Shown: positions 1-64,000 of the stretch, one piece after another | How positions within the stretch are numbered: position 1 is the first letter of the stretch | Layout: each line of letters begins with the position of its first letter | Made by a program: the position numbers and the translations under genes | Notes under the pieces: generated by a model | The model's database searches: none | Seen by the model: only the letters and a program-made list of their open reading frames with translations | Told to the model about the DNA's origin: nothing | Source of the DNA: a virus | Length of the DNA stretch: 64,000 nt | Reading direction: 5' to 3' (one strand) | UHGV virus genome: UHGV-0175639

Positions 1-94
1 CCTGGATGTGCTCCAGCATATGGCCGAGGTGGATTGAGCCGTTAGCGTACGGCAGCGCGCACGTCACCAGAATTTTCTTCGCGACTTGGGTCAT
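1..94 (-). CDS. metG: methionyl-tRNA synthetase, N-terminal fragment running off the window start
   Basis: Reverse complement of 1-94 reads [31 protein letters not shown], the MetG N-terminus with its HIGH-type motif; divergent from mrp as in Enterobacteriaceae. Confidence 0.85.
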
Positions 95-251
95 AGTAGG
101 CATTACTTCTTTGTAGTGAAAAGGGGCTTGATAGTAACAAAATGGCCTTATGTCTGCCATGTGATAACAGCATTTCTCATAAATGATTAAATGTCGTAGC
201 TGGAGTACACTACAAGGCGACAATTGCGCAAATTAAAATAAAGGAGACGGG

Positions 252-1352
252 ATGAGCGAGTCCAAATCGCCGGATGCCCTGAGAGCAATGGTAGCCGGTA
301 CGCTGGCTAATTTTCAGCACCCAACCCTGAAACACAACCTGACTACGCTTAAAGCGTTACACCATGTTGCGTTGATGGATGACACACTGCATGTCGAACT
401 AATCATGCCTTTCGTGTGGAATAAGCCTTTTGAAGACCTGAAAGAGCAATGTAGTGGTGATCTGCTCCGTATCACTGGCGCAAAGGCTATTGACTGGAAG
501 CTGTCGTACAACATTGCCACGCTTAAGCGTGTCAAAAACCAACCAGGCATTAATGGCGTTAAGAACATTATCGCCGTCAGCTCAGGCAAGGGCGGCGTGG
601 GTAAATCCTCCACGGCGGTAAACCTGGCACTGGCGTTGGCTGCTGAAGGTGCGAAAGTTGGTATTTTGGATGCCGATATCTATGGTCCATCAATTCCAAC
701 CATGCTGGGCGCGGAAAACCAACGTCCAACCTCACCTGACGGTACTCACATGGCACCTATCATGTCTCATGGCCTGGCAACCAACTCTATTGGTTATCTG
801 GTCACCGACGACAATGCAATGGTGTGGCGTGGACCGATGGCCAGCAAGGCGCTGATGCAGATGTTGCAGGAAACTCTATGGCCTGATCTGGACTATCTTG
901 TTCTCGATATGCCGCCGGGCACTGGTGATATTCAGTTGACGCTGGCGCAGAACATTCCTGTAACTGGTGCTGTTGTGGTAACTACGCCGCAAGACATCGC
1001 GCTGATCGATGCGAAGAAAGGCATTGTGATGTTCGAAAAAGTCGAAGTGCCGGTACTGGGTATCGTCGAAAACATGAGTGTGCATATTTGCAGTAACTGC
1101 GGTCATCACGAGCCAATTTTCGGCACCGGTGGCGCAGAGAAACTGGCCGAGAAATACAACACGCAGTTGTTAGGCCAAATGCCACTTCATATCTCACTTC
1201 GTGAAGATCTGGATAACGGAACACCAACCGTTATTAGTCGTCCAGATAGCGAATTTACGGCTATTTATCGTGACCTCGCAGATCGCGTTGCTGCCCAAAT
1301 GTATTGGCAAGGTGAAGTAATACCTGGCGAAATCGCATTCCGCGCAGTGTGA
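252..1352 (+). CDS. apbC: Fe-S cluster carrier ATPase Mrp/ApbC
   Basis: 366 aa; Walker A GKGGVGKSS, ParA/MinD fold, CxxC near C-terminus; matches enterobacterial Mrp from memory. Confidence 0.95.
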   Translation: MSESKSPDALRAMVAGTLANFQHPTLKHNLTTLKALHHVALMDDTLHVELIMPFVWNKPFEDLKEQCSGDLLRITGAKAIDWKLSYNIATLKRVKNQPGINGVKNIIAVSSGKGGVGKSSTAVNLALALAAEGAKVGILDADIYGPSIPTMLGAENQRPTSPDGTHMAPIMSHGLATNSIGYLVTDDNAMVWRGPMASKALMQMLQETLWPDLDYLVLDMPPGTGDIQLTLAQNIPVTGAVVVTTPQDIALIDAKKGIVMFEKVEVPVLGIVENMSVHICSNCGHHEPIFGTGGAEKLAEKYNTQLLGQMPLHISLREDLDNGTPTVISRPDSEFTAIYRDLADRVAAQMYWQGEVIPGEIAFRAV

Positions 1353-1360
1353 TAAAAAGG

Positions 1361-1379
1361 CGGTGCATTGCACCGCCTA
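1361..1379. terminator. hairpin GGCGGTGCATTGCACCGCC between convergent mrp and the UmuD-like gene
   Basis: Perfect inverted repeat directly after the mrp stop codon; could terminate in both directions. Confidence 0.5.
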
Positions 1380-1389
1380 ATCAGTTCTC

Positions 1390-1779
1390 CTACATCACGG
1401 GACAATCATCAAACTCGCCACTTCTTGCGTCGTTGATAATGTGAGTGATCACACCAAACACGGCATTGCTGCCCGTGCATCCATCGTCATCCTTTGGCAA
1501 TGCTTCCTTCTTACCGGTTCTTAAATCCTCCAGATGCTGACGTGGATACTTCCGGTATCTTTTTACGCGATATTCCCCATCCAGAGCGCATACAAGCAGA
1601 GAACCATCAACCGGGGTAAGTGAGGAATCGACCACCAGCAATGCACCCTGTAATATTCCCTCACGATGATGACTATCAGCTGCCCTCATGAAGTAGGTCG
1701 CTGAAGGATGTCTAATTATCTGCTGATCAAGAGAAATACGGCTCTCAGCATAATCCGCCGCAGGAGAAGGGAAGCCCAT
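1390..1779 (-). CDS. UmuD-prime-like S24 peptidase-fold protein (HumD-like; lacks the UmuD N-terminal arm)
   Basis: Starts MGFPSPAADY, matching UmuD just after its self-cleavage site; Ser and Lys of the catalytic dyad context present. Confidence 0.75.
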   Translation of the reverse strand: MGFPSPAADYAESRISLDQQIIRHPSATYFMRAADSHHREGILQGALLVVDSSLTPVDGSLLVCALDGEYRVKRYRKYPRQHLEDLRTGKKEALPKDDDGCTGSNAVFGVITHIINDARSGEFDDCPVM

Positions 1780-1795
1780 AATACTCGCCTCTTAA

Positions 1796-1815
1796 TACTG
1801 TATACACATACAGTG
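1796..1815. promoter_or_regulatory. LexA (SOS) box TACTGTATACACATACAGTG
   Basis: CTG-N10-CAG with AT-rich core, 17 bp upstream of the UmuD-like start. Confidence 0.7.
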
Positions 1816-2441
1816 TATATTGAAGCTATATATTTTTGAACTCTATCTCTTAAAAAAGATGTTAATAAGATGCTAACTATTGAAAGGCATAAATATATAC
1901 AATTCAAACAAACGTTATTTTTAACAAATTTTTTCTTCCCATTGACTTTTTCGAACGCCTTGTCCGGTCTAAAGTGCGCAGAAGTCACTTTTTCCTTCCT
2001 GAGTTATCCACAGGCTTATGCACTTGCATGAAAAATCTATTCACACTATCTTAATTCGCAAGACACTGATGTTGCAGTATTGAGGGTATGTTGGGTTAAA
2101 AATAGACATTAAAAAGCCCAGTTGACTAGGCTGGGCTTTTTAAAAGGAAACAGAGTTTGCGGCTCTGTTCCTGAGCCATAAGTATCTGGCGACTGAATTA
2201 AGATTAACCGAATGTACTGGATTCATCAAGAAACGTTGAGTGGTCATACTAGGTAATAATGACCATTTACTAAACATCGTTGTTCTCAAAGAAGATTTAA
2301 GTCCAGGTTTTTGGTGACTCTAAAACCTTACCTTAACTCGAAATCGTGCCGTAAGTATCTGGCGACTACAGATATTGCAACTGCAAAGGCAAGCCCAAAG
2401 GTATTTGCAGCTAGGCGCGATAAAACTAAGTGAGGCCTGTT

Positions 2442-2525
2442 ATGGTTAACTTACTGTTCAAAATCGTGCCGCCGATGTTCGCGATTATCAAAGCGATCAT
2501 TGAGTACGTAAACCAGCGTCCATAA
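2442..2525 (+). CDS. 27-aa hydrophobic mini-protein MVNLLFKIVPPMFAIIKAIIEYVNQRP (candidate type I toxin-like peptide)
   Basis: ATG preceded by GTGAGG 7 nt upstream; followed by hairpin terminator; short ORF so coding status is uncertain. Confidence 0.3.
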   Translation: MVNLLFKIVPPMFAIIKAIIEYVNQRP

Positions 2526-2539
2526 CGCTAGTTGCTACA

Positions 2540-2562
2540 GGCCCCATCAAGAGCATGGGGCC
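2540..2562. terminator. hairpin GGCCCCAT...ATGGGGCC followed by T-rich tract
   Basis: Inverted repeat between the mini-ORF and the convergent 208-aa gene. Confidence 0.5.
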
Positions 2563-2580
2563 TCTTTATCGTACTATTGC

Positions 2581-3207
2581 TTATTTTTTACGGACTGAGT
2601 TGTTCACTGCTCTGGCAATTTTCTCCCGCAATTGCTGCGCTCCGTGGTACTGAACCGCAATATCCCGCAACTCGTTCACCAGTTCTCTAATCTGGTGATC
2701 TTTAAGCTCATTATTTGGGTGATGGGTAACAACTCTGGTTAATTCACCCTTGTCTTTTGCTCTTACGTATGCAGCTCTTGTGCATTCGACCCATGTATTA
2801 CCGCCTACATTAACTTCGTAGATTAGGCTGGACTTATCTGTCAATTCGGAACAAATACGGGCCGTGGTCTGGCAACTAGAGCATTCGCAGTTATCGCGGA
2901 AACCGTGATCTACCGGTCGAGAAAGAGGTTTAACTTTTTCATCCAACTTCATCACAGCATCGTGATAAGCGTTCCAGCCGTCATCTTTACCAAGTTGATA
3001 AATCTCTGAAGGCTCCATGTAGTCTATATCGCAACCTTCTTCATCCGATCTATCTGGTCGCTTCCCTGGTAATCGCTCATAAAAACGATTTCTGTCTCGA
3101 CGTTCGGCTCTCAGTGCTAACGCAAGAAGTTGCTCAAGCGAGGTATTTGCACCAGCAATAATTTCATTGAGAATATCTTCTGTGAGATCTTTCGCTACCG
3201 TGCTCAT
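2581..3207 (-). CDS. hypothetical protein, 208 aa, with CxC...CxxC cysteine cluster
   Basis: Long ORF, first of the continuous minus-strand gene array. Confidence 0.5.
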   Translation of the reverse strand: MSTVAKDLTEDILNEIIAGANTSLEQLLALALRAERRDRNRFYERLPGKRPDRSDEEGCDIDYMEPSEIYQLGKDDGWNAYHDAVMKLDEKVKPLSRPVDHGFRDNCECSSCQTTARICSELTDKSSLIYEVNVGGNTWVECTRAAYVRAKDKGELTRVVTHHPNNELKDHQIRELVNELRDIAVQYHGAQQLREKIARAVNNSVRKK

Positions 3208-3587
3208 TTATCTCTCTCAGTATGTTGCGATGGCGTAAATTTGACGACATCAAATATTTTGGATGGCATCAACTTTATCCGCGAGCTTAGTTCGGCTCTT
3301 CTCTGTAATGCGGTTAATAATGTTTTCGTTCTGACGCCTTCGTGTATCCTCATCCCTGGCACAAGAACTACATCGCAGGGGAGATGCTCAGGTGACAAAT
3401 CATTTTGGGCATCGCTAATCAGTCGTGTAATCTCTCTTTCAAGCCGACCGCCTAGCTCTGTTTTAGTGCAATGTTCTGACCAATCGCCAGCCTCAAGCAG
3501 CGCGAGAATGCTTAAAATATCGTCCAATAGATCAGTGGTATTATCGACTTCCTTCTGAAACTCACCGGCTACTGATTTATGCATCAT
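3204..3587 (-). CDS. hypothetical protein, 127 aa
   Basis: ORF overlapping neighbours by 4 nt, typical translational coupling. Confidence 0.45.
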   Translation of the reverse strand: MMHKSVAGEFQKEVDNTTDLLDDILSILALLEAGDWSEHCTKTELGGRLEREITRLISDAQNDLSPEHLPCDVVLVPGMRIHEGVRTKTLLTALQRRAELSSRIKLMPSKIFDVVKFTPSQHTERDK

Positions 3588-3997
3588 TCGTCATCCTCAT
3601 CCGAGTCATCCTCATCACAGGATGAGAGTAGTGGGTTAGTCATTCGCCCTACTTGAGTGGCGTAGCCACGCCGACAGAGATTGCGCAGCACACTGTATAT
3701 TTCGAACATCTCGGTTCGTTCATCGCCAACATCAAGCTCAGATGCTATAGCGTGGCATTCAGTCGCGAGAGCCGATATTTTCTGAAATAACTCTGCATTA
3801 TTCACTGTTCGACTCCTGCGGCGTTCTGGTAGTGGCATCCAGTGTGTGACATTGCTAATCAGACCATATTCATTAGTTTGAGGATGGTTGCCGTTATCGT
3901 CTCCGTATTTAAGACTCTCCATAAAGCCATAATGCCTATCACCATTAACGCTCACAAAGCCGTAATAAGCAGGTATAACTGAATCGCCACGGATAAT

Positions 3998-4810
3998 CTA
4001 GACACTTCCGAGCCGTTGATAATACTGGTTTTCATATTCTGTCGGTGACATCTGTTCGCTAGAACCATGCCGACGCTTACTGTTATAAAACATTTCGATG
4101 TAATCAAAAATATCACTGCGGGCTTCTTCCCGCGTTCCGTAGATCTTTTTCTTTATCCGTTCACGTTTCAACAACTGGAAAAAACTTTCTGCAACCGCAT
4201 TATCATGGCAGTTACCGCGACGGCTCATGCTACCCTCCAGGCCGTGTGATTTCAGGAACGACTGCCACTCATGGCTTGTGTACTGACTGCCCTGATCCGA
4301 ATGAACCAGCACCTGTTTTTCGGGATTACGCCGCCATACAGCCATCAGCAGTGCGTTCAGGACAATGTCCTTTGTCATCCGGGATTGCATGGACCAGCCG
4401 ATAATTTTGCGTGAGAACAGATCAACAACAACGGCAAGATACAGCCAGCCTTCGTGGGTCCTGATGTAGGTTATGTCCGTTACCCAACGCTCATCAGGAG
4501 CATCCGGATTGAACTGTCGCTGGAGCCTGTTGGGTGACACGATACTGGCCTCGCCTTTACGTGCCCGCGGGCTTCGGTATCCGACCTGAGCCTTTATTCC
4601 GACACGTTTCATCAGTCTCCAGACTCTGTTTACTCCGCACTGTTGCCCGCTGTCACGCAAATCCAGATGGATTTTGCGATAACCATAGACGCATCCCGAT
4701 TCCAGCCAGAACTGTTTAATCTGTCCTGTCAGTCTCAGGTCTGCCTGATGGCGTTGTGAATGCGGCTGCTGAAGCCAGGCGTAAAAACCACTGGGATGAA
4801 CATCCAGCAC
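3998..4810 (-). CDS. IS3-family transposase OrfB (DDE integrase core)
   Basis: 270 aa; WVTDITYIRT...VHSDQGSQYTS...CHDNAVAESFF signature of IS3 OrfB. Confidence 0.85.
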   Translation of the reverse strand: MLDVHPSGFYAWLQQPHSQRHQADLRLTGQIKQFWLESGCVYGYRKIHLDLRDSGQQCGVNRVWRLMKRVGIKAQVGYRSPRARKGEASIVSPNRLQRQFNPDAPDERWVTDITYIRTHEGWLYLAVVVDLFSRKIIGWSMQSRMTKDIVLNALLMAVWRRNPEKQVLVHSDQGSQYTSHEWQSFLKSHGLEGSMSRRGNCHDNAVAESFFQLLKRERIKKKIYGTREEARSDIFDYIEMFYNSKRRHGSSEQMSPTEYENQYYQRLGSV

Positions 4811-4866
4811 CCGACAGAGCAGGCGAACAGGCCAGCAACAGGAGTTGTCACGGATAAAGGCGTACC

Positions 4867-5151
4867 TCAGTCGGACAGCTTTGCGAAGTACGCCGCGGCT
4901 TTTTTTAATATGTCCCGTTCGTCGGTAACCCGTTTCAGCTCTTTCTGGAGACGGCGGATCTCGGCCTGAGCATCTGACTGTTCTTTATTAGTGGAAGAAT
5001 CCGGACCGTACTTCTTTATCCAGGCATAAAGGCTGTGGGTGGTGATATCGAGACGTGTTGCAACGCTGGCAACAGAATAACCGCGATCAACAACCTGTTT
5101 GACTGCTTCAGTTTTAAACTCTTCGGGATAACGCTTACCGCTCATGGGCAC
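4867..5151 (-). CDS. IS3-family transposase OrfA (HTH, leucine-zipper region)
   Basis: 94 aa; EEFKTEAVKQV...HSLYAWIKKY pattern typical of IS3 OrfA. Confidence 0.85.
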   Translation of the reverse strand: MPMSGKRYPEEFKTEAVKQVVDRGYSVASVATRLDITTHSLYAWIKKYGPDSSTNKEQSDAQAEIRRLQKELKRVTDERDILKKAAAYFAKLSD

Positions 5152-5468
5152 CTCTCTTTAAGCCATCTTAAATGACACTGAGGTGTCTGTTAAACCCGTG
5201 GCGATTCAAACGCCGATCTCACACATAACCAGTAAAGGAAAACTAGTTCTCCAATTTAGCTCGCCAATTACAGGCATTCGCTCACTACAGCTTATCCAAC
5301 CATCCTTAGATGCGGCTGTATTGGCATAGGCCTTACGGTGCTTCTGTAGCTCTGCTGCAATCGCTCTCACGACTTCAACTGGTGCCCTTGCAGCAAACTC
5401 AATGTTGGTGATCAGCTCATTAAGATATTTCTCGCTTGGGTAGCATTTCTTATTGTTAACGGTGGTCA

Positions 5469-5654
5469 TTAGGCAGCTCTCTCAACAACAAGCAATTCGT
5501 CGTAGTCATAATCAGTTTCGGAACCATCCGTACCGAACAGAGTCACTTTGTCATTTTCCATCCAAAAAGATTTAACCGCACATTGTTGACCTTTAGATGT
5601 TATGAGCACATCACCAGGGATTACGTCTTCAGCGCGAACCTCTAGTGTTCTCAT
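5469..5654 (-). CDS. hypothetical protein, 61 aa
   Basis: Small ORF coupled to neighbours. Confidence 0.35.
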   Translation of the reverse strand: MRTLEVRAEDVIPGDVLITSKGQQCAVKSFWMENDKVTLFGTDGSETDYDYDELLVVERAA

Positions 5655-6181
5655 CGTGCTGCCCCCTCTTTGGTGAAAATGCCTGCTGCAATGCTGTTTA
5701 TGATGCTGTCAGTGCATGGAGTAGAAAGCTGGGCATCTCCAGCAATTTTCATGACCTCAACATCCGCATATCGAATACCGAGGTGTATCAGACCGGCTAT
5801 ACCTGACTTAAGTCGAACATTTTCCATAAACAGATCTTTTTCCCGCTGTTTAGCGGCTTCCAACTCCATCGACAATTTTTCCAACTGCTCTTTATGCTTC
5901 TTGTATTCCTGATACGCGTGCCAAGACTGACCTTTGCGCACACTATCAGTGATATCAGCAACCTGCTCTGGTGTTAGCGTGGTCAGTGGCTGTGCTGGAA
6001 AAATCATCACTTGCCCGGCATCCCAATCAAAACCCGCCTGAATTGACTGAACCTCAACTGATGGTGTTGAACCGATGCGACCAGGCGAATGAACAACGAT
6101 CGTTACATCCATATCGCGACGATGGCTGTGGTTGTTGGACAAAATACGATTCACCAACTCAGAAAATTTGGAAAATTTCAT
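5651..6181 (-). CDS. hypothetical protein, about 176 aa (start moved to MKFSKFSE)
   Basis: ATGA overlap with the upstream gene stop at 6178-6181; the longer N-terminal extension in the ORF track lies inside the upstream gene. Confidence 0.45.
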
Positions 6182-6501
6182 GCTGATCCCTCTTTCTCTC
6201 CCCGGATAATTCTGTTGCACACATCCACACACTCGTCGCAGATGAAAACGGCGTCCCCAGCAATTAACTTTTTGACGGCGTACTGGGATTTGTTGCAGAA
6301 GCTGCAACAAAGTGTTCGCCTGACTGATAAGGATGGAGCGCCAGATGTCAGCCGCTCCATATCGTTCTTGCGACGCAATATCACACGGCTGAACTCAACC
6401 AGTTTCTCCGGGGATATATCCTCCTCCGTAGCGAGCGTCTCTAGTCGTTCGAGTATGTTGAAGGCTTTTTCTTGGGTAATAGCAGAGTGCGATGTGGTCA
6501 T
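6178..6501 (-). CDS. ClpX-type C4 zinc-finger domain protein
   Basis: C-terminus [35 protein letters not shown] closely matches the ClpX N-terminal zinc-binding domain; no AAA+ module. Confidence 0.6.
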
Positions 6502-6965
6502 TTTCTTTCACCTTCAATGTTCGTGGCGCTGGCAAGATTGTCCTTGCGAAGAAGAGCGGCTATGCGCTTACTTCCATCCGAGATAACGCCCTCGTAATAC
6601 TCACGCTGCTCGTTGAGTTTTGATTTTGCCAACTCCAGTTGTTTTGTTAGTTCCGCAATACGGCAAACATCGTTGATACGCGTTTCCTCTAATGCGTTGA
6701 TCTCATCCAGTAGTGCCAGCACGGTAGCTGGACTGGCTGCGGCGATGAATTCAGCATTGGCCTGCTGTTCCATCTGGAAATCTTCATCGAAACCGCTTTC
6801 AGGATGCGCTCCTTCAATTCTGCAAATAGGAATATATCCAGCAACTTCACGATGAATTAGCGCATCATCACCATCTAATCGGCTCTCTCCATATTCGAGC
6901 GACCACTCACCACACGTTGCTTTCTCTGCCTTTTCACGCAGTGCCTGATAGTCAATCTTGCTCAC
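6498..6965 (-). CDS. Ead/Ea22-like prophage protein
   Basis: N-terminus [21 protein letters not shown] typical of Ea22-like proteins, from memory. Confidence 0.55.
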
Positions 6966-7462
6966 TGGATGACTCCTTTACGAAGCTGTTCAGCAATACT
7001 TACGCATATCTCTGCGCCTCTAATCAGCCCCGGAACGTTCTTGTTTGGCCCAACTTCACCATCAACAAAATCAATCATCGCGTTACGAGCCATATCCACG
7101 CCCTGCGCACGTACTTCAGCCAGAAAAGTATCGGTGGCTGGAGTCTCCGTTAATTCGCTAACCCAATTATCTCCGTGTTCCTCGGCACACATCGCATCGA
7201 ATGCTCGCTCAGATTCTTTCAGGGCTGCATTCTCCGCCGCTAATGCGTCTCTTTGCGCCCGCAACTTCTCAATTTCGGCAGCCATGTAGTAACCAACCAT
7301 AGCGAAGACGGCAAAAGAGTTGTCTGCCTCATCAGGCGACACTGAGGCCATTAGCAGGCCATCGTAAAAATCGTGACTCCCATTGGTGATCGCCACCGCA
7401 TAGGAGTCGTGGTTCTCGCGCTTGTGAATGAGAACTACGGGATTTTCGATTTTGTTACTCAT
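6962..7462 (-). CDS. hypothetical protein, 166 aa
   Basis: ORF preceded by the conserved GGAAAAACAC-ATG leader. Confidence 0.5.
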   Translation of the reverse strand: MSNKIENPVVLIHKRENHDSYAVAITNGSHDFYDGLLMASVSPDEADNSFAVFAMVGYYMAAEIEKLRAQRDALAAENAALKESERAFDAMCAEEHGDNWVSELTETPATDTFLAEVRAQGVDMARNAMIDFVDGEVGPNKNVPGLIRGAEICVSIAEQLRKGVIQ

Positions 7463-7600
7463 GTGTTTTTCTCTTCTTTGCTGTTACATAAGCACTACCA
7501 AGTGCTGGTTTATTTTCACAAATAAGAAAAGGTAGAAAACAATTTATTTAAGGCCATAACTTATGGCCTTTATTTATTCATGCAGAAGGATTTGTAGCGC

Positions 7601-7981
7601 CTAATTGTCGGATAAAATGGGTTGAGGTGCTTGCCAGTAAGCTCCACCGTCCCATGTGAACCCCATGCGAATAAGAGTGTTTATTGCGGCTTTGGTAGAC
7701 TCTGATTCGACGCTGACTTTTCGAAACTCTTGAACCTCTTTCGCCAACTTGTATGTAATTGTGCAGGGGACGATTGCAGCCCAGCCTTTCTCATGACTGT
7801 TAATGACCATCTGGATGTGACCATCCAGAATAGGTTGATCAGGCATGTTATTGAAAACGTCTGCCTGTTTTTGAATGTGAAGAAAAAGCCTTGCCAGCGC
7901 CATTTGCTCACTACGAGACAAGGGATTATCAAGAGGACTTTTTGCAAAAGCTGCTATACGCTGTGCATCAATGCCAAACAT
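7601..7981 (-). CDS. hypothetical protein, 126 aa
   Basis: ORF in the minus-strand array. Confidence 0.45.
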   Translation of the reverse strand: MFGIDAQRIAAFAKSPLDNPLSRSEQMALARLFLHIQKQADVFNNMPDQPILDGHIQMVINSHEKGWAAIVPCTITYKLAKEVQEFRKVSVESESTKAAINTLIRMGFTWDGGAYWQAPQPILSDN

Positions 7982-8685
7982 CAGCGCACCTCACCATCTT
8001 TATGGCTGGAGTTAACTTCCGCCATTAAATGTCTGACGTAATCGACAAGAGAGCCACCTGGTGGAATCTGGCATTCCTCAACTAACTGGAAGTAGATATC
8101 CGCTGCATTACGTGTATTACTACCCGCGCATATTCTTTCTTCCCGAAGTGCATGAAGCTCGTTGATCAAACGGTCACACTCTCCGTTACGCTGATCCACA
8201 ACGGCCTCAAGCTCTGCGACGCGTTCACCTGGCGTCTTACCTTCTTTGCGTTGGATGGTAACGACGAAATCGCCAATTGCAGGGACGTTGTAATCCAGCT
8301 CAAGGTAGTTTTTGGCACCGCTGCGGACGAACTCACCCGCGAACATGGTGGCGAACATCGCAGAGGCCACTTCGCCGTTGAAAAGTGACTCCAGATCTAA
8401 CGGAGTCCCGGCAGCAAGAGCCTCTTTTGCTGTATCCATTGCATCCATGAACCGATCAAACTCACTAGCGCGCTTTTCCAGGTCTTTCCATTGCTCGCTC
8501 CAACGTTTGGCAACGAAGTCTATGAATGTTTTCGCGGATTCATCAAAATTCCCCTCAAACTTAACGATGCCTTTATCAATAATGATCTGGCCTACCGCAT
8601 CCTCTGCATAACCTTTCAATGTAAACTTGAAAGGAAAATCGGAATGGCCTGTGACGTTAAAATGCTCTAACTGGAGGTTGCTCAT
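7981..8685 (-). CDS. hypothetical protein, 234 aa
   Basis: ORF preceded by the conserved leader. Confidence 0.5.
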   Translation of the reverse strand: MSNLQLEHFNVTGHSDFPFKFTLKGYAEDAVGQIIIDKGIVKFEGNFDESAKTFIDFVAKRWSEQWKDLEKRASEFDRFMDAMDTAKEALAAGTPLDLESLFNGEVASAMFATMFAGEFVRSGAKNYLELDYNVPAIGDFVVTIQRKEGKTPGERVAELEAVVDQRNGECDRLINELHALREERICAGSNTRNAADIYFQLVEECQIPPGGSLVDYVRHLMAEVNSSHKDGEVR

Positions 8686-8746
8686 GTGTTTTTCTCTTAT
8701 CGTTTAGTAACTACATTCTTACATAAATTAAGTAAGTATTTACCTA

Positions 8747-10432
8747 TCATTTAACGCGTTTGAAAACGTATACGCTGACTGTGATCCCTGTGTCTTCAAA
8801 CTCGTTGGTAAACGACTTCCCTCTGGCATAAACGTAATTATCCATCGTCATCCAGTCCAGTATTGGCGCAGTGCCCGGCAATACTGCTACAAGACGCCCG
8901 CCGACTTTCAGATGCCCCAGCGCAGCCAGCGTGTGCTCTCTATGACGACCAAGCGAGTACGGCGGGTTCATAACGATTTTGTCGAACTGATAACCTGCGT
9001 TGTCCTCAGACCACTTTATGAAGTCGCAGCAAATCGTGTTCGTATACCCTTTTCCACGCAGGATATCAGCGAAGAGAGGTGCGATTTCTATGCAGGTAAC
9101 ATCTTCCAGATCGGCGTTTATATAGGCCAGAAGATCCCCACGTCCGGCTTGAGGCTCCAACAGCTTCTCACCAGGCTTCAATTCAGTGGCTCTTGCAACG
9201 TACTCAGCAATCAAGCGTGGGGTAGGGTAGAACTGGTGTGATTTTGTATCCGGTATTAAACCGGTAGCCACAATCGTATTTAGCGTATGGCCGATGTCAT
9301 ACGGGAACTGCCAGTGCTTTTTCTCCTGCACGCCGCCAATGAAGCTCAGTGTGCGCTCAAGCTCTTCCACCTGCGACTTCTGGAGAGCTGAATCAGAGAA
9401 GTACCATACGCCTTTGTCTTTGCTCAATCGCCCGTCACGAAGCGCAGTGCGAACCGGCACGGAGATCGTCTTCTGGATTAACCCGAACTGCTTTGGTGCC
9501 CGTGTTTTTGGCGCAGTTCGGCATGGCGCGGGGATTGCAGCAGGCATACTGTAAGCCAGCACCTCATTCAACTTCCAGGCCACGTCAGGATGTATTTCAA
9601 AGTGAACGTTGCCGTTCTTGAACATCTTCACGCGCATCAGATTTCCATCGACGTTCATCCAGTCACCGGTCTGGCAGTCGTTTGCCCGATACGCAGCTGA
9701 TAGCACCTCAGCAGTGCGGTTGATGGTAATAAATTCTTTGTGCGCGAAGAAATGAAGCAAGACACGCAGATCGTCGATGTAGTCCTCTTTGCGATAGTTC
9801 ACGCTAACGCTGTCCCGCCAGAAATCAGAAATGCAGTCAGCGATTATCAGACGCTCGCTGAAACCGTTTGTCTTATTTGTCTTGTGCGCAGGACTCAGCG
9901 CCTTAAACAAGCCATACACGCGCTCAGAGAGATATTTGTGCCTGTCATTCAGCAAATTAAGCATCGTGGGTATGACCGTTTCTGCTTTGAACTCCGGTAC
10001 ACCAACGAACTCTTTAACCTTCATCTGGTAGCCGGTTCTGTCAGTTTTGATGACTTCCTGTTTGCCCTCTATAAACTGCTCGCGCCACTCATCTCGACGG
10101 GAAGCTGGCATGATCAGCAAAACGTTAGTCATGTCCGTGACCTTCCTCCAGTACTCGGCCCAAATATTCTGTTTCACCCATTCCAGATCGACTTTATCCA
10201 ACCAACCTCGATTTAAACGCGAGCGATCTTCATCTGGTCGATGGTTTAGTCTCAGCAGGCGATTAATCATGTTGTGGCGTTCGTCGCCATAAACGAAGTC
10301 GTGTACCTGATACATGAAGGCGATCTCTTTCTCGCACTCGGCCACGATTTCGTGGATGACATTCATTTCCTGACGATAGTCGATAGCCGTGTTTGAGCTG
10401 GCATCGTCGATGATGGAAAGGGCTGTATTCAT
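8747..10432 (-). CDS. 561-aa protein with a C-terminal SAM-dependent N6-adenine methyltransferase-like domain
   Basis: C-terminal about 170 aa contain FYPTP, EPQAGRGDL and NPPYS motifs; N-terminal about 380 aa unassigned. Confidence 0.6.
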   Translation of the reverse strand: MNTALSIIDDASSNTAIDYRQEMNVIHEIVAECEKEIAFMYQVHDFVYGDERHNMINRLLRLNHRPDEDRSRLNRGWLDKVDLEWVKQNIWAEYWRKVTDMTNVLLIMPASRRDEWREQFIEGKQEVIKTDRTGYQMKVKEFVGVPEFKAETVIPTMLNLLNDRHKYLSERVYGLFKALSPAHKTNKTNGFSERLIIADCISDFWRDSVSVNYRKEDYIDDLRVLLHFFAHKEFITINRTAEVLSAAYRANDCQTGDWMNVDGNLMRVKMFKNGNVHFEIHPDVAWKLNEVLAYSMPAAIPAPCRTAPKTRAPKQFGLIQKTISVPVRTALRDGRLSKDKGVWYFSDSALQKSQVEELERTLSFIGGVQEKKHWQFPYDIGHTLNTIVATGLIPDTKSHQFYPTPRLIAEYVARATELKPGEKLLEPQAGRGDLLAYINADLEDVTCIEIAPLFADILRGKGYTNTICCDFIKWSEDNAGYQFDKIVMNPPYSLGRHREHTLAALGHLKVGGRLVAVLPGTAPILDWMTMDNYVYARGKSFTNEFEDTGITVSVYVFKRVK

Positions 10433-10573
10433 AATTACACCATTAAATAATTTGTTTTCTGATTGGTGTAATTATCGCAAACTTGAAAAGGCATAAAAGC
10501 TGCATTCATAGGCGTTACAGCAGATTTAAGGCGTAAAAATGGGGGCTTTCGCCCCCTGTCGACTGGTGCAGTA

Positions 10574-11140
10574 TTAGAGTGCGTATTGCGTTTTGTGCGG
10601 TTGCTTATTCAAGTCGTGGCGATGCGTAAGCTCCCGCATCATGTCTTCAAGCCGACTTTTCGTATCATCAAGCTGGTCGGCCATTGCTCCCAAAAGCTGG
10701 CGAACGGCCATTGGATCGTCACTGTTTAGTGATGGCATTTTATATCCCGCTTTAGAAGACATAAGATTGATTGCAGACATCAACATCGTTAGAGAAGACT
10801 TAAGTCCGGCAATTTCACGATCTTTGCTGGCAATAATCGTCTCACTATTGTTACCGTCATGGGTTCCTTGAGTCTCGCTCACCATATCCAAAGTCGCCTG
10901 CAACTTATTAGCGCGCTCTTTTTCGGCAAGATAATGAACACCGAAATGGTGTGCCAAAGCTACAACCTGAGTTGGCTCTTCAAAGGTGGAATTAAAATTA
11001 AGTACTGTAAACAGTCTCTCAAATATAGAAACGTCTTCTGTTCCCCGAACAATGCCTAACATTTTGACAAGTTCATTAGCATCCATTTCTTCGAATAGGG
11101 CGTTTTGTTCATCAGCTATTGCTTTGCATTTCTCGCACAT
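10574..11140 (-). CDS. hypothetical protein, 188 aa
   Basis: ORF with conserved leader and upstream AAACAAnTTGTTT motif. Confidence 0.5.
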   Translation of the reverse strand: MCEKCKAIADEQNALFEEMDANELVKMLGIVRGTEDVSIFERLFTVLNFNSTFEEPTQVVALAHHFGVHYLAEKERANKLQATLDMVSETQGTHDGNNSETIIASKDREIAGLKSSLTMLMSAINLMSSKAGYKMPSLNSDDPMAVRQLLGAMADQLDDTKSRLEDMMRELTHRHDLNKQPHKTQYAL

Positions 11141-11437
11141 GTGTTTTCCTTAATGCTTAAACAAGTTGTTTTCTTATTGGCTTTATTGTGATGTGGCATA
11201 AAAGGGGAGCAAGCTAAACGTAAAGGTGCAAACTCTCTATTTCGGTCAACGAAACACAAGGGCCAAATGGCCCTTGTCATTAACACTTTGCTTTACGAAC
11301 TAACGGATAAGCGAAGTAGATCGCCAAACCAATGAGGACGCCATCAGAAATGACAGACATCATCTTTCCCGTAAAATCCACCAACACCGCCATCACCAGA
11401 AGAGCAATGACGATCACAAGCCGGAATCTCTCAAGCA

Positions 11438-11863
11438 TTAGAGATAAGCATCCAGTGACAACTGAAGCGCCTGGGCGATCTTTTTCAGTGCCTGCTCTTC
11501 TTGTTCACCAATGCCGTCCTGATCGGCAATATCAAGGCACAGACACAGAACATCGACCGCCTCTGGAGTACCCGCAATATCAGACAGCTCACGAATAGCC
11601 TGTGCATTAGCAGAACGAGGGGACGCTTCGTAACGAGCACGGATATTGGCGCTCATTTGGGCAATTTCACCAGCAAACGGAGAAAACGCAGGCAGAGCTG
11701 CAATTGTCTTCTCAAGAATGGCAATTTCTTTTGCGTCACATGTGCCGTCGGCATAGGAGATCATGTACGCGCCCCACACGGTGGCCTCAACCGCATCACG
11801 GTTCTCCATTTTTTTGACTTCGATAACAGCTTTACGAGTTTTCTTTTTGAAGAAACCTAACAT
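11438..11863 (-). CDS. TerB-like domain protein
   Basis: 141 aa; acidic helical pattern resembling the TerB fold, from memory; weak. Confidence 0.4.
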   Translation of the reverse strand: MLGFFKKKTRKAVIEVKKMENRDAVEATVWGAYMISYADGTCDAKEIAILEKTIAALPAFSPFAGEIAQMSANIRARYEASPRSANAQAIRELSDIAGTPEAVDVLCLCLDIADQDGIGEQEEQALKKIAQALQLSLDAYL

Positions 11864-11956
11864 GTGTTTTCCTTTTATTATTTGTCAAAACAAGTTGTTT
11901 TCTAATTACATAAATTGCTTACGCAAAGATGGTCAATGCATATGCACTAACAGCCG

Positions 11957-12145
11957 TCAGAAATAACCAAGTACCGAACCGACTGGAAAAACAAAAATCC
12001 CAACTACACGAGCCAAGGTCATGCCAGCCTGAAACTGGAGATCGCCAGAGCAAACAAGTTTTATAATGTTCGATACCCAACCGGCGGCCATGAGGGCAAG
12101 AATTGCCAGCCAAATTTTTCCAAAGTGATTTGAAAACCAGTTCAT
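11957..12145 (-). CDS. small membrane protein, 62 aa
   Basis: Two hydrophobic segments. Confidence 0.35.
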   Translation of the reverse strand: MNWFSNHFGKIWLAILALMAAGWVSNIIKLVCSGDLQFQAGMTLARVVGIFVFPVGSVLGYF

Positions 12146-12154
12146 ACAACCGCC

Positions 12155-12649
12155 TTAGTCACAGCATGATCCTGAGTAACCGGATGAACTTGAGGTATCG
12201 CATCCACCGTCATCCCATCCAGAGTGACAGGACGCTCTACTGGAGTGGTGGTAATTGTCGTCGACGGAGGTGTGGTGATGGATGAACCCGGCATCAAAAG
12301 GCTCTGGCCGGCTGGAACGGCTACCGTCGCCAGTGAAACTATAATGAGAACGTAGGCCATTGGTTTCAGCCTCTTTCTTTGAAAATTTTCCATTCGAACT
12401 GTCCTTGTTGTTTTTCTCCTTCACTAAAGGCCGTGTACTTTTCGCTTCGCGTGAAGAACCAGAGGCAACAATCGCCCCCACGTTCGCAACAACTGACGCT
12501 TGATTATCTAAACGTTCATTCAGCAACCGAACGGTAGTCTCTAGTTCATCAAGACGTGACATAACACGACCGCTAAATAATTCGGCCAAAATTTGACGTA
12601 AAGAACGAGGACGTTTAGTTACAGAAGTGAAATAGGTTTGACGTGCCAT
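12155..12649 (-). CDS. hypothetical protein; frame ambiguous with overlapping signal-peptide ORF 12142-12393
   Basis: N-terminal 85 aa look protein-like (coiled coil), C-terminal part is low complexity; an alternative frame encodes a signal peptide MAYVLIIVSLATVAVPAGQ. Confidence 0.3.
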   Translation of the reverse strand: MARQTYFTSVTKRPRSLRQILAELFSGRVMSRLDELETTVRLLNERLDNQASVVANVGAIVASGSSREAKSTRPLVKEKNNKDSSNGKFSKKEAETNGLRSHYSFTGDGSRSSRPEPFDAGFIHHHTSVDDNYHHSSRASCHSGWDDGGCDTSSSSGYSGSCCD

Positions 12650-12797
12650 GTGGACTCCATCCAGTGTCAGAAAGAGTTGCGGCTGGCGATTGCCAGCCGC
12701 CTTTCTCGTTCCATCCTGGAACTGTGTCTTACCGACACATTGTCATCCTGACGCCGATAAGATACATGATTTAAAATGATAGGTAAACACTTACTTA

Positions 12798-13388
12798 CTA
12801 TTTGTTATAAACAAAACCAATATCTTTCTTGTGAGGCATATCTGCTGCTGAAAAAGCTGCGATCTTCGCGAGTCGATCACATATTTCATTTTCACGATGC
12901 CCGGCGTGACCTTTAACCCACTTCCAGCGAACATTATGTCGACTTGCGGCCTCATCCAGACGCTTCCACAGATCAACATTCTTTACCGGTTTTTTGTCAG
13001 AAGTCATCCATCCATTGCGTTTCCACCATTTCATCCACTGTGTCATGCCGTTTTTCAGATACTGGCTATCAGAGTGCAAAATAACGTTGCATGGATATTT
13101 CAAACGCTCCAGCCCGATAAGTGCCCCCATCATCTCCATGCGGTTATTGGTGGTGCTATGAAAACCATCTGAGAACTCGCGTTCCTCACCACGATACTGG
13201 AGAACGATACCGTAACCGCCCGGGCCACCCGGATTTTTAAGGCAAGAGCCATCACTAAAGATTTTCACGGTTTTAAGCTGGGGATTGAACTCTACGACAG
13301 GCGTTGTGGGATTGGTGCGGGGAGAATTTTTGTTTTTGTCTTTTTTGCGAGTTTTTGCTTGCGATCGGGCTGGTGTCTTCGTCGTCAT
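12798..13388 (-). CDS. rnhA: ribonuclease H
   Basis: [17 protein letters not shown]...[10 protein letters not shown]...HSDSQY...KGHAGH matches RNase HI; start set at MTTKT with a GGAG RBS. Confidence 0.85.
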
Positions 13389-13970
13389 ATAAACTCCTGA
13401 ATCAAGCGCCGCGCCGATTTTTCCTCGCGCGTGCGCACACGCGTGCGTGTTAATAATTATTAAAATAAACAAATTACTTCCCAGAACAGGTTTTTATAAA
13501 CCTGAACTGAACGAACGAAGTGAGTGAAGTTCACCTCGAACGAAGTGAGAGGTTGTCTTTTCAGGTAATACTCTCCCAGGGAGGTGAGTATAAAAATCTC
13601 TCACCAACCTGGTCGTTTCATAACCTGAAAAGTTATGGTCTAAGTCTACTGCCAGCTTAGACTTGGGAAGTTATGGATGACAGCACCCCAGAACCGAGAT
13701 CTTCCCACACTTTATGAAGGGGAGTACTGGATTCAACCTCTCGAAACACCCCAGACTCGACAATCATAAAGTGACCCTTGTCTCTGCTCACTTTGGTTCC
13801 CCCTTCCCCGACACCTAAACGGCACCAGTTCTACGCTGGTAGTGAGCTTTTTTAAACCTGACGCCAGTGACGCTTACCCCCACCCATCAGGTCGAGTCTC
13901 CAGTCTACGACTGGAAACTATCAGATCTTAGCACTTACAATTCACTTTATGAATAGTTTGTACTTATCTA

Positions 13971-14225
13971 TCATTGTGATTGATTATTTTCTCTACCATG
14001 TAGTTGAACATTCAAGGCAAACACCTCATTGATCAACTCACCTAAAAGCTGTTCAACAAGTTCGCGATGCTCGCCAAGATGCAAGCACTTAATTGCCCAT
14101 TCGTACAAGTTGAAAGCCTGCTCACGATCTTTCATCATTTCACGAGCCTGGGCCAGAAAATCGCTCTCTACGAGCGCAACGACATTAGTCGGGTATGACA
14201 TGTTGGTTTCCTTAAAGTGGTTCAT
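13971..14225 (-). CDS. hypothetical protein, 84 aa
   Basis: ORF only. Confidence 0.4.
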   Translation of the reverse strand: MNHFKETNMSYPTNVVALVESDFLAQAREMMKDREQAFNLYEWAIKCLHLGEHRELVEQLLGELINEVFALNVQLHGRENNQSQ

Positions 14226-14308
14226 AAAATCGATTTTAAAGCGTCTGGGAAGGGGTTCTAGTGGATTCTGTAGTGATGTTCAGGTCTGGAGTCTCTGATA
14301 CAAAACAG

Positions 14309-14367
14309 CCTGCTTCCGTATATTAATAATTAATATGTGGTTATTTATATATACAGAAGCAGGCTAA
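14309..14367. terminator. large AT-rich hairpin CCTGCTTCCGTATA...TATACAGAAGCAGG downstream of the Dam-like gene
   Basis: 8-bp GC stem with AT-rich interior, U-rich tract on the transcribed strand; a near-copy is at 60705-60768. Confidence 0.5.
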
Positions 14368-14386
14368 TTACAGACGCCAGAACAAA

Positions 14387-14980
14387 CTAAGCAGCCTTCT
14401 TTGATGGTCTTTTTTTCCTGATCACATTCGCATGATCATACCCTCCCAGACTTTTCATGACGTCCAAAGGGATCTTGCTTATAGAGTGCCCAGCGTCCTG
14501 ACAGAATCCTCGAAAAACAACGAGCATACTGCCACCTGGGTTGATGTTTACTTCTACCTGACCCAGATTTACGTCAGGTTCGACAAACGCTACGCGGCCA
14601 CCAGACAGAATAATCGTCTCATTCGCACACTCTGTTGCACGCTCATACCACTTTGTATCTAGGGATTGAGGAATTAGCATCACTGTTGTAACTCCGCGAG
14701 CCTGCTCACGTATAGCCGCATCAATCCAGGGGTAGATTTTGGAGTAGGGTGGATTGAGGAAGGCAATTGTACCTGGCTGTCCCCATTCAGATTTCAAAGC
14801 ATCACGCTCAACGCCTATGAAATTAGGCAGCTTTGCATTGTCCTTGTTGCAGGCAACGTCAACATCAAATGTCACTCCAAGATAACGTTGAATGGCAGAA
14901 AACAGCCAGTCAGGTGTTCTCCAGAGGTCACGAAGAGAGTTGTCGCGCTTTCGCTGTTTGATTTTTTCGGCTGCAATCAT
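14387..14980 (-). CDS. phage-type DNA N6-adenine methyltransferase (Dam family)
   Basis: WRTPDWLF...FDVDVACN...FLNPPYS motifs of the phage Dam family. Confidence 0.75.
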   Translation of the reverse strand: MIAAEKIKQRKRDNSLRDLWRTPDWLFSAIQRYLGVTFDVDVACNKDNAKLPNFIGVERDALKSEWGQPGTIAFLNPPYSKIYPWIDAAIREQARGVTTVMLIPQSLDTKWYERATECANETIILSGGRVAFVEPDVNLGQVEVNINPGGSMLVVFRGFCQDAGHSISKIPLDVMKSLGGYDHANVIRKKRPSKKAA

Positions 14981-15163
14981 CTTCTTTCTCGATAGGTAAG
15001 TATATACCTATTTTTGCATTTGATTTTATGTCTGGCAATCAAATAAAACGCGCCAGAAATGCAAACGAGAAGCTCTCTGGCGCGTTTTTGTGGTGCTGGG
15101 TATGTGATTGGCTTACCCAGTACTATAAAGCTCTCTATGGGCTTTATTTTAAGTAGGGGAACG

Positions 15164-15973
15164 TCATCCAATAGTGTACTCCGCGACAAACTTCTTAACG
15201 ATCGGTGATTCTTCGTTCAATGTTAGATTTCCACCGTCTCTAACGGCAATTCCTGTCGCTGGAAATACAGCCATCATTTGCCCAGCCTGAGTTGACGCAG
15301 TGTTAAGCGGATACGGTTTTTCTGGATTGCTCATTAAAGCAATCTTAATACTATTACTTGTAGCCTTCTTTTCTGTGAGAAGGTGTCTCATGGAAATTAC
15401 CGTGTAAACACTAATATCTGGACCTCCGCTAAACCAATTAAGAAGGTTTAATATCTTATCCTTTGCTTTGACAGGCGCGTTATCGTAAGCGTCTAAGAAA
15501 ATATCTTTTTCTAAGCCCGCTTTATTGAAAAACGAATCATCTTTATCACTTAAAGTAAAACGAGGACCTCTTGCAGTACGAGCTTTTTTATTTGTATTGC
15601 TATCATTTGACTGTTGAACTTTTAATTCATCATTAACCTCAACACACTCTTCAACCTCAATAAATCCCAATTGTTCTGGCTCGTTTTCGGCAGCTTCAAC
15701 ACTTTCAGCGTTAATTACGTTTATAGGCTCATGCGCTAACTCCAACTCATTTAAAGTAGAGCTGAAATCACCTGCTTTTTCTTCATTGAACAGTTCTTCG
15801 GCAACATCATCAGAACTCATGGCTACGCCAGCATCTAGGCCGAGCAGCAGATCGTCAATATCATCAGTATTTTCAACCTGTGCAGCTTTTTTTACTGGTT
15901 CATCAAGTGATTGCAACATGGCTGTCAGCTCGTCCAGATCATCATTTGTCATTACATTTTCAACCGAACTCAT
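15164..15973 (-). CDS. acidic protein, 269 aa (strongly D/E-rich N-terminal half)
   Basis: Long runs of D/E in the first 130 aa. Confidence 0.5.
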   Translation of the reverse strand: MSSVENVMTNDDLDELTAMLQSLDEPVKKAAQVENTDDIDDLLLGLDAGVAMSSDDVAEELFNEEKAGDFSSTLNELELAHEPINVINAESVEAAENEPEQLGFIEVEECVEVNDELKVQQSNDSNTNKKARTARGPRFTLSDKDDSFFNKAGLEKDIFLDAYDNAPVKAKDKILNLLNWFSGGPDISVYTVISMRHLLTEKKATSNSIKIALMSNPEKPYPLNTASTQAGQMMAVFPATGIAVRDGGNLTLNEESPIVKKFVAEYTIG

Positions 15974-16133
15974 GTAAGTCTCCTTCTGTTTGGTTACATT
16001 TGCGTTTCGATGGCTGCATTTTGACTAAACCTATCAGGCGGAAAAGTATTAAATACAGGCAGGAAATGATTGAAAGGCGACTGTTCTTTAAAAGAAAGCC
16101 TGCTTCAAACTCTCTTTAAAGCAGGCTTTTGTT

Positions 16134-16691
16134 TTACACAATTTCAGAGGGTAATTTAAAAAATCCGTACTTATTACGTGCCTTAAAGAAGCATTGCATC
16201 ATTAAGTTTGTGTCATATAAGGCACTATGTGCTTTGGCATGATCGTATATAAAGCCAAGAGAGAAGGCCAACTCTTCAAGGCGGGGACGTTTACCGTCTT
16301 CTGTGGCCCACAATCCCGATAACATAGTATCTATAACAGGAACTTCTGGCAGTCTTACTCCATACCCTGAAAACTCGTGTCGAATAAATGGTATATCAAA
16401 TGCTTCGCCGTTATGAGCAACCCACACACTACATGCCCCCATATAAGCGCCAATTTCGCTGGCATGATTTGACAACAAAGGTTCAGCTGCGAGCTGTTCC
16501 AATGAAATGCCATGAACGGCTTGAGCTTTCGGATCTATGTTTCTGCGAGGGTTAAAACGCATCTCCAGACTATCAATATGTCTCTGTGTCTCCAGTTCAT
16601 AGCGGGTAATTGCGATTTCAATAATTTTATGACCAGCAAGGAAATCCAGTCCCGTAGACTCGATATCGATGCCTGCAACAATCGTTGTCAT
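16134..16691 (-). CDS. DnaQ-like DEDDh 3'-5' exonuclease
   Basis: GIDIESTG, HNGEAFDIPF and HSALYDT motifs. Confidence 0.75.
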   Translation of the reverse strand: MTTIVAGIDIESTGLDFLAGHKIIEIAITRYELETQRHIDSLEMRFNPRRNIDPKAQAVHGISLEQLAAEPLLSNHASEIGAYMGACSVWVAHNGEAFDIPFIRHEFSGYGVRLPEVPVIDTMLSGLWATEDGKRPRLEELAFSLGFIYDHAKAHSALYDTNLMMQCFFKARNKYGFFKLPSEIV

Positions 16692-16700
16692 CAGAACTCC

Positions 16701-17120
16701 TTACAACTTCTTAGCGCCCTTAAGTAGTGCGCTACGTACAAATTGAGCCGCTTTTTTCAAAGTTTCTTCACTGGTTTCACAGACAATCGGATCTTTCCAC
16801 TTACCTGACACAGTGTTGAGAATATTGATTTGGTTGCTATCCAGACAAACAGAGATATAAAGCACCGTGCCACCAGCCAGCATCAAATGCATAGGAAACA
16901 GAGGCTTTTTACTGCCTTCACTGAACTGAGACATGGCGATGTTAATGGCTTCACCCACTTGTGTACCAACAAGCCCCTGCGCAGTTTCGAATATGGCACG
17001 AATAGCCAGACGAGCCTCTCGATCGCTCATAAGCGACCGGGAATGTTCGTCCGCTACACGAATCAAAGCCTCTGTTGTTTTCCGATCCAGTTCATCTTCA
17101 AGCAACAGTTCACTAAACAT
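16701..17120 (-). CDS. hypothetical protein, 139 aa
   Basis: ORF only. Confidence 0.5.
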   Translation of the reverse strand: MFSELLLEDELDRKTTEALIRVADEHSRSLMSDREARLAIRAIFETAQGLVGTQVGEAINIAMSQFSEGSKKPLFPMHLMLAGGTVLYISVCLDSNQINILNTVSGKWKDPIVCETSEETLKKAAQFVRSALLKGAKKL

Positions 17121-17181
17121 TTTTTATCCTTAACCCATTTTGAGAGTTTTATTGTCGCAATGTCGAAGAGGCGAACAATTT

Positions 17182-17826
17182 CTAATGAACGGTTACTCGG
17201 CCACAGAAGCGGTTTTCTATCTTTTCTACCGCGTTATCGAGCATTCTCATTACTGATCTGGCTCTTGCTTCAACTGTGCGATACCGGTTGGAAACGACGA
17301 AGGTTTGCAGATCTCCCCTTTGCGGATGCAGGTGAATTTTTGTCAGTTCCCCGCACATCAACGCATCAATACGAGCGACATACAGACGGTCTAATGATGC
17401 TCGTTGTGACCGCAAGTAATCTCGCTCTGAGAGAGCGACCCCCGGGCGTAGGCCAGCAATGGCGTTAAAATTTGAAATAGCAGTTTTGTGGCAAAACTTT
17501 TCGATATCGAGGGCTAACTCAATACATCGATCTTCATTGGTATGGCCGACCAAATCCAACGTGTAGGCCATAACATCAGCAGGTGTGCGATCGATAACAA
17601 AGCCTTCAACACCACGCGTAAGTAGCTCTATATGCTTTGCTATTTCCATTTGAATCTGAAGCCGCTCATATAGAGGCATAGACTCACCTACTCGAACACC
17701 GAGTCGGCTCATCAAACTTCCGACCCCAGCATCCACGTAAGGGATTCCGTAATGTTTGTCGATATATTTTGCCAGGGTTGTTTTCCCACTGCCCTGAGCA
17801 CCAGTGATCCCAATCCGGTAATCCAT
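17182..17826 (-). CDS. P-loop nucleotide kinase (putative dNMP kinase)
   Basis: GITGAQGSGKTT Walker A near the N-terminus; sits among nucleotide-metabolism genes. Confidence 0.55.
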   Translation of the reverse strand: MDYRIGITGAQGSGKTTLAKYIDKHYGIPYVDAGVGSLMSRLGVRVGESMPLYERLQIQMEIAKHIELLTRGVEGFVIDRTPADVMAYTLDLVGHTNEDRCIELALDIEKFCHKTAISNFNAIAGLRPGVALSERDYLRSQRASLDRLYVARIDALMCGELTKIHLHPQRGDLQTFVVSNRYRTVEARARSVMRMLDNAVEKIENRFCGRVTVH

Positions 17827-18302
17827 TACGACCTTCTGTATACGATCTGCGAAAAGCCAGGCTCTTCCTCGCTGGCTCGTTGGGTAAAAACTGTTTCAAC
17901 AGGCACAAAGCCTAAGTTACGCATCATGCTTGTCGGGAAGAATGCATCGGCGTTTGGTACATCAACGCCGATGTGAGAGAGCCAAATCTCTTCAACATGC
18001 GGCATGAATAGCGAGTAAATTTGTTCCCCGCCAATCACCCACACAGGCTCTGGTAATCGTAGCACATCATCCACACCAGCAGGGTAGAATCCATTTGGTA
18101 CAAAGCCATGCGAGCGCGTCAAAACGAGGTTATGACGCTCTGGAAGAGGGCGTTTGAGACTTTCCATCGTTTTACGCCCCATAACGACAGTGGCGTTTTT
18201 GGTGAGTCTCTTAAATAGCTTCAGATCGGTAGAACAACGCCAGGGCAGTTCGTTCGCTATGCCGATCTCATAGTTACGGCCAACAGCAGCTATCATCTTC
18301 AT
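17826..18302 (-). CDS. folA: dihydrofolate reductase
   Basis: IAAVGRNYEIG...LPW...VVMGRKT...GGEQIY pattern matches FolA. Confidence 0.85.
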   Translation of the reverse strand: MKMIAAVGRNYEIGIANELPWRCSTDLKLFKRLTKNATVVMGRKTMESLKRPLPERHNLVLTRSHGFVPNGFYPAGVDDVLRLPEPVWVIGGEQIYSLFMPHVEEIWLSHIGVDVPNADAFFPTSMMRNLGFVPVETVFTQRASEEEPGFSQIVYRRS

Positions 18303-18712
18303 ATGCTCACCTCATAGATGACCGGTCTATGATGAGAGTCAGCTAAAGCGGCACGGAGTCGAGGATCGTGCACCAGCGCAGCGATAAGCAGATCGCCTTT
18401 ATGCTCCGCTAATGTGCGCTTAATATGCTTCTCATAACTAGTGCTATTCGGTACGAGATGAAGCCAGTCGTAATCAACACCAAAATCTTTCAGCCATCGT
18501 TTAGTGGGCGCTTCAAGAGTTTCAGAGCGGCTACTGATAAGCACCACTTCAGCCCCTGAGCGAGCAAAACCACGCAACATACGGCTGGTGGGGAAAATGA
18601 GTTCATCACCGGCAATGAATTGGCCTGCATCCGAGTCAGATACAGATTTACGATGGCTGGTATTTGCCAGCACACCTTCAATTTCGCATAAGACATACAT
18701 ACCTCTTGCCAT
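18299..18712 (-). CDS. HAD-like hydrolase-fold protein with atypical motif I (possible nucleotidase)
   Basis: Start set at MARGMYVLCEIEG; HAD-like spacing of motifs but first Asp replaced; weak. Confidence 0.35.
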   Translation of the reverse strand: MARGMYVLCEIEGVLANTSHRKSVSDSDAGQFIAGDELIFPTSRMLRGFARSGAEVVLISSRSETLEAPTKRWLKDFGVDYDWLHLVPNSTSYEKHIKRTLAEHKGDLLIAALVHDPRLRAALADSHHRPVIYEVSI

Positions 18713-18713
18713 A

Positions 18714-19844
18714 TCACACCGCCACTGGAACCTTGATCCACGGTAGAGGGGCATAGCCAAGAATAAGAATCTCGTCCCATTTGAAATCATCCAGCTCAGA
18801 CCATTCATTAGGGAATATAACGACCGGATCTGAATGCTCTGGAGCCTGTCGTTGCATTAGCTCACACACACCTTCCATGTGGTTGTTGTACAAATGCACG
18901 TCAAAGCCAAAATGCACAAATGCACCGGCCATGTGACCCGTAATCTTCGCGAGAAAATGAGTGAGAATGCCATAGCCAGCAATATTGAATGGCATACCAA
19001 CAAAAGTGTCTACGCTACGCTGTACGAGGCAGGAGTTGAGGATGCGTTTGGGGATTCCAAGTTCATCCAGTTCAGTTTCAGTAACACTGCCGTCCATCTC
19101 CAGATCGTATAGCATCTTGGTGTAGATAGACTCATAACCGAGGCGACTGTGTTGAAGACCAATGTCAGTTGCCATCGTTAAACGGGTTTCAAAATCAAGC
19201 TCACGACTCCACAAAGAGAAGACAAAGTGGCAAGGTGGCAGTTTCATATCCTCAAGCTCGCCTACGTTCCATGCGTTAAGCATGATGCGACGATCGGTAG
19301 GGTTCGTGCGCAGTGTATCGACAATACGCTGTAGCTGATCGATTTCACGGGACAGCACTACGCGATCTTCACTGATACCCAGGTATCCCTCGACTTTGTA
19401 CCCGCGTTCACGGAAAGTATCGATCTTGCTCAGATATTCACTATGGCTCACGATGCGGGTATCTTCCCATCGACGCCACTGCTTACCGTAAACCGGCCCC
19501 AAATCGCCATTCTCATCGGCCCATGCATCCCAAATCTTAACGCCGTTATCCTTGAGAAATTGGATGTTGCCCGTGCCTTTCAGATACCACTCAAGTTCGA
19601 CAAGTAGTGGCTTAAGATTTACCGCCTTTCCAGAAATAAGCGGCACAGTCCCACCAGTAAGCATGTAGTAAGAGGGAACGTAGCAGGTGCTTAAAGTACC
19701 AGTGCCTGTGCGATCATCAGCCTGCACGCCGCTTTTAAGCACCGTCTCAATAACTTTTGCATACGATGCGTTTGTTACCTGACCGTTCGTATGCTCACGA
19801 TTCAAAAGGAGTGACACAAAAACCTCACAAAGATAAGTAATCAC
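18714..19844 (-). CDS. thyA: thymidylate synthase
   Basis: DRTGTGTLS, DRRIMLNAWN and LPPCH motifs; contiguous ORF. Confidence 0.85.
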   Translation of the reverse strand: MITYLCEVFVSLLLNREHTNGQVTNASYAKVIETVLKSGVQADDRTGTGTLSTCYVPSYYMLTGGTVPLISGKAVNLKPLLVELEWYLKGTGNIQFLKDNGVKIWDAWADENGDLGPVYGKQWRRWEDTRIVSHSEYLSKIDTFRERGYKVEGYLGISEDRVVLSREIDQLQRIVDTLRTNPTDRRIMLNAWNVGELEDMKLPPCHFVFSLWSRELDFETRLTMATDIGLQHSRLGYESIYTKMLYDLEMDGSVTETELDELGIPKRILNSCLVQRSVDTFVGMPFNIAGYGILTHFLAKITGHMAGAFVHFGFDVHLYNNHMEGVCELMQRQAPEHSDPVVIFPNEWSELDDFKWDEILILGYAPLPWIKVPVAV

Positions 19845-19988
19845 TTATTCATTGTGTGAGTTTACATTTATTGAGAGAACAAGACCAGATAGATAAAAAA
19901 ATGGTGGCCACAGGCCACCAAAAACGAATAGTTGTTTCAGAAATTTAACGCGCCAACGCAATATACACAGATAGATAACTACCTACAA

Positions 19989-20858
19989 TTATTTTTTGAT
20001 CATTCCGTACATTGCTGAGGCTTTAGCTTGCTCAACAAAGGAGGATAAATCGACATCACTATAGGTTGGAGACTTCAGAATCTTTCCATCGGAAATTCGA
20101 AAACCGATCATCTTATCGGTGCCATCAGCATGGCGAAATCCCAGGTCAGAAGAGTCGTATTTGCAGTTGGCCACAGCATGGCGACGCTCTTTGGCATCTG
20201 CAGGCCATAATTTTGTCATGTTGGACCGATGAATTTCGCCAACCAGCTCGACGACATTGATACCGAGGAAATCAGCCAGTCGATAGGTCATCATGCACGC
20301 CACATAGATTTTGTTCATTACACGGCGCAGTTCCTGAATCAGCTCAGAATCCTTAACAGTCTTGTTCTCAAGTTTATCTGCCAGCTCTTCGAGCATACAT
20401 GACGCCTCACGAGCTTCCTGAAATGGCATTGCCATATCATCGAAAACAGTGTTACCAGGCACAAAAATTGTCTGCATAAAGCGATCAATGCTCTGTTCCT
20501 GCGTGTAATAAGTCATGCCGGTAGAAATACCACCTTTGATGGCGACCATCGTACCAACACCAACGTATAAAAAGTCGGCCATTGCATCCAGCAGTTGCTC
20601 AATATCCCCATTCATTGCGGCTGGAATACCTTCCACTACAGCTTCTTCATGAATCAGGCTTGCACGGAGACGAAGCAGCTCTGGTGTCGGCATAACGCGT
20701 CTCGGATGCTGGAAGAGTTCATGAAACTGATCGACCATCTTGTAAATACTTTCAGTGGCTACACCATGGCCTTCATGCAACTCATATGGTTCTGGCTTAA
20801 ATCCAATGAGTCGATCGGTGGCAAGTTTCAGGTGGTCAGTCAGTTTGGTAAAGTTCAT
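19989..20858 (-). CDS. hypothetical protein, 289 aa (possible all-alpha nucleotide pyrophosphohydrolase; weak)
   Basis: Position between nrdB and thyA; no firm motif. Confidence 0.45.
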   Translation of the reverse strand: MNFTKLTDHLKLATDRLIGFKPEPYELHEGHGVATESIYKMVDQFHELFQHPRRVMPTPELLRLRASLIHEEAVVEGIPAAMNGDIEQLLDAMADFLYVGVGTMVAIKGGISTGMTYYTQEQSIDRFMQTIFVPGNTVFDDMAMPFQEAREASCMLEELADKLENKTVKDSELIQELRRVMNKIYVACMMTYRLADFLGINVVELVGEIHRSNMTKLWPADAKERRHAVANCKYDSSDLGFRHADGTDKMIGFRISDGKILKSPTYSDVDLSSFVEQAKASAMYGMIKK

Positions 20859-20935
20859 GCTAGTTTTGTTCCTTCTTAATTCTTGTGATCCATTGTGGCC
20901 CAGCGTTGCCAGGCCACATAATGCTTTGTATCGGT

Positions 20936-22078
20936 TTACAGGTCTGCAAACTGGCTTAGAGAAGCCTTATCCACGGTAGAATCGATCTGACCTACCAGAT
21001 ATGTGCTTTGCTCTGCCTCTTGTGGTGCAATTTGCAGTGTGTCGGTTAACAACCACTTGTTCATCCAGACCAGCGGATCAGTGGTAACTTCTGGAAATAA
21101 AGCCTTCAGGCCAAGACGATTCATAGCCAGATTGGTGCGGTATTTTACATACGTTTTGAGAATATCCGCGTTTAAACCAATCATCGAACCATCTTTGAAG
21201 AGATAGTCTGCCCAGTTCATTTCTTGTTCGGCGACTGATTTCATGGTGTCGTAAATGACGTTTTCTTCATCAGCAGCAATCTCTTTCCACAATAAACCTT
21301 CGCGACCGGTACGCATGAAGCGGATCATGCGTTCAGTTCCTTCGCAATGCAGAGCTTCATCACGGGCAATAAAGCGCATAATTTTGGTGTTACCCTCAAG
21401 CAACTTCCGTTCGCCAAAGGCAAAAGTACATGCAAAACTTACATAGAAACGGATCGCCTCAAGTGCATTAATGGACACCAATGTGCGGAAAAGCTGACGG
21501 TGCAAAGGGTATGGCTCCCAGCCATATTCATTTACGTACAGACGCTCAAATTCCTTCTCACCTAACGACTGGCGCTCGCAGGTCATCCCATAAAGCCTGT
21601 CATATTCAGCAGAGATACTGATCGCTCGGTTGATGATTTCTTCATCCGTAACAATACCGTCAAAAACAATGCTCGGATCGTCCACCATGCCACGAATAAT
21701 GTGGGTGTAGCTGCGGCTATGGATAGTCTCAGAGAAAGACCACGTTTCAACCCACGTTTCCAGTTCAGGAATAGAGATAAGCGGCAGCAGCGTTGCATTT
21801 GGGCTACGTCCCTGAACTGAATCGAGTAACGTTTGATAACGGAGATTGCTCAGAAAAATGTGACGTTCGTGGTCCCGCAGCTTCGTGTTGAAGTCGATAC
21901 GATCGCTCGAAATATCAACTTCTTCCGGCCGCCAGAAGAAAGACAATTGACGTTCAATCAACTTTTCAAAATCACGGTATTTTTGCTGATCGTAACGTGC
22001 CACGTTGACAGATTGTCCGAGGAACATAGGCTCTTTGGTTGCATCATTAGCACCCAAACGGAACGTTGAATATGACAT
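20936..22078 (-). CDS. nrdB: ribonucleotide reductase class Ia beta subunit
   Basis: Near-colinear with E. coli NrdB from memory ([25 protein letters not shown], tyrosyl radical region). Confidence 0.95.
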
Positions 22079-22184
22079 GTGTTTTTCCTTTTTCTTTTTT
22101 GGTGCGTTTAAACAAGTTGTTATCTTATGTGTTTAAACAAGGCTTACAAATCAAAGAGAAGGTGGGGATATCCCCCACCATATG

Positions 22185-24500
22185 TCAGATTTTGCAGGCT
22201 CCGTCGCACTCATCTTCTGGCTCGACGGCTACAGCTTGCGCCAGTGGATTCTGCGGTTCGTCGTCATCACGCTTTCCTGCACCATCTCTGGTGTTGTGGT
22301 AGTAAAGCGTTTTAACTCCCATCTTGTAGGCGAGAAGCAAATCTGACAGTAGCGTCATCATTGGGACTTTATCGCCTTCAAAGCGAGAAGGGTCATAGTT
22401 GGTATTGGCCGAAATAGCCTGGTCAAAGAACTTCTGGATGATCGCCACCTTTGTCAGATAGCCGCGGTTGTCCGGCATATCCCACAGGTATTCATACTGT
22501 TCCTTCAGTTTTTCAAACTCAGGCACGACCATCTTGACGATGCCGTCCTTAGAAGATTTCACTGACACCGGGCCACGAGGCGGTTCGATGCCGTTGGTGG
22601 AATTAGTGATCTGGCTGGAAGTCTCGCATGGCATTTGTGCCGTCAGTGTGGAGTTGCGAAGGCCGTATTTTGCAATACGTTCACGCAGTTCTTCCCACGG
22701 CATCTTTAACTCAAAGTTTGTTTCGCCACTTTCGTCTAATGAAGAACGGTAATGGTCGATCGGCAACTGACCAATTGCGTATTTGGTCTGCTCAAACCAG
22801 TCACACTCACCTTTTGCTTCGGCAAGTCGGCAGCTGGCATCAAGAAGGTAATACTGGATAGCTTCGAACGTTTCATGCACCAGTTTATTGCCAGCGGTAT
22901 CAGAATAACGAACGCCATTCTTTGCCAGGTAATAAGCAAAGTTGGTTACACCAATTCCCAAGCTACGACGAGCTTTGGCAGGCACTTCGGCTGCCTCCAT
23001 CGGATAGTCTTGATAATCCAGTAACGAATCCAGTGCAGCAACGGCATAGAACGCCACCTCTTTAAGAGACTCCAGTGAACGGATGGCTCCGAGGTTAAAA
23101 GCGGATAAAGTGCATAGCGCGATCTCACCGTTCGGGTCGTCGGTAAATGCCAGTGGACGGGTGGGTAGGGTGATCTCCATACACAGGTTTGACTGGCGGA
23201 CAGGTGCAAGAGCAGGAATGAAAGCGCCATGCTCATTAATATGATCGACGTTCGCAATATAAATTCGGCCCGTGGACGCTCGTTCCTGCATCAGAGATGA
23301 GAACAGCTCAATGGCAGGTACTGACTTCTTGCGAATTGAATCATCGGCTTCGTATTTATGGTACAGCTTTTCAAACAGCTCCTGGTCTGTGAAGAAGGCT
23401 TCGTACATATCAGGCACATCATGCGGGCTGAACAGAGTGATGTTCTCGCTTCTGACGAGTCGACGGTACATTAGACGGTTACTCATGACGCCGTAATCAA
23501 GATGGCGAACGCGGTTTTCATCAATACCACGGTTATTTTTCACCACCAGCAGACTTTCAACTTCAAGATGCCAGATCGGGTAAAACGCTGTTGCTGCGCC
23601 ACCACGAACACCACCTTGCGAACAAGATTTAACAGCCGTCTGGAAATGCTTCAGGAATGGAATAACTCCGGTATGGGTGGCTTCACCATTGCGGATCTCG
23701 CTGCCCAGCGCACGGATACGGCCAAAACCAATACCAATTCCAGCACGACGTGAAACGTAGTCGATAATTGCGGCTGAAGCTGCACTAATCCCTTTCAGAC
23801 TATCGCCAGACTCAATCAGCACACAACTGGAGAACTGACGGGTTGGAGTACGGACGCCGGCCATGATTGGTGTGGGCAGAGACAGTTTGAACGTACTTGT
23901 AACGTCATAGAAACCTTTGACCATCTCCATACGTGTTTTGCCAGCGCAGTCGTCTTCCCAATTCTGGAACAGACACATGCCTACCAGCATATAGATATGT
24001 TGCGGCCCCTCATGAATCTCACCAGTAACACGGTTTTGAACGAGGTATTTGCTTTGCAACTGCACCGTAGCTGCATAGCCAAAAAGATCGTCACGTTTCG
24101 GCTTAATGTAATTGCCGAGTTCTTCGATCTCTTCAAACGAATAATGTGTCAGCAAATCCTTGTCATAAACGCCCTTGTTAACGTTCTTGACAATGTGTTG
24201 GTAGAAGTTCGGATAGTCGTAACGACCGAAGGCATCTTTGCGGATTTTAAAAATGTTCAGGCGGGCAGCCACCTGTGAGTAATTTGGTGCTTCTGGTGAG
24301 ATCAAATCAGCGGCAGATTTAACCAAAGCCTCATGCAACTGGCTGGTGGTAATCCCATCAAAAATGCTGGCCGCAGCTCCCATTGCTACAGCGGATGCGC
24401 TTACACCACGAATGCCTTCTACGCCATACATTACGACGCGGTTGTATTTTTCTTCGGATAACGGCTCTGTTTGGCCGTTACGTTTTACGATGCTTATCAT
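22185..24500 (-). CDS. nrdA: ribonucleotide reductase class Ia alpha subunit
   Basis: 771 aa, colinear with E. coli NrdA including the C-terminal CxxxxC tail. Confidence 0.95.
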   Translation of the reverse strand: MISIVKRNGQTEPLSEEKYNRVVMYGVEGIRGVSASAVAMGAAASIFDGITTSQLHEALVKSAADLISPEAPNYSQVAARLNIFKIRKDAFGRYDYPNFYQHIVKNVNKGVYDKDLLTHYSFEEIEELGNYIKPKRDDLFGYAATVQLQSKYLVQNRVTGEIHEGPQHIYMLVGMCLFQNWEDDCAGKTRMEMVKGFYDVTSTFKLSLPTPIMAGVRTPTRQFSSCVLIESGDSLKGISAASAAIIDYVSRRAGIGIGFGRIRALGSEIRNGEATHTGVIPFLKHFQTAVKSCSQGGVRGGAATAFYPIWHLEVESLLVVKNNRGIDENRVRHLDYGVMSNRLMYRRLVRSENITLFSPHDVPDMYEAFFTDQELFEKLYHKYEADDSIRKKSVPAIELFSSLMQERASTGRIYIANVDHINEHGAFIPALAPVRQSNLCMEITLPTRPLAFTDDPNGEIALCTLSAFNLGAIRSLESLKEVAFYAVAALDSLLDYQDYPMEAAEVPAKARRSLGIGVTNFAYYLAKNGVRYSDTAGNKLVHETFEAIQYYLLDASCRLAEAKGECDWFEQTKYAIGQLPIDHYRSSLDESGETNFELKMPWEELRERIAKYGLRNSTLTAQMPCETSSQITNSTNGIEPPRGPVSVKSSKDGIVKMVVPEFEKLKEQYEYLWDMPDNRGYLTKVAIIQKFFDQAISANTNYDPSRFEGDKVPMMTLLSDLLLAYKMGVKTLYYHNTRDGAGKRDDDEPQNPLAQAVAVEPEDECDGACKI

Positions 24501-24573
24501 GTATCACCAAATAAAGAGGGCCACTAAATATAGTGGCCCATGTTAATAGATAAGCACTTACCTATCAATGAAA

Positions 24574-25143
24574 TCAAATGAGAGACTTAAGAACATCGCG
24601 CACCTGGCGGAACTGATCTGTTTGCATACCGGTATGGATGGCAGCCACCGCATCAGCCAAATGTTCGTTTTTGTTCACGAGAACATCCTGTCCAGATTGC
24701 TTACGACGCAGCCACGGTGCTTTAGGGTGTTTTTTCGTAGCCCACTGGATAATCTCTTCTTTCGATGTAGTAAGTTTATTGCCGACAAAATGCTTGATTT
24801 CGTTTGGAGTAACCTGGATCAATGGCTTATCCACACACGCAAGTACACCGATACAAATACCGTAAGACGTCTGCGAACGAGAGTTTTGGCTCCCAACCGG
24901 TAGCTCACAAAAAACCATATTTGCCTTATCAATGATTGGCTTCGCAACACGCCATATTTCACTGGCTCGGCGCAGATCGTCACTGTTCACACGAACGGTC
25001 TTTTTGTTACTCCCCGCTTTAGTCTCAACAAGAGTAAGGCCGTGAATCTCAAGTTCGTCCGTCTCAAGGTCTAAAGTGCCCACAGCAAGCCCAAAGTTGC
25101 TCATTGAGGGATCAACACCAACTACGCTGATTTTTTTACTCAT
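24574..25143 (-). CDS. RuvC-like Holliday junction resolvase (putative)
   Basis: VVGVDPS...NFGLAV at N-terminus and EHLADAVAAIH near C-terminus resemble the RuvC fold. Confidence 0.5.
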   Translation of the reverse strand: MSKKISVVGVDPSMSNFGLAVGTLDLETDELEIHGLTLVETKAGSNKKTVRVNSDDLRRASEIWRVAKPIIDKANMVFCELPVGSQNSRSQTSYGICIGVLACVDKPLIQVTPNEIKHFVGNKLTTSKEEIIQWATKKHPKAPWLRRKQSGQDVLVNKNEHLADAVAAIHTGMQTDQFRQVRDVLKSLI

Positions 25144-25152
25144 ATAGTCTCC

Positions 25153-25896
25153 TTACCATGTTCCCCATATAGGGTTTTCCAATAATCTCGCCTCCAACGA
25201 ATTGGCTACTATTGCCGTTTGCAACGTTGGTTGGGGATAGTTTGCAAAGTCTGAATACTCATTTTCCTGCGTGACACGTTTATCTGCGGCATGTTTAACA
25301 CCACTTGCTATGAAATGACGCATGATGCCCAACAGCCTCCGACTGTCTGCACTATCGTTTGCTAAAACATGAGGGAGCTGAAGTTCGATTTCTACCATTT
25401 CTCCATACTTACCAACAAACTGTAGTTTGTCCGCACTGTACTTTTTATCCCTCCTTTGGATAAGGAAACCAGTAAAAGCATCACCTGGCGATGCCAAACT
25501 ATCCACCCGCTTATTGGCAAGTCGAATAAGGTTCGTGAAAGCCATACAGTGATGCGCACCCATTCCCCCAAAGAACCCTTCGCTATTAATGTTAAGATCT
25601 TCAGTTTCATGGGATGCAATAAACCCAGGCCCGACGTTGGGAAGATATCCCCCCTCAACAAAAGGATTAATCAGGATCGGCGCAATACATCCAGGTGGTA
25701 GTGATTTCAAACTTTGCATCAATGGCGTCTCGGATATTAGACCAAGCAACGCGGCGAATTGTACTCCGTCAATATTGTTGCTGCCCCACAGAATACGTGG
25801 AGCCGCACCATTGGAAGTATGCCCATTGATCAGTTTTATCGACTGCATCACTGCAAATACCTGCAAAAACTGCGAGCGACTTAATTTAAACGACAT
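25153..25896 (-). CDS. hypothetical protein, 247 aa
   Basis: ORF only. Confidence 0.5.
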   Translation of the reverse strand: MSFKLSRSQFLQVFAVMQSIKLINGHTSNGAAPRILWGSNNIDGVQFAALLGLISETPLMQSLKSLPPGCIAPILINPFVEGGYLPNVGPGFIASHETEDLNINSEGFFGGMGAHHCMAFTNLIRLANKRVDSLASPGDAFTGFLIQRRDKKYSADKLQFVGKYGEMVEIELQLPHVLANDSADSRRLLGIMRHFIASGVKHAADKRVTQENEYSDFANYPQPTLQTAIVANSLEARLLENPIWGTW

Positions 25897-27802
25897 AGCT
25901 GCGCCCCTCTTTAACTTCCAGCGTAATAGTTTCCCGGAACCATGACTTCATCTCTTTATGGGAGATAATCAGCACAGTACCTCGCTCGCGAGCTTTGGAC
26001 TCCAGAATACCCATGAGGCGTTCAAGACCGGCTGTATCGAGTGCATCGTCAATTTCGTCGCCGATAAACAAATCGATGTTTTTACTCGCCCGGTTGCTAA
26101 CCAGATCCTGCAATGCCAAAGAACACGCAATGCGAACCTTCCGCTTCTCACCACCAGAGAGGGTCTGGAACGACTTACTTGAACCTTTCTTCTGCACACT
26201 AATGTTGAATTTGTCGCGATACTCACCTTTTTTAGTGACATCCATCGTCGACCACTCAGCAGTAATATTCCCGTCAGACAACGTATTGAGATACTCGGCA
26301 GTGCGTGTATTCAGGAAAGGCGTAACAGACGTCAAAATATGAGAACGCACCCCGGCAGGAGAGTAGACCTGACGAGCTTTTTCCAATAGCAACGTTTGTT
26401 CCTGAATAGCCTTCAACTCATCTTTTAAGGACTTGAAGGTAGACTTACTGGATACCAGGTTATCTTCGTGTCTGGCGATAAGAGCAATAAACGGATTAAT
26501 CTCTTTTGATATACGATCGACCTCAGTACGAGCACGAGTCACAAGAGACTCAATAGCAACAACCTCCTTCTCACGATGACGCAAAGATGAGAGTTGTTTC
26601 GTAAGCTCTTCAATCCGGGCAATGATAGCCGTTACATCAGGTGTCGTTTTAACAAGGGCAGACTCAATGCTTAACGCTTTCTCAAGATTCGTTTTGTGTT
26701 TAGCCATTGCCTCTGCAAGTGTCTTCGCCTGACCAATTTCCTGACGTGCTTGTTCAATGAAATTCTCCTTCACCGTTGATAGATCTTCTTCGCAGTAGGC
26801 TTTGCCACAAGTAGGGCATGGTGATCCCACTTTAGTACCAACCTCTTCTGCTTTGGTCTTAAAATTACGCGCGCGGTTCATTGCATCAGCCTGACTATTT
26901 TCTGTAGCTTTGATGCTTGCCCGAATATCAGTTATCGCACCACGAACTTTGAGCAACTTGGCGTCATGTTCTTCTTTTGAGGCTAACTTTTTGCGCTCAC
27001 TTTCGATTGCCTTCTCGGTATCACGGATCTGTTCGGGAAGAGTGCGGATCTCAAGTTCAACTTCCGTTAACTCAACTTCGGCACTGGCCAGCCCAGCCAG
27101 GGCATCGTCATAACGTTTAGAACGCTCTTGCTCCCATGATTCAGAGGAGGCTTTCGCTGACTCAATTTCTGACTGTGTTGCCTCAATGGTCGAGATTGTC
27201 GACTCCAATTTGGTTTTAACCACATCCATACGTGCGGCAGCTGCATTAGCTCGCTCACGAGCAATAGCGTAGGCGCGTGTCAGTCTGTCAACGCCAGCGG
27301 CTTCTTCTACGATGGTTTTGAGGTTTTTGTCGGACATTCCAGGTAAATCTGGCATAGCTTCTTGGCTCGCATAGATGGAAGCCATGAAAACCTCTTTAGA
27401 TGCACCGATCAGACGCTCGACGAACTCTTGCGTCAGCGCATCTTTGCCTTTCGTCATATCGCCGTCTTCACCACGAACGATAAGCCGATTTTTGAACTCT
27501 TTGTGTTTACGGTGACGAATGATCGCATATCTCTTGCCTTCATCCTCGATGGTTACTGCAACACGACAGTTCTTTTCATGGTCGGTAGACAACACATCGT
27601 CACCCTTCACACCATGAGCTGTTTCGCCATAAAGACACCACATCAGGCTATTCATTAGCGTTGACTTTCCAGAGCCATTACTTGATGCGGAACTATCATC
27701 ACTATTAACACCCTGAATGAGCACTAAACCACGCTGATCTAACTCGACCTCCGCGCTGGCGATAGCCATAAAATTCTCAACCTGGAGCTTTAAAAACTTC
27801 AT
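25886..27802 (-). CDS. SbcC/Rad50-like recombination ATPase
   Basis: Walker A GSGKST, long coiled coil with CPTCGK zinc hook, LSGGE signature, Walker B DEIDD. Confidence 0.85.
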   Translation of the reverse strand: MKFLKLQVENFMAIASAEVELDQRGLVLIQGVNSDDSSASSNGSGKSTLMNSLMWCLYGETAHGVKGDDVLSTDHEKNCRVAVTIEDEGKRYAIIRHRKHKEFKNRLIVRGEDGDMTKGKDALTQEFVERLIGASKEVFMASIYASQEAMPDLPGMSDKNLKTIVEEAAGVDRLTRAYAIARERANAAAARMDVVKTKLESTISTIEATQSEIESAKASSESWEQERSKRYDDALAGLASAEVELTEVELEIRTLPEQIRDTEKAIESERKKLASKEEHDAKLLKVRGAITDIRASIKATENSQADAMNRARNFKTKAEEVGTKVGSPCPTCGKAYCEEDLSTVKENFIEQARQEIGQAKTLAEAMAKHKTNLEKALSIESALVKTTPDVTAIIARIEELTKQLSSLRHREKEVVAIESLVTRARTEVDRISKEINPFIALIARHEDNLVSSKSTFKSLKDELKAIQEQTLLLEKARQVYSPAGVRSHILTSVTPFLNTRTAEYLNTLSDGNITAEWSTMDVTKKGEYRDKFNISVQKKGSSKSFQTLSGGEKRKVRIACSLALQDLVSNRASKNIDLFIGDEIDDALDTAGLERLMGILESKARERGTVLIISHKEMKSWFRETITLEVKEGRSYVV

Positions 27803-28031
27803 ATAACACCTTTGATACCGTGTGTTAGCTTTTGACCTTCTTTCAATCTGAACTCCGTATGCGCCGGGAAGGATCTGCGCCTCAATACGCCTTTTCTGGT
27901 TAACCTTCCAAGATAAAACGCTACGGGATTTCCTTGTGGCGGGTAGGGCTTGTGAAACATCACCGTCTGGCCTCGTTCAAGTCTTTTCATCGTGATGGCA
28001 AAGTCTCGAAAGCTCCCATAACGACTTTGCC

Positions 28032-29147
28032 TCACACAGCCTCCGAACTCTCCGCTTCGGTGAGGATTTCCTGACACAAAATATCCAACTTGCTTAGATC
28101 AAATCCGCCGTCAGTATCGTGGACAATCTTGCAATAAGCAGATACCGACTCTCCCAGGCTATCGATTTTGCTGGTTTCCGTTGTGCTTGCTGTCCCTTCC
28201 ATCATTGATGACTTACGGATGAAGTTGCACACGACACCTTTTGCACCCATTGTTTTGAGGATGTTCTGGTACTTAATGCCTTCTTCATCGTTCTCAATTA
28301 CGGCGCGGAAACGCACGTAGTTGCCGCGAATTTGGTCATCGGCAACATAATCTTCCAGGTTAATGAATTTAGGCGCACTGGTTTCGTAGTGACTGAAACT
28401 GCCGTCCGGGTTTACGATCATGTAACCAGCCAGAGATCCAACATCTCCCCAATTTTGATGGGTCAGCGCACCGACACTGATAACTCCAGGAATGACCTCT
28501 TTATGGTTGTGGTAATGCCCACTAAGCACGAGACGAAAGCCGATATCCTTTAACTCCTGCGCATCGATACCGACGTCAGGCATTGTTGGAATGGCTTTGT
28601 TAATGGATGTATGGATAACAACATCATGATTATCACCTTCTACGCTCTTACGTAATGCTTTCAGATCGCTGATAAGCTCTGCATGATTGTTACGCCAGCT
28701 AATCAGGTGGACAGTCACATCACCAATTTTTATTGAGTGTGGGCGCTTGCCACATACGATTACCACGCCGATAGAACTCAGCGATGCTGCTGCGTTGGCG
28801 CTATATAATGAATCGTTGGTTTCAAGATCGTGATTACCGGCCAGCATTACTACTGTCAGATCAAGCTCGTTGATAATCCACTTGTACGTTTCAGTTACGT
28901 AATGCAAAACAGAAGGGGACACAGTTCCTCGGACGTGAAATGTATCACCGGCAACCAACATGTACTTACAACCGGCCTTCTTCATGGCGATGGCTGCTTC
29001 TTTCGTTGCTTCCAACTGTATTTCAAGTCTGGAGTTAAGCCCCTCAGCGTTCGTCGTGGAGAACGCATCCCATTTGTGGTAGTGGCAGTCAGAAATGACG
29101 CCGTATGGCAAAGTCATGTGTTTTTCCTTTGTGGTTATTTGATACAA
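28032..29147 (-). CDS. SbcD/Mre11-like nuclease
   Basis: Calcineurin-like phosphoesterase motifs (DCHYH, AGDTFH, GNHD). Confidence 0.85.
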   Translation of the reverse strand: MYQITTKEKHMTLPYGVISDCHYHKWDAFSTTNAEGLNSRLEIQLEATKEAAIAMKKAGCKYMLVAGDTFHVRGTVSPSVLHYVTETYKWIINELDLTVVMLAGNHDLETNDSLYSANAAASLSSIGVVIVCGKRPHSIKIGDVTVHLISWRNNHAELISDLKALRKSVEGDNHDVVIHTSINKAIPTMPDVGIDAQELKDIGFRLVLSGHYHNHKEVIPGVISVGALTHQNWGDVGSLAGYMIVNPDGSFSHYETSAPKFINLEDYVADDQIRGNYVRFRAVIENDEEGIKYQNILKTMGAKGVVCNFIRKSSMMEGTASTTETSKIDSLGESVSAYCKIVHDTDGGFDLSKLDILCQEILTEAESSEAV

Positions 29148-29438
29148 ATCTTAAGCTTGCTCGAGAGGTGAGCAACCAACACAGCACGGCACAGAAGAAC
29201 ATCAACAGGCATAGTATTACAAAATAAATAGGTAAGTGAATACCTACCAAAATTGTTGAATGGATTGCTTACAAGGCGGCTAGAGTTTCATTGAAGTGCT
29301 TAGATGTATATGGTAGGCAAAAGTCTCATCGTTACATATGAATGAACTATCTCATGGGTCATGTATCATTTGATATTTTTATTATCAACAATTACCGTAT
29401 AAGAGGAATTTTCCAAATTGAAAAAGGATTGATTATCA

Positions 29439-29696
29439 ATGGCTATTGATGAAAGAAATATTGTTGTTGGTGGATTGTACAAGACCCATACGAATCAAGA
29501 ACGGGTCGTTCTAGAAATAAAAGATGATGAAGTGAAATACGCTCCTCGAGGTGGAAATGTAGAAAATAAATTTGACCATATGCAAAAAGCCAAATTGATC
29601 ACATTTGCAGGAGCATGTTCAGAAAAAATTAAAGATTTACCCTCCGATGAATTTAATAAAATTCGACAACTATTTGTGGATAGAAAACTTATTTAA
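29439..29696 (+). CDS. hypothetical protein, 85 aa; orphan plus-strand gene
   Basis: AAGGA RBS, own downstream terminator, AT-rich by eye. Confidence 0.45.
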   Translation: MAIDERNIVVGGLYKTHTNQERVVLEIKDDEVKYAPRGGNVENKFDHMQKAKLITFAGACSEKIKDLPSDEFNKIRQLFVDRKLI

Positions 29697-29787
29697 ATAG
29701 TTGTATTAGTTTTGAGGGTTTGTCTCTTAAAGGATTACCATTACTTGGATGAGTAAATTTTAAACAGGAAAAGTTCTAAAAGCCAAT

Positions 29788-29818
29788 GAGCGCCTATGTA
29801 ACGAGCGCTCTTTTTTTG
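29788..29818. terminator. hairpin GAGCG...CGCTC followed by T7
   Basis: Inverted repeat plus T-run after the 85-aa gene. Confidence 0.6.
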
Positions 29819-29843
29819 TTTGTGGATGGGCCTACTAAACCAT

Positions 29844-30497
29844 TTAAATCGTGTCGGAGGGCTTTTTACGCGCGTTACGCGCTGCGTTTATGCTTATGAC
29901 GCCAGCTTTTGGACGTGGGTCAACAAGGTTAAGCTCTTCTTCACTGTGGTATTCGAGGTCGAACTCACGTTTTACATGTCTGATGTAGATTGCGGTGAGC
30001 AGGCTATCTTTGGTTAGGAAGTGTCCGTAGGATTTGCGGATCACTTCTTCTACCTTCTCGATTTTCTCACCCCCCATACAGAGATGATTAAACCGGCTGT
30101 GTTTTCGCAACATTTCGTCTACTGGACCTGAGTAAACCTTGTCTACTTTCCCAAAACGGATGATTTTCCCTGTGTCTGCGGATACAAGGCAAATCAGCTT
30201 GTCTGGTGATAAACGATCTCGCCACGTCACACCTGAACGGAGTGTGTTGAAGTAGGGGGCATCCAATCCGATGATCGGTTTACGAAATGCGAGCAATGGA
30301 ACGTACCTGATGCAACTGTTTAAATGAAAATTCACACCAGCCTTATCAAGTTTAATTCTGGTTTCGTAGATCGGGCACTTCGCCGCTATACCGCAGATGT
30401 CACAAAGCAACTTCTGCTTATTCAGGTTGGAATTTGATTCGATAGTGTAGGAGCCGTCTTCAAGACGACGAACCCAGCGCGTGCGTTTTAGATCCAT
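29844..30497 (-). CDS. hypothetical protein, 217 aa
   Basis: ORF only. Confidence 0.5.
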   Translation of the reverse strand: MDLKRTRWVRRLEDGSYTIESNSNLNKQKLLCDICGIAAKCPIYETRIKLDKAGVNFHLNSCIRYVPLLAFRKPIIGLDAPYFNTLRSGVTWRDRLSPDKLICLVSADTGKIIRFGKVDKVYSGPVDEMLRKHSRFNHLCMGGEKIEKVEEVIRKSYGHFLTKDSLLTAIYIRHVKREFDLEYHSEEELNLVDPRPKAGVISINAARNARKKPSDTI

Positions 30498-30584
30498 ATG
30501 TCATTTTTCTGTGATTGTTAGCCGAGGCAACGATAACCCACCAGGTGCGCCGAAGGTAGTAAATGCCTGTTTTAATTATTCACA

Positions 30585-30660
30585 TATCCACAGGATAGAT
30601 CCTAATAAAGAGATCCATAGATAGATCCTTGTATAGATCAAATAAGATCCCCGATCGCTG
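30585..30660. promoter_or_regulatory. origin-like region: DnaA-box-like TATCCACAG plus a dense GATC cluster
   Basis: At least six GATC within about 70 bp just upstream of the repA iterons. Confidence 0.4.
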
Positions 30661-30697
30661 TAAGCCGCGCCACGACTGGTCTGAAGCCATGTTCATG

Positions 30698-30798
30698 TAT
30701 GCTACCAGCGGTAATTGATAGTCTGTCAACGGTTCGCCGTATGCTGCCAACTGTTTTTGGTATGCTGCCAGCGGCAAATCAAGTATGCTGTCAGCGGT
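30698..30798. repeat. iteron array upstream of repA (four copies, consensus TATGCTNNCAGCGGT)
   Basis: Copies at 30698, 30740 (degenerate), 30761, 30784. Confidence 0.8.
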
Positions 30799-30817
30799 TG
30801 AATGACAAAGGTGTCCA

Positions 30818-31913
30818 CATGTCCACAAAAAATAAAAAAGGTAAAAATAACAAAGAAGTAGAAGATAATCTCGACAACTTTGAAGAAGGTTCCCTTGAAT
30901 TGTACACAGGGGAACTTGTCCCTAATAGCAACAATACAGTCCAACCAATTGCGTTGATGCGGCTGGGGTTGTTCGTGCCCACGCTCAAGGGGACAAAATA
31001 CAGCAAGCGTAATAAGCCAAATGAGATCGATGCTTCAAAGGAGCTTGTTCAGCTCGAAGTAGCCCGTTCTGAAGGTTATTCCGATATCAAGATAACCGGT
31101 CCTCGTCTCGACATGGATCATGATTTCAAAACGTGGGTGGGCGTTGTGCGTTCGCTGGCAGAATACGGCGAACCTAACGGTCGTGTCGAGTTAAGCATCA
31201 CGAAATTTGCGAAGTTTTGTGGCTATCCATCGTCACAGATCCGCAAAACACTCCGCGACCGGCTTACAAACAGTCTTTTGAAGATCATGCGTACAACTCT
31301 GTCTTTTCAGAGAACGTATGAAGAAAAGAATGTCGACGGCTCTAACAAGATCTCGCTTCTGATGGTGCACCTCATCAATAGCGTGGACTACAACGAGCAG
31401 AAAGATACGGTGGTGTTCTATGCAGAACCGAAGCTGGCCGAACTATATCGCTTTGACCATAAGGTTCTTTTGCAGTTAAAGGTTATCAATAAGCTACCAC
31501 GCAAAGAAACAGCACAGGCTCTGTACACCTTCATCGAAAGTCTTCCAACCAAGCCTGCGCCGGTATCGCTTGCTCGATTACGTGCGCGACTCAATTTGAG
31601 TAGCAGGAATGTCAGCTCGCAGAATCAGACTATACGTAACGGCTTAAAAGCTCTCCAAGATTTGGGCTATCTCGAATACAGCGAGATTAAGCGAGGGCGG
31701 TCGATCTATATCCAGATTCACAGCCGCAATCCAAAACTCAAAGTCGCACCGCCAAAACCTGAAGACATCGAACCCAAAAAACCAGATGAGAAAGCTGGGG
31801 AAATTGATGCCAAACAGAACATTATCAACAAGATAACCGAACTTTCGCAGAATTTGACGCCTGAAAATATCAAGATGATTGAGATCCTTTCCAATAGTCT
31901 CAAACTGCTTTGA
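30818..31913 (+). CDS. repA: RepA-like replication initiator (iteron-binding)
   Basis: 365 aa from MSTKNKKGK; flanked on both sides by iterons; start of the longer tracked ORF rejected because it overlaps the iterons. Confidence 0.7.
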
Positions 31914-32445
31914 TATGCTGTCAGCGGTGAAATGTATGCTATCAGCGGCTATTTTTCTGAAAAGTATGCTGTGAACGGTTAAAGATATGCTACCAGCGGT
32001 ATAGTGAGATAAACGTATGCTGTGAGCGGTAAATCATCTATCACCACTCAATGCTCTGTCATACCTCCCCAGTGGTTACTAACCTCGAAGAGTGCATTCC
32101 ATATAGGTTTGCGCTCACTAACATTCTATTGCTATTGCGCTGATTGCTTGTAGTGAAAGGCATTTATTGCCTGCTGCTCCCTGATAGAACGTATGCTGTC
32201 AGCGGTGTTTTATTGAGGAATTTTTGTTTGGATATGCTATCAGCGGTAATTAATGGTATATGTCAGACCTTCGTATGCTGCCAGCGGTAATTTTGTTCTG
32301 GTTATACCCATACCGGTACACATTATTCATGCAATGTCTTAAGTATGCTGCCAGCGGTAAAAAATCGAGTAAAGTATGCTGTGAGCGGTGATATAGACTC
32401 TCGATATGCTATCAGCGGTAGTTGATTGTGTATGCTGTCAGCGGT
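31914..32445. repeat. iteron array downstream of repA (about 12 copies of the same 15-mer, irregular spacing)
   Basis: Copies at 31914, 31935, 31965, 31986, 32016, 32192, 32233, 32274, 32344, 32374, 32405, 32431. Confidence 0.8.
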
Positions 32446-32492
32446 GACGACTATGAAATATGACTGCGGAACGAGCCGCAGTCAGTTTGCAT

Positions 32493-32705
32493 TTAGTGTA
32501 TTTTCTTTAACAGACCCCAAAGTGTTCCGGCTTTTGTAGTCAGTTTTCCTGTTTCTGGATCGTACATACGCCATTCACGCCGCTGGTGGACGATATACCC
32601 ATCTTCACGTTCCAGACGCTCAAGAATGCCAGGCTGCTTGAAACCCTTAGCACGCCAGTAGCCGCTTGTTTTCTCGATTTCCAGACCTGCCAGTGTTAAT
32701 GCCAT
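32493..32705 (-). CDS. hypothetical protein, 70 aa
   Basis: ORF followed by hairpin GACTGCGG...CCGCAGTC. Confidence 0.4.
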   Translation of the reverse strand: MALTLAGLEIEKTSGYWRAKGFKQPGILERLEREDGYIVHQRREWRMYDPETGKLTTKAGTLWGLLKKIH

Positions 32706-33040
32706 TACCCAACCTCCTTGCAGTCATCGAAAAGGTAGCTTTGCTGAGAAGCGTGAACGCCATAAAAGCCCTTGTATTTGTTGTATACGAAGTGGTCTTC
32801 TCCGACGCCGGTTAATTTGCCATTACGATTTGTGAGATATGGGGATGACAACACTCGATCGTCACGCACAATATAGAACTGGTCGCCGCTGTCTACGACC
32901 ATCGCTCCATATGGTGCTTTTATGACGTCGGTAAGAGCGCCATTCTTAACGTCGGCTACAGACATTTCACACTGATAAACAGTGGTGTCGGCCACAACGA
33001 TCGAAGAAAGAAACAACAGCGCGAATGGGATGGTCTTCAT
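32705..33040 (-). CDS. secreted protein, 111 aa
   Basis: N-terminal signal peptide MKTIPFALLFLSSIVVA. Confidence 0.5.
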   Translation of the reverse strand: MKTIPFALLFLSSIVVADTTVYQCEMSVADVKNGALTDVIKAPYGAMVVDSGDQFYIVRDDRVLSSPYLTNRNGKLTGVGEDHFVYNKYKGFYGVHASQQSYLFDDCKEVG

Positions 33041-33216
33041 GCTGCCACCTCTTTGATTACATCAAATGCTGAATTAAATACGAGCACGATAGCCAAAGCG
33101 TTTATGACTACGTCGTGCACCGGGGAAAAGACTTTACGAATGACACCAGTGAAAATGCAGTCGATGACAAAAGCTATTGAAACGATGAGTAACAAGTATT
33201 CAATAAAAATCTTCAT
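33037..33216 (-). CDS. small membrane protein, 59 aa
   Basis: MKIFIEYLLLIVSIAFVIDCIF...; ATGA overlap with the downstream gene. Confidence 0.35.
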   Translation of the reverse strand: MKIFIEYLLLIVSIAFVIDCIFTGVIRKVFSPVHDVVINALAIVLVFNSAFDVIKEVAA

Positions 33217-33255
33217 GATAGGTAGATACTAACTTATATAAACTTTACTGTAAAC

Positions 33256-33531
33256 TCACTCAAAAGTGCTGATGCTTAAAATACGCTCAAGATGTTCAGC
33301 ATCTTCATTACTGATTTGTTGAGTCTCTTCTACGTACCAACAGTTGCCGTTATGCCAACAAACACCATCATCATCAACCATCACTGAATCAGCGTCATGA
33401 CCTGTATATTCAACAAGAGTACGCTGGATCAGCGCGTCAGTTTCTTCATCGTTAAGGCCATCGACTTTGACCATAAAAAGCGGAAACACGTCATAGACAG
33501 TGCTGGTAACGATTCGAACTAAAACTCTCAT
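33256..33531 (-). CDS. hypothetical protein, 91 aa
   Basis: ORF with conserved leader. Confidence 0.5.
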   Translation of the reverse strand: MRVLVRIVTSTVYDVFPLFMVKVDGLNDEETDALIQRTLVEYTGHDADSVMVDDDGVCWHNGNCWYVEETQQISNEDAEHLERILSISTFE

Positions 33532-33586
33532 GTGTTTTTCCTTTTGTGGTTAGTGTTTACTTATTTTGTTAGTTATGAATAGGCGA

Positions 33587-34012
33587 TCAATCTTCTTGGT
33601 TAGGGAAAAACTGTTCAATAACTCTGTCAACGGCTGTGTCTATATGGAGTAGATGCCACACAACCATATCTTTGCTTCCCATGCCTTGTGTGAATATCAC
33701 GTCATACTTACGCCATGCGCAGTGGAACCAATATGCTGAGTCATCAATTGGTAAATCCTCTCCCGCCTCTTTGAAGTATTTCAGCAGCATTGCCTGCTCT
33801 GCCGTTGGCGTTGGACCTATTTCCTGAGCGTACATACGGATGAATCGCTGCCAGTCTGTCTCGTCGGGGGTTGGATCTGGTGGGGTCATTTCTGCGATAG
33901 CGTTTCGTAGCTGATGCGCCCAATCAGGTTCAGGAAAGCCTTTTGCTACTTCATCATCAATAACATCCAGAGCCACGTTTGCGGCATCGTAGAGTTTCTT
34001 AATAACTGTCAT
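33587..34012 (-). CDS. hypothetical protein, 141 aa
   Basis: ORF with upstream AAACAAATTGTTT motif. Confidence 0.5.
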   Translation of the reverse strand: MTVIKKLYDAANVALDVIDDEVAKGFPEPDWAHQLRNAIAEMTPPDPTPDETDWQRFIRMYAQEIGPTPTAEQAMLLKYFKEAGEDLPIDDSAYWFHCAWRKYDVIFTQGMGSKDMVVWHLLHIDTAVDRVIEQFFPNQED

Positions 34013-34103
34013 GTTTTCTTATCCTTTTAAACAAATTGTTTTCTTAATAAGATAATTGCGATAAAAAAGGCGTCCAACTGGACGCCTGAACTTTTAAGGG
34101 GAG

Positions 34104-34934
34104 TTATTTCACTGTAATGAAAGGAGTGTTAGCCCCTTGAGTCATGTACTGCGGTAACTGGCCATTCCATTTATTGATGGCTTCCAGCTCCATAACGTTC
34201 GGGTTTTGACGCAGAGCTTCACCGCGCAGACGAATGGCGTCTGCTTCTGCTTGCGCACGAGCACGGATAGCATCAGCTTCACCATTAGCCTGTTCACGTA
34301 GCATATTCGCCTCAGCTTTACGCTGTTCAACTTCCTGCTGGCGTTGCAGAGTACGCTGGTTAGCCGTTACTTTGGCGTTGATAGATTCAATGACGGTTTT
34401 TGGGTAATCAGGCTTTCCAACCCATGACAGGCTCAGTACCTCAATACCAACCGGAGACATCTCTTTCTGAATGTCTTTCAGTGCGTTGTCCAGCAATTGC
34501 GCCTTACCACCGTCGATAAATGAGTCAGTGGTCATACGGCTGGCCAAACGGTTTAGAGAGTCGGCAATTTTCTGACGCAGATCTGATTCGGTGATATCGT
34601 CTACGCCTTTGCGATAGGTCTGGAACACCGTCGTTACCTTGTCACGATTAACCAGATACGCAACGCCAATTTTGTGACCAATAGCAGTACCGTCACTCAT
34701 CTGGAATGTGAACGGCTCGTCGTAGGTCTTCATTTGTTTGAAGGTCGGGAATACGTAAAGTTCGGTGTTAAGACCTGTCCATTGGCGACCAACGCCAACC
34801 ACTTCACCGATCCCTTTGTCTTCACCTAATTTGTTTACTTTGATGCCAACGTATCCAGGCTCCACGCGATCACAGCCAGTAAGACCCATTGTGCAAATAG
34901 CCGCCAGAGCAACTGCAAGTAAACCTTTCTTCAT
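34104..34934 (-). CDS. SPFH/band-7 domain lipoprotein
   Basis: Lipobox LTGC after signal peptide; SPFH-like core; C-terminal coiled coil rich in A/E/R/Q. Confidence 0.7.
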   Translation of the reverse strand: MKKGLLAVALAAICTMGLTGCDRVEPGYVGIKVNKLGEDKGIGEVVGVGRQWTGLNTELYVFPTFKQMKTYDEPFTFQMSDGTAIGHKIGVAYLVNRDKVTTVFQTYRKGVDDITESDLRQKIADSLNRLASRMTTDSFIDGGKAQLLDNALKDIQKEMSPVGIEVLSLSWVGKPDYPKTVIESINAKVTANQRTLQRQQEVEQRKAEANMLREQANGEADAIRARAQAEADAIRLRGEALRQNPNVMELEAINKWNGQLPQYMTQGANTPFITVK

Positions 34935-34937
34935 TAC

Positions 34938-35138
34938 TTATTTCCCCTTTGCTTTGATTAATGAGTTGATAAACTTACGACCAGCAATAAGACCGATTAC
35001 AGGAGCACCAAAACCAACGATAACTCCAAACATGACGGCTAAATCACTCTTGGTAGAAATCAGCGACGGAACCAGTAAACCGTAGATGAGAGCCACTGAA
35101 ACGCCTGTGGCTACTGCCAATAGATAGATTTTGATCAT
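34938..35138 (-). CDS. small membrane protein, 66 aa, partner of the SPFH gene
   Basis: Two TM helices; 4-nt spacing to the SPFH gene. Confidence 0.5.
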   Translation of the reverse strand: MIKIYLLAVATGVSVALIYGLLVPSLISTKSDLAVMFGVIVGFGAPVIGLIAGRKFINSLIKAKGK

Positions 35139-35230
35139 GTGTTTTCCTATGTGGTTGTTATGCGAAAATAATAAGTAAGTACTTATATATTTTCAAGAGA
35201 TAAAAAAGGCGTCCTGTGGACGCCTTGTGT

Positions 35231-36304
35231 TTACTCTTCTACTGACTCGGTGGGGTTGTCTTTTGCTCTTCGGTCGTCGATTGCCTGCAAAGCCGCAATG
35301 ATTTCAGCCAGTGGCTTCTCCCGATACATCTCGACGATCTGCGATTTGGTGTATTTCTTGTCACCAATTTCAACTCGCCCGCTGGCGTTCTTTGGCAGGT
35401 ATCCTTCTTCCAGCATGTACTCGACGAGCGATTCGATAACGTCGAGGCCACGAGTAGGATCGAAGTAGAATTTCCAGGTGCATTTGCCATACGGTGGTGC
35501 AACTTTGTTTTTGATGCATTCTGCGCCTACGTCCTGGCCGATCTTCTCTTTACCATCCTTCATCACCGATGCACCAAGACGGATACGTACAGAAGCGTAG
35601 AACTTCGGTGAATCTCCACCTGGCGACGTAGTAGGGTCGCCAAACATTACACCGATTTTTGTGCGAACCTGATTCAAGAAGATGATGCAGGCGTTGTATT
35701 TGCGTGCCCACAAAGCCAGAGTAGGGAAGTTCGCACTTGTCGCACGAGCCAGTGCCGTATTGTCGTTCATGTTTAGCTGATCTTTGTCTTTGGCAGTGCC
35801 TTCAGCCATCTTTTCGAACTTCTCGGCTTTGGAGTTCGGAACCATAGACGCAAGTGAGTCAGCCACGATACAGATAGGTGCTGATTCAGGGATAAGCTCT
35901 TCATCACGTACCAATTTAAGTATTGTGCCGATCAACTCTACAGAGTCTTCGAAGGTGTCAGGCTGCTTGTATACCCACTGACCGTCATCCTCATCTGCGT
36001 TCAGGCCATTGGCTACAGCCAGGCCAACGTCAAAACTGTTTTCATGATCGAGGAATACCGCCAGACCATCTTGTTTTTGAGCGGAGATCATCGCTGCTGT
36101 TGCAAGGAACGTTTTCCCTGCACTTGGAGGACCGAATACTTCGACGATACGACCACATGGGAAGCCGCCATCGTAACGACCAGAAATAGCTTTGTTTAAC
36201 GGTGGAAAGCCTGTATCAATCCAATGAGTTACTTTCTGAATTTCGTCGTTGCTACCGATTTTCTTTTTCAGAGCAAGTGCCAGTGCGGATTTTCCTTTTG
36301 CCAT
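35231..36304 (-). CDS. RecA/UvsX-family recombinase
   Basis: GRIVEVFGPPSAGKT Walker A in RecA-like context. Confidence 0.8.
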   Translation of the reverse strand: MAKGKSALALALKKKIGSNDEIQKVTHWIDTGFPPLNKAISGRYDGGFPCGRIVEVFGPPSAGKTFLATAAMISAQKQDGLAVFLDHENSFDVGLAVANGLNADEDDGQWVYKQPDTFEDSVELIGTILKLVRDEELIPESAPICIVADSLASMVPNSKAEKFEKMAEGTAKDKDQLNMNDNTALARATSANFPTLALWARKYNACIIFLNQVRTKIGVMFGDPTTSPGGDSPKFYASVRIRLGASVMKDGKEKIGQDVGAECIKNKVAPPYGKCTWKFYFDPTRGLDVIESLVEYMLEEGYLPKNASGRVEIGDKKYTKSQIVEMYREKPLAEIIAALQAIDDRRAKDNPTESVEE

Positions 36305-36306
36305 GA

Positions 36307-36579
36307 TCAGGCTCCTTTTGTTTCGTTGATTCGTTTTAAAGCGGCGGATTCATCGAATACAATCGCATCGTGGTTAAGGAGTCTGGATACACGAGCGAGG
36401 ATTTTTACGACCTGCTCGCTGACTAATCCAAACTCGCGATCTGTCGCTTTCATTCCGGCAGCGCCTAGAATTGACGGCAGTGCGATGACAGCGTACTCAC
36501 CGTGATAAAAGACAATCTCTTTTGCCAGTTGGGCAGGGGTGGTTGTAGCGCCATTGATAATCGATTTAAGCATTAGCAA
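36307..36579 (-). CDS. hypothetical protein, 90 aa
   Basis: ORF only. Confidence 0.4.
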   Translation of the reverse strand: MLMLKSIINGATTTPAQLAKEIVFYHGEYAVIALPSILGAAGMKATDREFGLVSEQVVKILARVSRLLNHDAIVFDESAALKRINETKGA

Positions 36580-37568
36580 TACCTTTCGAATGGAAGAACA
36601 AACACTTCAAGGTCTTCAAGGAACGAACGGAAATTCAGCTCGTAGCACAGTTGCTCGAATGCTTTCACGTCACGATTGCCTTTGATTGTTTCGATTTCGG
36701 TAGGCGGAAACTTCGTCTCAATCAGGTTCATTAGCGTGATGTTTCTCTTGAACGCTTCGAGCATTCGACAGCCTGTTTTCTCGTTGAAGGCATTCTTCGC
36801 TAGTTTGTTGAAGGCGGTCTTATGGCGTCCTTTGTCAACCACGATTGAGCCGTCGTTGATGCCGCGTACCATCGTTGCGACACTTCCCCATTCATGCAGC
36901 AGCTCTTTCGCACCGCCAGCACCAATGCCACCAACACCGCTAATGTTGTCCGATTTATCGCCTTGTAATGCTTTTGCTTCCAAAAATGCGCGAGGAGTAG
37001 CGAATCCTGTCAGCTCCGCAAATTGCTCAAAATTAACCTGCTTGTTTTTGGCGTCTTCGCGCAGGCTTACCCAGCTTACGTTTTCGCGAACTAACTGAAG
37101 CCAGTCGCTATCGCCTGTTAACAGATAGATGTGTTCAACGATTGGCTGCGGTGCAATGCTGGCTACCAGCAGCCCGGCCAGATCATCCGCTTCTGCATCT
37201 TTTGCAATGAGTTGGGTAACTCCAAGCGCGGTCATCATTTTGAGGATGTATGGCTTCTGGATAGCAAAGCCTTCCTTCATCTTTTTCATATCAGGATCGT
37301 CGTCGCGATTTGCTTTGTAGTCCGGGTAAAAGTCGCGACGCTTGTCACTAAATCCATCCCAAAGAATCATAGGTCGGGCATGGAGGATGGAGGCATAACG
37401 ACGGACGTTCTTAACAAAGCCGAAAGCAGCCTGTACTTCCATTTCGCCGTTGTGCAATTTGTCAGATTGTTGGTGGTAATAACCCAGGCTATTGCCATCT
37501 ACGAAGAGATAATTCACCGGTACATTCCTTCCAAAAAGTAAGGCGTCCGTAGACGCCTTACTGGTCAC
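36573..37568 (-). CDS. 5'-3' exonuclease / flap endonuclease
   Basis: PIN-like N-terminus (VDGNSL, EADD) and H3TH motif GDKSDNISGVGGIG. Confidence 0.8.
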   Translation of the reverse strand: MTSKASTDALLFGRNVPVNYLFVDGNSLGYYHQQSDKLHNGEMEVQAAFGFVKNVRRYASILHARPMILWDGFSDKRRDFYPDYKANRDDDPDMKKMKEGFAIQKPYILKMMTALGVTQLIAKDAEADDLAGLLVASIAPQPIVEHIYLLTGDSDWLQLVRENVSWVSLREDAKNKQVNFEQFAELTGFATPRAFLEAKALQGDKSDNISGVGGIGAGGAKELLHEWGSVATMVRGINDGSIVVDKGRHKTAFNKLAKNAFNEKTGCRMLEAFKRNITLMNLIETKFPPTEIETIKGNRDVKAFEQLCYELNFRSFLEDLEVFVLPFERYC

Positions 37569-37577
37569 GTAATGGGA

Positions 37578-38606
37578 TTACAGAGAGTCCAGCTCTCTCA
37601 GTAGGTCATCCAGACCTTCATCTTCCGTCGCAGATGCGGTTGCTACAGATGTCGCTGCGACTGCTTCAGACTCTTTGACTGATACGGCAACGGCAGCGGA
37701 ACTTGCCTCTGGTTTAAATTCAGTTTCAACGGCACGGAGGATTTCTTCATCAACCAGACTGGTTGGTTCAGAAGCTGGGGTGTGAGCGGTTGCTACAGCA
37801 GTCGCTCCTTCTGTATGACCAGTGACAGAGCCAAATCCAGGTAGTGCCGCAGCCGATGTTTTCGCGGTTGAGGAAATTGCTGGTGCAGATGCTGCGGCAG
37901 TTGGTGCAGCGATGCCAATCAGACGACCCATAGTGCGAACTGTCGACAGAAGACGAGTTTCATCAGCCTGATTTGCGTATGCGATCAGATCATGCTGGGT
38001 GTTCCAGAATTTATCTTCGATATCGCCTTTGTAGACTTTACGCTTAGGCGAGACGTCATATTTGGTATCGCGACCAGAGCCAGTACGTTTAATCAGGAAT
38101 GCGTAGCCTTCCTCTTTGCTCAGTGGATTGCCGATATCATCAGCGATGTCTTCGGTGATTGCTTTGCAGATATCATCGAATACAGTAGACGGCAGCTCGA
38201 TTAACTGGCATTTCTCAGCATCTGCGAAATCCTCACGAGCAGAAAGAATGCCGTTGACCAGGTAGCGAGGAGTGGCACGCATTTGACCGATGCGTTCTTC
38301 CATTGCTTTGTTACCCTTGTGACGAGCGCGACCTTCCATCACCATTTCGCATAGCTGACAAGCGCGACCGTGAGTATGTTGCTCACAAATATAAGCGTTG
38401 GTTGCTTCTTTACCTTCCTCGTTCTGATACTTAACGTAGTGCATACCGAAAGTCTGGAAGAACTTACCGTTTGGGTCGTCTTTATTCGGGAAGATGCGGA
38501 TATAGTTGACGCCGTCTTTTAAGCGAGTCAGATCAACGTTGTTACCACGTTTGGCGGCAATGTCTTCACGAGTTTTGTTAAGCAAATCAAGTAATGTCTT
38601 AGACAT
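37578..38606 (-). CDS. putative ssDNA-binding protein (gp32-like?)
   Basis: Zinc-binding cluster CEQHTHGRACQLCE, A/S-rich linker and acidic C-terminal tail; position beside recombination genes. Confidence 0.5.
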   Translation of the reverse strand: MSKTLLDLLNKTREDIAAKRGNNVDLTRLKDGVNYIRIFPNKDDPNGKFFQTFGMHYVKYQNEEGKEATNAYICEQHTHGRACQLCEMVMEGRARHKGNKAMEERIGQMRATPRYLVNGILSAREDFADAEKCQLIELPSTVFDDICKAITEDIADDIGNPLSKEEGYAFLIKRTGSGRDTKYDVSPKRKVYKGDIEDKFWNTQHDLIAYANQADETRLLSTVRTMGRLIGIAAPTAAASAPAISSTAKTSAAALPGFGSVTGHTEGATAVATAHTPASEPTSLVDEEILRAVETEFKPEASSAAVAVSVKESEAVAATSVATASATEDEGLDDLLRELDSL

Positions 38607-38723
38607 GTGTTTCTCCTTGTTGTGATTTGGCCGATGGCGCTATGCGCGTTGGGCTTTCGTTCATTCGTGGCTCTTTCGAGCTGTTAAATAATAGATCAGT
38701 ACATACTTATTATCTATCAAAAA

Positions 38724-39155
38724 TCAACGGGGAGTAATAAAGCGTTCAGAGCCTAATCGCTCTAATTCAACGATGGCCATCTTTGACGCCTGAACGATCA
38801 TGTCTCGGCGATGCGAAAAGGCGGCGACAGCATGTTTGTATATGTCTGCGATGTGCCGTGCTTCATCCAACTTCTGCCGTTTAGACAGATACTGTGGGTT
38901 TGTTTTAACCTTAGCGTCCAGTACAGATTCGTTGAACTTAATGCCGTTCATACTCAAGTTCTTACGCTCTGTGTCGTATAGCTTTGCTTCAACAGCTTCA
39001 AGGTTAAGTTTTGCCTCTGCGACACTTCTTTCTGCATGAGCGAGTTTTGAGCCATACTCCATTAAAAGGCGGGGTTGTCTACGCCAGACTTCCTCCAGAT
39101 TGTCTCGGTCAAACTCGAGATCAGACATTATTTTCTCGTAAATATCGGTGATCAT
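38724..39155 (-). CDS. hypothetical coiled-coil protein, 143 aa (possible recombination mediator)
   Basis: Size and position resemble UvsY-like mediators; no firm motif. Confidence 0.4.
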   Translation of the reverse strand: MITDIYEKIMSDLEFDRDNLEEVWRRQPRLLMEYGSKLAHAERSVAEAKLNLEAVEAKLYDTERKNLSMNGIKFNESVLDAKVKTNPQYLSKRQKLDEARHIADIYKHAVAAFSHRRDMIVQASKMAIVELERLGSERFITPR

Positions 39156-39280
39156 GTGCTTTCCTTTTTACTTATCATCTTATATTGATTATATCATTGT
39201 GATGATAAGGCAAGGAGTTCGAGGATAGGGGATATGAGGGGATAAGAGAAAACATGGCCATAGAGGCCATGTTTATGGGA

Positions 39281-42200
39281 TCACGTCTTAATGGTTTCTG
39301 CTACGTCGGCTAATATCGCTTCTAGTCGTTCTCCCTCTTCAGGTCTGAAGTAAAGAATGTTGGGGTTAAACCCGTAAAAGACAGTAACGTCAAGGTCTGG
39401 AAGATACTCCTTCCTGCCGACCAAATCGGATGGCTTGTTTTTGTTGTTAAACAATGAAGTTGCCCGGCTGCCACACGTCAGCACATAGGTCGGACGCACC
39501 AGATTGATCTCTTCACGCATAAAGTCGGTGAACTGGCCGATCTCGTCTTTGGTGTAGTCTTTTTCTTTGTCTTTAACCTTCTTGCAAACACCTGTGACAT
39601 AGAGATCGCCCATGCGTAAATCTCCAGCCGTCAATAGCTTGGCCTTAAAGTCGTCGTATCCGTTCTCCATAAAGTAACCGGTTCGAGCATCATTGCCGTT
39701 CGCATTGTCCAGAATGATCATGATTTTCGGCTTAATACCAATGCTGGGGCGGATTAGTTCATCACCTAAGCCCATTTCAGCCGCCATCCGCGTCATGAGT
39801 ACGTTAATTTCAGCCGAACGTTTGGGGTTCATCTCAAACGGACGTGAGGCTTTAACTGCGTCTATGACAAGGTTTCCCATCAATTCAGCCTGGTCGCGTA
39901 GGCGCTCTGGATCAGTTGCTGGCAGACTGCCTGGCTCGATGGATGCAAACGCCCCTACTTTTTGCAGCGATTCGCGCACTCGACTATTACAGGCACGTTT
40001 CTCGACAGCTTCTTCGAATTGCGCCAGTGACTCGAATTTGCCGCCAACTTTTTCTCGCGCTCTCATGATGGCTTGGCAGCCATTCTCAGAACACCCTTTC
40101 ACAGCAGAGAAGGGCGCATACAGCACCTGGCTGCCATCTTCAAGCGTGCGGATCTCGATTCGGTTAGATGACACGTTAACGTCTGGTGGCAATACGCGAA
40201 TACCATAGGTCAGCGCATCTTTAACCAGCCCCTGGTGTTTATCTTCGCCAAGAATAGTGAGAGCAGCAGCGAAGAACTCCGCGGGATAATGAGTTTTCAA
40301 CCACATAGATTGATAACTGATTAAGGAGTAAGCAACAGAGTGTGATTTGTTGAACTGGTAGGCACCATTCTTTTCGAATGCGGTCCAGATCTCCTTCGCT
40401 TTCATCTCTGATAGCCCTGGATGTGACGCTGTAACGCGTACTGCGTTTATAGGTAGTTTTGCGCCGTACTCAAGTGCCTCTTCGACAGTTTTCAGAGTTC
40501 CGTCTTCGCATTTAAAATGTTCCGCACGGTGAATGCGCTGTGTAGTGCCATCTTCCAGCTCAACGTCTATCCAGCCAGCTTGAGCCTGAACGATGAACTT
40601 CTCGCCCATGCTCTTCATTTTTTCCATGTCTTTTTTACCGATCGCTTTACGAACGCCGTCAGCTTCAGCCATTGTGAAGCCAGCAAGCAATCGAGTCGCG
40701 TTCATCGTCTGTTCCTGATAGAGAATCACGCCATTTGTTTCTGCGGTAAGTTCATCAAGAACGGGGTGTAATGATTCCGGCGTCATAAAGCCTTTGGCTA
40801 CAGAAACATAGTCATCCAACATGCCTGACTGAATTGGCCCCGGCCGGAAGAGCGCAGTCGTAGCAACAACCGTTTTAAAGCTCATTGGCTCAATTCCACC
40901 ACCTAAATCTTTAAGCAGCTTGCGCATTGGGCCTGATTCAAGCTGGAAAACACCTTGAGTGTACCCAGCAGCAAAACCATCCAGCACCTTGCGATCTTCA
41001 AGAGAAATGGCATCAAGATTGATATCTTCACCTGTGTTCTCTTTTATGTAGCGTTTTGCACTATCGAGCAAATCGAGAGTTGCCAGACCAAGTACGTCCA
41101 GCTTAATTAGGCCCATAGCCTCGCAGTAACGCTTGTCAAATGCGATACAACGCGCGTCACCACGGCGCTCAACCGGTGTACGTTCTGTTAGAGGAACACC
41201 TGCTACGATCATCCCTGCCGCATGTCTACCAAAGCCACGCATAAGGCTTTGTAACTTGCAGGCTGCATTGAATGCATCAGGATATTTTGTTGCGTATTTG
41301 TCGAGACTTGCCAGTTGTTCGCGCAGCTCTTCCAATGGAAGGCTATCATCCTCGACGTTCTTCAGTTCTTTTGATACCGCCATATCTGCGGACTCCACAC
41401 CATAAATACGAGCGGTGTCACGTAGTGCAGAGGCTGCGCCCAGGTAGGTGAAGTTCGGAATGCCTGCAACGTAATCTTCGCCGTAGCGTTCATTCAGATA
41501 CTCGATCACCTCATGGCGACGTGCCTGGCTGAAGTCCAAGTCCGCATCCGGCAAGTCGAGACGCTCAGGGTTGATGAAACGCTCAAACAGAAGACCGTGA
41601 CGGATTGGGTCGACGTTGGTTATGCCTATGCACCACGCCTCCAGAGAACCGGCAGAGGAACCACGACCAGGCCCGACAGGAATGCCAGTTTCACGGCTGT
41701 GATTCATCAGATCGCGTACCATCAGGAAGTAACCACAGAATCCCAGGCGAGTCAGCGTGTCCATTTCGTACTTTAGCCGCTCAACATAAACCCTGTTCTC
41801 AGAAGCAGGTGGTGTGTATCCAAACTCTTTTGTGGTAAGACGTTTACGCAGCCCTGCAACAGCCAGTTTCATCAGCGTTGCAGGTTCGTCGTCTGCCATC
41901 TTGGGCAGTGCTGGTGGCAATTCATGCCAGCGCCATGTGCAGGCATCGATAATGGAGTCCTGCGTTGTTGAGGCCATTGCAGCTGTTACCGGCACATCCA
42001 TGCGAACGGAGAAGGCTTTAAGCGCCTCAAGGAGATGGCGACGACCATTGATGGCGTTATCTCGCTGGTGGGGGATACGCAGACGATGCGGCTGGTCGAT
42101 TTTTATGTTGTTCGTAACCATGTGCGCAATGTCTTTAATGTCTGCATCGTCGATCGATTCGTAATAAGCGGGATAGAACGCTACTGGCTCTATTTTCAGT

Positions 42201-42799
42201 GCGCTGGCGACTTTCATCGCTCGGACGTTAATCTGGTCGTAGAATGGGGTAGGGTGCGGATAAACCACACTATAGAAGTTGTCTTTCCCGCCCGCTGTAA
42301 TCAGTGAGCTTATGATTTTTGCAAAATCGTTGCGTTGGAACACGCTACCGATGTCGGAAGTGAGCAGGATGATGTTGCCTTTGGCATATGTAGAAACCAA
42401 CTTTTCGAGCGAGAGACGCGGTACAAAGTAGAACTGTTCTCGTGTGTTGGCCACCGTCATTAGTTCGCAGATGTCGCGATATCCTTGCTCATTTTTAATT
42501 AGAGCGGTAAACGAGTAGTTACGTCCCCGCTCTAATGATTCCATACATCTCATAGATTCTTTAGCAAGTTTAGCCCGGTGCTCGTATGTGGGATCATCAA
42601 CAATGTTTAGTTTCACACCACAAATAACCGCCATGTCGTCACCAGCGGCACGTTGTAGTGGAATAACGCTCGCAATATTCATGCTATCTGCTGAAATTAC
42701 AGCGGTGTAGCCAGCTTCTCTGGCAATCTTCACCGCGTTTTCTGCTTTTAGAGCCGACTCCCCAAGTGAGAAGTCAGTTCGAACCATCAGTGCCTTCAT
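39281..42799 (-). CDS. dnaE: DNA polymerase III alpha subunit
   Basis: 1172 aa; N-terminal PHP domain, polymerase core and fingers colinear with DnaE. Confidence 0.9.
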   Translation of the reverse strand: MKALMVRTDFSLGESALKAENAVKIAREAGYTAVISADSMNIASVIPLQRAAGDDMAVICGVKLNIVDDPTYEHRAKLAKESMRCMESLERGRNYSFTALIKNEQGYRDICELMTVANTREQFYFVPRLSLEKLVSTYAKGNIILLTSDIGSVFQRNDFAKIISSLITAGGKDNFYSVVYPHPTPFYDQINVRAMKVASALKIEPVAFYPAYYESIDDADIKDIAHMVTNNIKIDQPHRLRIPHQRDNAINGRRHLLEALKAFSVRMDVPVTAAMASTTQDSIIDACTWRWHELPPALPKMADDEPATLMKLAVAGLRKRLTTKEFGYTPPASENRVYVERLKYEMDTLTRLGFCGYFLMVRDLMNHSRETGIPVGPGRGSSAGSLEAWCIGITNVDPIRHGLLFERFINPERLDLPDADLDFSQARRHEVIEYLNERYGEDYVAGIPNFTYLGAASALRDTARIYGVESADMAVSKELKNVEDDSLPLEELREQLASLDKYATKYPDAFNAACKLQSLMRGFGRHAAGMIVAGVPLTERTPVERRGDARCIAFDKRYCEAMGLIKLDVLGLATLDLLDSAKRYIKENTGEDINLDAISLEDRKVLDGFAAGYTQGVFQLESGPMRKLLKDLGGGIEPMSFKTVVATTALFRPGPIQSGMLDDYVSVAKGFMTPESLHPVLDELTAETNGVILYQEQTMNATRLLAGFTMAEADGVRKAIGKKDMEKMKSMGEKFIVQAQAGWIDVELEDGTTQRIHRAEHFKCEDGTLKTVEEALEYGAKLPINAVRVTASHPGLSEMKAKEIWTAFEKNGAYQFNKSHSVAYSLISYQSMWLKTHYPAEFFAAALTILGEDKHQGLVKDALTYGIRVLPPDVNVSSNRIEIRTLEDGSQVLYAPFSAVKGCSENGCQAIMRAREKVGGKFESLAQFEEAVEKRACNSRVRESLQKVGAFASIEPGSLPATDPERLRDQAELMGNLVIDAVKASRPFEMNPKRSAEINVLMTRMAAEMGLGDELIRPSIGIKPKIMIILDNANGNDARTGYFMENGYDDFKAKLLTAGDLRMGDLYVTGVCKKVKDKEKDYTKDEIGQFTDFMREEINLVRPTYVLTCGSRATSLFNNKNKPSDLVGRKEYLPDLDVTVFYGFNPNILYFRPEEGERLEAILADVAETIKT

Positions 42800-42977
42800 G
42801 TGTTTTTACCTTTCTGGTTTTTTTGATTTTGTCATTGGGGAAGCCTACGAACTTCCCATGCATCGAAATCGCAACTTCTTTTGCTGATTGGTGACAATCG
42901 GGCTTGTCTGGACACACCAGACAAGCCTTACCAGTTTCAGAAGCAGCGATAAGAGAGCCGAAACATCCTTTACGCAC
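42774..42977 (-). CDS. small Cys-rich protein, 67 aa
   Basis: CxxxxC...CxC pattern; overlaps the dnaE start. Confidence 0.3.
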   Translation of the reverse strand: MRKGCFGSLIAASETGKACLVCPDKPDCHQSAKEVAISMHGKFVGFPNDKIKKTRKVKTHEGTDGSN

Positions 42978-42979
42978 GA

Positions 42980-44215
42980 TTAACCAAATATTTTTTGAAC
43001 AACTTCACGAGCCGCTTGTGCAGAAGCTGAAGGGAGTTTGTTAATGAAAGAACGCTCAATACCTGTCACAAAGTCGCCTCGCATCATTCCAATCTTGGCC
43101 GACAACAAAAGTTCACGAGGGCCAATTGGCTGACTAATGAGGTGTTCTTCGTATCCATCGCGAACGATACCGGCAAACTTAACCATCTTTTCAGCGTATT
43201 CATCCACGATGCCTGCATTTGTCAACATGTTGATCTCTGCGTCTTTGCTCATGTATTTCACATTCGAAACGATGCCAAAACGCGAAAAGTTCGCGGCGTT
43301 CTGGATGTTTGTACCCTGGTACAAGCCGGTTTCATCACCAGATCCGTTCGTGTTGCCAGTGCCAATGAAAGCAAACCGTTCATGCGGAGTAATGCGACGC
43401 CATTCTGGAGTTGCCTCTTTGATGACCAACGCTTCACCTTCCAGCACTGGCTGATACACGCCAAGAATTTGTGGAAACGCAAAGTCGTATTCATCCGCGA
43501 GGTAAACCCAGCCATGCTTCATTGCGAGCGCAAGCAAGCCAGGTTCGAAATACGTAGAGCCATCACGCGCCAGAATTTGCCCCGTAACATGTGCCTCTTC
43601 CATTGATGCTGTATGTTGGGCACGGATCAACGGACGATTGAGCAAAGCACATAGCTGTGTAGGCAATGACGATTTGCCTGTTCCTGCATGACCCCACAAA
43701 TAGCCAGGTATGCCAAGTTCAAGCATCATGAAAATATCTTTGATCAGTTCGAAGTCGCCATATACGTAGCCTTTCTTCACTTCGGGAACGAACTCTGGAT
43801 ACGGCGTATTGACGTTGACGCTAACCATGAGCGGCGTCCCACGTTTTGTTCCGAGTTCTTCCACCGTTACGTTTAGCAGTTCGTGAGCTGCGACCAGATC
43901 TGTCTTGTACTCAACTGTGCCTGTGTAGCCAGGGCTACTGGTCAAGCCAGAAGATTTGGCCATTTCGCTTTTTTGCTCGGCACGTTTAGCTTGAATTGCA
44001 TCAAGTGCCTTTTTCGATAGCGTTGGTTCATCTGGAAACTGCGTTGTGTACATTTTCAGTACGGTGTCAGGATCGGCATCTTTTACTGACTCAGGAATGC
44101 CCTCGCAATTACCATTGGCTACATGGGACTTAAAATAGTGAAATGATTTGCCGCACCACTTGCAAACAAGGTAATCAGAAGGATTTTTTTCATTTTGCAG
44201 TGCAGTAGTCGTCAT
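42980..44215 (-). CDS. CobS-like MoxR-type AAA+ ATPase
   Basis: Walker A GHAGTGKS, N-terminal zinc ribbon; CobS/CobT-like pairs are remembered as typical of SSU5-like phage-plasmids. Confidence 0.7.
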   Translation of the reverse strand: MTTTALQNEKNPSDYLVCKWCGKSFHYFKSHVANGNCEGIPESVKDADPDTVLKMYTTQFPDEPTLSKKALDAIQAKRAEQKSEMAKSSGLTSSPGYTGTVEYKTDLVAAHELLNVTVEELGTKRGTPLMVSVNVNTPYPEFVPEVKKGYVYGDFELIKDIFMMLELGIPGYLWGHAGTGKSSLPTQLCALLNRPLIRAQHTASMEEAHVTGQILARDGSTYFEPGLLALAMKHGWVYLADEYDFAFPQILGVYQPVLEGEALVIKEATPEWRRITPHERFAFIGTGNTNGSGDETGLYQGTNIQNAANFSRFGIVSNVKYMSKDAEINMLTNAGIVDEYAEKMVKFAGIVRDGYEEHLISQPIGPRELLLSAKIGMMRGDFVTGIERSFINKLPSASAQAAREVVQKIFG

Positions 44216-44310
44216 GCGTTTTTCCTTTGTTCTCTAATGAGCGTTCAACTTCTTATATAAATATATCATTATATATCGTAAGTGGTTACTTATCGTTAAG
44301 GCTGTTTTGT

Positions 44311-46419
44311 TCACTTTAAAATGATACGAGATAGTTCAGTAACTACAGATGAACCAAGACTATCAACGCTCGTTACCAGGGCATGATTTGAGTAAAATCT
44401 CTCCGGTGCGTCAGTCATGATGCCAATTGCCATCAAATCAATATCAGTCTGCGTTTCAATTTGCTTCGCAACTGAACGCAAATGAGCGTCAAAACCTCTC
44501 CCAACAGCCCACGGCGCGCCATCACTCAGAACAAGCATGATCTTCCTGTCCTCCATGCGACCGGAAAATAACGATGCAAGGCTGGCTATGCTTTCACCAT
44601 CCACGTTATTAAGAAGTGGGAATGTGTAGCCTACGCACCCCATACGTGAGCGAACTTCGCGAGAATTTACCTTTTCATTCCAATTTTTGATGATAGGTAG
44701 CATTAAAGATTCAAAGCGAGAGAACTCATACTTGACAGCCTTAAGTTCTCCTGCCGCCATATGACTACCAAATGTAGTGAAGCCGGTGATAATGTTGGGA
44801 ACATTTATTCGATCAAGGGCATCGGCGATGGTATATGCACTTGCAAGAGCCAGTTTAATCGTTATACCACTCATTGAACCTGATAAATCAATCACTTGTT
44901 GAACACAGGCGTTAACGGCTTTAGATTCTTCTTTTTTACGAAACACGCGAGCATCATTCATTGCTAATCTGTAGATACTAGAACCATGAATGCGCCCCCG
45001 ACGCTGGCCCGGTATAAACTGAACTCTGTTTCTGCTTGCTATTGCTCGCTCCAGGTCTTTTGCCAGCGTCGACGAAACACCTGACGAAAGATGCTTTTCA
45101 ATATATTTGTCGAAGAGCTGGTTGCCTTCAGGAACGATGCGATAGCGGCTGATTGGATATCCTCCCAAATCAATATCGGAGAATGTTTTAATAAGCCGTT
45201 TGATATGGGCTTCTGCCTGATCAATCGAGCCGATGAAGTCGTATGAGCGATTGTATGGCCTGTATTCGCTTTTCGAGCTTTCTGTTAACTCGCTTTTAAT
45301 CGTTTCGGATAGCGCATCTTCTGTCATGCCTCCGACTTCATCTTCCATGCTATCCAACTCCTCTAAAGCCTCTTCCAGACTCATTTTTGACGGAGTTGGG
45401 ATATCTGAAGAGCCGTCTTCTGTCGTTTTTCTTTTTTCGTGGTCAGCGGTTAATGATTCTGACGCCGCGTTATCAGAAGCATCAGAATCTGATACCTCTT
45501 TATCATTTTCTGTATCATCGAATATTGTTTCTGATGATTCAGAATTATCTGAATCATCACTGTCGTTATTATCATGTTTGTACTTACTATGTGATTCTGA
45601 TTTGATAGATTTGTAATTATCTAACACTGAGGGAGTCTCATGATCTTCGTTGTCTTCATTGTTTTCTCCAGAGGCATCCGTCTGGTCAGCGTCTGAAGGA
45701 TCGGAAGTTTTTCCCGGAGCTGACTCCTTACCTTTGCTTTCACTTTCAGTGTCTTTGAGGATCTTAGCTATGGTCGCAGCCACCTTTACACAATCCTCGG
45801 TGCAAGACATGTTACGCACGGCCACATCGATACCATGTTCTTTTAATAATGAAATTGGTTTCTCAATGACAGGCCAATGTTCATCCATGAAATCTACGAA
45901 CGGTGCTTGGCCATCCCAGGCTCTTACAACCGGACAGAGAAAGAAGTTTAGAAAAAGCGCGCGCTGATCTTTGCCACAATAAGCAATAGCCTCTGAAGCC
46001 TTTGGTTTAAAGACTTTTTCGATTATAAGGCGCTGAGTTGCCATCAGATTACGTCTTGTTCCGTTAAAGACCTGACCCATTTTTCGCTCGATGAACACGT
46101 CTTCTAAGGCATTCCATAGCGACCAGGAAGGAACGCGTCCTTTTTCTCTCATTTTGTTGGACACACGAATATCGGTAAACAAAATGTGAGCAACCTCATG
46201 ATCGAGAAATCCGCGCACAGCATTCATCAATGCCGGTGTTGCGTTATCCGGGATTGATGGGATGTTTACGAGAATTGGCTCTCCATCATCGTTATAGCGT
46301 ACATAAGCGTCGTCCCCTCGTTCTGCAACAGGGATGTTTTTACCTGAAAGGAGAGCGACTACTCGTTTTACACTGTCACGGAAGTCCTGAACCTCTTTGA
46401 TGGAACGTTTTTTAGACAT
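44311..46419 (-). CDS. CobT-like protein with C-terminal VWA domain
   Basis: MIDAS-like DLSGSM motif; long acidic D/E/S linker. Confidence 0.7.
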   Translation of the reverse strand: MSKKRSIKEVQDFRDSVKRVVALLSGKNIPVAERGDDAYVRYNDDGEPILVNIPSIPDNATPALMNAVRGFLDHEVAHILFTDIRVSNKMREKGRVPSWSLWNALEDVFIERKMGQVFNGTRRNLMATQRLIIEKVFKPKASEAIAYCGKDQRALFLNFFLCPVVRAWDGQAPFVDFMDEHWPVIEKPISLLKEHGIDVAVRNMSCTEDCVKVAATIAKILKDTESESKGKESAPGKTSDPSDADQTDASGENNEDNEDHETPSVLDNYKSIKSESHSKYKHDNNDSDDSDNSESSETIFDDTENDKEVSDSDASDNAASESLTADHEKRKTTEDGSSDIPTPSKMSLEEALEELDSMEDEVGGMTEDALSETIKSELTESSKSEYRPYNRSYDFIGSIDQAEAHIKRLIKTFSDIDLGGYPISRYRIVPEGNQLFDKYIEKHLSSGVSSTLAKDLERAIASRNRVQFIPGQRRGRIHGSSIYRLAMNDARVFRKKEESKAVNACVQQVIDLSGSMSGITIKLALASAYTIADALDRINVPNIITGFTTFGSHMAAGELKAVKYEFSRFESLMLPIIKNWNEKVNSREVRSRMGCVGYTFPLLNNVDGESIASLASLFSGRMEDRKIMLVLSDGAPWAVGRGFDAHLRSVAKQIETQTDIDLMAIGIMTDAPERFYSNHALVTSVDSLGSSVVTELSRIILK

Positions 46420-46517
46420 GGCTAATCCTTTGTTATGAAAACAAATTATTTACTAGTGTGTTTAATGTAGCACTGCGCGAACAGGGAACTAAGCCATTCG
46501 CGCAGGGAGAAGAGGGG

Positions 46518-46730
46518 TTAACAGATTCTGACGGCTAAAGACCCGGAGCCGATATTGAGAAGCGTGAAGCGTTTGTTGTTAAGTTCGAATATAAAGCCAG
46601 TTGTGTCATTCACACCAACCTGAATCTGCTCATTCGGTAGATCGGTGAGGATGTCAGCTACACACTCATCAGCTAATTTCTGTACGTGTCCGATCTCAAG
46701 AGCGATTAGGCTGGAAATAGTGGTGTTCAT
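46518..46730 (-). CDS. hypothetical protein, 70 aa
   Basis: ORF only. Confidence 0.35.
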   Translation of the reverse strand: MNTTISSLIALEIGHVQKLADECVADILTDLPNEQIQVGVNDTTGFIFELNNKRFTLLNIGSGSLAVRIC

Positions 46731-46980
46731 TCAATCAATCCATTCTAACTTATACTATGGTAAGGAATACTACTAAAATTTATATCAATACTGAATACAT
46801 TCATATCATATGCAAGTTAATTTTCTTACCTGTTTTGGGCTAATTTTTCTCCGTGCAATGGCCTTTAACCGGTCTTTTAAGTGCCTATCGAAAAAATGAT
46901 AATAGCTTTACAACCCTAACCTTTGATGTAATATCGGTAAGCACTTACCAGAGAGAATTGAACGCGCAAAGGTTGTAACA

Positions 46981-47367
46981 ATGTCTGACAACAAGATTGA
47001 ATTTATAGAAAGTCGCTATGCTGCTTTTATCGCAGGGCTGATTGAATCCTCACCTATGAGTCAGGCCCAAATAGCCAGACTTATTGGTTATAAAAATGCC
47101 AACAACCTTTCTTTAATTAAAAGTGGCAAAATTCCTTTGCCTATCGATAAGGTTCGTCCGTTGGCGCTGGCGCTGGGTATTGAGCCAAGTCGTCTTATGA
47201 TGATGGTGCTGGAAGAACGCCAACCTGAACTCGCAGCATTTTTATACAAAGAAGGCACCGCTCCTCTTAACGAGGACGAAAAACAGGTTCTTGCTGCATA
47301 TAACGAGCGATTCGGTAAAGAGAAAGGCGCATCACAAAAGGTTGTTGAGGCCATAAAGTCTCTATGA
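46981..47367 (+). CDS. HTH (Cro/C1-type) transcriptional regulator
   Basis: SQAQIARLIGYKNANNLSLIKSG helix-turn-helix; convergent with the recombinase. Confidence 0.6.
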   Translation: MSDNKIEFIESRYAAFIAGLIESSPMSQAQIARLIGYKNANNLSLIKSGKIPLPIDKVRPLALALGIEPSRLMMMVLEERQPELAAFLYKEGTAPLNEDEKQVLAAYNERFGKEKGASQKVVEAIKSL

Positions 47368-48465
47368 AAAATTTACACGAATAAGCTCTGTTGATAGACG
47401 ATCTCCCTTGAATTTGTGGTCAATTTCGTCTAAATCCGGTTGCTCTACGATTGATGCGATGTACGTCGAGAAACTTTCTAAGGCGTCTCGCATCTCGTCC
47501 ATATAATCGTGCCGGTCGTAGACTCGATCTATCCCCTCAAGACTGTGGTTCATGATTTTGCGTGATACCTCCTGGCTTATGCCTAATGCTGGGAAGTAAC
47601 TACGCGCAGTACGGCGCAAGTCTCGGGGTGTAAATGGCTCAAGCTCCATCAGTTCTGGTCGTTCCAGGATACGACGTAATGCCTGGGCTATTGCCACTTT
47701 AGACATAGGAAGGTCTTTCCCGATTTTTTTATTCGAAGGCACGAGCCACTGGCTGCCTTTACCGTATTCGAACAACTCTTCAATACATGTGCGCATTAAT
47801 GTGCTTAAAGGCAGCGAATGCTCACGGGCAGATTTGTTCCTCTTGCCTTGATTCCAAACCCCACGCTTAAGATTGAACTCACTTTTTTTAGCCCGCAGTA
47901 CTTCGTCAGGTCGTCTTGCGGATACAAGACACAGCCTGGCCGCCCATTTTGTACCAGCGCACACATTGAAGTAGTCCCATATATTCCAGAACACCCATAC
48001 CTCTGCGTCGGTCAGCTTCCGCTCGCGAGGTGTGGGCTTTGCGCCACCGGCAACTTTGTTTAGTGACATATCGTTTAACGGTGACACGTCTATCATCCCC
48101 TGGAAGGCGCACCAGCTAAGGAACTGCTTCATCAGAGAGAAAACGCGGCGGCCCATAACAATTTTGCCATCCAGTATTAGTGGGTTGACCAGTTGGTTCA
48201 CCATGAACCTATTAATGTCACTTACTTTTACATCGGCAATGTGCGGCAAAACATGTATCAAAATACAATGAACAGCGATCTCTGGCCGACGTCTTGTTAT
48301 CAGCAGAGATAAGCGAGTGAATAACATGAATGCGTCCGAGAATCTCATGTCATTGCTGACCTGCGAGATCATAACGGCCTGCATTTGAGATGCTCTTTCG
48401 AGATACTCAATCGCCTCTTTTGAGGTGTTCTCCGCAGCGCGTGCTCTGTCAAAGCTATTTTTCAT
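47362..48465 (-). CDS. tyrosine site-specific recombinase
   Basis: Conserved Arg and LRRT box and C-terminal VYDRHDY tyrosine region. Confidence 0.8.
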   Translation of the reverse strand: MKNSFDRARAAENTSKEAIEYLERASQMQAVMISQVSNDMRFSDAFMLFTRLSLLITRRRPEIAVHCILIHVLPHIADVKVSDINRFMVNQLVNPLILDGKIVMGRRVFSLMKQFLSWCAFQGMIDVSPLNDMSLNKVAGGAKPTPRERKLTDAEVWVFWNIWDYFNVCAGTKWAARLCLVSARRPDEVLRAKKSEFNLKRGVWNQGKRNKSAREHSLPLSTLMRTCIEELFEYGKGSQWLVPSNKKIGKDLPMSKVAIAQALRRILERPELMELEPFTPRDLRRTARSYFPALGISQEVSRKIMNHSLEGIDRVYDRHDYMDEMRDALESFSTYIASIVEQPDLDEIDHKFKGDRLSTELIRVNFS

Positions 48466-48563
48466 ATGACAATCACCGAGTTACGCCGATTCACTGTATA
48501 AGTAAACAGTATATTAGGCATAGATTCTTATAGGATCAAGAGTAAAAGTAACTCATTTTCAGT

Positions 48564-48596
48564 AATGATTCCATACATAGTAGGTATGGAATCATT
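48564..48596. repeat. candidate recombination core site AATGATTCCATAC-ATAGTAG-GTATGGAATCATT
   Basis: Perfect 13-bp inverted repeats around a 7-bp spacer, about 100 bp upstream of the recombinase start; half-site copies at 51259-51271 and 52281-52293. Confidence 0.6.
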
Positions 48597-48675
48597 TTGA
48601 CGTTGTTTTTTGAATTTTAAGGGAAATGGGAGTGAGTTTGGTGGGAATAAAAACGGCTCCTGTGAGCCGTTAAAA

Positions 48676-48921
48676 TCAGAGGGTGCTGACGTATGCAGCC
48701 AGTTCTGTGTATCCGCCAATCGGCTGGCCATCGATCAGCACCTGGGGGATAGTCTCTACCGGTTTACCAACAATTTCACTTAGTTTTTCCTTGTTGATAC
48801 CGGCAGTGGTGATGTCGATGTACTCATAATCACCGTAGCCATGTCCCTTTAGTTGCTTCGCCAGCTCGACCGCACGTTTGCAGTATGAGCAGTTATCTCG
48901 TCCGTAGATAGTGATCGTCAT
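48676..48921 (-). CDS. glutaredoxin-like protein (NrdH/Grx)
   Basis: 81 aa from MTITIYGRDNCSYCKRA; CxxC thioredoxin-fold motif; GAGG RBS. Confidence 0.7.
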   Translation of the reverse strand: MTITIYGRDNCSYCKRAVELAKQLKGHGYGDYEYIDITTAGINKEKLSEIVGKPVETIPQVLIDGQPIGGYTELAAYVSTL

Positions 48922-49095
48922 TGTTACCTCATAGAATTGATATGCAACTTTACTTACAAAGAAGATAGGTATGTGCATACTTATCTTTGCAGTCTGCATT
49001 ATAAAGCTATTAAAGCCTCGATCAATCTATTAATTAAGGCATTGTTTGGTTAACATTAGCCTAATAATTTATAGTTAGTAGAGTGAAATACATAC

Positions 49096-50358
49096 ATGCC
49101 TTTTTTAATTTTCATTATTATACTACTGCTCACCGTTATTTTTTGGGATTGGGTTGTTTTAAATGGTCAAACTGTTGGAACATTGGCTACAGCATTTGCT
49201 TTTATAGCAACAGCATGGAATGCCTACGAAGCGAGAAAAAGTGCAAAAGCAGCTTTTTCAGCCCTTCAATTAACAACTGAATCATTGTTCGAAATGCGAA
49301 AGAGTGCATTTAAACAATGGTTTGATTCCTTATTAAATCAACATGATGCGTTATGTCTTCTTGCAAAACAAATTATCGATAAACACAAAATTAATTTAAA
49401 CAGCGATGAGTTACATAGACTCTATTACCCATTGGTAAAACAGCATGAGGTAATACAGTATGTGAAGCATATTATTAATATATTTGAGTATGTGGATAGT
49501 TCATTTTATATTGATGGGGAATGTCTCAAGGAAAAAAGAGCGTATGTATCACAATTAATTTTTAAAATCCCACCTCAGATGAAGTTGATCATTGCTATCT
49601 TTGGATTAAAAATCGATTATTGTGAACATATTAATTCGGAAAAACTGTGTTGTTTATTGAATAAATATGATTTTTTCAATGATGAAATATTTTTTGATGA
49701 TGCTTATTCAAATATGCCTTATCTGGATACATTCATAAACCTTAGATTCAATAAAATATTCAAATCTCGAATGATAAATTATTTTGATAATATCATTAAA
49801 AGTTATTATGTTCCATCGGACGTTAAAAGGGACTGGATGTTTCGACGCCCACAGCTCGTACCGTCGGTTCTTATGAATTATAAAACTCCTTGTTCTCCTA
49901 TAATTAATGATTACTTTGAGAAGTTGCCTTTACATGTAAGAAACTACTTTGAGGAACAACTTAAAACCGCGAATGATAGAGTTACTCATTTTGACGTTTA
50001 CATCCCACGCCTTATTGGTTGTTCAATCGTGCAACATTACGAAGATGTGCCTTCCGAAAAAAACAGGTTAAATGACAGGAATGATGTAATAGCTATGGCT
50101 GAAGATTACATCGAGAAAAGAAAATCTAATCAACTAGATTACATACTTGAAGATATATACTTCAAGAGTGACGAAGATATAATCCCAGGCCACCATTTGA
50201 TTGTGGCATTTGATGACTATGAATTTAAATTATCACTCATTAAGATAAATGAGAATAAAGATAGCGATAATCTTTTAAATCGAATTTATACTGAATCCAG
50301 TAGCATGGTTAAAGAATATAAGCGCGAAATATTAAAACTGGGCGACTATGTAAAGTAA
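49096..50358 (+). CDS. membrane-anchored protein, 420 aa, unknown function
   Basis: Two N-terminal TM helices then a long soluble domain; conspicuously AT-rich by eye; own terminator. Confidence 0.6.
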   Translation: MPFLIFIIILLLTVIFWDWVVLNGQTVGTLATAFAFIATAWNAYEARKSAKAAFSALQLTTESLFEMRKSAFKQWFDSLLNQHDALCLLAKQIIDKHKINLNSDELHRLYYPLVKQHEVIQYVKHIINIFEYVDSSFYIDGECLKEKRAYVSQLIFKIPPQMKLIIAIFGLKIDYCEHINSEKLCCLLNKYDFFNDEIFFDDAYSNMPYLDTFINLRFNKIFKSRMINYFDNIIKSYYVPSDVKRDWMFRRPQLVPSVLMNYKTPCSPIINDYFEKLPLHVRNYFEEQLKTANDRVTHFDVYIPRLIGCSIVQHYEDVPSEKNRLNDRNDVIAMAEDYIEKRKSNQLDYILEDIYFKSDEDIIPGHHLIVAFDDYEFKLSLIKINENKDSDNLLNRIYTESSSMVKEYKREILKLGDYVK

Positions 50359-50376
50359 ATTGCACTGTTCAACAAA

Positions 50377-50397
50377 AAAGGGGCCGAAGCCCCTTTG
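50377..50397. terminator. hairpin AAAGGGGC-CGAA-GCCCCTTTG with flanking A and T runs
   Basis: Textbook intrinsic terminator, usable in both directions. Confidence 0.65.
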
Positions 50398-50470
50398 AAT
50401 TTTGCGCTGAAAAAAGTGTTGCTAAGATGTTAGCAAGCTATGGTTAAGAACGTCTGCCGTAATTATCTAT

Positions 50471-50548
50471 CACAGCGTTGAGCGGTCTGGTTTATGTTAG
50501 CGGAGTCTTAATCGAGTTGATTAAAAGGCCAAACCGCTCAACGCTGTG
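50471..50548. other. long inverted repeat (about 20-bp stem CACAGCGTTGAGCGGTCTGG, 38-nt loop) abutting the tRNA-Ser 3' end
   Basis: Arms at 50471-50490 and 50529-50548; related stem at 51341-51464 on the other side of the tRNA cluster. Confidence 0.45.
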
Positions 50549-50549
50549 T

Positions 50550-50636
50550 CTGGCGGAGAGTAATGGAATCGAACCATCATCGTTTGCACAATGGAACGGT
50601 TTTCAAGACCGCTTGAGCACCATGCTCCCTACTCTC
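50550..50636 (-). tRNA. tRNA-Ser (anticodon UGA), long variable arm, CCA encoded
   Basis: Manual fold: acceptor GGAGAGU/ACUCUCC, anticodon loop CUUGAAA, T-loop GGTTCGATTCC. Confidence 0.65.
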
Positions 50637-50827
50637 CAGCTATTGTGATGGTCGGTACTGAACTCCGACACAGGGTTGTAGCAAGCCCCGCAAAGCGCGC
50701 ACTACTGTAGTTGCGGCACATCAGCCTGTGCATTCATCACAACGGTAAGAGCACTGGTCTGACTCTATCGATTTACGGCCTTGTGGGTCAGTATCGCCGA
50801 TTCGCCCAATGCTCTTACCTGTTGTGT

Positions 50828-50903
50828 TGGTGCCGGTTAACGGACTTGAACCGCTGGCCATTCGCTTACAAAGCGACTGCTCTACCAACTGAGCTAAACC
50901 GGC
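50828..50903 (-). tRNA. tRNA-Thr (anticodon UGU), CCA encoded
   Basis: Manual fold: acceptor GCCGGUU/AACCGGC, D-arm AGCTCAGTTGGTAGAGC, anticodon loop UUUGUAA. Confidence 0.6.
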
Positions 50904-50907
50904 AATT

Positions 50908-50994
50908 TGGTGGGGAGTGATGGAGTCGAACCACCCGAGTCGCCATGACAGTAGATTTACAGTCTACACCGCTACCTCTACGGACTAACTCCCC
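50908..50994 (-). tRNA. tRNA-Tyr (anticodon GUA), long variable arm, CCA encoded
   Basis: Manual fold: acceptor GGGGAGU/ACUCCCC, anticodon stem-loop GUAGA-CUGUAAA-UCUAC. Confidence 0.6.
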
Positions 50995-50999
50995 TAAAT

Positions 51000-51074
51000 T
51001 GGCGATGGTGGGTGGATTCGAACCACCGACCAGTTGGTTAACAGCCAACTGCTCTACCGCTGAGCTACACCATC
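51000..51074 (-). tRNA. tRNA-Asn (anticodon GUU), CCA encoded
   Basis: Manual fold: acceptor GAUGGUG/CACCAUC, anticodon stem-loop GUUGG-CUGUUAA-CCAAC, T-loop GGTTCGAATCC. Confidence 0.65.
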
Positions 51075-51852
51075 AATTCAGCACTGCCAGTATTTATTAC
51101 TCAACAGTGCCAATCGCGACGGTTTAGTTTCTGCCAGGAAACGCACCGCTACTTGCACTTTTCGTTAGTGCCAGACGCTTTCGACTTCGCTCAATAGTAG
51201 AAGGCAAAATCTTTAAGTAGATGATGTTTCTGAGGACAGCACCTACTTTGTAATTTATACTATGTGATGTATGGAATCATTTGTTGTGAAAACAGGCACC
51301 AATGGCAACAGTGGTTAAACCTACACAACAATCCCGTCTTCACAACGTTGAGGCCACTACTCCGATTGAATGTTTGCCCAACATGTTACATATCAACGTT
51401 CGCCGGTATCTCTGTGAATAGAACCTTAGAATTGATAAAAATGTAATGGCCTCAACGTTGTGTGCTGGCTAACCATACCAGCCGGGCTACGTCGCCGCTT
51501 TTTAACCCAGTATAAACGACATAATTGAACAAAATGACGTAACAGGATGGGCGGTCAGTGGCTAAGAATCCGGGAGTCATATGGAGTTGAAAATATACCA
51601 ACCGCCCATTCTGTTACTTCATCGGAGGGAACATGAATGTTCCCTCCTGCGTTCTGCAATCACACTCGCTCAGTGTGTCCCATTTCGGTAACGAGGCTGG
51701 AAACTGACCTCGCTGGTGTTTGGCTTATTAGGCTACTGCCAGATAGACTTCTTCGTTTGCACTTGTATTTAAGTTCAAACAGTCGCGTCTCAACGAAAAC
51801 AAAGTCATCTTATACACAAAAGATAAGTAAGTAAATACTTATCAATATGTTT

Positions 51853-52143
51853 TTATTCGGTTGTGACTTTTTTGATCAAGGCCACTCTACGACTAGGTGT
51901 TCTTGTAATGGTGGCAGTGAATCGTTTCGCTTGGATAGTAATGGTTTCGTTCTCCTTAAGTTGCCCGTAGCGAATTTCCACCAGGGTGCCAAGACGCCAC
52001 AGACCATCATCGATACGTTTATGACTAGCAAATTTAATCAGCAACAGTTTTACGACTAACTGACCTACGTAAAAGGCGAATGCGACTCCGGCCGCTAAGA
52101 AATAGGTGGCCAACCACCAGTTCCAAGAAGTCAAATTGATCAT
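51853..52143 (-). CDS. small membrane protein, 96 aa
   Basis: N-terminal TM helix; ATGA coupling with the upstream mini-gene. Confidence 0.45.
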   Translation of the reverse strand: MINLTSWNWWLATYFLAAGVAFAFYVGQLVVKLLLIKFASHKRIDDGLWRLGTLVEIRYGQLKENETITIQAKRFTATITRTPSRRVALIKKVTTE

Positions 52144-52292
52144 TTTTTCACCTTTGTTTCATGAACTACCCGATACACACGCTTTCCGATGCACAGTGTT
52201 TTGGTTTTAAGTTCCTGCTTAATTAAATCACGACAGATGCCGAAGCCGATAAGGAAGCCACCCATAAAAGCTAATGAGATGTATGGAATCAT
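52140..52292 (-). CDS. small membrane protein, 50 aa
   Basis: MIPYISLAFMGGFLIGFGIC...; translationally coupled on both sides. Confidence 0.35.
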   Translation of the reverse strand: MIPYISLAFMGGFLIGFGICRDLIKQELKTKTLCIGKRVYRVVHETKVKK

Positions 52293-52504
52293 TTTAACAC
52301 TCCTGATTCTACTAATTGCTGTAGCAATACTTTCCCTTTATCAGTTAACTGGTAGTTGGCCGAACACCACGTTTCAGAAACGTTTGCAACCAACCCTAAA
52401 CGCTCTAACTTAGCTCGCGTTTTAGGCTTCCAGTACTCAGGGAACTCCGGCCACTTACTGATTTCATGAAGCGTTTCCTTCTCCCGTTTACTTAATACGA
52501 TCAT
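52289..52504 (-). CDS. hypothetical protein, 71 aa
   Basis: ORF coupled to neighbours. Confidence 0.45.
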   Translation of the reverse strand: MIVLSKREKETLHEISKWPEFPEYWKPKTRAKLERLGLVANVSETWCSANYQLTDKGKVLLQQLVESGVLK

Positions 52505-52667
52505 CCTTAATCTCCTTCACGGTGTTGGTTATTTCTACAATGCGATAAATACGACCGCGTCTTTCTATAACACCGCTTTTAATGTAGTCATTGATGCAAC
52601 TGGACATCACCACAATACCTATGAAAAAACCAACTGCTAAAAATGCAATCATCCAACCGAGCATCAT
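52488..52667 (-). CDS. small membrane protein, 59 aa
   Basis: MMLGWMIAFLAVGFFIGIVV...; start overlaps the ligase stop. Confidence 0.35.
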   Translation of the reverse strand: MMLGWMIAFLAVGFFIGIVVMSSCINDYIKSGVIERRGRIYRIVEITNTVKEIKDDRIK

Positions 52668-53985
52668 TCTTTATCTCCGATTCGATCTTCTGTATCGCGT
52701 AAGCAACGCGGCCATTTCAGTCGTGGGTGGCGTAAGCTGCCATCCGGCGTTTTCTCGTGACAATGAACCTCGACAATACGACCACGGTACTTCTCTTTGT
52801 TGTTCCAGATCTCGTCCAGATATTTATGCTTAATGCCGCTCGCACGAACAATCACACCGTTTTCAAGGCGAATAACAATTTTTCCAAGCGTGTTGGCAAA
52901 ACCAGAGTCCGGATCGCCCGGCTCAAAGTCGATAATTTCACCATCTTCTGAATCTTCGTCTTTTAACTTCCACCAGCTGCGGGTACGTTTAAACTCGTAA
53001 ACAGAGTTCGGATCTTTGCCCATCTCCCCTTCTTCGTTATCGTCCAGGCGTTTCATGAAGCGTTCGATGAAGTCTTCGTGGCTATGGATGATATAGAACG
53101 GATGCAGGTGAATGTCTTGTGTGTAGCCTTCACTGCGATCGTTTTTGAACAACGCCACCAGCATAGCCAGGCGCTCTTTCAGCTTCATACCTGTCTTTGC
53201 ATACTCTTTGGATTTAGCCTGTGCTCGCCATTCCGGTAGGAAGAAGTCGAAAATATGATAAATAGCGCCAATTGCCTGCACGTTCTTTTTGCGCAATGCA
53301 GATACGGACTGGTTAAATGAACCGGCTGTGCCTTCACCATCGAAGAAGATGTGTTTGTGGCCTGAAAGTTTGCCTAATTCGAGCATGGCTGGCTTTAGGT
53401 GATCGAGAGACGTGATTGGATTACCAGTACGAGAAAGGAAGTTAACCTCTTCTTCGTCAACAATAACCTCGCAAATTACTCGCAAACCATCGAGCTTAAG
53501 GCTGCCAATCATCGGCCATTTTGCTTTAGGATTTGGCTTGAAGGGGTATTTGTCGCCTTTTCTTTATACGGTGACGCCAGCTGCACCTCGAATTTCGGAA
53601 TGGGATTTTCAAAAACCTTGTTGCATAGGCTAATCCCAACACCCGCTTTCGGGTCTTTTAAGAGGAAACGACGGAACACGTCCTGCCCATCGGCGCACAT
53701 TGACGCCACGATAGACTCAACAGCAGCTATTGCTGCGTTCCCCGTTAGCTCGCGAGAGGCCAGCTTATTCAGTACATCAATGGCTTTTTCGTCACTTGGG
53801 ATGGACTCACTAAGCGGCTCTGCCACTTTGTATTTCTTTACCCCAAAACGGATGAAAGGGTTGAGCATCAATGAAACCATGCTTTGCTCGAAGTCATCCA
53901 TGTTGGCCAATGCCTCTTTTTTTGCATTGGTTCCCATAGCTTTCATTTCGTCCAGCTTATGCTTAAGTGCGATCAACTTTTTCAT
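52664..53985 (-). pseudogene. ATP-dependent DNA ligase (T4-like), reading frame broken by a 1-nt shift in an A4 run
   Basis: N-terminal ORF aligns to T4 ligase up to YKEK; the KxDGxR adenylation motif (SLKLDGLR) lies in the next ORF in the -1 frame; shift maps to the T4 run at 53558-53561 (plus strand). Confidence 0.7.
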
Positions 53986-54452
53986 TGTTGTTTTACCTCC
54001 ATATGTTGATCGATTTGCTCATGTGTTTCTTTTGTTGTTTCTTCAAGCAACGCCGCATACACGTCAGTGATCGCTGTTTGTGATGTGGTGCTCTTCTTAA
54101 CCATGCTATTAATCGTTACACTGTCACGTTTTCGTTTTAAAGTTCTGGCTTGTTTATTCCGTTCTTCAACCTCCTTAATGAGCGCGGTCATATCTTCGAA
54201 ATACAGAGATTCTCCTTTACGAATCTCTTCAACCATCATTTTTAACGCCTTGCATTTGCCTGCTTTGATAGCGGTTGCGCACGACTGGAATGAAGTTCGA
54301 GGAAGACGGTTTTCTTTGAAGGCAAGAATGGTGTGCTGGCAAACGGAGTAGCTGCAATATGCCGACTCACCGTTTATCTTTACTTCCTCACAACGAAGTG
54401 AATAACCGTTATTTCCTGAAATAGAAGGGATTTTTGACAAATCAGCTTTCAC
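53982..54452 (-). CDS. hypothetical Cys-rich protein, 156 aa
   Basis: ORF only. Confidence 0.5.
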   Translation of the reverse strand: MKADLSKIPSISGNNGYSLRCEEVKINGESAYCSYSVCQHTILAFKENRLPRTSFQSCATAIKAGKCKALKMMVEEIRKGESLYFEDMTALIKEVEERNKQARTLKRKRDSVTINSMVKKSTTSQTAITDVYAALLEETTKETHEQIDQHMEVKQQ

Positions 54453-54519
54453 AATTACCGCCAGAAATAATCTTGTGCTTACCTATCATTGTTTGCGTAA
54501 AAAACGACACACAGAGAGC

Positions 54520-55296
54520 TTACCAACTTCCCCAGCTAATCATCTTGCGCTGATCGCTTTCTAAGCGATAAGGGGCAAGAAGCTCTGTGACATGATTGGT
54601 GGCGTATGATTTAGCCTCTTGTTTAATCATCGGTAATTCGTTAGCAATCCTGACCATCTTCCCAGTAAATTCCGCCATTACGCCATCACAAGCCTTCCCC
54701 GCATCTACAACGATATGCACAAGATCCAACTGGCTTTTGCACATATCCCAAAGAGACGCGTATTCACTCTCTCTGATTACATTTACGGCACTATTAGCCC
54801 CTTTATTAATCAAAACTTCCAACAGATTTTTCGGGGTAACGAAATCTGCTTTCAGAGATAATGTCTTTTCACCACTTATCGAACGCAAGTACTCTTCGTA
54901 GTTATTCTTCATCAAACCGCTGCTGCGCATTGCTAGAACTGCTTCTTGAATGGCCGCTTCAATAGTTTCGTCGTTTGAAAGACAAAAAACGGTATTTGTG
55001 TAGATCACTCTGCCATCAAGCCATGCTCCAACCTGCACTTTAAGACTGAGCGGGTTTTCTTTGCTAATAAAAACAACTAATGCAGAACGCCGTGCACAAG
55101 AAGGTTCGCCCCATACGTGTAACTCAACTTTCAGATAAGGCAACCCTGGTAGCGGGATCTCGTCCATACGAGCAGCGATATGATTCATTGCTGTATTGAC
55201 GGCCTTTCCAATGATGTCTAGTCGACTGCCCTCGCTGATTTCTAAACCTGTTTTATCAATGATGTCACAGGCCAATTTCTGAATTTCGTCTTTCAT
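54520..55296 (-). CDS. hypothetical protein, 258 aa
   Basis: ORF only. Confidence 0.5.
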   Translation of the reverse strand: MKDEIQKLACDIIDKTGLEISEGSRLDIIGKAVNTAMNHIAARMDEIPLPGLPYLKVELHVWGEPSCARRSALVVFISKENPLSLKVQVGAWLDGRVIYTNTVFCLSNDETIEAAIQEAVLAMRSSGLMKNNYEEYLRSISGEKTLSLKADFVTPKNLLEVLINKGANSAVNVIRESEYASLWDMCKSQLDLVHIVVDAGKACDGVMAEFTGKMVRIANELPMIKQEAKSYATNHVTELLAPYRLESDQRKMISWGSW

Positions 55297-55421
55297 ACCA
55301 ACTCCTAGCTAACAGATGAAAGTATTCTTACAAAAAACTAAGTATGTATCTACTTATCATTTTAGGCGCAATAGTTCCCTATACGAAGATGCCGGGCTTA
55401 TAGTCTGCCCGGCATTCACCA

Positions 55422-55835
55422 TTAATGAGCTACAGCCTCACTGTTGCACATCTTTCTGTAGACCTGCTTATAACGCTGTAAGTCATGAGGATCATTAGGT
55501 GCCAACGACTTCGATAGGATTTTGTATACCACCCCTTTCGAAAACATGCCCTTTGGCTTCATTTCGAGTTCAACAACATATGAGTGATAGCCCACGTATG
55601 CACCAAAGCCATTTTTGGCGTTCAATTCTCCGCACACAAAGCCTGTCACACTCCCATCGTCATGATCAGTCCTGACAAACTTATCTTTCCTAAACATCAC
55701 CGACGTGGGATCTTTCATATCATCCGCAATTGCTTGTTGGCCCAGAGCAATAGCCTTCTCGTCTGTAGGCTTACACCCCACTAAAGCAAACAAAGACAAT
55801 AAAGCTCCTGTTAAAATCAGCTTATTTTTGCTCAT
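55422..55835 (-). CDS. lipoprotein, 137 aa
   Basis: Signal peptide with lipobox LVGC; hairpin terminator downstream at 55391-55413. Confidence 0.55.
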   Translation of the reverse strand: MSKNKLILTGALLSLFALVGCKPTDEKAIALGQQAIADDMKDPTSVMFRKDKFVRTDHDDGSVTGFVCGELNAKNGFGAYVGYHSYVVELEMKPKGMFSKGVVYKILSKSLAPNDPHDLQRYKQVYRKMCNSEAVAH

Positions 55836-56068
55836 GTTGGCTTCCCTTTATTTATATTTATCGCAGGTATTAGTTAATCAAAACACGAGCAGTGCCACAA
55901 TAATTAAATGGCGTACTATTTCTTATGGTTATTAGTTTCCTAGTAACTTTACCGACCATAAACTAAATCAACAAAGCTGACATATTAACTAAATTTAAGT
56001 ACCCTTTTTCGCACACTTGACGCTTGCCGCGTCTAAACTGTTCATCCTATATCAACAGAACAAAAAAT

Positions 56069-57214
56069 ATGAAATACATAAAATCTTCATCGTTGCTGGC
56101 ATTAACTTTGCTTTTTAGCTCTGGATTCGTTAACGCAGACAATAAACAAACGCTGATAGAAGCCGCTACCGCAGGGGATACCGCAGCACAAAGTGAGTTA
56201 GGGACAAATTATTTTGATGGTATCAATGGTTTTGATAAGGATGTAGTTGAGGCCAAGAAGTGGATTGATCTCGCTGCAGAAAAGGGAGACAAAGTAGCAT
56301 ATTATGCACTTGGGGTTATGTACACATTTGGCGAGGGTGTAGATAAAGACCTAAATAAAGCTGTTGAGTACTACAAACTTGCGGGGGATGCTCGTGAAGG
56401 TAGAGCCTACAACAATCTTGGTGCTATTTATCAAAAGGGGTTGCTTGGTAAAGTAGATCATGCACTCGCCATTAAATACTTCAAACTAGCCTCTGATGCC
56501 GGGTATGTTAAAGCAACTTCAGTTCTTGGGGCGTATTACCAATATGGTAAAGGCGTTAAAAAGAATTATAAAAAGGCTTTTACTTATTACAAAAAGGCGG
56601 CAGACCAAGGCAGTTCAGAAGCTATGATAGGATTAGGAATACTATACGATGATGGGTTAGGCGTTAAACGCAATGATGCAGAAGCAGTTAAGTGGTATAA
56701 AAAGGCAGCGGAACTTGGAAACGCCGACGCCATAACCAATCTTGGCATTATGTATGAGAATGGGGAAGGTGTAAAAAAGGACTATAAAAAAGCAGCCGAC
56801 CTTTATCAGACTGCTTGCGATAAAGGAGAAAAAAGAGGCTGCGATTACATTGCAGAACTGAAAGAAAGCGGCAAATATCGAGCGCCGGCTTCCAAAGCCA
56901 AAACAAAATCCGCCACCCAGCGACTTATTGCTAAATCCATTGATAAGGGCGTTAACGCTACATTTACCTGGCAGGGTGATGATGCTACCTTCACCGCTAA
57001 TGATGGCAAAGTTGACTGCACATTCCTGAAGGATTTTTCAGAGAAAGGAGGCAATCTGGCTACCTCGTTTGTTTGCACAGATAACGTTCAAATCATCCTG
57101 AAGCAATTCAGAGATACCAAAAATGCCTACCTCGCGGTAATGACTGACAACTTCAATACTGAAGTTAAATCATTTTCGGTCAATGTGTATGTGACTAATA
57201 CTGGTTCAAACTAA
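56069..57214 (+). CDS. secreted Sel1-like repeat protein
   Basis: Signal peptide MKYIKSSSLLALTLLFSSGFVNA; at least six Sel1-type repeats followed by a C-terminal domain of about 120 aa; AT-rich by eye. Confidence 0.7.
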   Translation: MKYIKSSSLLALTLLFSSGFVNADNKQTLIEAATAGDTAAQSELGTNYFDGINGFDKDVVEAKKWIDLAAEKGDKVAYYALGVMYTFGEGVDKDLNKAVEYYKLAGDAREGRAYNNLGAIYQKGLLGKVDHALAIKYFKLASDAGYVKATSVLGAYYQYGKGVKKNYKKAFTYYKKAADQGSSEAMIGLGILYDDGLGVKRNDAEAVKWYKKAAELGNADAITNLGIMYENGEGVKKDYKKAADLYQTACDKGEKRGCDYIAELKESGKYRAPASKAKTKSATQRLIAKSIDKGVNATFTWQGDDATFTANDGKVDCTFLKDFSEKGGNLATSFVCTDNVQIILKQFRDTKNAYLAVMTDNFNTEVKSFSVNVYVTNTGSN

Positions 57215-58387
57215 TGCAGCTATGCCTTTTACCTTGCTTAAAAGTTCAAGCTGTCGTGAGTAAGGTTTTGCGCAATAGTAGGCTTTGATAATCTGCCCCG
57301 GGGTCGCATCGCCGGGGTCGAGTCCTTCCTCGCCCAAACATGCAATTTTCACATTAAGACCAATACTGCTCAGTCGCCTGGCTGCGGCCATAGTGTTGCG
57401 TATAGCCTGCTTTTCACTATCCCACATCATAATCACATTACGTAGCCCACGCGCCTTGAGCGTCAGGAACGCGCCCAGCTGATCTTCTGCATCCTGAGTG
57501 GTGTTACCAGATAGATGCATCCCGAACGTTCCTATTGGTTCCACGTAATCACGTAATGTTTCTTCGTCAAAAATAGCTCGTTTGACCCCCATAACATCGA
57601 ACGCCCCCTCACAGACAACTACAGTCTGTTTGCCGACTGCATTATGGCCGTTGTAGAGAAACCTACCTGAAGCTGGAAGCTGCATAGGAAAGAGGTAGCG
57701 ACGTTCTGCTGCACCGGTAATGTCACGCCCCTGGAAGGTCTTCATCACGCCATCCAGATCGTAAACCGGTATCAGGATGCGCATATCAAACACCTGCCCT
57801 TTGACCTGGTCTGTGTACGGATCGACGTATGCGTGCTTGCCTTCGACGCAGTAACGCAGATCAAAGTATTTGGCCAGATCCGGGGAGATATGGCGCTCCA
57901 CCAGATAATCAGGAAGACGACCGTCAATGGGGAGTTCGTAATGTCGAGGGAGAGCTACTGGCCCTTCGAGTTCAACCTTGCTGGCCAGCACGACCTCTTC
58001 CTTCTTCGGCGCCCATCCTTGTGAGATCAGCGCGTTCTGCACATATTCCTCGAACTGTCGTCGTGATTTACCGCTGTAGTGCTTGAGGAAGATCAGCTTA
58101 TTGAACTGAATCTCTTCGGGATGATCACCAGCAAAGCATTTGCCGACGCCACTGGTCAGATTGAAATATACCTTCCAGTTGGAGCTGCCACATACCGGAC
58201 ACTCCTTGATATTCACTTCACGACCGCGAGCACTCACGCCTCCACGTCGATAAACGATACCTTCAGTGTCCAACCATTGTTCAAAATCTAATTCGGTAAT
58301 TAGCTCTTTCAGCTCGCTCACGATAATTCCACTTTTAATAGGCAATATTGTGACCAACCTAAATGTTGATATAATATAAAGGTTCAT
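57206..58387 (-). CDS. DNA primase (zinc ribbon plus TOPRIM)
   Basis: CPVCGSS zinc motif and TOPRIM-like VVVCEGAFD; start set at the conserved leader. Confidence 0.7.
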   Translation of the reverse strand: MNLYIISTFRLVTILPIKSGIIVSELKELITELDFEQWLDTEGIVYRRGGVSARGREVNIKECPVCGSSNWKVYFNLTSGVGKCFAGDHPEEIQFNKLIFLKHYSGKSRRQFEEYVQNALISQGWAPKKEEVVLASKVELEGPVALPRHYELPIDGRLPDYLVERHISPDLAKYFDLRYCVEGKHAYVDPYTDQVKGQVFDMRILIPVYDLDGVMKTFQGRDITGAAERRYLFPMQLPASGRFLYNGHNAVGKQTVVVCEGAFDVMGVKRAIFDEETLRDYVEPIGTFGMHLSGNTTQDAEDQLGAFLTLKARGLRNVIMMWDSEKQAIRNTMAAARRLSSIGLNVKIACLGEEGLDPGDATPGQIIKAYYCAKPYSRQLELLSKVKGIAALV

Positions 58388-58468
58388 GTGTTTTTCTTTT
58401 GTGGTTTGGCAAAAGAAAAGTTGTTTCACCAATGAATCAAGCGTGGAGGTGTTCTCCACGCTTATTTT

Positions 58469-59809
58469 TTAGGTAACGTCTAAGATTCGCTCAATGAAGC
58501 GCATTTGTTCGAGGTTTTGTTTAACGCGAATGCTGATCCCTCCCTGCTGGTTACGTGAACCAGCAAAGTAGAGACGAGCCTCTCCTTTCGCTTCTTCTTC
58601 TTCGGTTTTGTTGATCGTTATTACCAGGTCAGCAATACGTACTTTTTCGAAGTTGTCGGCAGCCTGCATCATTGTGGCATCTTCTGTCGCGCCACCTTCA
58701 CGGTTTGTCTGCGATGCCGTAATCCCAGCAACGTTATGCTTGTCATAAAGAGCACGTAAATCGGTGTAGATACTACGAATGTTGGCGCGATCATCACGAA
58801 GGTCATAACTGGCACGCATCAAATCTGCGTAGTCGACAACAACCATGTCAGGCACCATGCCGTTGGCTTTCATGCTGTTAAGCATACGGTCCAGATCTGC
58901 CGGTGACATACTTCCTGACGGACGCTCAACCACCCACAAACTACCAATCCCCTTCGTGGCTCCCAACTCTGCCAACTTACGATGAACCTCATCGCGCCGT
59001 TCCACCAGCTTGGACATTTCTGTCTCCGACAATCTTGCATCAAAACGGTCGGATAAAATGGTGGTGTGAACCTCCAGCGAGAGATACAGAACATTGTAGC
59101 CAGCAAGCGTTGCGTTTATGGAAAACTCACCCATTGCGGTCGATTTGCCGGATTTAGCGAACCCCATGAAGAGCACCATTTCACGCTTCGCCCAGCCTTT
59201 TTGGTACAGCAACCTATCGAGCAGAGGGAGTCCAGTTGTAATGCTGTTTGGCACATACTCCTCTGAAGCCTCATATTCACGCGCTTTCAATCGCTCACTT
59301 GCGGAGGTGTAGTAGTCATAGATTCCGGTCGCTTCGTTCGAGCCTATCTGCTGAACCTTGGCCATGATTGCCATCGCCCCCTGAAAGTCGCCCTTCTCTT
59401 TCAGTTCAGCAGCTTTAATCAGAGCATCATCAAACGCTACACTTTTTGCGAATGTGGATACCTGGTCAACCATGTACGTGGTATCAGACAATTTTTCTGC
59501 AAGGATGCGCTTAAACGCAGCAACAACATCCGGGAAGAGTTCCTCACGGATGGTCTTATCGCGTTTCGCGCGCTTAAGCATATCCAGAATCGCAGATGAA
59601 GAAGGCGCGCTCTTGTACATACGGTAATAGCCCGAAACCATATTAACCAATATGGCATTGGCCGCATTGGCAAATTGGCTAGGCACAACCAGATCTCCCG
59701 CACGAGTAAGAAACTCGTGATCACGACAAAAATATGCCGTCAGTCTGTTCTGGAAATCTTCATCAAACTCTTCGGACAGCCCGCGTCCTGTATGGCAAAG
59801 TTCGGTCAT
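58469..59809 (-). CDS. DnaB-like replicative helicase
   Basis: RecA-fold Walker A GFAKSGKST and Walker B VVVDYADL. Confidence 0.8.
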   Translation of the reverse strand: MTELCHTGRGLSEEFDEDFQNRLTAYFCRDHEFLTRAGDLVVPSQFANAANAILVNMVSGYYRMYKSAPSSSAILDMLKRAKRDKTIREELFPDVVAAFKRILAEKLSDTTYMVDQVSTFAKSVAFDDALIKAAELKEKGDFQGAMAIMAKVQQIGSNEATGIYDYYTSASERLKAREYEASEEYVPNSITTGLPLLDRLLYQKGWAKREMVLFMGFAKSGKSTAMGEFSINATLAGYNVLYLSLEVHTTILSDRFDARLSETEMSKLVERRDEVHRKLAELGATKGIGSLWVVERPSGSMSPADLDRMLNSMKANGMVPDMVVVDYADLMRASYDLRDDRANIRSIYTDLRALYDKHNVAGITASQTNREGGATEDATMMQAADNFEKVRIADLVITINKTEEEEAKGEARLYFAGSRNQQGGISIRVKQNLEQMRFIERILDVT

Positions 59810-59852
59810 GTGCTTTCCTTTGTTTTTTAAACAAATTGTTTTCTAGTATTAG

Positions 59853-60602
59853 TTAATTAGATAGGGGATCAATAAACCGCCGTGCTTCTTCCAGTTCTTC
59901 TGGAAAGTGGGCGGAAATAAGGCGCTCTGGAACGATTTCCATTAGCCAGATAGCAGAGAAAATTGCGCGTATGCGCTTGCTGCGGGGGATGATGCGCAAA
60001 CGCTCCAGAATCCACTCAAAATAGCTTTCCTGAATCGGGTTGAACTGCATGTCTCCCATATGCTTAAAGCTAACCAGAGAGTCATCCAGACGGGTTGTTG
60101 CGCGTCTGGATAATTTCTCTTCGAATATCTCAACCAGTTCTGGCTGCCATAAATGCTGTGGGCGCGGCAACTTGTCCCACAGACGCCGTGCAGCTGCGGA
60201 AAGAACCGTGGAGATAAAGTAGTCGTATGAACAGCAATAGCGATCAGCAAACTGGCGTGCTTTCCATAGCGACGTTTTATTGGCAGTCGACAACTCCTGA
60301 TAAGGCAGGCGTTTTAACCCGGTGGTGAACGGAGCTGTTTCAAAGTGTTCGCGACCGTGCGTCAGCATGATATTTGAGTACTGACGTTTGTACGCCTCCG
60401 TAAACAGACAGGTGGCCATGAGAGGATGCATATCGCGGTAATCAAACCACTTCGTCTCGAAGAGTTCAGCCTCGTCTTTGCAGCGCGACAAACCAATGTT
60501 TTCAGCGACCCACTTGTCCATAACAGCGGTATTCCACTCTGTCATGAAGTCGTACTGGTCGTTGTCAATGGTATCAAAAAAGATTTGGCTCATGTGGCTC
60601 AC
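59853..60602 (-). CDS. hypothetical protein, 249 aa
   Basis: ORF upstream of the helicase; helicase-loader role is only a positional guess. Confidence 0.45.
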   Translation of the reverse strand: MSHMSQIFFDTIDNDQYDFMTEWNTAVMDKWVAENIGLSRCKDEAELFETKWFDYRDMHPLMATCLFTEAYKRQYSNIMLTHGREHFETAPFTTGLKRLPYQELSTANKTSLWKARQFADRYCCSYDYFISTVLSAAARRLWDKLPRPQHLWQPELVEIFEEKLSRRATTRLDDSLVSFKHMGDMQFNPIQESYFEWILERLRIIPRSKRIRAIFSAIWLMEIVPERLISAHFPEELEEARRFIDPLSN

Positions 60603-60704
60603 CAGATAGGTAGTTACTTACTTATTGCAATGAGCGGATGATAGCGACTGGTGGCAGTTTTTGGAAGTGGAAACGGAAGGGAATGTGTCTGGGAAGTTGG
60701 CATA

Positions 60705-60768
60705 GAAAAAGACCTGCTTCCGTATAAATAATAATAAGTAACTTAGTATTTATATACAGAAGCAGGTT
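60705..60768. terminator. large AT-rich hairpin CCTGCTTCCGTATA...TATACAGAAGCAGG (second copy)
   Basis: Same stem as 14309-14367; U-rich tract on the transcribed strand. Confidence 0.5.
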
Positions 60769-60790
60769 CCAAATTCAACCAGCAGGATGC

Positions 60791-61987
60791 TTAAACATCT
60801 TTTAGAAAGCCTGGAAACCAATGTTTCATGATATACCTAAAATGTGCTCTAGTTGGTTCAAAAACCTGTCTAGATACCAGCGCTCCATCAGGATGATTCT
60901 GAACAGACTGTTCTTTTTCCATATCGTAAAAATTATGAGTTATCTCTGGGGGGAAGAAAATATTTCTGTCCAGTGGCACTGTCGCAAAAGGATTGTAGTA
61001 AATATGAAGGCCGTCAAAGTGCGTCTCTTCATGAGCAGTGGAATGACAAACTACAATATCCGCACCAGTGACTTCGTTATTTAAAAAATGCCGATATGTA
61101 GTGATGAAATGATCAGGTCCTATCCTTTGTGTGTGCTTTCCCTCGTTTTTCATCCCTTCATTGGCGATGAAATCATTCACATCAATGGCTCGATATCGTG
61201 TTGACCTTACATATCTACCGATACCGCTTTGAACCACGGCTTTTCCAAAAGTGCCGGTGGTGGAGAAAATAACCGCACTTATTTCTTTATATGAGTCGTT
61301 AGTAAATATACCTAATGGAATTTCAACGTCTTCATTCTTTTTGATTGAGGTAACTTTAGTTTGGCTGCCAGTCACCAAATTTCTGGTGGTAGGTTCCTCA
61401 ATGCCAAACAACACTCGATTGATGATTGTGTTATTTTGAGACAATGATAAATCGGAGTCAAAGGGTGCAAGCGCCAGAACAAACGGCTTATTAACTACAT
61501 GAGACATCGTAGAGTACGGGAATTTTTTGCCATTAACTCCTGTAAAAAGATCATGTTTGTCTTTGATTTTTCCGATTAATTTTAGCGTTGATTGATGTTT
61601 GAATTTTGATTCGCTAAAAAGAACACCTGCAGGTGGATTATGTGGCCGATCTGATATCACAGCTTCGACGTTAAACTGGTAGCCTGACGGTGTAGTAACA
61701 CAGAAATCGGGACTGTCTTTTGTGTAGTCGACAGAATAATCGAGACGAATAAACATTTCGTTCAGATACAATTCCCATAAGGCGGAATTGAAGGTTGTCT
61801 GAAACTCTTTAACGAATTTAGTCTGCTCACCGCTACGCTCCAGTAACCCACGCCCCCACGACTGTATCACTTCTCTTACTGGAGCATATGTATTATCTTG
61901 ATAAATCTGTTTAAAAGATTCGTGCAGCTTGTTTTTTGCTATTTTGGTTGAGAACAAATCCATTATTAGCCTCACTAACCAGTTCAA
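60791..61987 (-). CDS. hypothetical protein, 398 aa (island gene 2)
   Basis: No recognised domain; AT-rich by eye; start may be the internal MDLFSTK. Confidence 0.5.
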   Translation of the reverse strand: MNWLVRLIMDLFSTKIAKNKLHESFKQIYQDNTYAPVREVIQSWGRGLLERSGEQTKFVKEFQTTFNSALWELYLNEMFIRLDYSVDYTKDSPDFCVTTPSGYQFNVEAVISDRPHNPPAGVLFSESKFKHQSTLKLIGKIKDKHDLFTGVNGKKFPYSTMSHVVNKPFVLALAPFDSDLSLSQNNTIINRVLFGIEEPTTRNLVTGSQTKVTSIKKNEDVEIPLGIFTNDSYKEISAVIFSTTGTFGKAVVQSGIGRYVRSTRYRAIDVNDFIANEGMKNEGKHTQRIGPDHFITTYRHFLNNEVTGADIVVCHSTAHEETHFDGLHIYYNPFATVPLDRNIFFPPEITHNFYDMEKEQSVQNHPDGALVSRQVFEPTRAHFRYIMKHWFPGFLKDV

Positions 61988-62029
61988 TAAGAAAAGCGCC
62001 CAACATAATCATTTGAGGAAAGTCTGGAG

Positions 62030-62788
62030 CTACTTCAGCTTTTCTTTGACAAGAAGATAACCATCATCAGGTGTACTCATTTTGTAAACCTCGATGCTCG
62101 TGTCTAGCTGTGTCCGGGCATATTCTTCTACTTCAGGAGAAACGTTATGTCCAAGAATGATCTCTCTAATATATTTCTTATCAAATGCCTGAGCGCCTAT
62201 TTTTTTAGTAATAACCCTTTGTTCTTCCTCATATTTCCAGCATTCGTGCTTGTAGAAAAAGAGCTTATCAAAAAGTACCTTAAACTCATCTGTAACTTCA
62301 TCGAACACGGGAACAGAAGGTATATATTTCACATTATCAAAGCTGTGATACCCCTCAATAGAGGTAACAAAATCATCATCAAAGCCTATGCAGAAACCTT
62401 TATGCGACACTGAGTAATGTGACCACATCAAGATGTTATCTTCGTTTGGTGACAAGCACACCACACCAAAAGCCCCTAATGATTCTTTCCGCAAATCCAC
62501 AGCCAACGATTTTGCAGCTTCAGGAGCTACAGCATCCCAGTCTTCAAAGGAAAAATCCTTACATCCATTGTCTTCAAAGTGTTTCCGGTGCTCCACTTCT
62601 GTACCTCCCATCGTTATCGAAACTTTGAACTCTGATGGGTCGTTGAATGAAGAAGGTGCGCTAGCAGAGATAGTGCCGTCCTCTACAAACCGTTTGAGGT
62701 TACGTAACACTTTTTGCGAATCTTCACTTCCAATATATTTGTAGAGCATTAGGGAACCTATAGAAAGAGGTGCCAAGCAGCACCTCAA
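62030..62788 (-). CDS. DUF2971-like protein, 252 aa (island gene 1)
   Basis: LYKY...SSFNDPSEF...MWSHYS...GFCIGFD pattern as remembered for DUF2971; begins 6 nt after the ParG-like stop. Confidence 0.5.
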   Translation of the reverse strand: MRCCLAPLSIGSLMLYKYIGSEDSQKVLRNLKRFVEDGTISASAPSSFNDPSEFKVSITMGGTEVEHRKHFEDNGCKDFSFEDWDAVAPEAAKSLAVDLRKESLGAFGVVCLSPNEDNILMWSHYSVSHKGFCIGFDDDFVTSIEGYHSFDNVKYIPSVPVFDEVTDEFKVLFDKLFFYKHECWKYEEEQRVITKKIGAQAFDKKYIREIILGHNVSPEVEEYARTQLDTSIEVYKMSTPDDGYLLVKEKLK

Positions 62789-62793
62789 TAAAA

Positions 62794-63153
62794 TTAACCT
62801 TTCTTCATCAACTCGCGTTTGATTTCATCGGTACGCATCGTGACATCGGCAGCTGTGATCGCCTCGTTAAGTTTCACGATGTCCTCGATTTCCTGCGGTG
62901 TCTTCTCCGCAAGATGGAAAATAGCAGCACGAATCACGTCAGAACGAGTGAACTTCTCGAAGCGAGGGATGAACTTCATCATCTCCAGCAGTTCGAAGTA
63001 TTCGTCCTCCAGTGACATTGTGCGGCTTTTAATTTTCTCTTTGCCACGAGTCGGGCGTCCCTGTGGTCTGACTGGTTGGCGCAAAGGAGTTGTGTTCTTA
63101 GCCGGTGCATCAGGCTCTTTGCGCTTTGCTAGGTCACCCATTTTCATGGACAT
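62794..63153 (-). CDS. small partition protein (ParG/ParB-like centromere binder, putative)
   Basis: 119 aa, basic N-terminus, directly downstream of parA with overlapping stop and start. Confidence 0.5.
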   Translation of the reverse strand: MSMKMGDLAKRKEPDAPAKNTTPLRQPVRPQGRPTRGKEKIKSRTMSLEDEYFELLEMMKFIPRFEKFTRSDVIRAAIFHLAEKTPQEIEDIVKLNEAITAADVTMRTDEIKRELMKKG

Positions 63154-63821
63154 TATTCTTCTTCCTCCAGACTCAACAGATAATCTACAAATTCTTCAAA
63201 CTCGGCTTCCGCCTTTTTGTCGCGCTCGCTACCGGTCATTTCAAAGATAGAACGACCAGACTCTTCCGCATCATCATAGACGTTGCGGTTATATAGATTG
63301 ACTGGCGCAGACTCGATGCCAAACGTCTCAACAATCTCTTTAGCCGCCAGAATGCGAGACACTTGTGATGGCAAAGCCGGGCACTGGTTCATGACCGCGC
63401 GGACCTTCACTTTATCGTTTACATTGCGAACATTGTCGATAATAGGATCGATGTCACGTAAAGATTTCAAATCACGACGCTTAGGACGCAGCGGGATAAT
63501 GATAACGTCAGCCATCAGCATCGCTTGTCGCTGAATTTCGGAGTCGAAGCCACCAGCATCTACCACTACAAACTCAGCTCTACCCTGAAGCGATTTTAGG
63601 TGCTTAATGATGTCATCCTGAACGTATGCAAAAGGAATCAGCTCAAGGTCTTCGTTCTGTCGACGGTCTTCACACCAGCTCGTTGTCGTGCGCTGAATAT
63701 CTATATCGGTAATATAAACCTTCTTCTTCTTTTTGACTTTCAGGCAAACGGCAATTTGCTGGGCAACGGTGGATTTGCCAGGCCCGCCCTTTGTGCCGCC
63801 AACCACAAAGATCTTGGTCAT
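63153..63821 (-). CDS. parA: ParA-type partition ATPase
   Basis: Deviant Walker A GGTKGGPGKST; 222 aa. Confidence 0.85.
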   Translation of the reverse strand: MTKIFVVGGTKGGPGKSTVAQQIAVCLKVKKKKKVYITDIDIQRTTTSWCEDRRQNEDLELIPFAYVQDDIIKHLKSLQGRAEFVVVDAGGFDSEIQRQAMLMADVIIIPLRPKRRDLKSLRDIDPIIDNVRNVNDKVKVRAVMNQCPALPSQVSRILAAKEIVETFGIESAPVNLYNRNVYDDAEESGRSIFEMTGSERDKKAEAEFEEFVDYLLSLEEEE

Positions 63822-64000
63822 TGGAGAGTTCCCTTTGCGTATATAATTATCGTCTGAAACAACTTGTTTTCTTATATGTGATATAGCCTAAATGCCTACG
63901 GCTGCGGTGTAAAGGTTTAATGATAGGTACATAGGGGGGGCTTAATAACAAAAAACCCGCCGTAGCGGGTTTATTGATTCATAGATCGTTTAGTCAGAAT

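Follow-up and report, generated by a model that had tools for sequence, protein, structure and literature searches.

A single missing adenine interrupts a predicted T4-type DNA ligase gene in an SSU5-like phage-plasmid

Introduction

Two overlapping open reading frames (ORFs) on the minus strand of virus genome UHGV-0175639 each resemble a different part of an ATP-dependent DNA ligase. Are they two genes or two pieces of one, and, if one, is the enzyme still encoded? The locus lies in the 64,000-nt stretch analysed here (hereafter the window). A first-pass annotation made from the letters alone had proposed that a T4-type ATP-dependent ligase is broken there by a one-nucleotide shift in a run of adenines, and had offered three readings of the break: a sequencing error, a recent inactivation, or a slippery site. 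We compared the locus with ligases of known structure, with related phages and plasmids, and with other assemblies that contain it, and we weigh these readings below together with a further one, a functional split ligase.

Results

The coordinates of the locus are collected in Table 1. The 282-aa downstream ORF is listed from 53512 because this is the first ATG of its frame; the frame itself is open back to 53563, and the two frames overlap at 53563..53509. The only suitable A4 run in this overlap, in the context TAT-AAA-GAA-AAG-GCG, is at 53558-53561, and one A added there gives a continuous 440-aa ORF, in which ...YKEK followed by ATNTPSSQILKQNGR and a stop becomes ...YKEKGDKYPFKPNPKAKWPMIGSLKLDGLR... 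The gene is 1322 nt long in the window vs. 1323 nt in relatives, with a single gap at the A run. The first-pass annotation had placed the N-terminal part and the adenylation motif in different frames and had predicted that an extra A within 53556-53562 would restore a continuous protein; both statements are borne out.

Table 1. Features of the interrupted ligase locus and its immediate neighbours (positions in the window)
Feature	Position	Strand	Description
Upstream ORF	53985..53509	minus	158 aa; original ligase frame
Downstream ORF	53512..52664	minus	282 aa; carries KLDGLR adenylation motif
Ligase codons 1-143	53557..53985	minus	N-terminal helical DNA-binding domain and first nucleotidyltransferase strand (QLASPYKEK)
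A4 run, one A missing	53558..53561	minus	sole gap column vs. Cyrano, two CMS-2020a records, SSU5 and pJN2-26
Out-of-frame tail	53509..53556	minus	15 codons (ATNTPSSQILKQNGR); ends at TGA 53511..53509
Ligase codons 144-440	52664..53563	minus	-1 frame relative to start; rest of nucleotidyltransferase domain and OB domain
ATGA, upstream stop and first ATG of downstream frame	53509..53512	minus	4-nt overlap of the two ORFs
aplA orthologue	52488..52667	minus	59 aa; start overlaps ligase stop (ATGA)
Conserved hypothetical gene	53982..54452	minus	156 aa; stop overlaps ligase start

The downstream ORF matches PF01068 with E = 6.4e-13 (48-49 bits against a gathering cut-off of 26.2); motif I, K-L-D-G-L-R, occupies 53497..53480 on the minus strand and starts six residues past the first Met of this ORF, and its Lys, Lys164 of the repaired protein, is the predicted catalytic residue. 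The repaired protein aligns through the junction, in keeping with the ligase assignment of the first-pass annotation: residues 28-427 align with ligase 6RAU (E = 1.3e-26), and the alignment with T4 ligase 6DT1 (E = 6.6e-25) is likewise unbroken there. In the alignment to 6RAU, motifs I, III, IIIa, IV, V and VI can be made out in collinear order; FFDGEG, HIFDFF, EGEMGKDP and WWKLKD are the counterparts of 6RAU motifs III, IIIa, IV and V of the nucleotidyltransferase domain, and SLRHPRLK is the counterpart of motif VI of the OB domain. The 143-aa N-terminal piece on its own is also recognizable: its residues 11-143 match residues 26-164 of the 6DT1 chain (E = 4.7e-9), with LASPYKEK of the window aligned with LASSYDEK of T4, and it matches the isolated T4 DNA-binding-domain fragment 5WFY (E = 6.2e-7). 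These two matches place the break just past the DNA-binding domain, on the first nucleotidyltransferase strand.

The structure-matched alignments exclude chance resemblance, and the two ORFs are two frames of one gene, predicted to specify a three-domain T4-type ATP-dependent DNA ligase (DNA-binding, nucleotidyltransferase and OB domains). The three-domain architecture, the N-terminal helical domain and the motifs are shared with T4 DNA ligase (6DT1; 5WFY) and with 6RAR/6RAS/6RAU, the full-length alignments having E values from 1e-26 to 7e-25. The window protein is nonetheless only a distant homologue of T4 ligase, and its coding sequence is interrupted: the ligase domains do not share a single uninterrupted frame, which breaks after codon 143. 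The locus is a ligase gene by descent that, as sequenced, does not encode the full-length enzyme.

The window itself is part of an SSU5-like phage-plasmid of E. coli, a group that has been described (PMC7969092). Its nucleotide sequence is collinear with SSU5, pLF82 and related plasmids, and the similarity extends to the replication module and the plasmid replication initiator; the genes that it shares in order with pLF82 and pA98_p4 include dnaE, a DnaB-like helicase gene, primase, RNase H, nrdAB, thyA, an integrase gene and the tRNA cluster. Long blocks are 94.6-99.8% identical to pLF82 and to plasmid CP142588.1, and shorter divergent segments are 84-89% identical to pLF82; the blocks aligned with these two together span ~50 kb of the window. 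Over the ligase region, identity is 98-99% to Escherichia phages Cyrano and CMS-2020a, 79.8% to Salmonella phage SSU5 and 76% to Klebsiella phage pJN2-26, and all 255 matching places in complete E. coli genomes are on plasmids, of ~110 kb.

The immediate surroundings of the ligase are conserved as well. The ligases of SSU5 (SSU5_044, YP_006906676.1), pLF82/Cyrano (CYRAN_36) and pA98_p4 (WRX43478.1) are the same gene as that of the window, in a shared syntenic block that runs from primase through two hypothetical genes, ligase and aplA to small ORFs and tRNAs; once repaired, the window protein has 99.3% identity with its Cyrano counterpart and 91.4% with that of SSU5. The SSU5, Cyrano and pA98_p4 ligases are single 440-aa ORFs, whereas the window lacks one A at codons 142-143. 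The overlap with the stop of the 156-aa gene places the ligase in a tightly packed replication-gene operon. The orthologue of the 59-aa gene on the other side is called “after-plasmid-ligase protein” AplA in recent RefSeq records, and the gene has no match in NCBIfam release 20.0 or Pfam; scans of the small ORFs near the ligase against NCBIfam, Pfam and PADLOC gave no matches.

Gene content varies among the relatives at other places in the window. An AT-rich orphan ORF of 420 aa (49096-50358, plus strand), whose product has a hydrophobic N-terminus, occupies a variable slot that extends from the glutaredoxin/integrase genes to the tRNA cluster; the same slot holds an AbiGi-family gene and a hypothetical gene in CP142588.1 and a Gp49-family gene in pLF82. 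The 420-aa ORF has no match in NCBIfam, Pfam or PADLOC scans, and the slot is a possible hotspot for cargo or defence genes. The tRNA cluster that follows, at 50551-51074 on the minus strand, consists of four genes (Ser-TGA, Thr-TGT, Tyr-GTA and Asn-GTT); the Cyrano annotation has Asn, Thr and Ser tRNAs in the stretch shown, and the alignment with CP142588.1 turns gappy within the tRNA-Thr gene (50857-50878), which suggests that tRNA genes have been replaced between relatives. At ~36109-36113, ~1.27 kb of pLF82 (L064 5193-6463) is absent from the window; the extra sequence lies inside a pLF82 gene annotated “LAGLIDADG family homing endonuclease” (2340 nt, vs. 1074 nt for the CP142588.1 counterpart), and the difference is one of presence or absence of an intein or homing-endonuclease insertion.

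The break is absent from every relative that we compared. Ligase genes of 1323 nt are annotated in Cyrano, SSU5 and pJN2-26, and the same intact ORF is present in both CMS-2020a records; the nucleotide alignment of the window with these five is free of gaps except for one column, at the A run. The junction codons read GAA-AAA-GGC, GAA-AAG-GGC in one CMS-2020a record, or GAG-AAA-GGC in SSU5, all of which specify Glu-Lys-Gly. The out-of-frame tail ATNTPSSQILKQNGR has no counterpart in any relative, and the cluster members that span the region all read ...YKEKGDKYPFKPNPKAKWPMIGSLKLDG. An 81-nt query across the junction matched 202 E. coli genome records and 183 PLSDB plasmids, in every case at ≤98.8% identity over an 82-nt span, and the A4 allele found an exact match in none of them (0/202 and 0/183). 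With a pattern that accepts either A4 or A5, we retrieved 48 contigs from IMG/VR (33) and the JGI metagenomes (15); all have AAAAA, and none has A4.

The first-pass annotation had called for a comparison with orthologues, and had counted it against its own reading if orthologues were divided at this very position and each half were conserved in its own right. The orthologues are single 440-aa ORFs, all in one frame, and every full-length copy captured (39/39) is an intact 440-codon ORF. Shorter cluster members (345, 313, 195 and 172 aa) read through the junction in one frame and end elsewhere. Between the repaired gene and its relatives dN/dS is 0.02-0.08, with similar values upstream and downstream of the break; both halves are under strong purifying selection in one frame.

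Among the records without a “DNA ligase” label, two (H65 and H137), called “hypothetical”, have an intact gene, and only CP059946.1 is broken. This turkey E. coli plasmid carries a separate 1-nt insertion at ligase nt ~1175 (GAG to GAGG) that breaks the ligase; its record lists just 87 features and may be an error-rich assembly. Family ligases are thus broken at places other than the junction, by the insertion in CP059946.1 and in the 345-aa and 172-aa forms, and these truncations, as they stand in the database records, would point to occasional knockouts in the family.

The closest plasmid, CP142588.1, is a 99.9% match, and the missing A is its sole difference from the window across the ligase gene. 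Such near-identity indicates a very recent event with no further decay, and it also fits an error. We found the A4 allele in four assemblies: the SPAdes-style contig NODE_23_length_70575_cov_16.49 of ERZ1023947, which an exact-protein look-up identified, with identical coordinates, as the source of the window; a MEGAHIT-style k141 contig; a scaffold of SAMN07449018; and a Logan contig of SRR5899002. Exact-protein look-ups placed the frameshift products in no contigs beyond these four. Compared over 6.5-21 kb, the Logan contig equals the window, and in the other two all differences from the window fall within positions 58651-58724. With the differences limited to this one 75-bp contig-breaking patch, the four are probably re-assemblies of one sample and not independent; their agreement rules out an assembler artefact and leaves read-level error.

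The patch, in the DnaB-like helicase gene (minus strand), shows four clustered transversions relative to CP142588.1, pLF82 and a sister assembly (L010), each to the complementary base and all four non-synonymous (GGASEVATMMHAADNIEKV to GGATEDATMMQAADNFEKV); L010 has two further private transversions there, and the MEGAHIT and Logan contigs end there. It looks like an assembly-graph bubble, from either a strain mix in the sample or local read errors.

We also surveyed indels between the window and CP142588.1 and pLF82 over ~50 kb of alignment, leaving out the IS/repeat region. The ligase indel is the only one inside a conserved coding sequence; the other isolated 1-nt indels, at window positions 7509, 13417, 14287, 19920, 29140, 46890, 48648 and 51092, are intergenic. 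Random homopolymer errors would be expected mostly in coding sequence, and this distribution suggests that the assembly is otherwise good. In the repeat region, window positions 24875-29155 match two CP142588.1 copies that adjoin its IS91-family transposase genes; a 15-bp tandem-duplication difference lies at ~25290, and many homopolymers in the CP142588.1 copies are 1 nt shorter than in the window, a pattern suggestive of errors in the repeats of this record.

Discussion

The locus is a broken copy of a ligase gene that is well known from phage-plasmids, and the break is private to a single metagenomic lineage. We consider it likely, from the comparison of sequences, that the break is a private and very recent inactivating deletion—an ordinary knockout that has made the gene a nascent pseudogene. 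One A would have been lost from the A5 run (codons Glu142-Lys143) in one lineage, most plausibly by replication slippage; translation would stop 15 codons past the shift, after the DNA-binding domain; the catalytic core would be stranded in the -1 frame without a ribosome-binding site of its own; and the loss would presumably be tolerated, with the host ligase sealing nicks during plasmid-state replication. The comparisons themselves show the missing A, its restriction to this lineage, its recency, and orthologues that are intact and under purifying selection; what we infer is that base calling did not create the deletion, that it arose by slippage, and that the host ligase makes it tolerable.

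The strongest competitor is an error: the true molecule would encode an intact ligase with A5 at the run, and base calling or assembly would have dropped one A. Several observations fit such an error: the site is a homopolymer; the A4 allele is unique among >430 related sequences; there is no secondary decay, CP142588.1 being identical save for one base; coverage is modest, ~16x (cov_16.49 in the contig name); the same contig set holds the 75-bp patch at 58651-58724, with its questionable cluster of transversions, a sign that the reads or the assembly have flaws; and the four assemblies that agree on A4 probably share the same reads. However, four different assemblers made the same A4 call and yet disagreed at the truly ambiguous patch, and the other conserved coding sequences in ~50 kb are free of indels, unlike the repeat region of CP142588.1 or the CP059946.1 plasmid. 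A run of four or five adenines is also short for systematic indel error in short reads, the type of read to which we assign the window from its contig naming and coverage tag only. We therefore regard an error as unlikely, though it deserves to be taken seriously.

Even if the deletion is real, ligase activity could in principle be kept, through slippage of tRNA-Lys at A_AAG or through fragments acting in trans, but we consider this very improbable. In one version, the DNA-binding fragment would cooperate, as a separate subunit, with a catalytic fragment whose translation restarts at the ATGA. The break does lie near the point where the DNA-binding domain gives way to the nucleotidyltransferase domain, and a stop/ATG overlap of this kind can permit termination-reinitiation. 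However, we found no orthologues divided there; the ATGA is a by-product of a conserved in-frame Met-Ile (ATG-ATT/C/A), with the same ATGAT in relatives, rather than a coupling signal; no Shine-Dalgarno-like sequence is readable before it; and the catalytic fragment would lack ~20 nucleotidyltransferase residues, including the first strand, and would start only 5 residues before the catalytic Lys. Such a division of labour is accordingly a faint prospect.

Least probable of all is a programmed or “saviour” -1 ribosomal frameshift at A_AAG (GA-AAA-G) that restores the full-length ligase. The shift needed is indeed -1, A_AAG, which in E. coli shifts more readily than any other tetramer (PMC4066793), is present at the site, and slippage of tRNA-Lys from AAG to AAA would yield exactly the ancestral ...YKEKGDKY...; but without a stimulator such tetramers shift at ~0.15% against a background of 0.11% in E. 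coli, and the shift peaks at 5.6% even with a strong pseudoknot (PMC4066793). None of the three marks of programmed -1 frameshifting—a slippery heptamer or stimulated tetramer, a stimulatory structure or upstream SD-like element, and a conserved two-frame site—was found: the X_XXY_YYZ heptamer is absent and A_GAA_AAG holds the bare tetramer only; the 106 nt that begin at the site have a minimum free energy of -19.7 kcal/mol vs. a shuffled mean of -19.8 kcal/mol (z = 0.02); and the orthologues are in one frame, with a run that varies synonymously (GAG-AAA, GAA-AAG), the opposite of a conserved recoding site. The -1 sites of dnaX and the IS3 family (A_AAA_AAG, or A_AAG with a stimulator) share A_AAG and the -1 direction with the window, but they differ from it in their heptamer, hairpin or pseudoknot and conservation, and the orthologues of the window ligase are unframeshifted. 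We rejected programmed frameshifting on the folding result, since the sequence downstream of the run folds no better than shuffled controls, and the slippery-site option of the first-pass annotation falls with it; recoding is effectively excluded. A4 is, moreover, far too short for transcriptional slippage. Even taken jointly, recoding and a split ligase carry only a very small probability.

Returning to a recent private deletion as the likely explanation, we suggest that the two ORFs be annotated as one frameshifted ligase pseudogene, to be corrected if the run proves to be A5, and not as two genes or a case of recoding; beyond annotation hygiene the importance of the finding is small. If the deletion is real, it adds an example of SSU5-like phage-plasmids losing their phage-encoded ligase, for a time at least, while they persist as plasmids; such a loss would fit cover by host LigA, with strong purifying selection still acting on the gene across the family.

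What the first reader, a model, noticed from the sequence alone, without database searches (positions are those of the whole stretch)
56069..57214. Secreted Sel1-repeat protein encoded as a plus-strand AT-rich moron
It has a signal peptide, at least six Sel1-like repeats and a C-terminal domain of unknown fold, and is transcribed against the flow of the surrounding genes. Secreted Sel1-repeat proteins are usually interaction modules, so this looks like lysogenic-conversion cargo.
Basis: partly seen in the sequence, partly recalled or inferred. Interest (0 to 1): 0.45.

Follow-up and report, generated by a model that had tools for sequence, protein, structure and literature searches.

The report
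Periplasmic Sel1-repeat cargo gene of phage-plasmid
This is a real accessory gene, carried by some SSU5-type E. coli phage-plasmids and a few other prophages, that encodes an exported protein with six Sel1 repeats and a rare, highly conserved small beta-barrel domain; it is not a virion or replication part and its function is untested.

Summary
ORF 56069-57214 (+) encodes a 381-aa protein: a Sec signal peptide, six in-phase 36-aa Sel1 repeats (Pfam E=1e-54) and a separate ~95-aa C-terminal domain. The window is an E. coli SSU5/pHCM2-type phage-plasmid.

The gene is accessory. It lies in a 1,864-bp insertion, together with a divergent lipoprotein gene, that phage Cyrano lacks. Phage SSU5 has an unrelated gene in the same slot. 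About 18% of E. coli relatives carry it. Orthologues sit in lambdoid prophages, a myovirus tail module and chromosomal islands, and some copies are cut by IS elements.

"AT-rich" is only mild (41.6% vs 45.5% GC). "Secreted" is overstated: the evidence supports export to the periplasm, and two orthologues have lipoprotein signals.

The C-terminal domain is the best-conserved part (dN/dS about 0.05). It matches no Pfam, NCBIfam or PDB sequence. A profile search of 1.84 billion proteins found nine matches, seven of them genuine and all tied to Sel1 proteins. AlphaFold models it confidently as an 8-stranded beta-barrel with two invariant cysteines, a generic fold shared with PliC/MliC/PhiA inhibitors and a T6SS immunity protein.

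The likeliest role is an envelope-protective binder or inhibitor in the lysogen. That is inferred, not shown. Interest is modest.

The parts
55358..57221 (.). 1,864-bp segment that replaces 30 bp of phage Cyrano. It holds the lipoprotein gene, the spacer and the Sel1 gene. Its right edge lies inside the last codons of the primase gene.
   Evidence: blastn of the window against the Cyrano locus: homology stops at 55357 and resumes at 57222. Cyrano annotation shows the primase directly followed by the 258-aa gene homologue.
55422..55835 (-). Divergent neighbour: a 137-aa predicted lipoprotein (lipobox LVGC, phrog_2320, function unknown). It co-occurs with the Sel1 gene in E. coli phage-plasmids and is absent from the one Enterobacter phage-plasmid locus read (pOSUEC_F).
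55977..56005 (+). Candidate promoter block: CTGACA (55977-55982), 17-nt spacer, TACCCT (56000-56005). It is conserved upstream of orthologues whose coding regions are saturated at synonymous sites.
   Evidence: Alignment A5. A regex scan found the block in 7 of 13 contexts, including a chromosome and a myovirus. The generic sigma-70 scan did not report it. No transcription start site data exist.
56069..56137 (+). Signal peptide, residues 1-23 (MKYIKSSSLLALTLLFSSGFVNA|DN), SPase I type.
   Evidence: Hydropathy and the -3/-1 rule. Conserved hydrophobic N-termini in all full-length orthologues.
56183..56830 (+). Six 36-aa Sel1 repeats (residues 39-254). Capping helices lie at residues 24-38 and 255-268. 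A CX7C pair (C250, C258) lies across the boundary of the last repeat and the C-terminal capping helix.
   Evidence: Pfam PF08238 E=9.8e-55. Repeat register. AF2 pLDDT >90, 14 helices. Cys positions.
56873..56920 (+). Lys/Ala/Ser-rich linker, residues 269-284. It is poorly conserved and has low pLDDT.
56921..57214 (+). C-terminal domain (residues 285-381) plus stop codon. It is predicted as an 8-stranded antiparallel beta-barrel with invariant C317 and C336, and is the most conserved part of the protein.
57206..57214 (.). 9-bp convergent overlap between the 3' end of the Sel1 gene and the 3' end of the DNA primase gene (57206-58459, - strand). The same overlap is seen in Enterobacter and other E. 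coli alleles.

Best explanation
This is a moron-like accessory gene of an SSU5/pHCM2-type E. coli phage-plasmid.

Shown by computation:
- It occupies a variable slot between the primase gene and a 258-aa gene.
- It has been moved among unrelated temperate phages and genomic islands.
- Both of its domains are under purifying selection.
- It encodes a protein with a Sec/SPase I signal, a six-repeat Sel1 superhelix and a rare, highly conserved C-terminal 8-stranded beta-barrel domain.

Inferred:
- The protein is exported to the periplasm of the lysogen and stabilised there by two disulfides (C250-C258, C317-C336).
- It acts alone, with no conserved partner gene, as a two-part binder. The variable Sel1 array and the constant barrel would clamp or sequester a protein that enters or works in the cell envelope.

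Most likely purpose (inferred, and the weakest step): it protects the carrier cell's envelope. It would act as an immunity or exclusion factor against an incoming enzyme. The leading candidate target is a peptidoglycan hydrolase or another periplasm-acting effector, such as a T6SS or CDI toxin, a lysozyme, or the lysin of a superinfecting phage's virion. It is not a virion or replication component.
For: Identity and accessory status:
- The window is near-identical to ~110-kb E. coli plasmids and related to phages Cyrano and SSU5.
- The gene is an insertion relative to Cyrano. SSU5 has an unrelated 321-aa gene in the same slot.
- The backbone is in 254 of 5,426 complete E. coli genomes, the gene in 45, always on plasmids.
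- Orthologues lie after tail-fibre genes of lambdoid prophages, inside a myovirus tail module and in a chromosomal island with orphan CdiA-CT fragments and IS elements.
- Copies are cut by IS1 or other IS elements.
- A conserved upstream promoter-like block moves with the gene.

Export:
- A signal peptide is present in every full-length member, and two have lipoboxes.
- The cysteine pairs are conserved.

Functional constraint:
- dN/dS is 0.16 for the Sel1 part and 0.045 for the C-domain.
- The C-domain is 66-99% identical where the Sel1 part is 50-67% identical.
- Repeat number varies (345, 381 and 417-aa alleles).

Fold:
- The barrel is modelled at pLDDT 87.5.

Precedent:
- The Legionella Sel1 protein EnhC inhibits the lytic transglycosylase Slt (from my own knowledge, not checked here).
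Against: - No target, phenotype or expression data exist.
- The MliC/PliC sequence motifs and the Pfam MliC model do not match.
- PADLOC gives no defence-family hit apart from a spurious 39-residue match.
- The association with CdiA-CT fragments is a single locus and the genes are not adjacent.
- No strong consensus promoter, Shine-Dalgarno sequence or terminator was found.
- The gene is rare even among its own relatives, so any benefit is conditional.
Confidence: 0.45

Rival explanations
1. It is a host-interaction or colonisation factor. The protein would be released or surface-exposed and bind an animal-host molecule, as reported for E. coli EsiB (secretory IgA binding), the Helicobacter Hcp proteins or Legionella LpnE. 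In that case the phage-plasmid converts its host's virulence or colonisation properties.
For: The best characterised PDB sequence relatives of the repeat array are EsiB/c5321 of E. coli CFT073 (4bwr, E=5e-65), a Legionella TPR/Sel1 protein (6deh) and HcpC (1ouv). There is an Hcp-like CX7C pair. The carriers are gut and extra-intestinal E. coli from humans and animals.
Against: Similarity among Sel1 arrays is generic. No secretion route beyond Sec is encoded nearby. The lipoprotein variants point to envelope residence. Family members also occur in Pantoea, including a plasmid of one Pantoea strain. The most conserved part is the barrel, which EsiB, Hcp and LpnE lack.
Confidence: 0.2
2. It is an envelope regulator that serves the element itself. 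It would be a periplasmic adaptor or inhibitor of the host's own machinery, such as peptidoglycan hydrolases, a sensor kinase or an export apparatus. Precedents are ExoR, EnhC, MotX, AlgK or NlpI. The effect would be to tune envelope physiology, lysis timing or plasmid-state fitness.
For: The only NCBIfam hits are periplasmic Sel1 proteins of this kind: MerG, MotX, AlgK and ExoR. It is a single-gene module with no partner. The C-domain is strongly conserved across host genera, which fits a conserved host target.
Against: All of those hits are far below the family cut-offs (78 bits against 350, for example). The gene is dispensable for phage SSU5 and Cyrano. It is IS-disrupted in maintained plasmids.
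Confidence: 0.2
3. It is a decaying or neutral hitch-hiker with no current function.
For: Distribution is patchy. Several copies are truncated or IS-interrupted. Translation and transcription signals are weak.
Against: Intact ORFs persist across synonymous-site saturation, with dN/dS of 0.05-0.16. Signal peptides and cysteines are conserved. The gene has been acquired repeatedly by different elements.
Confidence: 0.05
4. It is a virion or replication-module component. The conserved overlap with the primase gene would then reflect functional coupling.
For: The 9-bp overlap with the primase 3' end is conserved in E. coli and Enterobacter phage-plasmids.
Against: The gene is absent from the sequenced phages SSU5 and Cyrano. 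It encodes an exported protein. Elsewhere it occurs far from any primase gene.
Confidence: 0.02

Closest known systems
Bacterial periplasmic or secreted Sel1-like-repeat (SLR) proteins: EsiB (PDB 4bwr), HcpB/HcpC (1klx, 1ouv), LpnE/EnhC, ExoR, MotX, MerG
   Same: Signal peptide followed by an array of 36-aa Sel1 repeats forming an alpha-alpha superhelix. An Hcp-type CX7C cysteine pair. Strong sequence similarity of the repeat array.
   Different: None of the matched models covers the C-terminal barrel. Scores against the equivalog models MerG, MotX, AlgK and ExoR are far below their cut-offs. Only one repeat carries the cysteine pair, whereas Hcp proteins have one in every repeat (the Hcp detail is from my own knowledge).
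Sel1-repeat T6SS immunity proteins: Klebsiella Sel1E for VgrG4; P. aeruginosa PA5086-5088 for PldB
   Same: Sel1-repeat proteins that neutralise an incoming toxin by binding it. They are single genes without an enzymatic domain. Sel1E also has an uncharacterised C-terminal extension (PMC7108748).
   Different: No T6SS effector gene lies next to any family member examined. The export status of Sel1E is unclear in that paper. The C-domain profile found no T6SS-linked proteins among 1.84 billion representatives.
Small periplasmic beta-barrel inhibitors of peptidoglycan hydrolases: MliC/PliC, Brucella PhiA, Neisseria ACP
   Different: Sequence identity is 5-15%. There is no Pfam MliC hit. The MliC motifs (SxSGAxY, YxxxTKG, recalled from my own knowledge) are absent from the sequence. 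Here the barrel is always fused to a Sel1 array.
Phage morons and prophage-encoded envelope proteins: lambda lom and bor, the cor and llp exclusion lipoproteins
   Same: An extra gene between conserved phage genes, present in some relatives only, on the opposite strand or at a module boundary. Its product is exported to the envelope. It is often placed after tail-fibre genes. The moron concept is reviewed in PMC3594210 (seen).
   Different: No terminator was found. The promoter is only a conserved candidate. No exclusion or serum-resistance phenotype is known. There is no sequence relationship to Lom, Bor, Cor or Llp.

Membership tests
Sel1 repeat family (Pfam PF08238; SLR subclass of TPR-like solenoids) | Multiple 36-38-aa repeats matching the Sel1 profile above the gathering score | tested here: met
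   181.5 bits against a cut-off of 30.7, with 6 stretches. Six repeats in exact 36-aa register.
Sel1 repeat family (Pfam PF08238; SLR subclass of TPR-like solenoids) | Helix-turn-helix pairs stacked into a superhelix | tested here: met
   AF2 gives 14 helices at pLDDT >90 for residues 24-267. This is a prediction, not an experimental structure.
Phage moron (an autonomous extra transcription unit in a phage genome) | Present between two genes that are adjacent in related phages | tested here: met
   Cyrano has the primase gene and the 258-aa gene 75 bp apart. The window has 1,864 bp of extra DNA there.
Phage moron (an autonomous extra transcription unit in a phage genome) | Own promoter and terminator, and expression from the repressed prophage | tested here: inconclusive
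   The conserved block CTGACA-N17-TA(A/C)CCT travels with the gene. The generic scan found no sigma-70 promoter and no + strand terminator. Expression could not be tested.
Phage moron (an autonomous extra transcription unit in a phage genome) | Base composition different from the surrounding genome | tested here: inconclusive
   41.6% against 45.5% GC, the 11th percentile of equal-sized windows.
MliC/PliC lysozyme inhibitors (Pfam MliC) | Sequence match to the family profile and its conserved lysozyme-binding motifs | tested here: not met
   No MliC hit even at E<=10 for 13 domain sequences. The motifs are absent on inspection of the sequence.
MliC/PliC lysozyme inhibitors (Pfam MliC) | Small exported 8-stranded beta-barrel | tested here: met
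T6SS/CDI immunity proteins | Encoded immediately downstream of a cognate toxin gene, or in an orphan toxin-immunity array | tested here: not met
   No effector is adjacent in the phage-plasmids, prophages or Pantoea. One locus lies among CdiA-CT fragments but is not adjacent to them.
T6SS/CDI immunity proteins | Binds and neutralises a specific toxin | not testable with these tools
   This needs co-expression, competition or binding assays.
Known anti-phage defence systems (PADLOC-DB v2) | Profile match to a catalogued defence protein | tested here: not met
   The only hit is a 39-residue, 22.6-bit match to the PtuA N-terminal region, with no stretch passing on its own.
Virion structural or core replication genes of SSU5-like elements | Conserved in all functional relatives | tested here: not met
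   Absent from SSU5, Cyrano, CMS-2020a and PhiR41_1. Present in 45 of 254 E. coli backbone carriers.

The most novel reading that the evidence does not exclude
The conserved C-terminal barrel is a new, uncatalogued inhibitor domain. The Sel1-barrel protein would then be a phage-borne orphan immunity or exclusion factor. Temperate phages and phage-plasmids of Enterobacterales would trade it to shield their lysogens' periplasm from a specific incoming enzyme: a T6SS or CDI effector, a lysozyme, or a rival phage's virion-associated peptidoglycan hydrolase. The swappable Sel1 array (5, 6 or 7 repeats, 50-67% identity) would tune specificity.
Probability: 0.2. Interest if true: 0.6.

Novelty: new variant of a known kind. 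Interest (0 to 1): 0.3.

Why it matters
SSU5-type phage-plasmids are common in clinical and animal E. coli and are watched as carriers of resistance genes such as blaCTX-M-15. What their other cargo does for the host is largely unknown.

This gene is a clean example of cargo shared between phage-plasmids, integrated prophages and islands. It carries a very rare and strongly constrained domain with no family assignment. If it proves to be an envelope immunity or exclusion factor, that would add a new protein type to prophage-encoded protection and give a function to an orphan domain. If it does nothing measurable, it is one more uncharacterised Sel1 protein.

Tried and rejected
1. Longer ORF from TTG 56024. 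Rejected because orthologue N-termini and the DNA alignment converge on ATG 56069.
2. Lipoprotein or transmembrane anchor for this copy. Rejected because there is no Cys before residue 250. Two orthologues do have lipoboxes.
4. Ig-like or Big_5 relationship, suggested by a weak hit of the VNATFTW..D..F motif to an SbsA-Ig-like repeat protein (P0128, E=8e-5). Not supported by the AF2 barrel model.
5. P0126 (a 1,089-aa perfect tandem repeat) in the same search is an artefact.
6. Stand-alone C-domain proteins (P0001, P0002, P0003) turned out to be remnants. P0002 is cut by IS1 and P0003 follows an IS. P0001 is a short 3' remnant next to a small convergent ORF that overlaps it by 9 bp, possibly a primase remnant (not checked).
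7. Positive selection on the Sel1 array. Not shown: dN/dS is 0.16 and dS is saturated. The dS contrast (1.39 against 0.21) indicates a recombination mosaic instead.
8. Full-length AF2 did not resolve the C-domain (pLDDT 26-57). The domain-only run did.
10. Literature searches for Sel1 together with SSU5, pHCM2, prophage or superinfection exclusion found nothing on this protein.
11. The tblastn search of the phage collection found only partial, <60%-identity Sel1 matches and no full-length orthologue, although PHROG 8741 matches over the full length and IMG/VR holds 24 loci.

Full report
**1. What is in the sequence**

ORF 56069..57214 (+) starts with ATG and encodes 381 aa. An in-frame TTG at 56024 would add 15 residues. 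All orthologues begin at the equivalent of the ATG (MK[YLF]I...), and DNA conservation runs into ATATGAAA.

The protein has four parts.
- **Signal peptide.** Residues 1-23 have two lysines, a hydrophobic core and VNA|DN, which is an SPase I-type Sec signal by heuristic. There is no cysteine before residue 250.
- **Sel1 array.** Residues 39-254 form six Sel1 repeats in exact 36-aa register (Pfam PF08238, E=9.8e-55, 6 stretches). AlphaFold2 models residues 24-267 as 14 helices at pLDDT >90. A CX7C pair (C250, C258) spans the last repeat and the capping helix and is conserved in the full-length orthologues.
- **Linker.** Residues 269-284 are basic and poorly conserved.
- **C-terminal domain.** It covers about 95 aa (residues 285-381).

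**2. What the surrounding element is**

The 3.2-kb neighbourhood is 99.9% identical to ~110-kb non-mobilisable E. coli plasmids such as pEcFELIX526.1. It is about 94.5% identical to pECOH89 (NC_023916.1). Its primase and helicase part is 83-91% identical to phages Cyrano, CMS-2020a, PhiR41_1 and SSU5. The window is therefore an SSU5/pHCM2-type phage-plasmid.

Neighbouring genes are all on the - strand:
- a DNA ligase gene, here split into two ORFs (52664..53985);
- two unknown genes (53982..54452 and 54520..55296);
- a lipoprotein gene (55422..55835);
- the primase gene (57206..58459);
- a DnaB-like helicase gene (58469..59809).

The Sel1 gene is the only + strand gene in the run between the ligase and the genes beyond the helicase. 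It converges on the primase gene with a 9-bp overlap.

**3. It is accessory**

Relative to phage Cyrano, window 55358..57221 (1,864 bp) replaces 30 bp. The extra DNA contains both the lipoprotein gene and the Sel1 gene.

Other relatives differ at the same slot.
- SSU5 carries an unrelated 321-aa + strand gene with no signal peptide.
- An Enterobacter hormaechei phage-plasmid has a 417-aa Sel1 orthologue there (54% identity), with the same primase overlap but no lipoprotein gene.
- An E. fergusonii plasmid has the Sel1 gene cut by IS1.

Between the E. coli and Enterobacter elements, primase and helicase are 89% and 93% identical. The Sel1 protein is 54% identical and the adjacent 258-aa protein 40%.

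In 5,426 complete E. coli genomes the primase-helicase backbone is found in 254. The Sel1 gene (at least 80% covered) is found in 45, always on plasmids. Among PLSDB plasmids, 395 match the region and 55 cover at least 80% of it. No sequenced phage genome in the phage collection encodes a full-length copy. IMG/VR holds 24 loci and PHROG 8741 matches end to end.

**4. It moves between elements**

Family members, defined by the C-domain, occur in several settings:
- directly after tail-fibre genes at the end of lambdoid prophages in Leclercia and in metagenomes;
- between tail genes of a contractile-tailed phage (L041);
- IS-truncated, next to prophage tail genes in Enterobacter kobei;
- in a Pseudenterobacter timonensis chromosomal island with IS elements and orphan CdiA-CT fragments;
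- on large Pantoea replicons without phage context.

Among 185,579 GTDB species representatives only five loci were found, all in Enterobacterales.

A 29-nt block, CTGACA-N17-TA(A/C)CCT, lies 88-107 nt upstream of the start codon. It is conserved in 7 of 13 contexts, including chromosomal and myovirus copies whose coding sequences are saturated at synonymous sites. It keeps a 5/6 -35 hexamer, a 17-nt spacer and the T-A...T positions of a -10 hexamer. I read it as the gene's own promoter, but this is inference. The generic promoter scan did not report it, and no Shine-Dalgarno sequence or + strand terminator is evident.

Composition is only mildly AT-shifted: 41.6% against 45.5% GC, the 11th percentile.

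**5. The C-terminal domain is the core of the family**

Across orthologues the Sel1 part is 50-67% identical and the C-domain is 66-99% identical. There are 18 invariant positions across all 13 sequences, including two cysteines (C317, C336).

dN/dS against another E. coli allele is 0.16 for the Sel1 part and 0.045 for the C-domain. dS differs sevenfold between the two parts (1.39 against 0.21). The gene is therefore a recombination mosaic: different repeat arrays (5, 6 or 7 repeats; 345, 381 and 417 aa) joined to one conserved barrel.

The domain has no Pfam or NCBIfam family and no PDB sequence relative. A profile search of 1.84 billion cluster representatives gave nine hits. Seven are genuine, and all are Sel1-fused proteins or their fragments. 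One hit is a repeat artefact and one is a weak motif match. A second profile search added nothing.

Modelled alone with 13 sequences, the domain gives a confident AlphaFold2 model (pLDDT 87.5, pTM 0.78) of eight antiparallel strands.
- **Foldseek against the PDB.** It gave nothing below E=0.001.
- **BFVD.** The best viral matches are ~106-118-aa phage proteins. One is from Escherichia phage Mt1B1_P17 (TM 0.76) and one is annotated 'putative lysozyme inhibitor'.

The fold is generic. This is resemblance, not membership. The MliC profile and motifs do not match.

**6. Localisation**

Every full-length family member has an N-terminal export signal. Two (L041 and a Pantoea plasmid copy) have lipoboxes instead of SPase I sites. 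With two conserved cysteine pairs, this points to the periplasm or inner face of the envelope. Extracellular secretion cannot be inferred, because no dedicated secretion genes accompany the gene.

**7. Mechanism**

*Shown by computation:* an exported, two-domain, non-enzymatic protein. It is a single-gene module with no conserved partner, it is under purifying selection, and it is repeatedly acquired by temperate elements.

*Inferred:* it binds a protein in the envelope of the lysogen.

I rank an envelope-protective role first (about 0.45). This could be immunity to a periplasm-acting toxin or exclusion of a rival phage, with peptidoglycan hydrolases as leading candidate targets. The reasons are:
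- single exported proteins in these genomic positions are typically of this type;
- Sel1 proteins have precedent as T6SS immunity proteins (Sel1E; PMC7108748) and as a lytic-transglycosylase inhibitor (EnhC; from my own knowledge);
- several soluble structural neighbours of the barrel are hydrolase inhibitors or an immunity protein;
- a variable array attached to a constant domain suits changing specificity.

The rivals are:
- a host-interaction factor like EsiB or Hcp (0.2);
- a regulator of the host's own envelope machinery like ExoR, MotX or NlpI (0.2);
- a neutral passenger (0.05);
- a structural or replication role (0.02).

PADLOC gives no support for a catalogued defence system.

**8. 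Novelty and verdict**

The gene is already annotated in RefSeq as 'tetratricopeptide repeat protein' and sits in a PHROG of unknown function. No paper found here discusses it.

It is a Sel1-repeat envelope protein carried as phage cargo, which is a known kind of thing. Its architecture, Sel1 array plus a dedicated and very rare conserved barrel, was not found in the family libraries or papers searched here. I class it as a new variant of a known kind.

Interest is modest at 0.3.

Noticed in passing
window 60791..61987 (-): A 398-aa protein matches the PADLOC anti-phage defence protein PD-T7-5 (E=2e-139) and PD-T7-1 more weakly. It lies in a low-GC patch (39.3% GC). Relatives such as SSU5 and pEcFELIX526.1 have a DUF2971 gene at about that position. 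This looks like a second variable cargo slot, here carrying a defence gene.
   Followed up: partly
window 52664..53985 (-), about position 53558: The ATP-dependent DNA ligase gene is split into two ORFs (158 aa and 282 aa). The cause is a 1-nt deletion relative to the intact 440-aa ligase gene of phage Cyrano (98.5% identical DNA). It is either a frameshift pseudogene or a sequencing error. In pEcFELIX526.1, ISEcp1-blaCTX-M-15 lies between the small hypothetical genes and the 160-aa gene, about where this ligase region would lie.
   Followed up: partly
window 55422..55835 (-): A 137-aa predicted lipoprotein (lipobox LVGC; phrog_2320, unknown function; no Pfam, NCBIfam or PADLOC hit). It is divergently arranged with the Sel1 gene inside the same insertion. 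It occurs in about 69 plasmids, including Cronobacter phage-plasmids at about 59% identity, and is absent from the one Enterobacter phage-plasmid read here that has the Sel1 gene. It could be a separate envelope or exclusion moron.
   Followed up: partly
window 54520..55296 (-): This 258-aa protein of unknown function (phrog_4248) is only 40% identical between E. coli and Enterobacter phage-plasmids, while the nearby primase and helicase are 89-93% identical. It is a fast-evolving backbone gene next to the cargo slot.
   Followed up: no
window about 55337..55357: A palindrome, TAAGTATGTATCTACTTA, sits at the left edge of the insertion. It is conserved in Cyrano and in the Enterobacter phage-plasmid, where it directly abuts the upstream region of the Sel1 gene. 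It may be a terminator or regulatory hairpin of the backbone and marks the insertion boundary.
   Followed up: no
L005 (Salmonella phage SSU5) 2994..3959 (+), gene SSU5_041: The same slot in SSU5 holds an unrelated 321-aa cytoplasmic protein with no PADLOC hit (Pfam was not run on it). The primase/258-aa junction is therefore a cargo hotspot with alternative occupants.
   Followed up: partly
L006 (Pseudenterobacter timonensis FCOP01000010.1) 5768..13894: The chromosomal orthologue lies in an island with two CdiA fragments (Fil_haemagg_2; one with a PT-VENN toxin junction followed by a 127-aa ORF), a NERD-domain gene and IS fragments. This is a possible link to contact-dependent inhibition and immunity arrays, but it is a single locus and the genes are not adjacent.
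   Followed up: no

Follow-up and report, generated by a model that had tools for sequence, protein, structure and literature searches.

PD-T7-5 and a DUF2971 gene occupy a variable defence slot at the 3' end of the parAG operon in an SSU5/pHCM2-type phage-plasmid

Introduction

PD-T7-5 is a single-gene defence system that has been validated against T7 in Escherichia coli (Vassallo 2022, PMC9519451 Tables S1/S2). Its prototype, CDS RRM82777.1 of E. coli UMB0934, was cloned alone with 143 and 119 nt of flanking sequence (PMC9519451), and PD-T7-5 has already been listed in SSU5 clade J phage-plasmids (2025 preprint, bioRxiv 10.1101/2025.09.12.675607). DUF2971 proteins have been assigned to the ADP-ribosyltransferase (ART) superfamily and reported to be similar to AbiGi (PMC12522546), and one member of the family, Aristaios, has a validated role in defence (PMC11381338). 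PADLOC additionally holds PDC-S31, a computational candidate system consisting of a single gene, whose name was not found in our literature search.

Here, we analyse a window of 64,000 nt (UHGV virus genome UHGV-0175639), which stems from an SSU5/pHCM2-type phage-plasmid of E. coli. Phage-plasmids of this type are frequent in clinical E. coli, Shigella, Salmonella Typhi, and Klebsiella. A sequence-only reading of the window had singled out two genes appended to the partition operon as its top candidate for an undescribed defence or exclusion system, led by a DUF2971 protein from a family said to have no defined mechanism. The chief outcome of our analysis is a correction of this view: the island contains a validated defence gene, PD-T7-5, and a catalogued candidate, DUF2971/PDC-S31, and the literature cited above gives the DUF2971 family both an enzyme superfamily and a validated member.

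Results

An AT-rich insert follows the partition operon

The cargo consists of two intact minus-strand ORFs, located behind a parA/parG-like operon and ahead of a conserved long hairpin; the operon, the hairpins at its edges, and the hairpin twin described below are on the minus strand as well. The first gene of the operon, parA (63153–63821), encodes a ParA/MinD-type partition ATPase with Pfam matches to MipZ, AAA_31, CbiA, and ParA, and is 97–100% conserved in related plasmids. The adjacent parG-like ORF (62794–63153) encodes a protein of 119 aa, which returned zero matches in a Pfam search and which, given its position, is presumed to be the centromere-binding partner; it adjoins parA in all relatives compared.

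The insert (60767–62793) has a GC content of 0.399, with a window mean of 0.455 and values of 0.47–0.49 in the flanking parA, parG-like, 246-aa, dnaB, and primase genes. Likewise, GC3 is 0.37–0.40 in the cargo genes and 0.51–0.57 in their neighbours. When the whole window was scanned, the insert fell within the lowest 3.5% of 2-kb windows by GC, and the sole other stretch of lower GC lies at 47.7–49.4 kb. The AT-richness that had been noted by eye is therefore real, composition is not uniform across the island and its neighbours, and the low GC and GC3 of the insert support a foreign origin.

Two hairpins delimit the insert

A GC-rich, terminator-like hairpin (62767–62786; −13.5 kcal/mol) directly follows the parG-like stop codon and forms the upstream edge of the slot, and a long hairpin with a T-run (60713–60766) forms its downstream edge. 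The former is stable in all five cargo variants compared (−13.5 to −21.9 kcal/mol; z −3.6 to −7.6), with stems that differ in sequence; the latter is kept in 6/6 aligned variants, and the sequence upstream of it varies. A twin of the long hairpin (14309–14363) is located after a Dam methyltransferase gene (14387–14980; PF05869, E 2.9e-38). The two structures have identical 14-nt arms (five matches, 0.59 expected by chance) and fold with z values of −3.5 and −6.0. The sequence-only reading had recognized a hairpin terminator with a twin after a Dam-like gene; twin and Dam gene are confirmed, and the coordinates are corrected to those given here.

The long hairpin likely ends transcription of the par genes plus cargo. 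The first cargo gene had been proposed to start 6 nt after the parG-like stop codon and hence to be co-transcribed with parA; however, this spacing relies on a TTG at 62788. The ATG at 62749 (MLYKY) is conserved in homologues, and RefSeq annotates the identical 720-nt gene. From this start, the gap to the parG-like stop codon measures 44 nt and includes the upstream hairpin, which is possibly a partial terminator or an RNA end-stabiliser. Since the gap contains a hairpin kept in every cargo variant, co-transcription with parA is possible but not assured. Promoter-like sites were no commoner in our promoter scan than expected by chance.

The second gene encodes a full-length PD-T7-5 protein

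The second gene (60791–61963) had been presented as encoding a 398-aa protein of no placeable domain. Pfam indeed assigns no domain to it, but the PADLOC PD-T7-5 model PDLC04110 matches with an E value of 2e-139 (462 bits), aligning residues 9–379 to profile positions 1–342 of 346. Judged by this alignment, the protein belongs to PD-T7-5 over its full length. The likeliest start codon is the ATG at 61963 (MDLFST), rather than the TTG at 61987, and yields 390 aa. The exact protein is present on 419 contigs.

The structure model of the protein carries an N-terminal PD-(D/E)xK nuclease domain, followed by a beta-rich C-terminal domain. The canonical lysine is missing at the second residue past E100 (EAV), and the catalytic lysine must therefore lie elsewhere; K82 and K128, both invariant, are candidates. 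The nuclease is presumably catalytically competent. The protein was also considered as a disguised AbiGii (PF16873) and rejected: there was no Pfam or PADLOC match, and hmmsearch and blastp comparisons with PF16873-positive AbiGii proteins of Bacillus and Enterococcus returned nothing.

The first gene encodes a predicted ADP-ribosyltransferase-like protein

The first gene (62030–62749) encodes 239 aa and belongs to DUF2971, as had been suspected from its motifs: PF11185 matches at 30 bits (cut-off 22), and LYKY, FNDP, MWSHY, and GFCIGF all correspond to conserved positions in DUF2971 homologues. All four PADLOC models of PDC-S31 match as well (E 4e-38, 2.7e-31, 1.5e-24, and 8.5e-8). Among 38 DUF2971 homologues, Y112 (of MWSHY) and Y173-E174 are invariant and E176 is near-invariant. 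Y112 and the ExE agree with the published motif description of the family (PMC12522546) and appear to supply the motif II tyrosine and the motif III ExE of ADP-ribosyltransferases. The product is predicted to have an ADP-ribosyltransferase-like core closest to DarT, in the H-Y-E clade, and we infer that it is active in defence.

A Foldseek search of the DUF2971 structure model against the PDB gave nothing significant, and profile searches of the DUF2971 and PD-T7-5 families against PDB sequences produced no meaningful match. Compared with AbiGi (PF10899 and PADLOC AbiGi), the protein returned only its DUF2971 and PDC-S31 matches at E values up to 1. Homology of DUF2971 and AbiGi is thus taken from the literature, because hhalign of the DUF2971 profile with single AbiGi sequences aligned the ExE motif alone (≤9% probability).

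The slot has alternative occupants in related phage-plasmids

The cargo pair is present in just 11 of the 704 plasmids that share the flanks, arguing against a housekeeping function. The occupant seen most often is DUF2971 alone, which accounts for at least 19 of 60 sampled plasmids, pHCM2 and Klebsiella plasmids among them, and PD-T7-5 alone fills the slot in Salmonella and Cronobacter; further occupants are PD-T4-3, KAP NTPase/PDC-S49, and an unknown 352-aa gene. The Cronobacter phage-plasmid has lost DUF2971 save for a 3' remnant, with PD-T7-5 intact. Alignment of the cargo variants revealed sharp junctions and conserved edges, and the cargo is 99–100% identical among plasmids from humans, pigs, cattle, and poultry. 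In one relative, phage Cyrano, a KacT toxin-antitoxin gene is located nearby. The region between the post-parG-like hairpin and the long hairpin is a mobile-element slot for defence cargo, that is, a fairly ordinary defence hotspot and not an undescribed system. These data support the earlier view of horizontally acquired, defence-related cargo appended to the partition operon.

Both genes occur alone and in recurrent pairs elsewhere

Among complete E. coli genomes, 136 carry a solo chromosomal PD-T7-5 gene, which lies in a P4-like island, versus 13 with the pair. A DUF2971 gene at 52% identity stands alone in the P2 tail-fibre/sheath slot, and both families are found in P2-like and P4-like slots. 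At 80 species-representative genome loci with PD-T7-5 homologues, DUF2971 and AbiGi were absent within 8 kb, and clustering of the neighbours revealed no family that recurs in more than five loci; the gene is frameshifted in some Mesorhizobium and Nostoc loci. With a prototype cloned as a lone CDS and no conserved neighbour at the 80 loci, the PD-T7-5 family functions without a partner gene, as the copy in the window presumably does.

For closer homologues (73–80% identity), six of about ten contexts examined have an ART-like gene ahead of PD-T7-5, an observation that fits awkwardly with complete independence of the two genes. In several unrelated settings, the two genes share a strand, and 41–86 nt separate the ART-like gene from the downstream PD-T7-5 gene. 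DUF2971 is paired with PD-T7-5 in two diverged phage-plasmid variants and in one CbtA-toxin island outside any phage-plasmid, and AbiGi is paired with PD-T7-5 in a Proteus lambdoid prophage, a Yersinia prophage tail region, and a Klebsiella/Enterobacter chromosomal island. Given this range of settings, the pair moves as a cassette. Pfam analysis of 36 ORFs upstream of PD-T7-5 homologues yielded a heterogeneous set with only two AbiGi proteins in common, PD-T7-5 also adjoins an unrelated Lit-like protease, and the DUF2971-linked PD-T7-5 copies do not form one clade in an NJ tree. In the near-identical plasmid NZ_CP107145.1, another AbiGi gene precedes the gene for a different protein, 403 aa long and bearing a PD..ELK nuclease motif; this protein was rejected as a PD-T7-5 relative (hhalign probability 0.2%).

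Discussion

The AT-rich island is almost certainly anti-phage cargo. With the family membership of both proteins, the variability of the hotspot, and the solo occurrence of each gene established, and the folds of both proteins predicted, we consider it probable that the slot is filled here by two stacked, autonomous single-protein defence genes, and that related phage-plasmids use other anti-phage genes in their place. We prefer this reading because each gene also occurs alone elsewhere. For the substrates, triggers, and expression route of both proteins, we propose a working model in which the DUF2971 protein, upon infection, would transfer ADP-ribose from NAD+ onto nucleic acid or a key protein, and this modification would block phage transcription or replication abortively, as reported for lactococcal Aristaios. 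PD-T7-5 would, when triggered by phage, cleave phage or host nucleic acid through its PD-(D/E)xK nuclease, and the beta-rich C-terminal domain may serve as a sensor. In the plasmid-prophage state, transcripts of the two genes would arise through read-through of the par operon or at weak promoters specific to the cargo, and would stop at the long hairpin. The lysogen, and hence the phage-plasmid, would thereby be shielded from competing phages.

It is rather unlikely, in our view, that the two genes instead form a cooperative, AbiG-like system in which an ART-like protein (DUF2971 here, AbiGi elsewhere) joins the PD-T7-5 nuclease. The partners could, for instance, act as sensor/regulator and effector, or both could be effectors and together broaden the range or prevent escape, and solo PD-T7-5 would represent a reduced, still active form. 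The close spacing of ART-like and PD-T7-5 genes in unrelated settings favours cooperation, as do the reported similarity of DUF2971 to AbiGi and the (W/F)xYExExR motif common to both, gene sizes (~240 and 390 aa) that resemble AbiGi/AbiGii (273–285 and 401–405 aa), and the AbiGi gene that precedes a different PD..ELK protein in NZ_CP107145.1. However, PD-T7-5 by itself was sufficient for defence in the original study (PMC9519451), complete E. coli genomes with PD-T7-5 alone outnumber those with the pair tenfold, the gene is likewise solo at the 80 more distant loci, and DUF2971 alone prevails in the very same slot and is also solo in the P2 hotspot. The Cronobacter phage-plasmid dropped DUF2971 and kept PD-T7-5, the NJ tree does not unite the DUF2971-linked copies, the Lit-like protease beside PD-T7-5 is what simple stacking predicts, and PD-T7-5 has no similarity to AbiGii. 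The two-gene system of the sequence-only reading is weak: in other hotspots each gene turns up by itself, and PD-T7-5 is active experimentally as a single gene. We are equally doubtful that enterobacteria have, in this pair, a true two-component module equivalent to the mechanistically unsolved AbiG architecture, in which an interchangeable upstream DUF2971 or AbiGi protein modulates, triggers, or complements the nuclease. If so, the solo PD-T7-5 of the 2022 study would be the minimal form only.

The location at the end of a partition operon also brings to mind a plasmid-addiction module, whose ART-like or nuclease toxin kills cells losing the phage-plasmid. DarT-type ARTs and PD-(D/E)xK CdiA-CT domains are toxins, and toxin-antitoxin genes such as KacT of phage Cyrano are near in relatives. 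This explanation is nevertheless improbable, given that the ORF list and Pfam searches provided no antitoxin candidate, neither a macrodomain nor a small upstream ORF, that identical families reside in hotspots of chromosomal prophages and satellites, for which an addiction function would be hard to explain, that validated defence genes fill the slot in relatives, and that most related phage-plasmids manage without this cargo. Low GC, a patchy distribution, and the frameshifted PD-T7-5 copies of Mesorhizobium and Nostoc could alternatively indicate inert passengers or decaying remnants without present function. Yet both ORFs are full length and keep every family-invariant residue, the exact PD-T7-5 protein recurs on hundreds of contigs, and near-identical cargo is shared by plasmids from human and livestock hosts, making such a scenario highly improbable.

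At its 3' end, the parAG operon of SSU5/pHCM2-type phage-plasmids has a sharply bounded slot for defence cargo with at least five alternative occupants. Cargo carried in this slot may influence phage susceptibility and the outcome of phage therapy. Because DUF2971 and PD-T7-5 naturally occur in it both singly and together, the slot allows a clean test of synergy, and the recurrent adjacency of ART-like genes and PD-T7-5 offers a testable handle on the role of AbiGi/DUF2971.

The PD-T7-5 gene of the window, matched through the family HMM, shares its 390-aa length, host species, predicted nuclease domain, and mobile-element location with the prototype; in contrast to the prototype, which was cloned and active singly, it is located in a par-operon slot behind DUF2971. 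PD-T7-1 (PMC9519451) is a partial match: its profile covers residues 9–249 (E 1.9e-42), including the nuclease and middle region, but has ~100 extra N-terminal positions and another C-terminus. The upstream gene resembles PDC-S31 and Pfam DUF2971 members in being a single gene of ~240 aa in mobile-element hotspots. Aristaios, a plasmid-borne single-gene Abi system affecting phage transcription (PMC11381338), is encoded on Lactococcus plasmid pUCCL641; likened by family and description, it belongs to the same Pfam family and has a predicted ADP-ribosyltransferase fold, but comes from another phylum and, at 316 aa, is 77 aa longer.

Unlike DarT of DarTG, the DUF2971 protein has large helical inserts, and it lacks detectable sequence similarity to DarT; a DarG macrodomain antitoxin was not found next to it, as its parG-like and PD-T7-5 neighbours had no macrodomain match. 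The pair resembles AbiG of Lactococcus (AbiGi plus AbiGii) in its layout, a gene of ~240–280 aa from an AbiGi-related family followed by one of ~400 aa, but neither of the two proteins has a match among the AbiGi and AbiGii models. At the level of the slot, the closest parallel is found in the defence hotspots of P2 phages and P4 satellites, reportedly described by Rousset et al. in 2022. In both cases, a temperate mobile element accommodates interchangeable defence genes at a fixed position between conserved edges; the slot presented here differs in being located at the 3' end of a partition operon in an SSU5-type phage-plasmid.

The island occupies a cargo slot behind the partition genes

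The window is an SSU5/pHCM2-type phage-plasmid of E. coli. Positions 60600-63900 are 100% identical to plasmid pS2-S1K81-2 (NZ_CP107145.1), and the flanks share 80-97% identity with phages SSU5, Cyrano, and CMS-2020a, as well as with ~700 non-mobilizable enterobacterial plasmids. On the minus strand, parA (63153-63821) and a parG-like gene encoding 119 aa (62794-63153) are followed by a DUF2971 gene (62030-62749), a 390-aa gene (60791-61963), a long hairpin (60713-60766), and, beyond the hairpin, a 246-aa gene, dnaB, and the primase gene in that order. Two annotations in phage Cyrano (locus L003) look wrong: the parG-like gene (3988-4347) is labelled 'RelE/ParE putative toxin', and the DUF2971 gene appears as a hypothetical protein with an N-terminal extension overlapping the parG-like gene. 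Amid the replication genes, on the opposite (plus) strand, the window also encodes a Sel1/TPR-repeat protein with an N-terminal signal-like sequence (56024-57214), whose counterpart in the matching plasmid carries the RefSeq label tetratricopeptide repeat protein.

The AT-richness of the island, noticed in the sequence-only reading, is real: 60767-62793 has a GC content of 0.399, whereas the window as a whole reaches 0.455 and every flanking gene 0.47-0.49; GC3 differs likewise (0.37-0.40 vs 0.51-0.57), and a single further stretch of the window (47.7-49.4 kb) falls below the island in GC. The terminal hairpin and its twin behind the Dam gene (14309-14363, minus strand, same orientation) are equally genuine, given identical 14-nt arms (60713/60753 and 14309/14350; 5 matches vs 0.59 expected), fold z-scores of -3.5 and about -6, and a T-run after both on the minus strand. 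Their AT-rich loops differ. The hairpin at 60713-60766 is kept across the SSU5 family.

The island may plausibly be co-transcribed with parA. The distance of 6 nt from parG on which this view had been based requires a TTG start, whereas homologues and RefSeq use the ATG at 62749 (MLYKY), 44 nt downstream of the parG stop. Within these 44 nt, directly 3' of the parG-like stop codon, lies a GC-rich hairpin (62767-62786) that transcription from parA would have to pass. Comparison with the equivalent positions in phage Cyrano and in three further loci (L004, L091, and L095) revealed that this hairpin is kept in five different cargo variants with differing stem sequences (-13.5 to -21.9 kcal/mol). 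Its role could be that of a conserved attenuator or a bidirectional terminator, or it may mark the slot's recombination boundary. Sites found in a promoter scan did not exceed chance.

The island locus is a cargo slot. When variants are aligned, their similarity breaks off just past the parG-proximal hairpin on one side and a few bases short of the long hairpin on the other, and the cargo of the window is present in only 11 of 704 flank-matching plasmids. When occupants were typed in an evenly spaced sample of 60 plasmids, at least 19 carried DUF2971, in a single case accompanied by PD-T7-5 (this group includes S. Typhi pHCM2 along with many plasmids of Klebsiella and Enterobacter), ~6 carried PD-T4-3 (GIY-YIG; a 255-aa gene on the opposite strand), three a KAP-type NTPase (PDC-S49), and ~8 an unknown 352-aa gene, again on the opposite strand; the rest match the par flank only. 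PD-T7-5 alone fills the slot in Salmonella and Cronobacter phage-plasmids. The 352-aa gene, found in phage-plasmids of E. coli and Klebsiella (L109 584-1642; L111 589-1647), has no Pfam or PADLOC match and is by its position an unexplored defence candidate, more novel than the pair in the window.

A second variable stretch (48597-50375), lowest in GC (~0.35), adjoins the integrase gene (47362-48465) and contains a minus-strand gene for a glutaredoxin-like protein (48676-48999) and, on the plus strand, an ORF of 420 aa (49096-50358) without Pfam or PADLOC match. In NZ_CP107145.1, which is otherwise nearly identical, its place is taken by genes for a 307-aa protein, GrxA, AbiGi (273 aa), and a 403-aa product bearing a PD..ELK nuclease motif. 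The stretch is probably another cargo hotspot.

Both genes belong to known defence families

The first protein had been assigned to DUF2971 from its motifs, and rightly so: it scores above the Pfam gathering threshold, and the motifs coincide with the residues that are invariant in the family. It is also matched by all four PDC-S31 models of PADLOC (best E 4e-38). DUF2971 has been placed in the H-Y-E clade of ADP-ribosyltransferases (ARTs), beside DarT and AbiGi, with a conserved motif-II tyrosine and an ExE motif as hallmarks (PMC12522546); in agreement, the window protein has Y112 and E174/E176 at these positions.

The second gene had been described as a 398-aa unknown without a placeable domain. 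This holds for Pfam, which gives no match in the 390-aa protein, but not for PADLOC, which identifies PD-T7-5 over the whole profile (E 2e-139); residues 9-249 also match PD-T7-1. PD-T7-5 originates from the functional selection of Vassallo et al., where it is labelled 'Nuclease' and validated (PMC9519451, Tables S1/S2). The prototype, RRM82777.1 of E. coli UMB0934, was cloned as one CDS with flanks of 143 and 119 nt (PMC9519451), and a review lists PD-T7-5 among PD(D/E)XK systems. E64, D86 (in SPDF), and E100 (in NVEAV) are invariant in the family. The canonical lysine two residues past E100 is missing, and therefore a lysine from elsewhere must substitute, perhaps K82 or K128, both of which are invariant. 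The beta-rich C-terminal half gave no informative match, and a profile search of PDB sequences found no solved structure among PD-T7-5 relatives.

One system or two

The pair is best read, with somewhat better than even odds, as two stacked autonomous systems. PD-T7-5 alone is experimentally sufficient (PMC9519451), and among 80 loci from species-representative genomes encoding homologues at 28-60% identity, none has DUF2971 or AbiGi within 8 kb; no neighbour is conserved among these loci, and the genes upstream of PD-T7-5 are of varied kinds. Across 5,426 complete E. coli genomes, the pair occurs in 13 (all on plasmids), while 136 have just a chromosomal PD-T7-5 homologue, located in a P4-like island adjoining ssrA/smpB. 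Lone copies are found for both genes: a 52%-identical DUF2971 in the tail-fibre/sheath slot of P2-like prophages, and a 57%-identical PD-T7-5 in a P2-like Serratia prophage. A further PD-T7-5 copy is preceded by a Lit-like protease gene. In Cronobacter sakazakii pH322_1 (L112 1661-1867), ~90 nt of the DUF2971 3' end persist between the parG-like gene and an intact PD-T7-5, indicating that DUF2971 was deleted from an ancestral pair.

A cooperative ART-plus-nuclease module is a live minority reading, though an unlikely one. It draws on the contexts of 73-80%-identical PD-T7-5: in 6 of ~10, PD-T7-5 is preceded at a distance of 41-86 nt by an ART-like gene of the same strand. This gene is DUF2971 in three of them (two diverged variants of the phage-plasmid, and a CbtA island not located on one) and genuine AbiGi (PF10899) in the others (prophages of Proteus and Yersinia, and a Klebsiella/Enterobacter island). 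In the latter three (L085 5187-7176; L086 5249-7182; L113 3249-5173), AbiGi is directly upstream of a 76-78%-identical PD-T7-5 and AbiGii is absent, suggesting that the partner of an AbiGi-type gene, ~400 aa in size, can vary. In a neighbour-joining tree, the AbiGi-linked PD-T7-5 copies form one clade; the DUF2971-linked copies do not. While the gene sizes of the pair recall AbiGi/AbiGii, AbiG models match neither window protein, and PD-T7-5 has no similarity to the AbiGii proteins of Bacillus and Enterococcus.

Proposed mechanism and relation to known systems

The view of the island as defence cargo is borne out; that of an undescribed system is not. The island is real and built from known families, PD-T7-5 and DUF2971/PDC-S31. 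A 2025 preprint applying DefenseFinder to clinical phage-plasmids already reported PD-T7-5, together with PD-T4-3, PrrC, and RM systems, from E. coli and Shigella elements of SSU5 clade J (bioRxiv 10.1101/2025.09.12.675607). Residual interest lies in the slot, its natural single and double variants, and the recurrent adjacency of ART-like genes and PD-T7-5.

In the plasmid-prophage state, transcription of the cargo could arise at weak internal promoters or read through from the par operon, which is autoregulated, and would stop at the long hairpin (60713-60766). Upon infection by another phage, PD-T7-5 would cut nucleic acid, as its fold and conserved acidic residues suggest; the substrate could be DNA, or RNA as for PD-(D/E)xK CdiA-CT toxins. 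The pair comes without an antitoxin, and both proteins must therefore be self-restrained until infection. The DUF2971 protein would ADP-ribosylate nucleic acid or a key protein, a proposal based on its DarT-like fold and on Aristaios. The latter, a lactococcal member of the same DUF2971 family as the window protein, confers abortive infection as a single gene and has an ART-like model (PMC11381338); it was later reported to interfere with phage transcription.
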